Below, piece after piece: positions 1 through 64,000 of a DNA stretch of 64,000 bases. A program made the position numbers and the translations under genes. A model generated the notes under the pieces. That model was not told the origin of the DNA, did no database searches, and saw only the letters and a list, made by a program, of their open reading frames with translations. Within the stretch, counting starts at the first letter, position 1, and every line of letters begins with the position of its first letter. Source of the stretch: Anthoceros angustus (lineage: Eukaryota; Plantae; Anthocerotophyta); NCBI GenBank assembly GCA_010909165.1, contig MU008193.1:353631-417630 (forward strand). Reading direction: 5' to 3'.

Positions 1-870
1 AAGGGCGCTCCCACTTTTGTGCATGATTGATCCGGACAGTGCTTGAAGAAGAAGATGCGGACCCGGAGGAGATCAGAGCCCAGCATTACACCCTAGGGGT
101 GCTGGGAGGGAACCATTGCTATGCCGCCATGCGAACATCTCGAAATGTATCCGTGGAAGATAAATTTCAATGGCTCGAGGCCATGTATATGCGAGCTTGA
201 CAGGAAGAAATGAGGGTCTTGTGATGATCACAATGTGTATGCGACAAGAGGAAGAAGCTTGGTTTTATTGAACAAGTCTACATACATGATGAGCTTGAGA
301 TTTGGCACCGGACACACCCGATGGAAAACCTCATGCGGTGGAAGTTCAATGTGTACAAGTTCTTTGGGGATCTTTGGAGGAAACTCAAGGACACGATTAT
401 GTGGAAGATGGTGGACGGAAGACTCTGCCGTTGAGGATTGCGAGGTGCGAGGGGTAAATTGTGGGAAACGTGGACACCATTTTCCGATGTGGGAGAAGTG
501 CGAACTCCCAGGCGGGCGGGCAGCCGATCGGGGCGGCAGGCGGGCGGCAAAGCGGAAGCCACAAGACCCAACTTCTAGCAAGGCCGGTCCCGGCCCCCCT
601 CGTCGGCTCCAATGCTCGGAAGGGCATGGAGAGCATTCAAGGAGTCCCGAAGGGCGAGAAGGGTGAGGAGATGTTGATAGCATGACCGGTCATCCAAGGA
701 AAGCTGCTAAAAGATATGGATACGATGTTGGCAGAAGAAGATTAACCTTATCGAGCATGCCTTTCGAAGGCTATGAAGTGTGCCACCTTATTTGAAGTCG
801 TAAGCAGTTTCCTAAACATCACGAGGCCAAGGAATTGGCGAAGTTTCAAGCGACTTTTGCGAAAGTGGTA
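1..870 (+). CDS. ParB-like domain gene, paralog of the N-terminal half of the 1500-4340 gene (5' end outside window, frame-broken, apparently truncated after its intron donor)
   Basis: Stitched translation PLLCMIDP..YTLGVLGGNHCYAAMR (VLGGNH at 99-116), WKFNVY, LWETVDTIF.MWEKCELP, IQGKL, AKFQATFAKV followed by GTAAGT at 868-873. Each block matches the minus-strand paralog. Confidence 0.65.
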
Positions 871-1499
871 AGTGAGCGTATTCGTTAGGGGAGTGCGGCC
901 CGGTGCAGTCGCGGTGGCCAGCGCCTCCCTTCTTGTTTGTTTCCGTGGGCGCAAGGAGGCGGCGGGCCGCCCGGCGCGCTCCGGCGCTGGCACGCGCACT
1001 CGGTCGGGCGCCATGCCTCCTCCTTGCGCCATCCAACATGTTCAGCGGTGGAGTCGCGGTTGACCGTGCACCTAATCTTGACGTCTGTTCTAAAAGGGTT
1101 TCTCTTGAAACCCCCTTTTTGCAGCCTACGTTCGTTGCACAGCTGCGTGAAATCCATGAATCGACCTTTTTGTATTTCTCCATGACAGTCACGCAAACAT
1201 TTCAATTTTTGGTGCGATACGATATGGGACATTACGCATCGAAATTACGAGAAAACCATCGAGACATTCACGATCGACTTTTCCTTGGTGGCCATGCTAT
1301 TTGTGCACAAACTTGCGCGCACTCACATTTGCGTCTCCAACATTGACATCGGTCTATGTTTCTAGCTAGTTTGGCGAATGTTGTCTTTCCGTCCTCGGGA
1401 CGACGATGTCATCGTTCTCTTGCGGTAGTTGCGGATCGTAAATAGCAAGAGGAAGATATGGCGTTTCTCCACCTTGGGACTCGCCAAAGCGTCTCGGAT

Positions 1500-4340
1500 G
1501 TTGGTTGTCCCAAGTAGTCGCTTTCTTACGGTCTTAGCACTTCTTTCCCTTACGTGTTCTTAGGGTTATCGGACCTTTTTGCCATCTTCTCCTTCTTCCG
1601 GGCCCCGTGATTGACTCAAGTCTTGAAGGTCGATGGGTGCGCATGTTCCTTGAACCAAGTGTGGCGTTGCGGCCACAGGCCAGATCTCCTCCGCCATCTC
1701 TTTGGCAAAAAAACCGGATGTCCACGTTTGTGTGGTTTGGTGGTCAACTCTTCCTCGTCAGGAAACACTTCATGGCACATGTCTGTTCGATGAATATTGT
1801 GCTCCTCTGTTCTTGGTCAACGACAATACAGTTCCTCCCTTCGATGTCATAATTCCTCCAGCTTCCATCCATCTATAACCCATTCCCTCTTTACGTGAAT
1901 AGGTCATATGCGGGACCATCAACCCTATTGGCTTTTGGTAAGGAGAAACAACATGGCCATCGTTGGACACATTCAAAAGTTTCTTCACGATTGCGCTATG
2001 TCGAATAAGCGAGCATTGCTCCAATCTCGGTGCCGCTATTGGACAATGCACGCACTTCCTCATATCTTCAACGTTGGGTGAACACCATACCCACATCATG
2101 TACTCATGATTCTCGTAAAGTCCCTCGTCCAGACCAAATTGTCTTTCTCCCGGACCATTGTATAAACCCCCTTTTCACACCATTTTCGCGGTGCATTTGG
2201 ACATCCGCATCAGTGCGGTCCATGCATAAATATCACGGAAAGTCTTGCATTCGGTGATTGTCATGAATCCATCCATTATCTTCTCCAAATCCTCACATGT
2301 CATCTCCTTATCCCATGTCTCCGATAAATTGCCCCTTGGTAAATCGGCGACCACGACTTGTATTCTCTTTTCCCCAAGTAGGCAGCCATTTCACGAATAT
2401 CACCAGTTATTACCTGGTAACGGACCTTTTGCTTGCTTTTCGGAACATGGAAAATGTCTAGTTTTGCGTCGTTGTCTTCCTCTGCCAGCTCTCTCTGCAA
2501 ATCTTCCACCCTCTTCCAATTTCTTGCCGCATTGATGTGCTCTTTGAAGCTATCGGGTATCATCTTCTCTTTGTACTCTTCAGCCTGCTTCAGTGTCTGC
2601 ACAGGATGGAGACGTTCATAGGTCGAACTTGAAGACGAGTGCGCAAACTAGTTTGCGCACTTGCTAACTCGTGGCGACGCGCATGTACTTACAATGTGAT
2701 CAAACACGGTTGAAATTTCGCTATATCTTACGGTGTTGAGTGCCTCGGATATTCTCTCTCAACCGCAAATGAATTGCACCTCGGTCGAGCAAATCTTTCG
2801 GATGACATTCAACTTCTTGGCCTTCGTTATCCACGTTTTCATGCGCTCACGGTCAACTCGCCTTGAATCACTTTCTCCGGTGACGGCATAATCCTTTCAC
2901 GCTTCACAGGCATGCCAGAAAACTCTCCAATTGGTCGCATGCATTGGCTTTATCATCAAATTTGGATCCCGCTGCGGCTCATGTCAAGACACGTTTTGAT
3001 TTCCCCTCTTGCTGCCTTTCTTCCGGTTACCTTGCTGGAAGCTCACCCCTCTCCCAAAGATCGAAAACCTCGTCCACCCGTGTCCACACATGAGGCGGGA
3101 CACTAGCAATACAAGGCGGTTTACGGTCGACAAGTGCATTTCTTCCCGATCGGCGTCGCCGATGGCGCCTAGCATCCGATATAGATTGTACTTCCAATCC
3201 ATTGTAATGCTAATACCCTCCTCACCGCAATTTTCATTTCATCGTGAATATCGGACTTGCTCAATGAAAGACATCCTCTTAGGAAATCTGCCTTGACATT
3301 GTGATGCTGGCGGAGCATCTGCACAGGTTAAGCACATATATATGAGCTTCCATATCTTTGGAAGTGTGAGTTCTCCGGGTCTTACAGTTGGAGCGCATAG
3401 AAACGTGGTTCCCACCAATACTCCCATGGTGTCTGCCTTTTCAACTTGTCTTTGTCAAAGACCTCTACGCTTCTCCTTGGATCGATCATACATAGCGGAG
3501 GAAGTACTCCCTCTTGCAGGTCCCTTTTAATTTCCGGAGAAGATGTTTTCCCCATGATTCATCCACTCTTGGATCGGCGTCACGAGTAATGTAGTCTGCG
3601 CTTCTCGGCTTGGTGATGGCAACCATATCTGTCGGAATGCACCTCTTTTGTCTTGACTCTGATGATGCAGGTCCTTATCTTTGTTGGGCTCGCTCCACTC
3701 TGTCGTTGTCCGTCGGCCACTTTGGTGATAGCTGACCCGTCGGCCAGTGTCTCGTCAATGTCATTACTCTTCCTCTTTTCCCTTTTGGTTTACCTTTCGT
3801 CCTTGCGGTGGCTGGAACATCGCGTCTACCTCCTTGAGGTTGGTTGTACAGGCTCGCTCCTTCACGATTCTTTGACCCTACTGTCCAAACTTTGTAGAAG
3901 CTGCTGGGCATCGTCCAATGCATGGCGATTCTTCGGGACATTTGACGAACGTTTTGAGCCACCCTCGCTATGTATATCCTCTCTGTTGTTGTCGTGTGCT
4001 TCAACTCTATCGGTTGTCGATGCATCTCTTCGTCCTCAACATCTTCATTTGCGGTTTCATGCTCTTCATATTCACTATCTCGTCATCCGAATATCTATAC
4101 TGTGGCAAGTACCTCTCATTTCTGTTCCATTGAATCGTCATGAATTTCCCATATTGAGCGGTGATGGTGCTTTGGTCGTGGTTATGCTTTTTAGCCTCTC
4201 CATCGCTATCTCGGAGAGGATCGCTTTCACAAGCTTGTTCGGCCATCTTCATCATCATCAACCCGAACTATTTCTTTTGGACAACGCCCGGATAGTCCCG
4301 AATATGCATCACAAAGACAACCACGCCTCCATTAACCGGA
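1500..4340 (-). CDS. ParB-like + beta-class N4/N6 DNA methyltransferase-like fusion (MTase-1), frame-broken in this assembly, one intron 2692-2597; ends approximate
   Basis: VLPLCMIDP..MGVLGGNH (3405-3428; duplicate copy 5690-5712). After the GT-AG intron: RYQVITGDIRE, motif IV VVVADLPRG...WD (2331-2345), HEYMMW, motif X SPYQKPIGLM (1929-1940), motif I EWVIDG (1868-1885), motif II GRNCIVVD (1816-1839). The order IV...X-I-II is the beta class. Confidence 0.75.
2638..2661. repeat. Perfect 24-bp palindrome AGTGCGCAAACTAGTTTGCGCACT inside the MTase-1 intron
   Basis: Read directly; equals its own reverse complement. Confidence 0.95.
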
Positions 4341-4423
4341 TGCATCAACCGAAACATCCTTTGGCCGACGGTACACAAAGGCGGGCACCGGTCCTCGTCC
4401 CCACTTCAGGGCCGGACGGGGTG

Positions 4424-4817
4424 CATGCGCGCGCTGAAATGCGCGCAAGTGCGCGCATGCGGCGCGCAAGTGCGCGCAAGTGCGCGCACTTGTGCGCGCA
4501 TGGAGTCGTGCGCGCAAGTGCGCGCAAGTGCGGCGCAAAGTCGTTGTCCTCGCATGCGGCGCGCACGGGCTCCCGTGGCCCGGCGCTCTCACGGACTTGC
4601 GGCGGGCCAGGGGTCATCACGCCTGCGGCGCAGGTCTCGTGCGCGCACTTGTGCGCGCACTTGCGCACTCCTCATGCGCGCAAGTGCGCGCAAGTGCGCG
4701 CAAGTGCGGCGCGCAAGTGCGCGCATGCGCGCGCTGTGCGCGCCTTTTCAGCACCGTGCGGCGCAAGTGCGCGCCGCGGGTTCTCATGGTACCCGGTGCG
4801 CGCACTTGTGCGCGCCG
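4424..4817. repeat. GC-rich array of GCGCGCAAGT / GCACTTGTGCGC units in both orientations
   Basis: Read directly; lies just upstream of the minus-strand MTase-1 gene. Confidence 0.95.
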
Positions 4818-5136
4818 ATCATCTCCGGCACATGGCTCATGGTGCAATCACGAAAAAGTGGGTGGTCGATTCTCTTCGTACATACCTTGTCACTTGTCAT
4901 GGCGGCGTCAAGTCCGCCGGTCTTGGGTATTGCATCGCCTTGGAATCGGTTGTCGCACTCAATACCGGTGGCGATTAGAATTCCTCAAAAGAACTTCTCC
5001 CTCATTGTGCATATCAAGAGTTTGATTACGCATTGCGGCGGACTTCATACTTCCAAGCCCATAGAATGTACCCAACCACAATCTTACATGTCCTCAACGC
5101 ATCCATATACCCGTTCACCCAGGCGGGATGGGATCA

Positions 5137-5343
5137 AAATTCTCTGTAGAGTCGGTTCCTTCTTCATGTATGCACCATTCCTTGTCCTAGCCCTTACGAT
5201 AGATCTGCAAATCTCGATCAACACATTTTCTCAGCGAGAAAATTCTCCTGTAGAGTCGGTTCCTTCTTCATGTATGCACCATTCCTTGTCCGGTACATTA
5301 CGATAGATCTGCAAATCTCGATCAACACATTTTCTCACGAGAA
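5137..5343. repeat. About 102-bp tandem duplication (also present at about 7427-7633)
   Basis: AAATTCTC..GTAGAGTCGGTTCCTTC...ACACATTTTCTCA occurs twice in each copy of the larger duplication. Confidence 0.9.
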
Positions 5344-6671
5344 AGGATTCTCCAATGTGGTCCACACACATGAGGGACACTAGCAATGCCGCAGCGGTTT
5401 CGGTCGACAAGTCGCGCATTTCTTCCGATCGGCGTCGCCGATGGCGCCTAGCATCCGATATAGATTGTACTTCCAATCCATTGTAATGCTAATACCCTCT
5501 CGATTTTCATTTCATCGTGAATATACGGACTTGCTCAATGAAAGACATCCTCTTAGGAAATCTGCCTTGACATTGTGATGTGGCGGACACGCATCTCTGC
5601 ACAGGTTAAGCTGCATATATATGAGCTTCCATATCTTTGGAAGTGTGAGTTCTCCGGGTCTTCTGCGTGCGTTGGAGCGCATAGAAGGCTGGTTCCCACC
5701 CAATACTCCCATGGTGTCTGCTGCCTTTTCAACTTGTCTTTGTCAAAGACCTCACGCGCACTCCTTGGATCGATCATACATAGCGGAAGTACTCCCTCTT
5801 GCACGGGTCCCTTTTAATTTCCGGAGAAGATGTTTTCCCCATGATTCATCCACTCTTGGATCGGCGTCACGAGTAATGTAGTCTGCGCTTCGGCTTGGTG
5901 ATGGCAACCATATCTGTATCACGGAATGCACCTCTTTTGTCTTGACTCGAATTTGATGTAACGGGTCCTTATCTTTGTTGGGCTCGCTCCACTCTGTCGT
6001 TGTCCGTGACTTTGGTGATATGGCCGTCGCTGGTGTCTCGTCAATGTCATTACTCTTCCTCTTTTCCCTTTTGGTTTACCTTTCGTCCTTGCGGTGTGGA
6101 ACATCCGTCTACCTCCTTGAGGTTGGTTGTACAGGCTCGCTCCTTCACGATTCTTTGACCCTCTTGTCCAAACTTTGTAGAAGGCTGGGCATCGTCCAAT
6201 GCATGGCGATTCTTGGGACATTTGAAGCGTTTTGAGCCACCCTCGCTATGTATATCCTCTCTGTTGTTGTTGCTTCAACTCGCGGTTGTCGATGCATCTC
6301 GTCCTCAACATCTTCATTTGCGGTTTCATGCTCTTCATATTCTCTCACGTCATCCGAATATCTATACTGGTGCAAGTACCTCTCATTTCTGTTCCATTGA
6401 ATCGTCATCGAATTTCCCATATTGAGCGCGGATGGCGGTGCTTTGGTCGTGGTTGCGACCTTTTCCTAGCCTCTCCATCGCTATCTCGGAGGATCGCTTT
6501 CCTAGCTTGTTCGGCCATCTTCATCATCATCAACCCGAACTATTTCTTTTTGGACAAGCCGATAGTCCCGAATATACGCATCACAAAGACAACCACGCCT
6601 CCATTAACCGGATGCATCAACCGAAACATCCTTCGGCTTGGTACACAAAGGCGGGCACCGGTCCTCGTCCC

Positions 6672-7065
6672 CGCACTTGTGCGCGCAAGTGCGCGCAAGT
6701 GCGCGCAAGTGCGCGCACTTGTGCGCGCAGTGCGCGCCGCAGATCGCGCGCGCATGCGGCGCGCAAGTGCGCGCATGCGCGCACTTGTGCGCGCATGCGG
6801 CGCGCAAGTGCGCGGCCTCGCATGCGCGCGCATGCGCGCGCACTTGTGCGCGCCGATCCGTCCACGGACTTGCGGCGGGCGGGTCCGCGCCGCACTTGTG
6901 CGCGCAAGTGCGCGCAAGTGCGCGCATGCGCGCACTTGTGCGCGCACGCTCCTCATGCGCGCAAGTGCGCGCAAGTGCGCGCACTTGTGCGCGCAAGTGC
7001 GCGCATGCGGCGCGCAAGTGCGCGCAAGTGCGCGCAAGTGCGCGCAAGTGCGGCGCAAAGCACGC
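6672..7065. repeat. Second copy of the GCGCGCAAGT array, with different unit number and order
   Basis: Read directly. Confidence 0.95.
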
Positions 7066-8591
7066 GGGTTCTCATGGTACCCGGTCGCGGCGCGCGATGC
7101 ATCTCCGGCACAGGCTGCGGTGATGGTGCAATCACGAAAAAGTGGGTGGTCGATTCTCTTCGTCTACATACCTTGTCACTTGTCATGGCGGCGTCAAGTC
7201 CACTTGAGTCTTGGGTATTGCATCGCCTTGGAATCGGTTGTCGCACTCAATACCGGTGATGGCTTAGAATTCCTCAAAAGAACTTCTCCCTCATTGTGCA
7301 TATCAAGAGTTTGATTACGCATTGCGGCGGACTTCATACTTCCAAGCCCATAGAATGTACCCAACCACAATCTTACGTGTCCTCAAGCGCATCCATATAC
7401 CCGTTCACCCAGGCGGGATGGGATCAAAATTCTCTGTAGAGTCGGTTCCTTCTTCATGTATGCACCATTCCTTGTCCTAGCCCTTACGATAGATCTGCAA
7501 ATCTCGATCAACACATTTTCTCAGCGAGAAAATTCTCCTGTAGAGTCGGTTCCTTCTTCATGTATGCACCATTCCTTGTCCGGTACATTACGATAGATCT
7601 GCAAATCTCGATCAACACATTTTCTCACGAGAAAGGATTCTCCAATGTGGTCCACACAATCCGATATCATCGAAAAATTTTGATGCCACTCATCCGGCGG
7701 GCTGATGCTCCCTTGCTTGGCTTGGGCCTCATTGTGATGTCCCTTGTGAAGGCCCACTCTTCCTATCGGATGCTCCTTGTGGGAGGAGAGTCGACTTTAC
7801 GGTGATGGTGGATGTTGGTGGTTCATGACCACCACCGAACCTCCTCTGCTGCACTCTTCCGTTTCGAAGCTCCTTCGACATTGGCTTGTCCTTTTGCGTT
7901 TTGGAGGTTTGGGGTGAGGTTGAGGCTCTACAAAGTTGGCTTTGTTTTACGCGCATGGGATGGACATGCTGTCACGCGGATGCACCGTCAAGCATTAGAG
8001 GAAAAGCAGGCACCCCAAACCATGCGGAAAGAATGGAATGTTGAAGTTGTCTTCATTTCATGAAACAAGCCAAATTATAGATCCAGGAAACACCTATTTC
8101 GGGCTCCCTTTGAAGGCTCTTCTTCACAAGCCTCTTCTTCACGGGCTCCCTTTCACGCCTCACACTCGGCACAACCAAGCAAGGCATGCCACAAGCAAAC
8201 ACTGCGGGTGCCTTCCACACCCAAGCACCAAGGCCCATGACCCAAACATGGTGCCTTTCACACCCAAGCACCAAGGGTGCATAACATAAGCAACCAGCAG
8301 CTTGCGCGCACCAGCCACACTGCGAAGCGGACCGGGCCTTTTGTCACCCACGATTTTGGGCGAACACACACACAGTGGCGAAGACTTCACCTGCGGTTTT
8401 AAGTTCGACTGGTTGCCTTGCGACGCCTCAAGCGCCATGAGGTTGCCAACCCGACAGAGGTCTCGGCCTATGTCACTTGGCGCCCTCAACCGCCGATTCA
8501 AAGTCTGTGCTGTTCAAAGCGGAGCCCTTGTGCGGATCGCCTCCAATCAAGGATGCATGTCGCCCACTAGCGCAGTTCCTTGTCGGAGAGA

Positions 8592-9030
8592 CCCTCAAGT
8601 CGCGGATGCACATGGGAGATGCACGCTGCAAGAGCACAGTCGCCCACGAAGCAGCGCTCTTCCTATCTCACATGCGCATCCACGATTCTCGGCAAAACCG
8701 GATGCCTTGTGTGCAGCACGCAATCGCTCAAGCAAGGCGGACCAGCAGCGCGCGGTCTTCCCTATCGCGCTCAACCACCGATTCACACACAACTCATGCC
8801 CAACACGTTCCTTGTTCAGACCCTCAAGTCGCAGATGCACATGGGAGATGCACGCTGCAAGAGCACGAAGTCGCCCACGCAGCAGCGCCGATCTCACATG
8901 CGCATCCACCACGATTTGCAAAACGCGGATGCCTTGTTATGCAGCGCAATCGCTCAAGCAAGGCGGGCACAGCGCTCACGCGGATGCAAGTCGCACACCA
9001 TCAGCAGCGCTCTTGCCCATGTTACTTAGG
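8592..9030. repeat. About 228-bp imperfect tandem repeat (2 copies) upstream of the transposase-like gene
   Basis: CCCTCAAGTCGC(G/A)GATGCACATGGGAGATGCACGCTGCAAGAGCAC starts at about 8592 and again at about 8820. Confidence 0.85.
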
Positions 9031-9088
9031 CGGAAGGAATCTCAAACTTGCCTAAGTGGGTTAACTAACTGCGGGTTGAAGGTTAGGT

Positions 9089-9096
9089 TAGGGTTT
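9089..9096 (+). promoter_or_regulatory. Telo-box (TAGGGTTT) about 200 bp upstream of the transposase-like coding region
   Basis: Motif match at a plausible promoter position; function not shown. Confidence 0.35.
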
Positions 9097-9299
9097 CCGT
9101 TATAGCCCTTATTTCAAGCGAGCGTTTGATAATTAACATTGGCGGCTACTATAGCAGGTTAAACACGCCACCATAATCATGTATGCATATTTTAACGTTC
9201 AAACACGGATGGACAAACTCCATAATCAGCACTTCTTCGTCTCATAGTTGCGGACCATGCTCGAAGTTTGAAGGAGCGGTGAAATCTGACGCTTCTCCA

Positions 9300-12200
9300 T
9301 CCTACTCGTGCGGTCGGAGTCGGGCGGGCGAATGGAAGGCCATAAGCGGCAGTGGCACGGTCTCGAAAATGTTTCACGAATTGATGTTTTTGGTACGCAT
9401 CGCCTTGCGTCGTCGCGGAAGATTGAGAAGGTGACAATCATGGACACCACTCCGAGCATGGAAGGCATCGGAAGGTCTCATCATCGATACAACTCCGGTT
9501 GAAGAAGGGAGAGGAGGTAGGCCAAGCATTACGGATACCACGCCAAATCGGACATTAGGAGCGTGAAGATGGAATGCGCGGAAATTGTTTCTTCATCGCT
9601 CCATGGAGGAGGTCGGGAATGATGGGTGAATTTTGCGGGAAGGAGGATGCGGGCACGAACACGGGTGGCATCCGAGGAGCCTTTCACGAATCCTCGAGTC
9701 CACATTGTCCGGTGAAGCGTAGACATTATCAAGCGGAGATTGAAGAGGACCATGAAGGCGTTGAAGAAATACACAACGCATGGTCTTCGCATTCTTTGTG
9801 GCGAGTTGTTTCTTGCAATTGGGAAAGAAGAATATAGAGAGCCTCGGATATCGCTTCTTGGGATTGCCTCGAGCGGGAAATATATTTGCAAGGATTGCTC
9901 GAGGTAGAACAAGCAACCTATCTTGGCAATGTTCTCAATTTTCTCACAGGAGACAGTTGCAATGTTGTGTCTGAAGTTTCGGAAAAGTGTTACGCATTGG
10001 ATGGCGGAGGTATGAACATTTGAAGCAGTACTAACGAACACACCATGGTCATCGAATTGAAGTTCCAAGGGCATGGCGAAGATCATGTTCGGAATGCATT
10101 GCTTGGATGGAAAAGTTTTTCAAGCTAACGGTGACGCATGCCCAATGTTTGATTTTAACTTGCGATTCATATACCAAAGGAGATATTCCGGGACTACAAG
10201 CGGGAGGTTTCAAGAATTTGGGTTGACCAACGTCTCTCATTCTCATACATGCCTTATGGAAGAAACATTTTCCAAAAGTGAAGATACCAAAGTGTAGTCG
10301 TTTTCAAAATCGTCCAATGCGAAGCGTTGAAGGCGACCATCGAGATGACCGACCGGCAAACAAACAAGGTATTTCATATCCGAGTTTCTTTTGACTTCCA
10401 TGGAATCATGAGCACTCAAGCCTCTTGTCTCGTGCTTGTTCGCCCACACGTGCACTTGTCTTGCGCCGCGAGCAAAGTGAGTCGCTGGCGCGCATTCACA
10501 GGAGGTAGGGCGGCGGAAGGAAAGTGCGCGCATTTGTGCGCGCGCATTTGCGTGCGCGCGCGCGCGCACGCGGCGCACGAGTGGAGCTCCTCTTACGCCC
10601 GCGGTGGCGTGCGGCGCGCATTTGTGCGCGCGCGCGCACGCCGGGTGATGCGGTCCATCTTGGTCTTGGCCCGGTCGCGGTCGTCCATCGCGTCGCAGAC
10701 CAAGGACAACGTTCGACCATGTGATCCATTTTTGCGTGTGAGGTCCATGAGCGGCATCTTCGTCAACATCGGTCGGCGATCAAGCGGGCGACTAAAACTT
10801 GCAAAACATCGTTTGAAGTGTAAAGGCCAGAGCAAATACATTGGTATGGCGATAGGCGGGATGGACCAAAGCAAGGCGGAGCTCCACATTTTCTGCCCCT
10901 CAAAGGATTTTGCGGATGGTCTCATCCGGGTCCATGTTGTGGGTTGTTTGGTATACAACAACATTATGAAGACCGGTGTATGTGAACTTCCGAATATTGG
11001 AGCAGCGCCAACAACTATTCATATCATCCGGGATGTTATTCTCACATATGAGATGGTTACGCGAAGGCGTTTTACTTGCTGGACAACACGGCGGAGAAAA
11101 CAAGAATATGTTGTTGTTTGCATACTTGAGTATGCTTGTCGAAGCGGGTCTTGATAAGGTGAAGGTGGGCTTCCTTCTTGTCGGGCACACACATGATGCG
11201 ATTGACCAAATGTTCTCGTGCTTTTCTAAAAGTCTCGAGCACAAAAAGCAATGTCACTCGAAACCCTTATGAGTTTGATTCATCAGCTTATACACCCAAT
11301 CCGAAGTGAAAATGGTTTAGGTGGCGATTTGAGCTTTATCGGCCCAATGGGATGGGTAAAGAGGACACGAGATGCGTGATGAGAATTTGCACAATCATAG
11401 TTATCGACATCAATTCAAAATTTCAAGGGAAGAAAAGTGGCAGCCCATGATTCTTCGTGGCAAGGCACTTTCTACTTGTTCACATTGGGAACCGTTGGAG
11501 GTTTGGAGTTCCTTGAGAATACAGAAAGCAGAGATATAAGGGGCGCCTTTATGTCCACTTCTTGCATGGAAACCCGCGGACGCATAAATCATTGGCAGCC
11601 ATTAGGAAAGCCCTCGAAGAACCGATGCAAAAATATCTATCTCGGAAGACAAAGTATGGTGGAACTCGTTACGGGCATCACGCGATCGATATTTGCGACA
11701 AAATCGGAGGAGGAGTCCATCGAGATCTTCAAAAGCATGGGAGTGGTACAGGGGCGGTGGCGGAACTTAAATCCATTGGCGTTCGGATGTCTTTGTCATT
11801 CGGCTCCGATTCGCGAACCACAGCCGTCACATGTATGTAAATTTTAGGCCAAGCGCGACCATCGAGTTGGCGAGATTCGATGGGGATGTGTCCGAGATCG
11901 ACGAGGCCATATGATTGCGATCCCATGTAGACGACGGTCGAGCAGGCCTTTGGATTGCAGTGGAAGACTTGGATTTCTTATGTGTGAACCTTACCTAGTT
12001 GTCCGGTGGTGGGTGACGGAGAATAGCAATGCGTTTGAGGAAGGTACCTACCGGAGGAGATATTGGCTCCACAGTGATAGAGGGTTTGCGACAACGGAGG
12101 CGACCAAGCACTGGATCATTGTTGATATCGGAGACATTTATTTTGGCATCTGGGTTCTCGTTTGCAAGGGATAGCACTCTACAAGTCCGTACAGGAGCTT
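9300..12200 (+). CDS. DUF7869-type DDE transposase-like protein with a C-terminal Tudor-like (PFWIA-type) module; frame-broken, probable intron about 10370-10700; ends approximate
   Basis: Stitched motifs LWKKHFPKVKIPK.SRF..C..C (10257-), KYIGMAIGGMDQSKAELPHF (10852-10875; family pattern IDGMDQ), YL.LDNT.GENKN (11079-), VEAGLDKVKVGFLLVGHTHDAIDQMFSCFS (GHTHDAIDQ 11183-11209), GHMIAI..AFWIAV..LVVRWW (about 11905-12015). Family identity is from recalled motifs. Confidence 0.75.
10520..10650. repeat. GCGC-rich cluster (GTGCGCGCATTTGTGCGCGC...) in the probable transposase intron
   Basis: Read directly; resembles the upstream arrays. Confidence 0.85.
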
Positions 12201-12357
12201 ATCAAGACAAAGCTATTCGAACTTCAACATCTACCAGTGGAAGAAGGTATGAGGTTGAAGATATGAGATGACCACCAAGTTCGAGAGATGCATTGGAGGA
12301 AAATGATGATTGGACGAAAATCCGAAATAAGGGTGGTGTAGTTAAGCCGTGGTGATG

Positions 12358-14490
12358 AGACATCCGACTTCGATTCGGCACCAATCGCAACAAGAACCAG
12401 CGGCGGAGGCAGCAGGAAGGGACGGCTATTGGTGCTTTTGAAGGCATGTTTGATGATGATCGGCACAAGGTCACCGTCGAAGGAGGCGGAAACACCGTAG
12501 AGGATAGAAAGGTGATAGGGTATTCTTCATAGCTTTAGGGCATAGGGTAGATAGATGAGGCATGTCTATGTGGACGTCCGATTTGTGCAACTTCTTATGT
12601 CGTCGGGCCGCCACATCCACAGACCTCAAGAAGACATATTTCCTCGATCGAATGATGTATTTCTTTCGTTTTGCCTTGTGCGCGCACAAGTTTGCGCCTC
12701 CTTGTTTGGCGCGCGCCACGCGCCTAGCCCCGCGGTATACAAAACATATAGAACCACACAAATTGCGAAACTCTTGCGAAATTATGGAAGAATTCGGTCC
12801 ATGCCTTCATCACATCCGACTTCGATTCGGCTGTCGCAACAAGAACCCGCGCGAGCAGCGGAACCGGGAATGCTTTTGGTGCATGTTTGATGATGATCCG
12901 GCACAAGGTCACCGTCGAAGGAGGACACCGTAGAGGATAGAAAGGTGATAGGGTATTCTTCATAGCTTTAGGGCATAGGGTAGATAGATGAGGCATGTCT
13001 ATGTGGACGTCCGATTTGTGCAACTTCTTATGTCGTGGGCTTCCGCCACATCCACGGACCTCAAGAAGACATATTTCCTCGATCGAATGATGTATTTACT
13101 TTTCGTTTTGCCTTGTGCGCACAAGTTTGCATACCCTTGTTTAGGCGCACTTACGCGCCCTTCCAGTATACAAAACATATAGAACCACACAAATTGCGAA
13201 ACTCGACATGCGAAATTATGGAAGAATTCGGTCCATGCCTTCATCACCGACAAAGTATCCATGCACACGAGTGCAAGGCGCCACCGATGTAAATGACCGG
13301 ACGAAGTGGTCCGGAGAATGCCGAATCCGATGGATGAACACCTACAAAACTCAACAAAACCAGCCCAACGGTTTTGCGGAATAGGGTTGGGATTTTTCCA
13401 AAACCCCTTTGACAGGAGAAAACCCCTTCCGAGCTTGGACAGTCGCGGCTGGCCGTGCCTTCTCTTATCAATTGGTTGTTTGACCACCGTCATTGCTTGC
13501 GAAGCAGGAGACATTGAGGATTTGGAAAGCTGCCAAAACCATTCCAAGATTTTGTTTATAGCGCATAGCTGAAGCGGATGGAAGAAGGCGAAAACAAATG
13601 GCCGACAAGGACATGGATGCGGTGGCGGTTTGAGTGCAGGTCTTGGACAAAGTGGCATATCGGTGGTGCATCGAGACATTTTGGATATGAAAGGATTTTG
13701 CCACAGGAGGTATACTCTTCTTTTCTGCGACCTCCCTCGAGGTTCTGAGGCATGTCTATGTGGACGTCCGATTTGTGCAACTTCTTATGTCGGGCTTCCG
13801 CCACATCCACGGACCTCCAAGAAGACATATTTCCTCGATCGAATGATGTATTTCGTTTTGCCTTGTGCGCGCTGTTGCATACCCTTGTTTAGTGCGCCTA
13901 GCCCCACTTGGTATACAAAACATATAGAACCACACAAATTGCGAAACTCGACATGCGAAATTATGGAAGAATTCGGTCACGGCCCTTCATCACACCGACA
14001 AAGTATCCATGCACACGAGTGCATGGCGCCACCGATGTAAATGACGGACGAAGTGGTCCGGGCCGAGAATGCCGAATCCGATGGATGAACACCTACAAAA
14101 CTCAACAAAACCAGCCCAACGGTTTTGCGGAATAGGGTTGGGATTTTTCCAAAACCCCTTTGACAGGAGAAAACCCCTTCGAGCAGACGTGTCTGCGGGC
14201 TGGCCGGCGCACTCTCTTATCAATTGGTTGTTTGACCACCGTCATTGCTTGCGGCAGGAGACATTGAGGATTTGGAAAGCTTGCCAAAACCATTCCAAGA
14301 TTTTGTTTATAGCGCATAGCTGGAAGCGGATGGAAGAAGAAAACAAATGGCCGACAAGGACATGGATGCGGTGGCGGTTTGAGTGCAGGTCTTGGACAAA
14401 GTGGCATATCGGTGGTGCATCGAGACATTTTGGATATGAAAGGATTTTGCCAGGAGGTATACTCTTCTTTTGCGACCTCCCTCGAGGTTC
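12358..14490. repeat. Two overlapping tandem duplications (about 455 bp: 12358-12812 / 12813-13250; about 750 bp: 12990-13748 / 13748-14490)
   Basis: GAGGCATGTCTATGTGGACGTCCG occurs at about 12557, 12990 and 13748; the DLPRG exon occurs twice (13729, 14474). Confidence 0.85.
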
Positions 14491-15300
14491 TGGCGGCATG
14501 AGAATGACAAGGCTTTCGTTGAAGAAGAATTGAAAGAGCTCATCGCTCTTTCAGCGAGAAGACCACCGATGTGTTCGGATAATTCTTATGCATGGGGTGG
14601 ATGGGGTGATTCAAGCCGGGGAGGCTTTGAGGTCGTGGTGCGGGAAAGGAGTCATACCGGTATGGGAGAAAACCAACATCCCAATCAATGCTGGTGCCGC
14701 TGAAACAAAGGAATATTTGATGGAAGCGAAGGAAGACAGAGTCCAATGTCGGAAAAGCTCCTCTTTTGCGGCAAAGACATCAAGCAGTGCTCCCAAGAGT
14801 TATCCGACATGGACCGTGGTGAAGAAGGCGATTTACCACCGGTGATAAGATGGTCGACGCCATATCGAAACACATGGGCTTATTAGGCATGTTGGTGAAC
14901 ATGTTCTCCAACGAAGACGACTAGATTGTTGACACTGCGGGATCGGGATCATTTTGGTGGCGGGATTCAGCGGAAAAGGAGCGTTGTGGCCATTGACAAA
15001 GGCACGATGCTCAATGTATATGTCTAGCAGTGAGCGGGTTGGAGCGGTGCCGGACGAGTTCGAAGAAATAACAACGATAAGTTTTCGCGGGGCCTGCAAG
15101 TTTTGGGCAAAGGAGATCCGTGCACGGAGGCATTGACAGAAAATGCAAGTGTATAGCTTGCTTGGAAAGAAGGTCGAGAATGAAGGACTTGACACTCAGA
15201 CGACCCGTTGAAGACCAAGCGCATTGACAATATGGGATGAAAGCGGCACACTACCACCAGACAACAGAGGCTCGACGTTTTCGCTTTGCAGTTGAAGGTG
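12500..15300 (+). CDS. Second beta-class N4/N6 DNA methyltransferase-like gene (MTase-2), frame-broken; recognisable core 14250-15010, ends uncertain
   Basis: LPKPFQDFVYSA.SWKRMEE..ADKDMDA..YSVVHRDILDM aligns to MTase-1 IPDSFKEHINAARNWKRVED..AEEDNDA..YQVITGDIREM. Motif IV LLFCDLPRG (14474-14488), PY(Q)KHMGLLGMLVNMFSNEDD.IVD..AGSGS (about 14855-14950), RSVVAIDK (about 14974-15000). Confidence 0.75.
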
Positions 15301-15832
15301 ATGACTTTGGTGACACGGAAAGGCGTGATTTGGAAAATGTAGAAAGCGGTGCAGTTCGGAGCTCAATTTGGTTGAAGTAGATGACCCTTTGGGTAGCAGG
15401 ACTTGTAGGCGTGAGGGGCTCTGTCCAGGTTGACGGTATAATTCCGTTTTGACTCTTCGTGGAAAATGCCCGAATTTGATTTGAATGCATATTACGTGTT
15501 TTGGACCCATAGTCTTTGGCACTCTGCCCTTTCCCCAGTATGTCTGGAAGCACGGACGACCGCGACCAAACAAAAGTGTGCATACATGGAAAAAACCTCT
15601 ATTTTACTTACATTGTTCTAAGTGGAACTGCCATTAAGCACATCTCTTTTAAAAACACGTGTTTTGCATGATATGAGAAAGGGGTGGCAACCTCCGCCCA
15701 AAGCGCAAAAGAGGCTTTCAAGAATCCGCCGATATTGCGCGGACTCTGTTTCAACTATGAGTCTAGATGCCAAAATCGTTGAACATCGAGCTGCACGCAG
15801 AGACGAACTAGGACACGCGGTGCCTGGAGACG

Positions 15833-16375
15833 GTGGCAATGGTTGCCGAAGATGCTACTGTGGAAGCAATCGTGGAGGGGATGACTGGTCTAGACACAAA
15901 GTTGGTTGGGTTTAACAAGAACCTAGAAGTGGCTGCCAACTTTCTCGAACCCACACCCAGGAGATTGAAGGGCGAATGGCGGAAGGTTAAAGAATCACGA
16001 GAGATGTCTACGTATGATAGCAAGAGCGAGGATGAAGAGCCAGCAAAGAACCGGGCTTCAAGGGGGCCAGGGGTTACTCGCGGGCGCAGACGGGGCGGTG
16101 GCAAAAAAAGAGATGCAATGCAGGTGTTCACAATGGCCACGCTTGGTTCCGATGACCATGGAAGAGCATGGAGTAGCCAGGTGAGCGCGAGCAAGTATGG
16201 TCATGGGTGCACACCTTCCCCAGTATCGGGGTGGCCCAAAACCCTTGCTGCCACAACTAGGGCAAAGGCCACCACCACATGCTCGGGATTTGATGGTGTA
16301 GGGCAGGAGTCACGGTACAAGGATAGGGTTTGTGATGAAAATGCCTCGGAGGAGGAGTGTTTGTGCGACAAATAG
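15833..16375 (+). other. Unassigned ORF (180 aa as listed) within the putative element, possibly another cargo gene
   Basis: Open frame with coiled/charged and basic (GRRRGGGKKR) segments; no recognised domain. Confidence 0.3.
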
Positions 16376-18902
16376 AAAGACATTGAGTCCAACTCAGACA
16401 TCGAGAGGAAGGACGCTGCAAAGTGAGGCAGTCAAGCCGGGTCTATGCCCCAGGGCGTTATGGATAATGTTTGACTTCACATGCAGAAGGTGCTGGCGAG
16501 TGAAAAGCACAAGCGACACTCCCGATGTTGGACGATGCGAACCTGGTTACCCTCGTCGGTAACCATGTTGCCCTGGTGGATCATGATGAGGGGCCGGATA
16601 CTTATGTTCAGCGCCCGACCTTTGAGAAGGAATAGTGTGGTGTGTTGTAGCCGTGTATCAGGCAGTAAGAAAAAATCAACTGTGTAGGCCAATTTCGTAC
16701 GCCATGTAAAGATTGTCGAAACTGAGAACCCTGCTATTGGAGATGCCGCTATAGAGCCTCCCCATGCTAACAAGGTGTATGTTGAATGTGGTGTCTGCCC
16801 TGACCTTGAAGATTATGTTGCCATGACTCCAGATGACTTGCGTAGGGTATGGAGTTTGAGCATCTTCCTCATGATGAAGATGTTTTGAGGAAGATGCTGA
16901 CACCCTTCCACCTGAATGCCGCGATGTGGAGATGAAGGGCAAGAGGGGCCCAAAGCGGAAGAGGGTTCACGATATCTGTTACGAAGTGCTGCCCGAATAT
17001 TTGCACCCTTTTGGTAAGTACGCTAAATTACAGTCAATGTAATTTTTAGCGTAACAGCCCGACAGAGGCCTGTTTGCAACGTGAAATTCAAGTTCGATTT
17101 AACAGTCTTGAAATAGCCATAATTTCCATGATTGATTATCCAGGAAGAATCAAGCTTGCTATCCATGCCCTGTTTGCCAAGCCTAGTTCAACTCTGGATT
17201 AGGCCTGATTCAATCTTGATTTTGGGTTGATTTCTAGACTGATTTTCAGGCCCGAATTTTAGGCTTCAATCAGGCTAGATTTCCCATGTTGATTTCAAGC
17301 TTGAACACAAGTCTGAACACTTAAGCTTGAATTTTAAGCTGGAAGATGTAGTCATGTATTTTCAAGCTTGAATTAGCTACCTTGATTCTTTCACCACAGA
17401 ACCCTAAACTTTGCTGCTGCTATAGTACTAACCTTGTTGTTGTTGTTGCTCTTGTGTTTCAAGGTTCATCTACTGTGGGAGTCCCTCGTACTTGTCCGTG
17501 AAGGACAGAGTCCATTTTGCGGTCTGATACATATGCAATCCACTCATATATCCCTTTTGGAAATAGATACAAACCATCCAGCTGCATATTGAGACATGTA
17601 TCAGGCACACTATGACTGGGCCAAGGGAGTTTCAACCTATTGTCCTGCAGTTTTTTAGCACTAATTTGAAGCATTGGGGAAACAATGTTAAAAATGAGGC
17701 ACATTATCTTTTGCAGGCTTGGGAGAAAGTCTAAGGCCCATAACCAGCAAAAACTGGCTGCCATGAGTAGGATAAAGGAGGTAGGAAGCAATACATATTC
17801 ATGCTCCATTTCCTCTCCTCCATTTTTTAACATGACTAATGGTTGCCTTTTAGCAGTTGGACTATTATTGGGGCTCTGCCATAGAGGTTCGGTACTAGTG
17901 GAGAAACAGAGAGTATACCTTGTGGAATATAGGGATGAGCTAGAGATTAGAATACATTAGGATGTAGGGGCGGTCTGGTTAGGAGAGTAGATTCAAGCCA
18001 TATTTTGTAAACAAATTCCCAAACCCCTTAAATCCCTCTCCCCTTCTCTCCCCTCCTCTCTTCCCCTCCCCCATTCTTTCTTCTCCATTTTACTACAAGC
18101 CCTTGTCTTTTACAACTGCATTTTGAACCACTGTTCACTTTACTATGCTACTTTTACTACAGATATTTTCCTACTGCCTTTACTTTCCAGGCGCTTTACT
18201 ACATACGATTTACTACAGGAGTTAGCAAATATCAGTTAGCAAACCACAGAGAATTAACTTCAATTAATAGACCATGGTTACTCAATTCCAGTTAACAAAC
18301 CATGATTTATTAACACAAATTAATAAACCATGGATTTTTAACTGGTGGTTTAGGTTTGATGGTTTATTAATTAGCCATGGTTAAAACTATTGTAACCCAG
18401 TAGTAATCTAATGTAGAAAAATATGTAGGAAAGTAAACTGTAGGTACTCTGACTAACCTGTGAACGGTGTACATGATTAGAATATATCGTATAGTACCTG
18501 CTCCCACTACTGAAGTTGAAGGCCTGTCGAAGTGGTTCTAGGATACGTGCACGCTTGAGTAGGCTGCACTGTCCTTTGATTGCCATGGATTTCCTGTCTG
18601 CTTTGCTTGTCCCTTCTTAGCAGGGGAGGGGTTTTCTTCCCTTCCGCACGTTTTCGGCCCCGTGTATAACATACCTTTGTTCTCTTTGCTTGGGGACTTT
18701 TGTAATTCTCGTTTTATGCTTATAAAGTCTCAAAATCTAGCCAAAAAAACATAGATGGTAATGTTGTGGTTACCATATGATCACATAGCGTGATTGTGGG
18801 TAATGGCATGTGGTGGTAGTTGTTCTGAATAATATTTTGAAGTAAAGTTTTTAGTAAATATTCTCCATCAGATTTATATAAACCTCAGTTAATGGAGGCG
18901 TG

Positions 18903-19126
18903 GAAGAAGAAGAAGAAGAATTTTATTTAAGTCCACTAAGGACGGATTTCCATCATGGGACTTGGTACTTAACAACTTGTACCATGGTGTGCCTAAGCTA
19001 CTTGTACCAAGGGCATCCACTTCCTTCAGGCACCCCATCTAAGTACCGATATAAGCGCAGGATGCTTTTTATCACGACGTTCTTATAAATGTGTGTCCAT
19101 TCGGCCTACGCCAATTGGACACACAT
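18903..19126 (-). mobile_element. (TTC)n-tailed SINE-like / 5'-truncated non-LTR retroposon, copy A
   Basis: About 200-bp body shared with 55207-55389, 60725-61010 and 62964-63307. On the minus strand it ends in AATAAAA followed by (TTC)n. Confidence 0.65.
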
Positions 19127-19920
19127 GAAGGCGGTGAGTGTTGCAGCACATCCAACGGAAAGTCAGAGAGCAAATAGCATCGAGAAAAAGGTCTTGAAGA
19201 GGGCTTCCAAGTTCCTGGAGGCAGGTCGGCCCCCGGCGGCCACGGCCGGGTCCCGTGGTCCATGGAGCCATTAAGGGAGCGACGACATGCCGGGGCCCGG
19301 GTTGCCCCGTCACGGCGCTGGGCCCGGACGACGCGGTTTGGGCGACGAATAACCGGTTGCCTAGGTTTGTGGACCCTTCGAGTCGGGGCTTGGGACGTCA
19401 CGGGCCACGGCACAGACGTGGGGTGGGCCCGGGCAGTCCACGTTGCAGTGTTTCCTGGTGAGTAGGTGACGCCTCTATCAGCATGGAACACACGGGTGTG
19501 TATTCTGAAATTTGTAAAGGTGCATATAAGGCATCCTGTATATCATCTCCCTGTATATGTACCTGGGCTGCGGCAGTTTGCACGAGCCAAGAGCATGCGG
19601 AAGCGGAATCATCTCCAGTGTCATGTACAGTGATGGATACAGCCGCCCCTGGACCTGCACCTGCATCGATGTGTAGCGGCCTGGGAGGCTGCTGCTCCTG
19701 CTGCTCACAGCCCACTGGTTTCTCATCACCTTTGATGCCGTACAGGCGGTGGGGACAATCACTCCTCAGGACGGTGCCGGTCCTGGCGCAGGATTCTTCC
19801 TGTGAGGAATACTGACATATGCGCCAGACGCACCGCAGAAGTGGAGACGAGGCTGGTAGGTGGCTTTCATTCCCGGACAAGTACCTGCCGCCTAACTCTC
19901 TATCAGCAAATAAACGCGCG

Positions 19921-20551
19921 TGCTCACCGTACCGCTCGTGTGGCACAAGCCCTGATGCACATCCGATGCACCGGGCGGCCGGCTTCTCTCTCCCTTCTCG
20001 GGGACCAACCCTCTGGCAACTGGTTCTCTGTTCAGTGTCCCACGGCTATGTCCTGCTGAGTGCCTAAGACACAAGTGGTACGCTCTGCTGAGCGCCTTTG
20101 TTCTGCTGGTTTCACTATGTCACGAAACACATCCAAGCTCATGGGCTCATGTGGATCGCCGAATGTGCCAGGCTCCGGAGTCTGCACTTGCAAAGTGTCT
20201 GGCCAATGTGCCACTGTGTTCACATAGCAGGCTTGCGGAAACGTGAGCTCGCGTGATGAGCTCTCTTCTGGTCGATATGCCCTTGTGATCACATCGCAGG
20301 CTTGCGGAAACGAGAGCTCGCCTGATGAGCTCCTCCCCGTCATGCTTCGTACTTGCAATGCCAATTAGGTTTAAAAATGCTCATTCTCCCGCGCATGACG
20401 AACTGGAACACGGGATTGATGAACTCGTTGAACACTGCGGACGGTGGAAAAAGAGCCAGTTGCCGGATGAGGGTTGGTCGGTGGGAAGGGAAAGAGGATA
20501 CCGGCAGCACGGTGCATCGGAGTTTGTGCCACACGAGCGGTAGGGTGAGCA
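19921..20551. repeat. Imperfect inverted repeat, arms about 100 bp (19921-20025 / 20453-20551), spacer about 430 bp
   Basis: TGCTCACC.TACCGCTCGTGTGGCACAA...GACCAACCCTC...GGCAACTGG is reverse-complemented in the right arm. Confidence 0.85.
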
Positions 20552-32388: not shown

Positions 32389-33937
32389 TTAGAAGCCGAA
32401 GCGAGAGTGGCGTTGAGGAGGCAGCAGAATAGCATCGCGCTGTCGCCTTTCCCTGACGCCACGGATCAAATCCGGATTCACATTGAAGGCAGCGGCTGCC
32501 AATTCCTCCGGCATGTTCCTCAGAACGGAGGTGCTCCCTGCGAGCGCCTCGATCAAGGGCCTTCAAAGCAAAACAACACAACCCAATCTCTTCTTGTTAG
32601 AAACATTGTGAATCATCCAGAGACCCGATGAAGGCCGCAAATGCAGGATTCTGGGAACAGAACAACGTTCACTCACTGGTCGGTGGTGTAGAAGGAGATG
32701 AACTCGAGGCCGTGGCGTCCAGCCTTGATGCCATCGGCGTAGAAGCGGGGGACAAGGAACGCCTCGCCTTCTTGCACCTGCCTGCCGCTCTCGAGGCACT
32801 CGCCGGCGGGGCCCACGATGTGCAGCTCGCCGTCTCCCCTGAGGACATGGACCACCTCGTGGCCGGTGGGCTCCCAGTGCGGCGCCAGGATCGCGCCCGC
32901 CTCCAGCCGGGTGAACGTCAGGCCCAGATTGAGCTGATTCAGAGCCGGGAGCTTGAACCTGTCGGCGATGTGGTAGGAGCCCGCGTCCTGGACGCGAACG
33001 TCGGCCGAACCTTCCCGGACGTTGTACACGAACTCGCCGTGGGCGAGCAGCTCCCGGAGATGGGACCGGCTGCCCTCCAGTGCAAGAGCCACGTTCGAGT
33101 GATGGTGGTGCGGGAACTCCAGGGATCGATCCACCTGAACGATGCCCACTCCGCGCTGGCTCTGTAGGAGACGCTTCACCTGGCTGTCGTCCATGTCCCA
33201 GGCCTCTGCCAGGAAGCCCCGCTTGAAGCCGTGCAGGATCCCGCCAAATTCTTCTCCCCTCTCGCCGCCCATGAGATCGAACGGCTGCAGGACAGGGATG
33301 CGCGGAATCCGATTTGGAGGAGTTAATGGAGTGGCCATGGGCAGATATCCGGTCTAGGAACCCATTACGGTCATCGCACTTACAGTGACTTGGTCAGGGC
33401 TGTATGCTGCGGATGAGTCGGCCAGGCCGATGATTCGGAGCTCGCTGTTGCTGCCCGTGTTGTACCACCAGGAGGCGATTCCCCGAGGAACGGCTACCAC
33501 ATCGCCGCGCCTCACACGGCGCACCCCAGAGCCCTCTCCCATCGAGTAGCCCGTCAGAATTCCGAACATTCCCTCACCTGCAGGAGTATGCACAAGAGAA
33601 CATTTGTAGACACAGAGAATCAGAGAATTGTGAACACTCAGAATCGGCTGAAGAAAGAGCTGTGGGTCCCCATGAATTTCACACCTTCCTCCACATAAGC
33701 GAGGCAGGGGGAGTCGCTGTATTTGGGCAGGGTGAGGCCGCGCTCCCGGAGCGTGATTCGGGTAGCAACGACTCTGGCATCCTGCAGCGCCCCGATGTTG
33801 CTCCAGACATGGACACTTCCTCCGTCGGTGCTGAGGAGCTCTCTGGGCTTCCCAAGCTGCAGCTCATGCCGCTCCCCAGCCACGAGAGTGGCGCTGCACA
33901 AAGCGAGCAGCAGCAGGCCGAGACCCCTCCCGCCCAT
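32389..33937 (-). CDS. 11S globulin/legumin-like bicupin storage-protein homolog with signal peptide, 4 exons
   Basis: MGGRGLGLLLLALCS signal; LTLPKYSDSPCLAYVEEG|EGMFG; RVRRGDVVAVPRGIASWWYNTG; QVT|PFDLMGG..GILHGF; AILAPHW..GDGELHIV..FLVPRF; Q|PLIEALAGSTSVLRNMPEE..AFNV. Three GT-AG introns restore one frame, with a stop at 32389-32391. Confidence 0.9.
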
Positions 33938-35334
33938 GTTTGATAGATTGGAAAGCGGCCTTGTGACAGCAGAAAAGCTCTACTTCAGAGCCCGGATCCA
34001 GATCGATGACGATGATATGAAAGCTTCCATGCCGTTCGTGCTTATGTAGTGACCGCCAGAAGCAACCGATGTGGCAAGTGCAGTAGTAGTGTGCCACTTC
34101 CATGCCTGGGATTCCGCCCACCTCATGCAAAACAGCAATCGAACTTGCACATGTTAGCCTTGTAGTTCTCATGTCCACGGCATGTGTCCATGTCATGTCC
34201 TTATTGTCAGTGGAGCCTGGCTTGTGGAGATGTACGCAAAATCAATCCTTGTCTTGTGGAAATGTACTCAAAATGAACGTGCTCGCAGATGGTCCCTATT
34301 CTGCATAACCAGTGCATGGTGGAGAAAGGTGGATTTCTCCACAAGCCACTGTTCACCTAATGTGTGGATTGGATGGATACATTCTGGAAGCATGTCTCAG
34401 CCTGACACAAGCATTTTGCCTTGGTGAGCATTGCGTTTCTTTTCCTGTATGTACAAAGCATTGTATATTATTGCCTGCAGGCGGTTACAAAAAGCCTGGC
34501 TTAAAATCCCCCACACAAAATCCAGCGAGTTTTAGTTGAAAGTATGTGCAGCATTTGTGACGTGCAGCGAGACCTTCAACCCCTTCGTGTCACTCCAATT
34601 CTGCCATGCTAGGCTTGGCTGATCTGTTCGGACAAGAGATTGTGGGGGCTGTAAAATGATCCTCACAGTCTCTTGGTAGAACAGGGCTTTAAAACACTCC
34701 ACATAACCACATAATATTGAATATTGTATAGAACAAGAAGAATATATTATAAATTTTTTGTCATGGGATTAATGGTATATGCATCATCCACCTCCACTCC
34801 ACATAATATGGATTCATGAATTCATGATCTACCATGAATTTATATAATATTTAACATAATAATTGTAATAATTAAATTAGCAATAATATTTAAATAAAAT
34901 ACTATAAACTTGATAAATAAAGTTACTATCCAAGTATAGTATTGCATTACTATGTCTTGTTTTGTTCTCTTCATTTAGGACCTTCAGGTTTTGAACTCAG
35001 TTCTCACTAGAACTCCTTATTTAGAACTCCTTATTTAATAGTACTCGATCACCATTTACTGAAATGGTAATCAAAGTATGTCTATATATTGAGGTCTATT
35101 TTCCTCAAAAAATTGAAATACCAAAGTACGTTTATATTTGTAGCTAGGAATCACGGTATAAAAAGGTCACCTGACTCACCGAACAACCGTGAGTGAATTG
35201 AGGAGTCACAAACTCTTGAACTAAGTTGAATGAAGAAAGGTGAAAGAAAGAAATACTAATTTGATGAAAGTTATAGTAATAACTTAAAATTATTCTTATT
35301 TTAAGTGAAGTTATTACCCTTCAAGTAAATTGAT

Positions 35335-37001
35335 ATGGATTATAGAAATGATACCAGATCTTTAAATGTGTATGTTAAGAATTTACATAAGCAGTATGTA
35401 GATAATGATGAACTGTTTAATAATTTTAAAGGTTTTGGAATAATTTTGAGGTGTAAAGTAGTAGTTGACAAAAATGGATTATCGAAAGGGTATGGATATG
35501 TTTGTTTTCGGGAAAGACGGGGAGCTCAGCTTGCTATGACAACTAGCATGGTTTTGTATGGTTTGCACTTAGATGTAACTCCTTACCTCTCTCGTGCACT
35601 TCGAGAGCAAATTAAGGATGGTAGTGAAGGGGCAAATTATACAAATGTGTATGTTAAAAATTTCAAGGAGAACACAAATGAACAGATATTGCGAAATATA
35701 TTCCGCAGTTTTGGAGAAGTTATTACTGTTCGAGTAATGAAATATGATAATGGGCAGTCCAAGCGAGCTGGCTTTGTACATTTTTTTCATCATGAAGATG
35801 CTGCTAATGCTGTTGCTACATTAAGCGACGATTGATTAAGATAGATGGTATGTTCATCGTGCTCACGATGAATCAGGAGGAACAATTTTTGAGATATAGA
35901 TTGCAAAAAGATGTCAATCTTTATGTAAGAAACTTTGACGATGGTGTTGATGCTAAGATGCTGCAAGAGGCGTTTTCACCATTTGGTGTAATTTCTTCTT
36001 GTAAGGTTGCGAAAGATGGGCAAGGGTTTAACATGGGATATGCGTTTGTTGCATTTACCACTCCAAAAGAAGCTTCAAATGCAATATATCATATGCACGG
36101 TCAAACATCCTTGATTGGAGGACCATTGTTTGTTCAATTAGCTTTATCCAAAGAAGATAAGGAAGATGAGTGGACATCGGCTCGTGCAAGTGTAGAGGCT
36201 AGAATTCATGACAGTGCGAGGAATTGGATTGGGAGCCTAGGTTCACAACCTAGAAGTTCGGTAGGAGCTGAAGCTTTTAGGAGTCTTTCAAGGACTTTAA
36301 CTCCCAAGAGTCTTGATTCACAACCACAAAGTTCAGCACGAAGTAGAACATTGCTTCCTCATGAATTCGAGGCTTGTAGTTCTACGAGCACTTTGACAAA
36401 GAGTCAAGATTCACAGCATCGAGATTCAATAAGAACATCGATAGCGTTTTCACGTGCAGCAGTTGAAGCTTGGAGTCATGAAAGCGCTGTAAATGAGAGT
36501 CTTAATTCACATTGTCAAAGTTCAGGAACAAGAGGGATAATATCAGCTCCAAGTGCAAAAGAATCCAAATATGTGAGGAATTTGATGGAGGGTCTTGAAT
36601 CACAAGCTCAAAGCTCAATAAGGATAACGATAGCCATTCCAAGTGTGGAAGTTAGGAATGATGAGAGCCTTAAATCTCAATCTAAAAGGACAACTAGAAT
36701 AACAACAGTCCTTGCAGCTGTAGAAGCTAGGAATGATGTTACGAAGTCTACACTGAGTCTTGTTTCAGAGCCGCAAAGCTTAGCAAGAATTGCTGACAAG
36801 AAAAGGATAGCCATGTTTGGAGAATTACTATATTCATGTATAGTTAGAATAGAAACAAATCATGTATGCAAAGTGGTATCATTTATACTAGAAAATATGA
36901 CCCAAGATGAGATTGAGGATCTCCTTGAATCCCCAAAAGCTTTAGAAGCTGAAGTTGTTAAGTCAGTGCACATAATAAAATGTGATAAAAATAATAAATA
37001 A
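35335..37001 (+). CDS. Intronless PABP-like protein, copy 1 (3 RRM + Ser-rich linker + divergent MLLE/PABC); frame break near 35825-35880
   Basis: LNVYVKNL..FGIILRCKVVVDKNGLSKGYGYVCF; YTNVYVKNF; NLYVRNF..PFGVISSCKV; MFGELLY..KVVSFILE. The break is small indels relative to copy 2. Confidence 0.85.
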
Positions 37002-38249
37002 TTAAAATTTTTCTTTTAAAGTGGTGGAGTATCAAATAAGAATACGATTCTGTCTCCATTCTGTTGGGTCTGTTAGAGGAGAAGGCTGTTTAAGCTAACT
37101 ACCTTGGTGTGTGTGCTATGAAGGCAAACTGCTAAATATAGGAGGTACACGAGCACGCAACACACTTTTCAGTAAATGAAGACCGTGGCAGTTGGACAAG
37201 ACCGTAGCACTACGTATGCCCTTTTGAAGTTTGAAGCAAGCCTTGCTATAAGAAAGCGGCCTTTAGATTGTAAAAAACAAGCCCAGTTCTTGTACGGAAC
37301 AATGGCCCTTTGCTCCAACAAGCTATCCTTTGGTTGAGTCCTCTTCTTGGTCTGTCTGTAAGAAAAAGGTGCCCAGCGTACGAGTGGAGAGGTGTTGAGG
37401 CATCCCGGCAGCACACCGCTGAAGGAGCCTTCCTCGTAGCCTCAACATCAGAAGGTTTTGTCTCAACATGCTTGAAGCTGGGGGATGGCAATAGCTTTGG
37501 TCTGTACAATGTACATGTGCAGCCCTTGCAGATAGTGGATTACTACCAGGTTGTGAAACAAAGCCAGAAAATTGTGTAGAAATGGCATCACATAAGCCCT
37601 CAAGCTTGAGGCAAATTGGTTGGTGTAATCCTTTGACGAATGATAGTAAGAAAGAGCTCATACATTTGCTGCTTGTGTGTATGTGGTCCCATACTAGCAA
37701 CTCCATGTCTGTAACTATATGTCACACATGTGCGTAGATATATTTAACAAAGTGGCACCCCTAATGGGACTTGCACAAGTGCAAAAGGCTTGGTGTCCTA
37801 ACGTAAAAGGCTGGCTTATCATCTGGCTTGTCATCCGTTGAGCTTTCCTTCACAGCTTCTTGTTTGCCTGGCAGGTCACCTAGGCTAATCCATTAGTCTC
37901 TTAATCTAGAAGCTTGCTTCTTGGGAAATGAAATGCTCTCTACTAATCAGAGTTCTTAGAGGGTTTCAACTTCACATAGGAGAAACTTGTTGCCTCAGCT
38001 TCCGCACAGAGCAGAGAATTCTGGAAATAGTCCCAGTAGTAGTTTCCATGGGGGTTGTCAACACCTTGAAAATGTATACCCTCATGTTTGTGCTTGATCA
38101 TTAGATGTAAGTCTTCCCGTTAGTGTTGGGCAATTGTTGTTGGGTCTTCCTCATCATACCTGTTCAAACCATTGGTGAAAGCCAAGATGATCTGCAATGA
38201 CAAAAAATGTGTGAAATACTTTTCCACCTCCCTGTAGAGGCCTGGTTTG

Positions 38250-39660
38250 AGGAACTAGGTGACTCCCATAGGATTGATTAGTCGGTCCTCCAGACTGCGT
38301 TCCTCATGCAATTCTGAAGCAAGACCTTCGAGAAAGACAATAAGGAACAGTTGAGTTGCTTGTACCAGAAAGATGGCAAGGACACTACTAGCTATATCGA
38401 TCGCACGCGCACTTTGGTGAAGAGATTGGGCTATGCCACCCATGAAGTGAAGATGAAACGGGTGAAAAACTAGTTCGTCCGAGGAATTCATGGCGAGTCT
38501 CGCAGAAGATGGAAGAAGATAATGTTGACTTGAAGCCCGTGATTGAGATGGCCTTGGAGAGAAGGAAGCCCTCTTCTCAGTTCAGGCCAGAGTACGCACA
38601 ACACCGTGGAAGGAGCTCCAGCTCTTCTCCCAAGCCTGCGCCGACGAAAACAGCGGTCAGTTATGATGCCAGGGACACAGCTTAGAACGATGTCAACAAA
38701 CGACTAATACGGGAACTTGCTGAGCTTCGAGTATCCTTCTGAAAGTTGGAGGAAGAAAGGATCGAGGCAACACACACCAAACCACGAGAGCCGTGCAAGA
38801 AGTGTGGTGCAAGCCATGAACATACCATTGGGTATTGTGTAAAGAGCCCCTGCGGTTATTGTGGCGGTTCTGGACATATAGAATGGCACTGCCACTTAAC
38901 TCCCAAGAACAACAAGCCACAACCTTACAACATTGTCAGAAGGAAGCCAAACAACCAGGGCATAACTCACCAAGCTTGGGCCATGACCACCTTACCGACA
39001 ATTCAAGAAGTCGACACCAAGGGTAAGCTTCAAGTGAGTCATGTTTCTACTGATTCGAGTGAAGCTCATTGTGTTACTATCAATTATGAGGACAAGAAAC
39101 CTCGTGCCTACGATGATGATGAGGAGCCGGGGAGAAGGACCAAGGTAGCCAAGCATGATGAGGCAATCACTCCTCTGGAGATTGAGATGCACGATGCATC
39201 CACTGCAGAGAAGAAGAGAAGACGTCGAAAGGGTGTCACCTTGCCACCGATCGCAAAGGAAGTGGAAAAATATTCTTTACTTTAGGACATCACGGGGCGA
39301 GAAGTGCACATGACCTTTGGCTAGTTTTTTGGACTAGTTCCTATTGCTCGGTGAGAGATCCATGGCAACTGCTCCCGGGAGATCAAGTCCAAGAAGGGAA
39401 GGTCGAAAGTAAAGAATGCCACAACCATGCGCGTGTCAAATGATTATGTTGGATGGATGAGGAAAAATGAGTCTCCGGAGATCCATCACAACATGGGTGA
39501 ATGGACGGGAAGTCAAGGATGTGATGGTGGATGGGGGTTCTTCAACAAACCTCATCAACGTCCATCGTCTGAAAGCTCTGGAATTGGGATCCATTCGCCC
39601 AATGCACACTACAAAAATAGGGGTGCTTTTACAATGGGAATTACAATGCCATTTACAAAA
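38250..39660 (+). mobile_element. Degenerate Ty3/Gypsy gag-protease remnant
   Basis: Gag-like LYQKDGKDTTSYIDR, zinc knuckle CGYCGGSGHIEWHC, aspartic protease VMVDGGSSTNLI; multiple stops. Confidence 0.75.
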
Positions 39661-42059
39661 TTATTTAATAATATATTGTAAATCCAAACGTTGTAGTGGA
39701 TGCATCCCCAATAACGTTATAAACAGGTAAATACTTATGCCACTTTTGCCATCTTTGGTTGTAAAGGGAAACGCTTGGTGTAAATGCGGTTTGGTGTTAG
39801 GTTTGGAACATGCTAACATGCCACATCAATGGGCGTGCCACATCATCCTGCCATGTCACTGTTCGTGCCACGTCAGCAGGTCAGGGTTTAGGGTTTTAGG
39901 TTACAAAATAGTTTACAACACATGTATTTTAATATGTGATTTACCGAATAAGCAGCAATGCGCCTTACAATGGGTACAAACACGAGCAGTGCAACATATT
40001 TAACATTAGGTTTAAATATGAGGTTTACCCTGGTTAAGGAACCATGGGTCATTGTAACTCATGGTGAAGTAATCGGCGTACTGTACTACAGTTAATAAAC
40101 TAGAGTTAGGGTAACCAGAGTATATTAATCGGGGTCACCTAACCAGAGTTACCTAACCAGGTAGCATTGTAAATCACGTTGTGCCCCATTGCTGCTAGGT
40201 GCATTGTAAAGTAAGCTGGTATTTCAATTTTTATAAATGGTAATATTCTGGATAAGTACTAAAAATACATAAATACTCGAATTTTATTAATATTGGTTTA
40301 GGGGAGGGAAAATTGCAGTGGGCAATGAGCTCCATAGATCTAGAGCGGAGAGGTAGGTTCACACTTTACATATGCATATGCTATGAAATCCTGGGAACTA
40401 GTGGCCACGAAGCTACAAATCTGGAAGAGTGGTGTGTCTACAGTTGACTGCATGTTTCACTCCGGTTTCAGCATACTAAGTTGAGTGCCCCACACTACAA
40501 AACCACGCCGGTTCGTTACTCTATGTTAAGATCCTCAGCTATATGCTTCCTCGAAATGTTGTGCACAAAACAGCAACATGAGTGCTTGACAAACTCGGGA
40601 AAACAAGTAGAGCATAAGGTACATTATCATACAAACTAGGCTGGGTGGGTTGCCATGTCTGCAGTTTGAAGCTTACCACTCCTGGGTTCATCTGTAGAGT
40701 TCAGGTGAATGCACCGCCACTCGTACCTATATCATGATTAGCCAGATCATCAGCAAATCCTGCTATCAAAAGCAAGAGAATTGATAACAAGGTGGAAGCA
40801 TGGTTTGGTGCCACACTTTTGTGCTATGGCAAAGTACATTTGGCTACCTTGTGATAGAGTGTGAATGGTGTGAATATGAATGATTAAATTTTATATATTT
40901 CACCATTTCCTTTTTATCTTATAGTATATTATTATTACTATCTACTTTAACTTTCTACTTTTCACTTTTCTTATAAAACTTCACTTTGGGTAAGTCTAAA
41001 TCAACTCACTTTACCCGTTGACAATTGTGCTACCTTTCTCGCAGAGCTTCCCATCACCATCGCGCCAATTGCATACCCTGGTCCTGAAGGTAGGATGGTT
41101 TGGACATTGGCACGTCCCCCCTCTCTCCCCCTTCCTCCTTCCTCCTTCCTCCTTCCGAGGAGGAAGGAAGGAACCTGAAGGGGAATATAATAACCCCATT
41201 GAGGCAGGCGCCCCTTGTCACGAAGAACACCTTTCCTAGAAACGACATATGTGCCTTTGATAATGCACACCCTTTACGAGGTCATACTGCGATAAAAGCC
41301 TTTCAAGTCTACACTGGAGCACAGTAGGGTGTGGGCCCGTCTGCGGTTTTGTAGAATGCATAGAGGGCTGCCATTTTCATATGTTTACTACCACCAAAAA
41401 CTTTTACTTTCAAGTGGTGGAACACAATGAAAACAATCCTGTACTAGTGGGAGTCTTATTTCAATGGTTGTGAGACCATTGCAACAAACAATTGCTAAAA
41501 AAAGAAGTGGTCATCAGCATCGACAATAGTCATTCAAGAGTGCGGCTTGGCGACTCATCCATGCCTTGCGCCAAAACTGAGTCAAGTACCAGCGCCATAT
41601 TCCGGAGGCGGTCCATATCCTCCGCCTCAAAGTTTTCGTTCTCCTCCATTGCTTGCTCGTCTTCAATAGTACCATTCTTGGGCCCAGCGTCTGACGGTGT
41701 CGACTGCCACATAGCATCTAGCGTCTGCTGACCCTCATCCAAAAGGTCGGCAGTCGTGGTCTTCAACCTTCTGGCACTCAATGCAACCACTTGGGCTTTA
41801 AGGCAATGCCAGCGTCCTTAAAATGAACAAAGTTAGTTGCCCATGCGCCCATGCAAGCATCCTTAAAATCAACAAAATTGAGTTGTTAAGAAGATACGAG
41901 TTTTGAACACGAAACCTAACACTTTGGGAATGCTTGCATGGGTGTTTGCAATGCTTCATGTTTGGGAACACGAAACAAGTGTAAACCCGTATCTTTGCAT
42001 GAGTGTTTGCAATGCTTTGTGCTTTTGAGCCGCTAAATATATATTTTCTTAAAGACAGC

Positions 42060-42245
42060 CTATGAGAAGCCCATGGGGGCGCCGTGGCAGCGCCATGCGA
42101 TGGCACAAAATGCTAGGCCGGCGCCCATGGCGTGGCATGGCGTGTTGGGGAGGAGGGTGCCGGCGCCCATGCGCCCATGGGTAGGCGGTGTGCTGGGGAT
42201 GGCGCGGCGCCCATGGGGAGCATGGCGTGTTGGGGATGGCCATGT
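42060..42245. repeat. GC-rich cluster of GCGCCCATG / CATGGCG motifs in mixed orientation
   Basis: Read directly; resembles TE subterminal motif clusters. Confidence 0.6.
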
Positions 42246-42903
42246 ACTTCCACGTGATATGTACAGGGGCATATCAAAATGCCGAAGGCAAGCAGGGAAT
42301 GGTGCGGATGAATGGGGACATAATGGAAATCTTGAAGGGGATGTTTCCGGCAGTGTTGTGCACTATGGACACACATAACAGGCCATTCTGGATTGGGGAG
42401 AGTCATTGACGCGAAGCTAGATGCACCATTTGGAACCTAGAAGATTGGTCCACCCAACAACCATAGGTAACTTAAAAAGCAATCCAAGGCTTCCTAACTT
42501 CTTTGATCAATGGATGGACATGGCTACTTCCGACCCGATACAGCACCAACAATCTCCACCACAAGAAGCCGGTGTAAACGAAGAACAACAAGGAAATCCA
42601 AAGAATATGCGTGCGATATAAACCTTAAAGCGGTGTTATTATAAATCTATATAATATTAATAATTAAATAATGGTTATAGGAACATAAACATATTCATTA
42701 TATCGCTAGATAAAATAATTACCAAAGTATGTCTATATATGCAGGTAATGGGTTATTACTTTAATACCTTGAACTTATGATATAACGACATCATTAGACT
42801 CAAGTTCCAAACAGCTGAAGTAAATTGAATCAGGGAAGTCAAAGTACTAATTTAAAATTATTCTTATTTTAAGTGAAGTTATTATCCTTCAAGTGAAGAT
42901 AGT

Positions 42904-45006
42904 ATGGATTATTCAAATGACAAAAGACTTTCAAATGTGTATGTTAAGAATCTACATAGGCATTATGTAAATAACGATGAGCTTTTCAGGGCTTTTCAAG
43001 TTTTCGGAACAATTTCAAGTTGTATGGTAGTAGTCGACGAAAATAGAGTATCAAGAGGTTATGGATATGTTTGTTTTCACAAAAGAGAAGCAGCTCTACT
43101 AGCTATGACAATTGACATAGTTTTGTATGGTTTGCGCTTAGATATAACTCCTTATATCTCTCGTGCACGTCGAGAGCAAATTCAGGATGGTAGTGAAGGG
43201 GAAAATTATACAAATGTGTATATTAAAAATTTCAAGGAGAACACAAATGAACAGATATTGCGAAATATATTTGAAAATTTTGGAGAAGTTATTAGCGTTC
43301 GAGTGATGAGATATGATAATGGGCAGTCTAAGCAAGCTGGATTTGTACATTTTTTTCGTCATGAAGATGCTGCTAAAGCCGTCGCTACATTAAACGGGGC
43401 GGCAGTTGATGGCCAAGATGACTGGTATGTTCATCGTGCTCATAGTAGATCCGAGAAGGAACAATTTTTGAGATATAGATTGCAGAAAGGTGTCAATCTT
43501 TATGTAAGAAATATTGATGATGGTGTTGATGGTAGGATGTTACATGAGGCTTTTTCACCATTTGGAATGATTTCTTCTTGTAAGATTGTGAAAGGTGGTC
43601 AAGGGGCTAGCACAGGATATGCGTTTGTTGCCTTTACCACTCCAGAAGAAGCCTCAAATGCAATATATCATATGCACGGTCAGACATCCTTGCTTGGAGG
43701 ACCATTATTTGTTCAATTAGCTTTACAATCCAAAGAAGATAAGGAAGATGAATGGACATCAGCTCATGTACATGTAGATGCTAGCAGTCATGATAGTGCA
43801 GTCAATTGGATTGCGAGTGTAGGTTCACATGCTCAAAGTTTAGCAGGAGTGGAAGCTAATCGGAGTCTTACAAGGACCTTGACTCTTAGGAGTCTTGATT
43901 CTCAATTACCACAAAGTTCAGTAGGAATAAGAACATTCCTTCCTTATGGATTTGACACTTGGAGTACTGCTAGCAATCTGATAAAGAGTCAAGATTCACA
44001 GCATGCTCAAATTTTAGCAACAGTGGAAGCTAGTCGGAGTCTTACAAGGACCTTGACTCGTAAGAGTCTTGATTCTCAATTACCACAAAGTTCAGTAGGA
44101 ATAAGGACATTCCTTCCTTATGGATTCGACACTTGGAGTACTGCTAGCAATCGGTAAGAGTCAAGATTCACGGCATGCTCAAATTTTAGTGGAAGCTAGT
44201 CGAGTCTTACAAGGACTTTGACTCGTAAAGTCTTGATTCTCAATTACCACAAAGTTCGGTAGGAATAAGGACATTCCTTCCTTATGGATTCGACACTTGG
44301 AGTCTGCTAGCAATCGGTAAAGAGTCAAGATTCACATGCTCAAATTTTAGCGATGGGAATTAGTCTTACAAGGACTTTGACTCGTAAGAGTCTTGATTCT
44401 CAATTACCACAAAGTTGAGGAATAAGGACATTCCTTCCTTATGGATTCGACACTTGGAGTACTGCTAGCAATCTGATAAAGAGTCAAGATTCACAGCATC
44501 GAGGCTCAATGAGAACATCGATAGTGCTTTCACCCGCAGCAATTGAAGCTTGGAGTCATGGGAGGGCTTTAAATGATAGTCTTAATTCACATTGTCAAAG
44601 TTCAATAAAAAGAGGGATCATACCACCTTCAAGTGCAAAAGAATTCAAATTTGTGAGGAATTTAACTGAGAGCATGGAATCACAGCCTCAAAGCTCAATA
44701 GAGACGTTGACACTCGTTCCAAGTGTAGAAGCTAGGAATGATGTTAGGAAGTCAATACATAGTCTTATTTCAGAGCCTCAAAGCTTAGCAAGAATTGTTG
44801 ATAAGAAAAGGATAGCCATGTTTGGAGAATTATTATATGCATGCATAGTTAAAATAGAGGACAATCATGCGTGCAAAATGGTGGGATTGATCCTAGAAAA
44901 TATGACCGAAGATGAGATTTCGGATCTCCTTGACTCTCCACACGCTTTAAAAGCAGCTGTTGTCAAGTTAGTTACCATAATTAAATGTAATAAAAACAAT
45001 GAATAA
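42904..45006 (+). CDS. Intronless PABP-like protein, copy 2, with four 58-aa linker repeats (frame breaks inside repeats 2-4)
   Basis: ORFs 42904-44157 (3 RRMs) and 44509-45006 (MLLE-like KMVGLILE) are joined by 174-bp repeats carrying small deletions. Confidence 0.85.
43831..44499 (+). repeat. About 174-bp coding tandem repeat x4 in the PABP-like copy 2 linker
   Basis: Units start at 43831, 44005, about 44177 and about 44338. Confidence 0.9.
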
Positions 45007-46480
45007 ATTCCTTTTAAAGTGATGGAATGAGGGGCACATCTTGCCTTCATTTTTGATCCGTCAAATCCCTTTCCTGCTGTCTTTGCGTCTCCTCCTAACA
45101 ACTAACAACGTGCGGGCTACACATACACTAGCAGGGCAGTGTGGTGTGTGACACACGAGGTGAGAACAGGTCTACCGAGAGATGGAACGATAGATGAGTT
45201 TGCGAAGAGAGTGCACGAAGACACCAGCAACAACAAACCGGAGTCCCCCACTTGCAACCCCGTGCCCTGTCGTCCAGGACGAACAGTTCACATGAAATTG
45301 TGTAAAGCTTCTACAATGCTCTCACCTGCTCCGATCAAGGGAGGCAAAAGACATGGTCCGCAACTACTGAATGTCACTTCTTCCCTCATCCCAGCAGAAC
45401 ATGCTGCACCAGACCGTGCATGTCTGGCTGATCCCACACCGGTCAATGGAGCATTAAAGGGTGAAGAGAGTTTGCATCAAGCCCTAGAATGCCCTGTGGA
45501 CAGAGAGATGATGTGCACAATTAACCAGCGCAAGAAAAATTGAAGGAGGAGATCTCCTTGCACTTAACAAATGCTGCAGATATTGTACAACCATCACTGA
45601 CGACGGTAGGTTGCAACAGAGCTCTGCAAGGCGATTATATGCTTACAGCATGAGGGAAGGACACAAGACATGTACAATGAGCTCAGGAAAATTGCAACGA
45701 GGCCTGTATGCTAGCTGATCCAAGTGCAACCAAATAACACATACAAGCCAGAGAGGCCTGATGTGCCATAGAAGCCAGTGATTGAGAAACATGCCTCAAA
45801 GGCACCAGCGGCAGCAGCAACGAAAGCGCCTCCTGTTCAGGATCAAGCTTGCTTCTCCCTTGCCCTGGCTAACATATACCAGGTAAGGGTGTGTGATCTC
45901 TGGTACTCCTGCAGGAATATGAGCAATTACCCGCACAAACATAAGGCATGAGTAGGAATTGGGATTGCATTAGAAGCTGATCATGGAAGGCACCACTCAC
46001 ACACCTCGGACCTTGCTTAGGTTTTCTGAATCTGCTGGAAAGGCGGTAGAATACCTTCCTGCCATGGCGTGTGTCATCTCATGATGCTCGAAGGGTCGAT
46101 GGGGCGAACAAGCCGTGGCGTGGCAAGTTGGTGCCCACATCTACCCCGACGCTGCCACTCTTGATTGGCTTATCCCGGGCATACCATTATTGCTTTAATC
46201 CCGGAACCATTGCTGACCTTTCTAGGCCAGAAAGGTGTTGGATATTCAAGATGTATATGGACCATATGCATCAAGCATCCACGCGGGAGTGAATGGGCTG
46301 GAGCTGACAGGCATAATGATGCCAGGATTCAGGGACAAGCTGCTCCGAAGTGTGATTTTGCATAAAGGTAGGCCGAACTTCAAACAAGCAGGCGGAGACA
46401 CTCTGAATATGCTTGAAGATATGTTCACTCGATATGATTTTTGCTTATACAAGCTCCTTGCTGGATCAGGTTGGACATGG

Positions 46481-47910
46481 CTACTTCCGAACCAGGACAG
46501 CGACAACAATGTTCACCACAAGGAACCGGTGTAAATCCGAGCTGTCTAGCAAACTCTTGTGTTTCTGGAAAATCAGGCTGGCCGCTGTGGCACCAACATG
46601 GGCTTCCACAGCAGCGTAGGTAATGCTTTTTGTGAAGAGAAGCATGGCTTTAGCAAAAAGTGCAGGATCCGAGCGGTACTGCTGCTCGACCTCTTCATGA
46701 AAGGCGGGGACGTGGGCAAAGGATTGCAGGACTTGGATGTGAAATGAGCCTTGTTCCTCCACGGCTCTCCTCATCTCCGCAAGGCTCGCCAGGTATACGG
46801 GGATGTTGAACGTGTCCAGGAGCTCTTGCTCGATGAGTCCCTGCTCGAGTATGACTGCCCACATCAGATATATAGGAAATGGTGTACACTGGACCCGCTG
46901 GGATGAAGGACATCCTTGGAGAGCAAGTTCTGGGACCAGACAATGTCATACATACCTCTGCAATGAGCTGTCGAAATGATGGTGTGAACATGTCCGCCCC
47001 GGCGGGTTGTTCGCACTCCTTGTCTTCTGCTCTGGAGAGCCGTGACAGAAGAAGAAACCCTCCTGTGCCAAGAACAACGCGTGGAAAGGGAACAATGCAT
47101 GAGTGACATCTCATGCATGGGAATTCAGAAAAATACCATGTGCTCATGGCGAGCAGTCAGAATGCATACGTACACACCTGGAACAAGCTCCTCGGCCCTG
47201 CAGCTCAGGAATGCCTTGAAATCCTTGTGGTGCTGCCTAGAAAACGCTTGGATGACGGCAGGACCGGCGCCCTCCAGATTGACACGGTTGGCGTTGTAAG
47301 CAGGAGAGTCCTTGTCGAGCACCTCAGCAGGGACCTGTCGGCCGCCGGCATAAAGGAATGTCAATTACCGTTGGAAACGACAAAGGACAGAACGGATTTG
47401 CAACAAGGATGGTGCTGCCAGGACCTGGGACATCCAGTGCAGCGAATTGAAGCAAGTGAATGCATGGATGCTGCTCGCAGGGAAGAGCCTGCCGTAGAAA
47501 GAGCCAGGCACTGCAGCTGGGAAGTAGCTTCTTCCAGCGTCTGGAGAACACACGATTGCGAACAGGCTATTGAAGTCATTGCTGGGCAGGTCAGAGAAGG
47601 AGACCTGGACCTCCCGTGGGAACTCGGCAGACTTGGACCTCCACAGAGATTTCAGATTGCTCAGAATCCTGTCGACAGCGGTGATGGTGTTCCTCCCCGT
47701 GGCACAGCCCAGGTCAGCTACTCGCAGCGTTTGCGCTCCCGGTACATCATCCGGAATTGCTTTTGCGCTCAACAGGCCTTTCCAGAGGGCATCCTCCACA
47801 GCTTCCAGCCAATGCAGCTGAGCTGAGGAATTGTTGCTGTAGCTTTCTTCTCCTTCTCCTCCAACCATGCCGAGAATGTGGGCCGTGTCATATGCCCTGC
47901 CTTCCGCCAT
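46481..47910 (-). CDS. SABATH-family SAM-dependent carboxyl methyltransferase, 4 exons
   Basis: LGMVGGEGEESYSNNS..Q, RVADLGCATGRNT, FSDLPSNDFNSLF, AVPGSFYGRLFP, NSLHWMSQ|VP, RAEELVPG|G, LIAE|GLIEQELLDTFNIPVY. Confidence 0.92.
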
Positions 47911-49291
47911 CGCAGTGCACTATTCCCTCTTGCTGCCATAGACCACACTCCATGTACATCATGATATATAGGGCCATGTACATCAAAAATTCCTACAAAG
48001 TAAAAAGCGGGTCCCACTTGACCGACAGGCAGTCCTTGGGCTTCGACGCTTTCAGTTCCAATTTCAGGCTGTACCAAGGGGGACATCGACAACCGTCCGG
48101 GTGTTTTTGTTTTTGTTTTCCTTTCTAGCCGAGCCGGAGGTCCCGCTCGGACGAACTCGCACCAATCGATGGCTGAAGCTAAAGATCGTCTGGCCAGACG
48201 CGATGACGCGACGGCCTGGCCTTCTGAAGGCCGCTCGTACACCTTGTTGAGATCTAGATGGGCAAGAACTTCAGCAGTAAGTGGAGTGCGCGTGCCACTT
48301 TCAGCTCGGCACACCCAGTCGAGCTGGATCTCCGGCTGTGTACAAACAAAACATTAACATTAAGGATCACAAAAGCAAAAGTGAAGTTTGTGTACGCGGT
48401 CCGGGGTCTGAGATCTGTCAAGAGCCAGGACTGGGTCTGACACCTTTCACGAGCCAAGACTAGGTCTGATAAGATCTGTCAACAGACAAGACAAGGAACC
48501 TTTTGGTGCCGGGCGCTCTGATAGTTGAATGTTTCTTTTGTCTTGCCCATCTTGCAGTCTAAAATGTGGTCGGAACCAGGTTTTTATGCTTCGTAGACGG
48601 GGCCGAAGGCCAATACATACATGCATTGTGGGCGCCGGAGACGGAAGGATCAGGTATCAGATGTACGGGTGCCACCAGGCTAGTGGCCGCATGTGCTCGT
48701 GTGATGAAGGGGCCAGGCTCTTGTTGCAACCACCTACAGGCAATAATATACAATGCTTTGATCACCCAGAAAAGGAAAAAGAGAAGGGCAATACTCACGA
48801 AGGCAAACGCTTTCGGCTACAGAAACTCGGGCCACTTTCGAACAGAAACGGTTGAACTTCTGTCAGGCTGAGACGATGCTTGCAAAATGTCTCCATCCAT
48901 TCACACATTCGGTGAACAGTGGCTTGTGGAAAAATCTACCATGAAGTGGTTATCCAGAATAGGGCCCATCTTGCGAGCACGTTCAACACCGAGGGCTTGA
49001 CTGCAGAAGGAGTCTTACAACAAGTTGTCGTAGATATTCTTCATGCAGCTGTGGTAGTTTCACCCTGTGGCTCCCTCGCCCTGCAGTCATGAAACAGTGA
49101 ATTAGAATTCAGAAAACAGAGCATCCTAAGTTGTAACCTCAAGTAAGTAGAGGGGCACAAGGACCGACCATTTGGGAACTTTGGAATTTCATCTTGCACT
49201 CCATTACGGTGCCCAGGCATCTGCACTCATATGCATATGTGGGTGGGCTCAATCTGATTTGGCTGCCAGAAGCCAGCGCTGCTCAACCTTG

Positions 49292-51671
49292 TCAACAGCC
49301 ATCTCCACAAGAACATCGTCCATCCTTGAAGTGATGCACGCAGTGTGCATCTCTCACAACAATCTCCCGATTTTCAATCCTGGAAATGATCTTAGTTCCC
49401 CTATGGCACTTGTCACACATCCGCAGGTTCTTCGCGACCAGCAGTGTTGTACCCTCGGGAGTGTTGAGAAGACCGAAAGCGATTGCCAACTTCTCAGCAT
49501 GTCCACATAGAGCATCTCCATTGTCCTCATCAGATAATGGAACTGGGTTTGTCAAACCGACTTCCTCCTCCACGTGTCGATTCAGGCTTTTTAGTTTCAG
49601 TGCAACATCATCGGTCATCCTTCCCACTGTGAACTCATGCACCTTGCCATTCACTTCAATCAGGGCCTTTGCAAGCTTCTTCTCGGCACCAGCAGCTATC
49701 ATGAGACTATCTATGTCCTGTGCATCTGACCACCTGCCAGCACTTTCGTAGAGGTCTGACATGAGTGAATAGCTAGCAGACTGCTGAGGTTCTAGTTGTA
49801 TGAGGCGGTCGAAACAGCGCTTGCCTATCTCCACATTCTTATGAGTCCTGCAAGCACTCAGCAAAGACATCCAACCCACGAAATCTTGGTTGGATGGCAT
49901 GGCCTGCAGCATAGCCTCTGCGTCCGCTACCCGCCCTGACCGGCCAAGCATATCAACTATGCAGGTTATGTGAGCTACTGTGGGCTTGATGCCATACTCT
50001 TCGGTCATCACCCTGAAGTACTGCAAACCCTCATCCACCAGGCCCACATGACTGCACGCCACAAAGAGGATGGCAAAGGTTGAGTGATCAGGATCGACTC
50101 CATGTCGTCGCATCTCTTGAAAGCACTGCATAGCCATCTTACAATCATTGTGCTGGCCGTACCCGTTGATCAATGCATTCCAAGTGACCACGTTTTTGGA
50201 AGAGAGCCCATCAAACACATTCTGAGCTGTGTCCATTCTCCCAAATTTGGCATACATGTCAACCAGGGCACTTCCAACAAAAGCATCTGCCTCCAATGTG
50301 CTGTCCTCAATCTGCGCATGAACCTGGTGGCCTTCCCGTACGGCCCCTGTGCTGCCACAAGCTTGGAGAACACAGACATATATGAAATTGTCGGGAGTGA
50401 TGCCCCCTTGCTGCATTCTTGCAAATAGTTCAAGCGATTCCTGACCATAACCTTCCTGTGCGTATCCAGCAATCATGGCATTCCATGTAACCACATCTTT
50501 GACGAGCATCTCATCAAAAACTTTGCGAGCACCCTCCAGGCTCCCACACTTGGCATACATGTCGATCAGACTGTTTCCAATCACTAAATCTGTTTCGAGC
50601 CTTCTATCCAAGATATCTGCATGGACCTTCTTGCCCATCTGAAGGTCTCCTCTGCTGCTACATGCTTTCAGCAAGCTTGCTAGTGTGAGATTGTTAGGCG
50701 AGGTTGAACCATCCTTCTGCATGTCTCCATACAGCTCAAGGGCCTCCTGAGCACGGCCATGCTGGACATACCCTGCAATCATGGCACTCCAGGTCACTAC
50801 ACTCTTGCTTGGTTGTCTGTCAAACACTTTGCGAGCATCTTCCAGGCTGCCGCACTTGGCATACATGGCAACTAGGGTGCTCCCAACGTACTCATTTGTC
50901 TCCAGCCCACTGTCCACTACATCACCATGTACAAGCTTCCCTGCTGCCAAATCTGCTGCGCTAGCACATGCCTTCAGGGCCGCCACGAATACATATCTAT
51001 CCGGCTCCAGAGCAGATTGACGCATCCTCCTGTACAATCGGATACCTTCCTTAGCGTGTTCAGGCCTGAAATGAGCAGATATGATGGAGCTCCAAGCAAA
51101 CACATTCGGAGCAGGCAGTTGCCTAAACACCTCTGTTGCTTCCGACAAACTGCCCTGAGAGGCATACATCCGGATGATGTGATTAGCCAAAAATGCATTG
51201 CCCTCGTACCCACTTCTCACAATCAGATCATGAACCCGCCTGCTCAGAATAGGATCCTTCTTTGCAATGCAGCCCTTCAGGACGCTGTACCAAATGTCTC
51301 TGGAAACAAAGGATCGTTGCAAAACCATGAGTTCCAAGTCCCTAACAGCCTCATCAAGTTGTCCTTGTCCTTCCACAGACAGTTTCTGCCAAACTTGATC
51401 AGACATGGGTCCATCTTTCCTTGCAACCCTGCTTGACGACAACACGATTTGTCAATGGCCACAACAAGGGCGAAACCAACATCGGGAATGCCGAGAACAG
51501 ACACTTGTACCTTCTAACATGGTCACGCCTATTGAAGGGATGGTAGGGTGTACTACAAGGATGTGCTGTCCACGATTCTGCCGCTTGTGCCCAGGAGGAG
51601 CCGGCCCGAGCGTGACGGATATAAGGACTTGCAGACACCAACCTCCTCCCAAGAGCACCGGTCCTCCTCAT
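49292..51671 (-). CDS. Intact PLS-class PPR protein with KP-type DYW variant (HAEK; ends CSCGDGC); predicted transit-peptide exon and 82-nt intron 51510-51429
   Basis: 717-aa ORF of P/L/S triplets, KKLAKALIEVNGKVHEF in place of the PG box, LCGHAEKLA, CDKC, HHFKDGRCSC. The exon MRRTGALGRRLVSASPYIRHARA splices in frame (AG|GTAC...CAG|G). Confidence 0.92.
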
Positions 51672-51779
51672 CGTCAGCCTTCCATCAAACTAACCCTGAT
51701 TGCATACAGCTCTAGGTCGAATTTACTGTCTTGGTCTGGGCTTGTTATTCCGCGCTCCGGTCCGTCTGTCGCGGTGCCT

Positions 51780-52305
51780 ATGGAGTTCTGCCCAACCTGT
51801 GCGAATCTGCTCCAGCTGGAGCATTCTACGGAAACCGGACATCTGCAGTTCTACTGCCCAACTTGCCCCTACATCTACCGCATCGACCGCAAGGTGCCCA
51901 TATCCTAAAGCCTTGTTTCCTTACACAGTGTTGCCTGTTGTGGAAGAACCTCTGACAGACGGTTGTTGTGGGGTGGATGTTGCTTGAGTGTGCAGATAAG
52001 TAGGAAGTTGTCTCTGTCTCAGAAGGAGGTGGACGATGTCCTCGGTGGAGATGATGCTTGGAAGAACGTGGACCGAACTGAAGGCAAGCCTGTGTTTGCG
52101 CGTGTGCCTGGAAATCATGTGCTGCAGCTTGAATTCTTCTTACTGACTTGTAAGGAGGCTTGTTTTGTGTGCAGTCACATGTCCAAAGTGTGGCGATGGA
52201 CATGCCTACTTCATGCAGATTCAGATTAGGTCGGCCGATGAGCCTATGACAACCTTCTTTAAGTGTTGCAATAACAACTGTATGTATCAGTGGAGAGAAG
52301 GCTGA
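51780..52305 (+). CDS. RPC10: RNA polymerase III subunit RPC10/C11 (TFIIS-like zinc ribbons), 3 exons 51780-51893, 51996-52083, 52175-52305, 110 aa
   Basis: MEFCPTCANLL..FYCPTCPY|..KEVDDVLGGDDAWKNVDRTE|VTCPKCG..AYFMQIQIRSADEPMTTFFKC. Intron 2 is GC-AG. Confidence 0.95.
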
Positions 52306-52438
52306 GGAAACGATTCTGGGTGCTCTTTTCCCTCGATGACACTCCGGATGAAGCGGGAAGTGGTTGCAAAACAAGGGAAGCTGCAAAGCTTTATCTCATG
52401 AGCATCACTCCGAAGTCCGAGGTCTGCATTCAGCCTGA

Positions 52439-52530
52439 TTGATGGGGCCAGCCCATAGCTTTTCAATTGTGATGGGGCCAGCCCACACCTTTTCCATTGT
52501 GACGGGGCCAGCCCATCCATACCTTTTCAC
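52439..52530. repeat. 30-bp tandem repeat x3 containing GGGGCCAGCCCA (site II-like)
   Basis: Read directly. Confidence 0.85.
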
Positions 52531-52564
52531 GTGCTTGCCCAAATCTGTTGGTGCACTCAGTTAG

Positions 52565-52999
52565 GTGCTTGTCGGAAGTGGGTGGGTATGGGGCGTCATG
52601 CTTTTTGACGAAGTAGTGAAGCTAGACAAGGAAGTTGCAGCAGGATGTGTGTTGATGTCGAATACATACACCAGTGCCCACATGTGGGAGCAGGCGTATA
52701 ATGTGCAGGCGAGCAGAATAAGCATCAGGGCGTGGAAGCAGCAAGAAGGACGGCGGAATCACGAGTTTTCCAAACTGAGGAAACAATCTGTTCCACTTCT
52801 GGACGCGTTGAGGGCAGACGTACTAAATACTACAAAAGCAGACACTTTGTTTCCGATCCCAGTAAAGATTGTGCAGAATCTGCATTGCGTCGCGTCTCAT
52901 ACTGCGACGAAGTGGCCTGGGCATGCTGCACTCTCAAATCACGTGTTGAGTGAAAAATTAGGCGTACGCAAGTCTTCCAGAAGTGGATCTCCGGGGTAA
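52565..52999 (+). pseudogene. Remnant of a WW-type PPR E domain, paralog of 30861-31300
   Basis: AAGCVLMSNTYTSAHMWEQAYNVQASRISIRAWK...KIVQNLHCVASHTATK matches the 31 kb fragment. Confidence 0.7.
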
Positions 53000-55181
53000 T
53001 CAACGACGATGGAGACACGAACAAGATCCATCCAGGAAGCAGTGCACTCGATGTGCTTCCGGCACTACAATTTCTCGTTTCTCAAGTCGAGACCTGATTT
53101 TGGTGCTACTGTGACAAGTCATTGCACATGCGAATGTTTTTCGTAACTGACAAAGGTGTGCCATCAGGTGTGTTCGGAATGTCCACATAAGGCATCTTCC
53201 TTCTCTTGCTCAGACACTTTCTTCAATACCAACTGAGTTTGTGGAACACGTCCTCCCTCCGTCTTCAAACTCATGCTCACCTCCTGAGCTTTGACGAGAT
53301 GTCAGACCTATCTTCCCCTCCAGTGAACTCGTGCACCTCGTTCTTGACTTCGATGCAAGATTGTCCTGCCTTCGTCATAGCACCTGCTGACTTTCTCAAA
53401 CTTTCTACCCTATCTCATCATCCCACCTGCCAGCATTGACATATATGCTTCCCAACAGCACATACGAACTCGCATTGTGAGGTTCCAACTTCAAGAGTTG
53501 CTCGAAGCATAGCTGCCCACGCTCTACGTCACCGTGGCTTTTGAAAGCACTAAGAAGAGCTTTCCAGCCTACTACATTGTTCTCTATTTTTGCTGTCCGC
53601 AACACGTTCTCAGCCTCATCTAACTGGCCTGCCCGGCCAAACAGATCAACCATGCAATTGTAGTGATGGTCCCTGGGCACAATTCCATGGTCATCCATCA
53701 TCATCCTGAAGTATCGCTGGCCCTCCTGCACCAGGCCTGCATGACTGCATGCCACCAGAAGACATATGAAAGTGGTCTCATCTGGCTGCACACCTTGCTG
53801 CAGCATGTCTTCAAAACAGTGGATTGCCATGTGGTCATCACCATGTTCAGCATATCCATCGATCATCGCTGTCCAAGTCACCAGATTTCTTGACGGCAAT
53901 CCGTCAAAAACCTTGCGGGCTTCTTCCAAACTCCCGCATTTTGCGTACATCTCCACAAGACAGGTTCCAATGTGAGCGTCAGCCTCAAGCGATCCATTCC
54001 GAATCCGAGAGTGCAGCTCCCTCCCCTGCTGCACTGCACCCACCCTGCTGCATGCTTGGAGAAGGGATAGGAAAGTCACACGATCAGCTAGAGCGATGCC
54101 CTCTTCTGTATACTTGCATACAGAGCCAGGGACTCCCGACCGAGCCCCTGCTGAGCATAGCCTGCAATTATGGCAGTCCATGTCACCGCATCTCTCCTGG
54201 GCAAACCGTCAAACACATGGCGAGCATCTTCCAAACTCCTACATTTTGAATACATGTCCACAAGGCAGCTGCCAATGAACGCGTCAGCCTCAAGCCCAAT
54301 TTCCCGAATCTTCAAGTGAAGCTTCTTGCCCTCCTCCAGTGCTCCCACACTTGCACCTCTTTGCCCGAAACCAGGTCCTCTGCTGAAGCACAAGCCTTGA
54401 GGACTACCACAAAGATGTGCGAATTGGGCTCCACACTTGCCTCTCGACATCGTCGATACAGTTCGACAGCCTGTCTGGGCTGTCCAAGCCGGGCATGTGC
54501 CAAAATGATGGAGGACCACATGTAAACGTTGAGCATACCCACCTTCCCAAAGACCAGCAATGCATCCTCCAACCTGCCAAGGGAAGCGTACATACCAATG
54601 ATCTGGGTGGCCAAGAATGCATTCGATTCGTACCCACATTTCACAGAGAGGAGATGGACACGCATGCCATGGACAAGATCCCTCTCTGCCATGCACCGCT
54701 TGAGCACATGGTACCAGAGGGTGTCACTCAAATAACATCCCCGCTGCACCAGGACATCCAACGCTTCGACTGCCTCACTGAGCTCTGCTTCCTCGCAGCG
54801 TCAACTCAAGGTCTGAAGCATCACATCCTCTTCTGCCCCACGCAGGGCACGAGGCCCCTTCCTCTGAGTATCCCAGCCAACCAGCTGCGAGTCCACCCAA
54901 CCCGGTTTGTGGGCGTTGTCGAGCCACAGCGGCTCCTGGGAGCTCTCGTGCCTGAAGTCCGGATGCCGAGGGCTCTTCCTGTCCGGCCTGTTGTCCCACC
55001 ACTCCCAGGGATTCGCGAAAAAGCGACGCCATAGATGCTCCTGCCGCGCTTCCTGCGACAGTCCTTCAGTGCCTGCAAAAGAAGCTCCGCGTGGACTGCC
55101 CTGCCCTGGTGGTCCGTCTGGGCCGTTCCGTAGCCCACATCCCCCGTTGATCCAGCCAGAGCTTGGCTTCGCTGATAGCAT
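53000..55181 (-). pseudogene. PDF-motif (OSB-type) + PLS-PPR + DYW-variant fusion pseudogene
   Basis: LWRRFFANPWEWWDNRPDRKSPRHPDFRHESSQEPLWLDNAHKPGWVDSQL (about 54880-55035) is in frame, across a single TGA at 54801-54803, with PPR repeats. Later internal deletion, frameshifts, ALCGHSE, EIVVPEAHRVHCFLDGSCSCLHRR. Confidence 0.85.
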
Positions 55182-55206
55182 GCTGAGATTAAGCCACAGC
55201 TCCAGA

Positions 55207-55389
55207 TTAAGAACGTGGTTATTAAGCATCATGCGCTTGGATCGGTACTTAGATGGGGTGCTTAAAGGGAATGGATGCCCTTGGTGCAAGTAGCTTAGGC
55301 ATACCATGGTACAAGTTGTTAAGTACCAAGTCCCATGATGGAAATTCGTTCTTAGTGGACTTAAATAAAATTCTTCTTCTTCTTCTTCC
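55207..55389 (+). mobile_element. (TTC)n-tailed SINE-like element, copy B (a tail-only relative lies at about 55585-55619)
   Basis: Body matches copy A in reverse complement; ends AATAAAATTCTTCTTCTTC. Confidence 0.65.
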
Positions 55390-55950
55390 AAGTGCATTCC
55401 CTCGGGCTCCTGATGGTGGCCCGTCATCCACAGTCCACTATGGCTTCGATTCTTGGCCTAAGAATTCGAAATCACACGTCCACTCAAGTGTCATTCAGCA
55501 TCCCATCTTTGTTCTCTCGATATCTTATCAGAGGACAGGGAACAAAGTAAGGAGAAGTCATACAAATGACAGACCAAGTTAGCGTGCAAGTCTATAATAG
55601 ACTTCTTTTTTTTCTTCTTACATGGACTAAGAAAGTATCCCGATCTAAATTAGTATGTTGATATATTAATGATAGTTAATTTTTTTGCTTAGGAAAGCTA
55701 TTCTGCTTTAGGCAGATCCCAAGGAATGAACTAAACCTACCTATATAAAGGATGAGATAGAAGTCATTCTCTAACACTTGTACTACCCTTCTTGAAAAGG
55801 ATCGAGCTGCCTAAAGGCACGAAGTTGGTAAAACACATGATAATGGAGTCAGAAGAGGAAGACAGATTTGGGGCGTTTTTGGTGGATGAAACATTAATAC
55901 AAATATTAAGGATTGTGCGAACTGGAATATGGATAATCCAAATAGTCAAC

Positions 55951-57972
55951 ATGAGACCGACAAATGTGTATGTCAGAAATCTACATAAGGCCTATGTAGA
56001 CAATGATAAACTCTTTCAGACTTTTATATGTTTTGGAACTATTTTAAGCTATAAAGTAGTAGTTAACGATCATGGAGAATCAAAAGGGTATGGATATGTT
56101 TGTTTTGAGAACAGACAAGCAGCTCAATTGGCTATGACGGCTAACATCGTTTTGTATGGCTTGCGATTAAGTGTAACTTTCTATCTTTCTTGTGCAATTC
56201 GAGAGAAAATTCAAGCTGGTAGCGAAGCGGCAAACTATACAAATGTGTATGTAAAGAATTTCCAAGAGAAGACCAATGAGGAGATACTCCGAGACATATT
56301 TGGACAATTTGGAAAAATTATTAGCCTTCTAGTGATGAGATATGATGATGGAAAATCAAAGCGAGCTGCATTTATACTTTTTTCTCGTCCTGAAGATGCT
56401 GCTTATGCTGTCGCTACATTGAACGGGAGTAGAATTGATGGCCAAGACAAATGGTATGTTAATCGTGCTCATAGTTCATCTGAGAAGGAACAAGCATTGA
56501 GATATAGATTTCAAAAAGATATCAATCTTTATGTAAACAGTTTTTATGACCATGTTGATAAAAAAATGTTGTATGAGGCTTTTTCACCATTCGGAATAAT
56601 ATCTTCTTGTAAGGTTATGAAAAATGAGCAAGGGGCTAGCATGAGATATGGCTTTGTTGCATTTACGACACCAGAGGAAGCCTCCAATGCAATGTATCAT
56701 ATGCACGGCCAGACATGCTTACTTGGAGGGCCATTGGTTGTTCAATTAGCCCTCTTCAAAGGAGATGAAAGCAAATCGGTTCCTCTTGCAAAAGCTAGGA
56801 GTTGTGACACTGCGACACATGGGATTGATAGTCTTGCTTCACAGCCTCAAAGTTTAGAAGGAAGAACAATATTACTTTCACGTGTTGAAGCTACTAGTAG
56901 AAGTCTTGCAAAGACTTTGACAAAGAGTCCTGATTCAAAGCCAACTCAAAGTTTATCAGGGACAACAAGATTAGTTCCACTTGCAGAAGCTAGAAGTGTA
57001 TTAAAGCCAACTCAAAGTTCAACAAGAATAGCAATATTGGTTCCGCTTGCAAAGGATAAAAGTCATGTGAGAAATGAGACTAAAAGACTCGATTCACAGG
57101 CTTTACTATCTACTTGCTCTAAAGCTTGGAAGTCTCATGTGAATAATGTCAATCTACTCTCTATTGATGTTTTACGGCTAGATACTTCCAATTCTCTACT
57201 TTCTAGTGATGATTTACAGCAAGATACTTCCAATTCTCTACTTTCTACCAATGGTTTATTGCTAGATATTACCAATTCTCTATTGCTAGATACTACCAAT
57301 TCTCTACTTTCTACTGATGGTTTACTGCGAGATACTTGGACCAATTCTCTACTTTCTACTGATGGTTTACAGCTAGATACTACCAATTCTTTACTTTCTA
57401 CTGATGATTTCCAGCAAAATACTTGGACCAATTCTCTACTTTGTGCTGATTGTCTGCGGCAAGATACTTCCAATTCTCTACTTTCTACTCATGGTTTACA
57501 GCAAGATACTTTCAATTCTCTGCATTCTATTGATGGTTTACGGCTAGATACTTTTAATTCTCTACTTTCTAATGATGGTTTATCGCTAGATACTTCCAAT
57601 TCTCTACTTTCTAATGATGGTTTATGGCTAGATACTTCCTACTCTCTACTTTCTACTAATGTTCCAATTGGGAGGTCTCATGTGTCGGATAAGGGGACGC
57701 TACTTTCTACTTGCTTTCAAGCTTGGAGGTCTCATGTGAACCAACTCATTCGTGCAAGACGAGTAAGAAGAGCTAGAGAGCAAATGACAACAATGTTTGG
57801 AGAATTATTATATCCACATGTAGTTAAAATAGAGAAAACTCATGCTTGCAAAATAATTATGTATATACTAGAAAATATGACTCATGATGAGATTGCAGGT
57901 CTGCTTGAGTCTCCAAAGGCTTTAGAATTAGAAGTTGCCAAGTCACTTAGTATAATACTACATAAGATATAA
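55951..57972 (+). CDS. Intronless PABP-like protein, copy 3, uninterrupted, with 14-aa linker repeats
   Basis: MRPTNVYVRNL..SKGYGYVCF; YTNVYVKNF; NLYVNSF; MFGELLYPHV..KIIMYILE. The ATG at 55951 aligns with the starts of copies 1 and 2. Confidence 0.88.
   Translation: MRPTNVYVRNLHKAYVDNDKLFQTFICFGTILSYKVVVNDHGESKGYGYVCFENRQAAQLAMTANIVLYGLRLSVTFYLSCAIREKIQAGSEAANYTNVYVKNFQEKTNEEILRDIFGQFGKIISLLVMRYDDGKSKRAAFILFSRPEDAAYAVATLNGSRIDGQDKWYVNRAHSSSEKEQALRYRFQKDINLYVNSFYDHVDKKMLYEAFSPFGIISSCKVMKNEQGASMRYGFVAFTTPEEASNAMYHMHGQTCLLGGPLVVQLALFKGDESKSVPLAKARSCDTATHGIDSLASQPQSLEGRTILLSRVEATSRSLAKTLTKSPDSKPTQSLSGTTRLVPLAEARSVLKPTQSSTRIAILVPLAKDKSHVRNETKRLDSQALLSTCSKAWKSHVNNVNLLSIDVLRLDTSNSLLSSDDLQQDTSNSLLSTNGLLLDITNSLLLDTTNSLLSTDGLLRDTWTNSLLSTDGLQLDTTNSLLSTDDFQQNTWTNSLLCADCLRQDTSNSLLSTHGLQQDTFNSLHSIDGLRLDTFNSLLSNDGLSLDTSNSLLSNDGLWLDTSYSLLSTNVPIGRSHVSDKGTLLSTCFQAWRSHVNQLIRARRVRRAREQMTTMFGELLYPHVVKIEKTHACKIIMYILENMTHDEIAGLLESPKALELEVAKSLSIILHKI
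57150..57660 (+). repeat. About 42-bp coding minisatellite (LLSTDGLQQDTSNS-like) x about 12
   Basis: Read directly; the frame is preserved across all units. Confidence 0.9.
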
Positions 57973-59789
57973 CAAGAAATGATACATATTCAAAAGTTTT
58001 AAATGGTGAAAATATAAAATATATACAAGTATTGGGTGGGCTCCCGTGTTGATATTGCGGGTACCCAGCCTCTTCTGTTGCGTAGGCTGACGCTTTCTGG
58101 AAAAATAGATAGGACCTTGGACACCATTTCGACTTCTCGTAAAGACTTTGAGTGAGAAGCTAAAGATGACATTGTATAGTTTATGATGACAAGGCAAGGT
58201 CATCCAAGTAGCATGCATTTTGGTTTTGCATTTTCTGAGAACGTTCCCTAACTAGGAATGTGTGTGAAATAAACTGGATCTTCTATAATTAACAAAGATG
58301 AGTGATCTCATCTACACCGGCAATGTGAAAAAGAAACCATTGAAGGGCACCAGAGTTTGAGCACTATGCTTCAAGAAAATTTGTTCAAAAAACTCTAATA
58401 TCCTACAACACCTACAATCTTGAAGTTTGGAATTTGAAATGGCCTACCTACTGTCAAGATTGTTAAAGAACCGTCCCTGTTTAGCTGTCATTCGAAATTA
58501 TACTTGCGAAAGCCATATGGAGGGAATGTACAATGAACATCGGTCGTTTTGAAGAATGCCAAGAAGTAGGAACGGGGGAGTCCCTACAGGTGGTAAATAA
58601 TATGTATTTGTATATTTGCCATCCTACTCATAAAGTAGTTGCGTAACAAGCATTGGTGAAACATGATAGAAAGTGAACGCAGTTAAAGTATAGCTAAGCT
58701 ATCTAGTAGCTGCCCTGTGAAGTAGCTGTAGGTATTGAACTAAGAGAGGACTCATGCATGCAACTTCTAGAGATAATATTGCTCCAGAGAGAAAGGGACT
58801 TGTTGCACGAGATAAGCACTTGCATTCATTTGGACACTTCCTCAACAACCAAACAAAAAAAATCTAGTATACAAATATAGGTGCAAACCAATAACAATAG
58901 GAGAGAGTAACTCGCACGTCGTAGCATAAACACACTCTCCCCACGAGAACAACACTTAAATTCCTCACACATCGCTCTCGGGGTCATATCTTTGGCCTCC
59001 TCAAAACACTCTTGTATTGCACATCTAAAGGATAAGCTATGATCTGAGCTTGTCCTCTATGCAAGGGTCTATATATACTAGTCCTTGGCATCGGCATATT
59101 CCTAAGATATCCTATTGGCATCAGCATATGCCGTAAATATCATAAGAATACAATATAATATGCAAGAAATATCCTAAAGCATATTATTTTTATTTATCTA
59201 TTGACTATTTCTAATAAGGTTTAATTAATACAAATCAACACTTAATTAAAGTAAGCACTTTAGATTAATTAATACGAATTACTTACTTAAAGATAAGTAA
59301 TTAGATTAATTAACATTAATCAAACACTAAACCCAAGCGCTCAAATTAGTGTCACACGCATGACAGACTTTTAGAGATTGTGTGGTGTGCAAGGATAGCA
59401 GTTGCCTAGGTAGGGCCAGCCCCCGCGATATATCAAGGCTAGCCTTAGAGCTTGGAACTCATCCATTGCGCGATTTATGTTGAAAGCCTACAAAAGTGAT
59501 GCAATTTGTGAACTTCTTGGTGGACTTCTTCTTTTATATCAAGGCATTAGATAATTGTGAGATAACATGCCTCCAATGCATTATTGATGTTCAAGTAATA
59601 CTATTTGTACTATAAATATATGAACTAGAGGTTGTGTATATAGCTCTTAATGGATATCACCTAGTAAACAATGAACACTACTACAACCAACCCATGTATG
59701 CGTATTTCTTAAAAAATAAAATTGTCAAGGATGAAGCTTCTTTTTTTAGCAGTTTAAGGATGAAGCTCTTTCAACATTAGACTATGTAC

Positions 59790-60560
59790 CAATGAATATT
59801 GTTTGCAAAGGCGCAAGTGACATGGTATATAAGTACATTATCAAAAACACAAGAGAGGAATATGCTTGTAAAGTGATAGAAAAAAGCCTAAGATCGAATT
59901 ATGCAATACAGAAATATAGAATCTATTAACTCTTCGTAAAACAAGAAATATAGAATCTATTAACTCTTCATAATATACCTATATAGTATATGGAATTGAT
60001 ACGAAAGTCTTTATTATCATGGAATTTTGAGATGAGAGTTAACATAATTATTTGAAAATAAAAGGACCGTGCCATGAGCAACAACCAATATGTAGAATGG
60101 ATAACATTATGGAAGCTATTTTACATTTTCATAAAAATCATATAATTCATTGTAATGTAAAATCAAATAATATTATACTTCAAAGGTGTGGGCAATCCAA
60201 ATTGACAAACTTCGGGTTGGCTCTCTCAAGTTATGGGCACATATGCTCACCTTGCCATTATTTCTGGAGCCATGTATGGCTGAGTTCCATACAATCCTGT
60301 GTACCTAGAACAAAAGTTGACATACGGAGTGCGGGTGTCGTGTTTTATGAATTATTTTTTGGAGATGCTTATTATAAGAAAATACCTTTACATGAAGTTA
60401 TAGAGAGTAAAATAAAGTCAAATATCTTTAAATGATGTCTCACTTAAGATCCCTAAAGTTGCACACGATTTTTTCCACTTGATGTTGCACCCTCTTGAGA
60501 ATAGCAAACCATATGCTGAATAAGTTCTACGAAATCCATGGTTTAGAGCATATGGTAATA
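59790..60560 (+). pseudogene. Degenerate AT-rich Ser/Thr protein kinase relic
   Basis: CKGASDMVYK (I), YACKVI (II), IIHCNVKSNNI (VIb, catalytic Asp lost), LTNFGLA (VII), DIRSAGVVFYEL (IX), VLRNPWF (XI); stops. Confidence 0.8.
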
Positions 60561-60724
60561 GTTGGAAATACTAATAGTATACTCTACAGAAATATATAGA
60601 TGTATATTAAAGTTCGCAGTAGTATATAGAAGCCTTCTCATCAAAATAAGAAATATTACCACCAATACTCAAAGAAAGTGTTACTCAAATCGGCCACTCC
60701 ATTCACGAGGGATTGGATGTACAT

Positions 60725-61010
60725 AGTTAGTTAATGTGTGTCCAAACGGTTTAGGCCAAATGGACACATGTTTACAAAATCGTGAATGCACGCAGTTAGT
60801 TAATGTTTGTCCAAATGGCTTAGGCCAAATGAACACACGTCTACAAAATCATGCTTGCTACTTTGATCGGTACATAGATGGGCTGCCTAGAAGGAATGAA
60901 TGCCTTTGGTGCTAGTAGCTTCGGCACACCATGATACAATGGTTGTCAAGTGTCAAGTCTTATGATAGGAAAATTCTATCGAAACAGACTATAATAGACT
61001 TCTTCTTCTT
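60725..61010 (+). mobile_element. Diverged, longer SINE-like copy C with a duplicated 5' hairpin module (about 66 bp x2)
   Basis: GATCGGTAC.TAGATGGG..GCC..GAAGGAATG body; hairpin GTGTGTCCA...TGGACACA; (TTC)n tail. Confidence 0.55.
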
Positions 61011-61494
61011 TTACTTGGAATATTTTAAATATGGACTTCATACATTTGAATTTAGAGTTAATCACCTCATTTTCTTTCCTTGAGATAACCATTGTAGGAT
61101 TACGAAGCAAAGAGCATACATGTAGGGAGAAAGAGGAGAAATAGAAACAGCCCTAGTGAGCCGGAGCTTGGTAAGGAAATGTGCTCTTGATGAAAAGGAA
61201 CAAAAGGAAAGATGTTATACCAAAGACGAAAGAGCTCAAAAAATTTGTCTTCATCGTGGATTGGAAAGGGTAGATTATTCACTTTTCTAATTAAAATAAG
61301 TATGTCTCGTTCGTCTTAAAAAAAATACAATTGTATATGTATTTGAGCTATCACAGCCTCAAAAATGAGGTTGATCTCTTCGTGCTTGTGTAATGGCTTT
61401 CTTAGAGGCACCGATGTCCATCGCCCTACGCCAACGGAATCTAGCACGAGCAAACGTAGGCGACGCAACATCTTCGTGGTCGGTAGACCCTTTC

Positions 61495-62262
61495 TTATCC
61501 CGGACTATGACATTCTTGCCTGATAGGTGGTGTGAAGATGGGCGATCGCGGGAGCTTGTTCCCTTTGGCCTGATGCCCTCCAGAAGGTTGTTCCTTCTGT
61601 CTCGGGCTAGATGAGAATTCCCAACTCTTTTCTAAAAGAAGACTCCGCGTTCCTCTTTGAACTAACCCAAATTCCATCGCCCTATGCTCTGCAAGCAGCT
61701 CGTCCATCCGGTCGGCGAAAACATTGTTATACTCAAGGAGACTACCCCTCTGCTTACGGAGCCGAAGCTTCTCGGCAATGAGTCGATTCCGACAGTCTTC
61801 ATTCTTCCTTATTTTCTCCAGCACCTCGTTTAGTTGCTCCTGCAGCTTGTTCTTTTCCTCTTGCAATTTCTTGCTTTTCTCCTGCACCTTGGCTATTTTA
61901 TCGTCCAGCTGTTCCATTTTAATGTCCTGCAAGAGCTTGACGATGTCCTTTTTCGTCTCCTCGATGCCCAGTTCGGCCATATCTGCCGTGAGCCGAGCCA
62001 TAGCTGGAAGAGCTGGTGTATTTTCCCGCAATCTCCGTGCAGCTGCAAATCCAGCGATCTGCTGCATCGAAGAAATGAAAAAGATGTTGCAGAGTGTGAA
62101 CAAAGTTCCACCCGCTTGCGCCCCCGAGAGAGCCCTTGCCCCGGCTGTGAGCAGGCCTCCTGGATTGGGTGCGCTGCGCGTAAATAGATCTTGGCGAGGC
62201 TCGGCTGAGGATCCATGGGGCAGATCTAAAGGCTCTGGGAAGAAGCGTTTCCGTACTTGCAC
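61495..62262 (-). CDS. Orphan coiled-coil protein (255-aa ORF; may have upstream exons)
   Basis: Long heptad-like E/K/Q/L-rich stretch; no family recognised. Confidence 0.5.
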   Translation of the reverse strand: MQVRKRFFPEPLDLPHGSSAEPRQDLFTRSAPNPGGLLTAGARALSGAQAGGTLFTLCNIFFISSMQQIAGFAAARRLRENTPALPAMARLTADMAELGIEETKKDIVKLLQDIKMEQLDDKIAKVQEKSKKLQEEKNKLQEQLNEVLEKIRKNEDCRNRLIAEKLRLRKQRGSLLEYNNVFADRMDELLAEHRAMEFGLVQRGTRSLLLEKSWEFSSSPRQKEQPSGGHQAKGNKLPRSPIFTPPIRQECHSPG

Positions 62263-62963
62263 TTCTTGGCTTTCCAGATTCCTTGCCCTCTAGTTTCCAA
62301 AGACGGAATATTGCACAATCCTGAAACTTGTTAATCTCCAGCAATGCCCCGATGGCGCACTCTTGCTCTTCGTGCACTTCTACAGTGAGCCGAAAGCGGC
62401 CAGAGCTGCCGCTCCCAGCATTGCACAGGGCAAGTGAGCCACCCGCATGACTGCATACTGTTAGTACACTGAGGAATGTGAATGCCATCCGATTCGTCGT
62501 GCACTTTGTGAAACAAATCAAGGACTGCTTCGCTGTGGATTATCAGTGACAGTAGACAGGCTGTAGAGTGACATCACTGACTTGTGAGAAGAGCCTTCAC
62601 TTACCATTGTCAAAGGCCTCTGCTGCCCTCGACGCATCATGTTGAATCAACACTGCACTGTTCCCAGGGCTTGGATCCTTAAAGCGGGTCTCTATCTTTC
62701 ACCACTACCAGGATAAACATTCATCCTTGCAAATTGGTCCATGACACTGCCGATAGAACCTTCCTCTCCACGCAATGTTGCAGGTTGCTGCACACACAGC
62801 TGCCGAATTCAGGCACAACAAGCCATTTGTCGATACCCAGCAAGCGCTCAATGTTCGAGCCCTAGCTCGGCATACCCAGCCATCAGAACATTCCATGTCC
62901 CCACATCCTTTCTCCCCGTGCTGACCGGTAATTAACCGGGAGAGGGGTACAGTAGAGGTGTAT

Positions 62964-63307
62964 GAAGAAGAAGAAGAAGAATTTTATTGAAGTCCACTAA
63001 GGACGGATTTCCGTCATGGGTATGCCTAAGCTACTTGCACCAAGGGCATCCATTCCCTTTAGGCACCCCATCTAAGTACCGATCCAAGCACAGGATGTTT
63101 AATAACCCTGTTCTTATAAATGTAGAATTTTATGTAAGTCCACTAAGGACGGATTTCCGTCATGGGACTTGGTACTTAACAACTTGTACCATGGTATGCC
63201 TAAGCTACTTGCACCAAGGGCATCATTTCCTTTAGGCACCCCATCTAAGTATCAATCCAAGTGGATGCTTAATAACCATGTTCTTATAAATGTGTGTCCA
63301 TTTGGAC
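62964..63307 (-). mobile_element. SINE-like copy D with an internal tandem duplication
   Basis: AAGTCCACTAAGGACGGATTTCCGTCATGGG occurs twice (about 62990 and 63137); (GAA)n on the plus strand. Confidence 0.65.
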
Positions 63308-64000
63308 CATGGTATGGATCATGAGTGTTTACACCGGTCATCGGCTCTGCTTCACGTGATTATTTCACGTTCTTGCTAAGCTTTCCTGATTCCTCAGGGA
63401 AGAGTCTGATCAATCGTTCCATTGTCCCAGTCTTGCAAGTTGATTATCCAACAACATAGGCGGCCCTGGAAAAAGAATTGGAAGTCACCGGGAAGGAAAT
63501 CTTGTGCGCCTGATTGATATTTCACGTTCTAGTCTGATCAATCGTTCCATAGGTTGCATATGCTTACGACGCTAAGGGAAGATGCTTAGGATGCTAAGGA
63601 TGGATGATTAGGATGCTAAGGACACATGCTTAGGATGCTAAGTGCGATAGAAGGCGAGGATGGTAAGGGTTGGCTCCCTCCCACAAAGCCAACATTATCC
63701 GAACCAAATTGTAAAGTTTCAAACATGAAAAGACAAATCAAAAGTAGTTTGAGTTATTTGAGTAGTCAATACATTATATAATATTAAAAATAAATTAGAG
63801 TGATTGAAGAATTTTGTCACTTTAAATAATTTTCAATAATAAATCATGATCAATGATCCTTGATTATTTAATTATAGTTTGAATTTTGAAACCCGACATG
63901 CTCACATGTCCTAGTTTATAGGGTGACATGAGTATGCAAAAGAGTGTGTCTAAAGAACGCCGCAAATAGTGTGTTACGGTGTGGTAGAGTGGCAGCCCAT

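Follow-up and report, generated by a model that had tools for sequence, protein, structure and literature searches.

Positions 1..15500 of the window (the whole stretch of 64,000 nucleotides that was analysed) form a compositional block in which CpG observed/expected is ~1.0, compared with 0.2-0.7 beyond 16.5 kb. Within this block lies a DUF7869 transposase gene at 10161..12304 (+) and, divergent from it on the opposite strand, a gene in which a ParB-like GGNH domain precedes a methyltransferase-like domain (3507->1736, -). The fullest unit runs from ~1.7 kb (methyltransferase end) to ~12.3 kb (transposase end) and includes an internal 2.29-kb tandem duplication. Fragments of further copies lie to either side of it: a GGNH piece at 1-431, repeats at 12.5-14.5 kb, and a second methyltransferase copy at 14.3-15.1 kb. 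As assembled, every gene of the block is broken by small indels and frameshifts, some of which are possibly assembly noise. In this form the window's transposon copy is non-functional and, taken alone, it is probably inert.

Because the window copies change frame every 50-100 bp, a plain HMM of family A2 (the 51 GGNH homologues) had no success against the window's ORF pieces. The window was compared with its homologues by a purpose-written profile alignment that tolerates frameshifts and was controlled with tiles and shuffles; it ties the window copies to those homologues at z 6.5-20. The domain calls rest on the homologues, which are found in metagenome and Logan contigs and whose protein identity is only 27-75%.

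The transposase gene

The span of the transposase gene has been set by homology to the transposase of a related locus, L016, and reading the gene through takes ~19 frame changes. The PF25273 (DUF7869) match in window:10970-11269:+ (nt 11093-11248; E 2e-17) scores 63.9 bits versus a cut-off of 26, which places the DUF7869-type transposase gene proposed by an earlier, sequence-only reading of this DNA above the gathering score for that family. The alignment between the window and L016 transposases scores 376 (shuffle maximum, 66), and in it the three acidic motifs present in the window gene, GGMDQ, LLDN, and GHTHDAIDQ, align with DGMD, LDN, and GHTHDHIDQ, respectively. DUF7869 is also present in the relatives P0004-P0006 and in genes of L016 and L018. 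The transposase matched no solved or named transposase family; DUF7869-like proteins may be Sola1-like, which is taken here only as a lead.

The ParB-like and methyltransferase gene

ParB-like GGNH copy U1, at 3017..3507 (-), lies immediately upstream of the methyltransferase-like part (gene B') on the same strand and aligns to A2 with a score of 54.6 (profile columns 66-247; z 9.3). Copy U2, at 5508..5783 (-), which reads GGNQ as assembled, scores 47.2 (z 6.5). Copy A, at 1..431 (+), is partial, being cut at the window edge, and is frameshifted; it contains the motifs LPLLCMIDP, YTLGVLGGNHCYAAMR, and LGFIEQVYIHDE, and its frameshift-aware alignment to A2 scores 52.0 (nt 84-299; z 9.5). The null for these alignments, taken from 186 tiles, has a mean of 26.9 and a maximum of 40.7. 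The two GGNH paralogs seen in the sequence-only reading are therefore real as ParB-like copies, and now number three, but U1 and U2 cannot be counted as independent paralogues. That idea was rejected because the pair arose as a tandem duplication: two units of ~2.29 kb (3146-5430 and 5425-7715, together 3146..7715) duplicate the 5' part of the ParB-like gene with its upstream array, and align with 2080 matches, 60 mismatches, and 102 gap events.

The ParB assignment comes through the homologues only. The window's own GGNH pieces have no match in the profile libraries (Pfam, PHROGs), and by alignment these copies are homologous to A2. The A2 member P0129:170-372 matches the phage family phrog_1033, 'ParB-like partition protein', over residues 13-141 (E 3.7e-8). 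PHROG 1033 is matched by 7 of the 51 members, and DUF6551, a phage family that accompanies ParB-CTPase folds, is matched weakly by 8 of the 51 (best E 0.0012). No match to Pfam ParBc was obtained with A2 members, the A2 profile retrieved nothing relevant from PDB sequences, and an AlphaFold2 model on A2 has a mean pLDDT of 41.3, too low to be of use. At box II, where nucleotide binding requires the arginine of GxxR (P motif), family members have GGNH-x-x-EARR and the window has GGNHCYAAMR; the histidine is not immediately followed by an arginine.

Gene B', the beta-class amino-methyltransferase-like part of the same gene, occupies 1736..2647 (-) and has the motifs PDSFKEHI..., YQVITGD..., VVVADLPRG (a motif IV variant), YQKPIGLM..., and GRNCIVVDQEQ. 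Its alignment (2557->1736, -) with residues 2-262 of the L016 methyltransferase scores 136 (z 20 versus shuffles; null maximum, 62), and tblastn gives E 0.006. The second methyltransferase-like copy, at 14284..15070 (+), reads …LVNMFSNEDD*IVDTAGSGS… and RKRSVVAIDKG…, with one stop and frameshifts; against the L016 gene it scores 83 (z 9.7; null tile maximum, 62). With these scores both of the beta-class methyltransferase-like genes first noticed in the sequence are borne out. In addition, tandem repeats of 433 and 750 bp at 12490..14500 (+) contain a repeated methyltransferase N-terminal exon, with …YTLLFCDLPRGS at 13729 and 14474.

The link to PF01555 is indirect: the L016 exon at 11673-11996 scores 33.4 bits versus 26.7, and the window pieces have no PF01555 match at E<=10. 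Searches of the window methyltransferase pieces against Pfam, PHROGs, the PDB, and 1.84 billion proteins were all negative. In particular, a phmmer run of window:1773-2174:- on 1.84 billion representatives returned three matches, all spurious, and no self match, and phmmer of window pieces against PDB sequences gave nothing. A home-made beta-methyltransferase HMM, built from 14 phage and E. coli PF01555 proteins, had no significant match on the window pieces; on the read-through it gives 8.8 bits, equalled by 1 of 2000 shuffles, which is suggestive only, given the number of places searched. The best solved relative is M.MboIIA.

The methyltransferase motifs are in a permuted order. On the minus strand GD…VVVADLPRG (~2345) is upstream of YQKP… (~1950), so that motif IV is N-terminal to X and I, and L016 and L019 show this same order. 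Motif IV does not conform to (D/N/S)PP(Y/F/W): it is DLPRG, without the usual aromatic residue, in all three window copies (2345, 13729, and 14474), NIPHD in L016, and DISHG in L019. AdoMet motif I (FxGxG) is preserved in both L016 and L019 (LFSGSG and LFFGSG, respectively) and in the second window copy (TAGSGS), and is disrupted in gene B' as assembled. (An 'SPPW' at 1466(+) was considered as motif IV and rejected; it is antisense to other pieces and is without homologue support.)

The two domains belong together. ORF 2303-2647 spans the domain junction and holds the ParB-like C-terminal motif. In the contig of L019, which carries the fusion gene, a GTAAGT donor comes right after …EEFQK and an AG acceptor right before MKKDDNGAPDSF, in phase. 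The ParB-like and methyltransferase parts are thus exons of one gene, and the predicted product of this spliced accessory gene starts with a ParB-like (ParB/Srx-fold) domain and continues into a beta-class N6/N4 DNA amino-methyltransferase. The gene runs divergently from the transposase not only in the window but also in L016, L018, L001, and L002.

Related loci and the nature of the element

The same three parts, in the same order and orientation, are present in independent contigs, in full in L016 and in part in L018, L001, and L002. In L016, whose element measures at least 10.6 kb, DUF7869 is at 3778-4053(-), the GGNH ORF at 9863-10564(+), and the PF01555 exon at 11673-11996(+). It had been suggested that linkage of the transposase and the methyltransferase be looked for in other copies, and in L016 their joint order and orientation are complete. 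In L001, L002, and L018 the GGNH gene and the transposase likewise keep their order and orientation; these three loci have ~8 kb in common, which ends at one sharp terminus, immediately after …TATGTT, and then gives way to unrelated flanks. Shared termini, also suggested as a check, are represented by this one, but none was found in the window: a search there for terminal inverted repeats and target duplications was negative, the left end being cut by the window edge. A second terminus was sought in L016 and L018 and not found. The 51 GGNH homologues are spread over many contigs, and a single 90%-identity cluster has 43 member sequences; judged from these copies, the transposon family is mobile and multicopy.

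One could argue that the block is simply a collection of unrelated repeat fragments and pseudogenes that came to be adjacent by chance, the transposase and the ParB/methyltransferase never having been one element. The broken state of all the genes, the several partial copies in both orientations, the tandem duplications, and the failure to find termini in the window would all fit. However, chance adjacency does not account for the recurrence of the same parts, order, and orientation in L016, L018, L001, and L002, which come from other organisms, for the ~8 kb that the copies share up to one terminus, or for a CpG level that is uniform across the entire 1-15.5 kb block, and it is considered quite improbable.

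A second alternative is that a fragment of an endogenised virus (giant-virus or Polinton-like, for example) brought in a phage-type ParB-methyltransferase, with DUF7869 marking a co-resident or nested transposon rather than the carrier. Fusions of ParB with a methyltransferase are characteristic of phages and viruses (bioRxiv 10.1101/2025.10.10.680097), and a CpG observed/expected of ~1 next to depleted flanks would fit recent foreign DNA. Against this, the gene has spliceosomal introns, and no capsid, polymerase, packaging ATPase, or integrase signal was seen in the pieces searched (Pfam, PHROGs). Precomputed Pfam matches for the genes of the 17-20-kb related loci add only LTR retrotransposon domains, and the GGNH protein, compared by tblastn with 50,697 phage records, had no match. 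A viral origin is accordingly rated very improbable.

Finally, the ParB-methyltransferase might be a host gene, or its decayed duplicates (relatives of the Marchantia sperm 4mC methyltransferase DN4MT1, for example), next to which a transposon happens to lie. The window is set among ordinary plant genes, and the bacterial-type N4 methyltransferase of Marchantia is a bona fide host gene that is tandemly duplicated (bioRxiv 10.1101/2021.02.12.428880). Yet in relatives the gene is multicopy, as the 51 homologues and the 43-sequence cluster indicate, and always among repeats; its position relative to the transposase is fixed; and the window has at least three ParB-like and at least two methyltransferase copies, all broken. 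Motif IV also differs, being DLPRG in the window versus the TSPPY reported for DN4MT1 (bioRxiv 10.1101/2021.02.12.428880), a comparison made at the level of the motif alone. This explanation is regarded as highly unlikely.

Taken together, these comparisons of sequence support the view that the transposase, the ParB-like domain, and the beta-class methyltransferase are parts of one mobile element. The family unit, as predicted, is a pair of divergent genes, one for a DUF7869-type DDE-like transposase and the other, on the opposite strand, a spliced ParB-like plus methyltransferase gene. The window from 1 to ~15.5 kb is then probably a rearranged cluster of copies from one large (at least 10 kb) DNA transposon family of a non-seed land plant. 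An exact look-up of a PPR protein returned no entry, and the homologue search reached at most 52% identity, with matches in lycophytes, ferns, Ginkgo, and liverworts; on this basis the source is a land plant, taken to be non-seed.

Motif arrays, proposed function, and known systems

The sequence AGTGCGCGC occurs 32 times in the window versus 0.30 expected, a count that no shuffle reached, and all of its occurrences fall within 1315-10531. There are two arrays of the GTGCGCGCAA type, both with a 10-bp period. The first (4420..4810) has units in both orientations and the palindrome AAGTGCGCGCACTT at 4478; the second (6680..7060) has ~37 units and the same palindrome at 6707 and 6973. A looser, GC-rich array of the GCGCGC type (~10440..10650) falls within the 5' portion of the transposase gene. 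It had been proposed that such GCGC arrays are the element's own; their enrichment in the window is indeed strong, but they are not common to the relatives, with 0 matches in L001, L002, L016, L017, and L018.

By analogy with phage fusions and with proposals made for algal transposons, the accessory protein would bind and amino-methylate (6mA or 4mC) the DNA of its own element, and the palindrome-containing GCGC arrays adjoining the accessory gene are candidate binding or target sites. A fuller, putative scheme, which as a whole is unlikely, would have the intact fusion recognise the palindromic arrays and spread N4-cytosine/N6-adenine methylation over the element, excluding host CG 5-methylation and silencing. 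The undepleted CpG block would be the footprint of this process, and the element would be a possible source of recruited non-seed-plant amino-methyltransferases. Eukaryotes very rarely have DNA amino-methyltransferases of the bacterial type; N4CMT was stated to be without eukaryotic homologues in the paper that describes it (PMC8885841). A land-plant family with the algal-type architecture would add embryophytes to the known hosts of these accessory genes, would connect the genes with the DUF7869 transposases, an uncharacterised Pfam family that would thereby gain a biological context, and would offer a concrete source for non-seed-plant amino-methyltransferase genes. Directly testable predictions follow from the undepleted CpG of the block and from the palindromic arrays by the ParB-like gene.

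Among known systems, Arabidopsis VANDAL/VANC shares with the present family only the idea of an element-encoded protein that acts on short motif arrays specific to the element; VANC, for its part, is not a methyltransferase, and the window's arrays are not conserved in relatives. The KDZ/Plavaka transposons of basidiomycetes, which carry TET/JBP dioxygenases (Iyer et al. 2014; PMC12730594), are also cut-and-paste transposons with a DNA-modification enzyme as cargo, but theirs is a 5mC oxidase, and both the transposase and the kingdom are different. In phages, fusions of a ParB-CTPase fold with an N6_N4 methyltransferase are frequent (bioRxiv 10.1101/2025.10.10.680097; Iyer et al. 2015, PMC4738411). 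Phage and prophage fusions have the same succession of a ParB-like domain and a beta-class methyltransferase, and phrog_1033 and PF01555 are the best library matches of the present family. Unlike them, this is a eukaryotic gene with spliceosomal introns within a eukaryotic transposon; neither the box II arginine nor the motif IV aromatic residue is conserved, and direct similarity to phage DNA is not detectable.

The closest parallels are algal, the likeness being one of architecture as taken from published descriptions. In red-algal Plavaka elements (EnSpm/CACTA-type), PAG2 is an N6A methylase with SET and PAG3 is a ParB-like protein with a 2OG oxygenase, and tandem inverted-repeat arrays adjoin the ParB-like gene (Petroll et al., bioRxiv 10.1101/2025.02.11.637652). 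There too, accessory genes pair a ParB-like domain with a DNA-modifying enzyme, and arrays lie beside the ParB-like gene, as the arrays with AAGTGCGCGCACTT palindromes lie next to the GGNH gene in the window. In contrast to the window, the Plavaka ParB-like domain is fused to the oxygenase, the methylase is separate and joined to SET, and the transposase belongs to another superfamily. Sola1-1_Ec32 of Ectocarpus (Dinatale et al. 2025, PMC12477816), a 21.5 kb element, encodes a ParB-like plus DNA methyltransferase accessory protein on the other strand from its transposase. As in the present family, one protein combining a ParB-like domain with an N4C/N6A-type methyltransferase lies opposite the transposase in a large DNA transposon, and its proposed role is likewise to bind and modify the element's own DNA. 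The differences are the land-plant host, a transposase recognised only as DUF7869, the non-canonical motif IV, and size: a ~230 aa ParB-like ORF and ~270 aa of methyltransferase exons in L016 versus 1104 aa in Sola1-1_Ec32. Literature searches, which were not aimed at a land-plant case, found none, and found transposon-borne ParB-methyltransferases in brown, red, and green algae. The transposon carrying a ParB/methyltransferase that was envisaged from the sequence thus holds as a linkage, one that is kept in independent contigs, but not as a new system: since transposons of this kind have already been published from brown, red, and green algae, the family is best described as a land-plant member of the kind.

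Transposase, ParB-like domain and methyltransferase

The DUF7869-type transposase gene recognized in the sequence-only reading is confirmed by a Pfam DUF7869 match at 10970-11269 on the plus strand (E 2e-17) and by alignment over 10161-12304 to the transposase of L016, a metagenome contig from another organism (score 376 versus a shuffle maximum of 66). The window transposase has kept all three acidic motifs, and reading it requires about 19 frame changes. A search of a 5.8-billion-protein collection with the DUF7869 piece returned three short homologues, two of which sit on the metagenome contigs L001 and L002; no paper naming DUF7869 was found in the literature. Both of these contigs have, on the strand opposite the transposase and some 5 kb upstream of its core, an ORF containing …YKYYVIGGNH…; this ORF has 51 homologues without Pfam domains (alignment A2).

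A frameshift-aware and HMM search of the ORFs had been proposed from the sequence alone. Its direct part yielded little: the window's ParB/methyltransferase pieces gave nothing significant against Pfam, PHROGs or PDB sequences, and a phmmer search of 1.84 billion proteins with the longest piece gave three spurious matches only. Ordinary HMM searches fail on the window GGNH copies because the frame changes every 50-100 bp; therefore, a local profile-to-DNA alignment that tolerates frameshifts was written for the purpose and calibrated against shuffles and against 186 tiles taken elsewhere in the window. This part succeeded, with z values of 6.5-20 in alignments to relatives. The three GGNH regions, at 1-431 (plus strand), 3017-3507 and 5508-5783 (both minus strand), score 52.0, 54.6 and 47.2, respectively, against A2 (null mean 26.9, sd 3.3, maximum 40.7; z 6.5-9.5 against shuffles), and the matches are colinear through LxLxDP, Y.xGGNH, K..IY.xL, HN…, RMSFIEQVR.IHDE and VW..VDEVF.LWE. 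Seven of the 51 A2 members match PHROG 1033, "ParB-like partition protein" (one of them at E 3.7e-8), and eight give weak matches to Pfam DUF6551, which in phage proteins co-occurs with a ParB-CTPase fold (recent survey). It is from these profile matches that the GGNH domain is classed as ParB-like; a box II arginine is not evident in the family.

The methyltransferase call was made because the minus strand at 1736-2647 (gene B') reads …YQVITGDIREMAAYLG / KRIQVVVADLPRGNLSETWDKEM … HVVSPYQKPIGLM…, in which motif IV precedes motifs X and I, the beta-class order, with frameshift interruptions. An HMM that we built from 14 PF01555 proteins gives 8.8 bits on the window read-through with X at the breaks, which is suggestive of methyltransferase identity but not proof. 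A further reference is L016, reached via the A2 member P0138, in which DUF7869 lies at 3778-4053 (minus strand), a GGNH ORF at 9863-10564 (plus strand), and three beta-class methyltransferase exons downstream of the GGNH ORF on the same strand. One of these exons (11673-11996, …YQKPQLLINYLIDIFSNEGDWVLDLFSGSGK) passes PF01555 alone, scoring 33.4 bits where the cut-off is 26.7, and its best solved relative is M.MboIIA. With frameshifts allowed, window 2557 to 1736 (minus strand) aligns to residues 2-262 of the L016 methyltransferase with a score of 136 (the null reaches no higher than 62; z 20 against shuffles), and a second copy at 14284-15070 (plus strand), which retains …FSNEDD*IVDTAGSGS…, scores 83 (z 9.7); both beta-class genes of the sequence-only reading are thus upheld by their alignment to the L016 gene. 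The first exon of the L016 methyltransferase also finds the window by plain tblastn (E 0.006), and tandem repeats of 433/750 bp at 12.5-14.5 kb contain repeated copies of this first exon.

Motif IV, canonically (D/N/S)PP(Y/F/W), is found in this family without its aromatic residue: it reads DLPRG in each of the three window copies (2345, minus strand; 13729 and 14474, plus strand), NIPHD in L016 (~11340) and DISHG in L019 (~2220), a Logan contig. Diverged window copies have kept DLPRG, which speaks for a family trait and not for random decay.

A fused gene in a mobile element

In L019 the GGNH ORF ends …EEFQK directly before GTAAGT, and the next ORF begins with MKKDDNGAPDSF… directly after …AAAAG, in phase; therefore, a single gene encodes both parts, ParB-like and methyltransferase, in separate exons. 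The matching junction in the window is crossed by a single ORF at 2303-2647 (minus strand; …LKQAEEYKEKMIPDSFKEHI…). The window and L016 share one layout, from the methyltransferase through the ParB-like part (both reading leftward) to the transposase (reading rightward). L001, L002 and a third contig, L018, have about 8 kb in common at ~90% identity, ending at the same base (…TATGTT) with unrelated flanks beyond, which, judged from the alignment, is the behavior of a mobile element. The proposal of a single element carrying transposase and methyltransferase therefore stands as to the linked layout and one shared terminus, the only end recovered, but no terminal inverted repeats were found in the window. 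Sequence comparison shows which genes the family carries, how they are ordered and fused, that they are homologous, and that the family is mobile.

Arrays, duplication and state of the copy

The reported concentration of a short motif holds: AGTGCGCGC occurs 32 times versus 0.30 expected, every time within 1315-10531. Arrays of the GTGCGCGCAA type, with a 10-bp period, occupy 4420-4810 and 6680-7060, and a looser GC-rich array lies at ~10440-10650. The array units are present in both orientations, and an orientation flip creates the perfect palindrome AAGTGCGCGCACTT at 4478, 6707 and 6973. The two arrays, and two of the GGNH "paralogs", look alike because of a 2.29-kb tandem duplication (3146-5430/5425-7715), so that the earlier claim of ParB-like paralogs keeps its homology to A2, but two of the copies are products of this duplication. 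The GCGC arrays were not found in AT-rich relatives among the related contigs examined and are, on that comparison, lineage-specific. (L016 has a tandem array of 87 bp x 14.7 copies at 5510-6772, and L018 one of 192 bp x 3 copies at 4652-5226; these lie either upstream of the transposase gene or within its 5' part, a position like that of window 10440-10650, and their sequences are unrelated.)

Every gene of the transposon block is broken as assembled. Between the two tandem units there are 102 gap events, most of them 1-3 nt long, and only 60 substitutions; this excess of indels suggests assembly consensus errors, and pseudogenization may be partly technical. Frameshift density in the window transposase is similar to the gap density between the units, and conserved motifs are intact on either side of the shifts (e.g., LLDN followed by GENKN). 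Real decay explains this pattern no better than would consensus errors in an insufficiently polished repeat present in many copies.

Plant repeats are normally CG-methylated and CpG-depleted, so undepleted CpG in a repeat block is unexpected. Nevertheless, CpG observed/expected is 0.9-1.4 (~1.0) over 1-15.5 kb versus 0.2-0.7 beyond ~16.5 kb, and the boundary at the end of the block is sharp for CpG with little change in GC content. Such a block would fit a young element or one without CG methylation.

Genomic setting and known systems

The window is nuclear land-plant DNA: it holds DYW-type PPR genes that are long, intact and free of introns, together with PABP-like RRM genes, a fragment of a SABATH-type methyltransferase and a tRNA. 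Its host genes have ORFs longer than 2 kb. Lycophytes, ferns, Ginkgo, liverworts and Logan contigs supply the best PPR homologs (at most 52% identity), and the plant is probably a non-seed one. An intact DYW-type PPR editing-factor gene of 717 codons, with the C-terminus …CSCGDGC, lies at 49292-51445 (minus strand) and adjoins a second PPR gene, apparently split over two frames (53405-54696, minus strand). Three paralogous intronless PABP-like genes (35335-37001, 42904-45006 and 55792-57972) have four RRM-type regions and an MLLE-like C-terminal end; their middle parts hold differing tandem repeats (a 174-bp unit in 4 copies at 43828-44499; a 42/84-bp unit in 12 copies, encoding LLSTDGL-type repeats, at 57153-57661). 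Between 21300 and 24000, short protein-level matches repeated ~1.7 kb apart (…AAQSNPRRPGE… at ~21.6 and 23.3 kb; SIWPSFGELWK at 22189 and 23895; ORF 22888-23418) suggest another local duplication. An ORF at 27570-28037 (minus strand; …GGLWGDEVAIYWLAHSEGKIIWV…), which resembles an OTU-type cysteine protease by eye only, lies within an AT-rich stretch, and tandem arrays with units of 39 and 35 bp come after it at 28576-30135; 27570-30135 may be another repeat-derived region.

The element had been put forward as a candidate new system, but its kind is already described in algae. In the 21.5-kb Sola1-1_Ec32 family of Ectocarpus, the strand opposite the transposase encodes a product with ParB-like and N4C/N6A DNA methyltransferase domains (PMC12477816), and the giant Plavaka elements of Bostrychia carry ParB-like and methylase accessory genes, with tandem arrays of inverted repeats adjoining the ParB-like gene (bioRxiv 10.1101/2025.02.11.637652). 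Therefore, the window is best classed as a member, from a land plant, of this known ParB-methyltransferase transposon kind; no paper linking PF01555 to eukaryotic transposases was found in the literature. The accessory ParB-methyltransferase protein would bind and amino-methylate the DNA of its own element, with the GCGC arrays as its candidate sites. Distinctive points of the window's element are the DUF7869 transposase, the non-canonical motif IV and the lineage-specific GCGC arrays.
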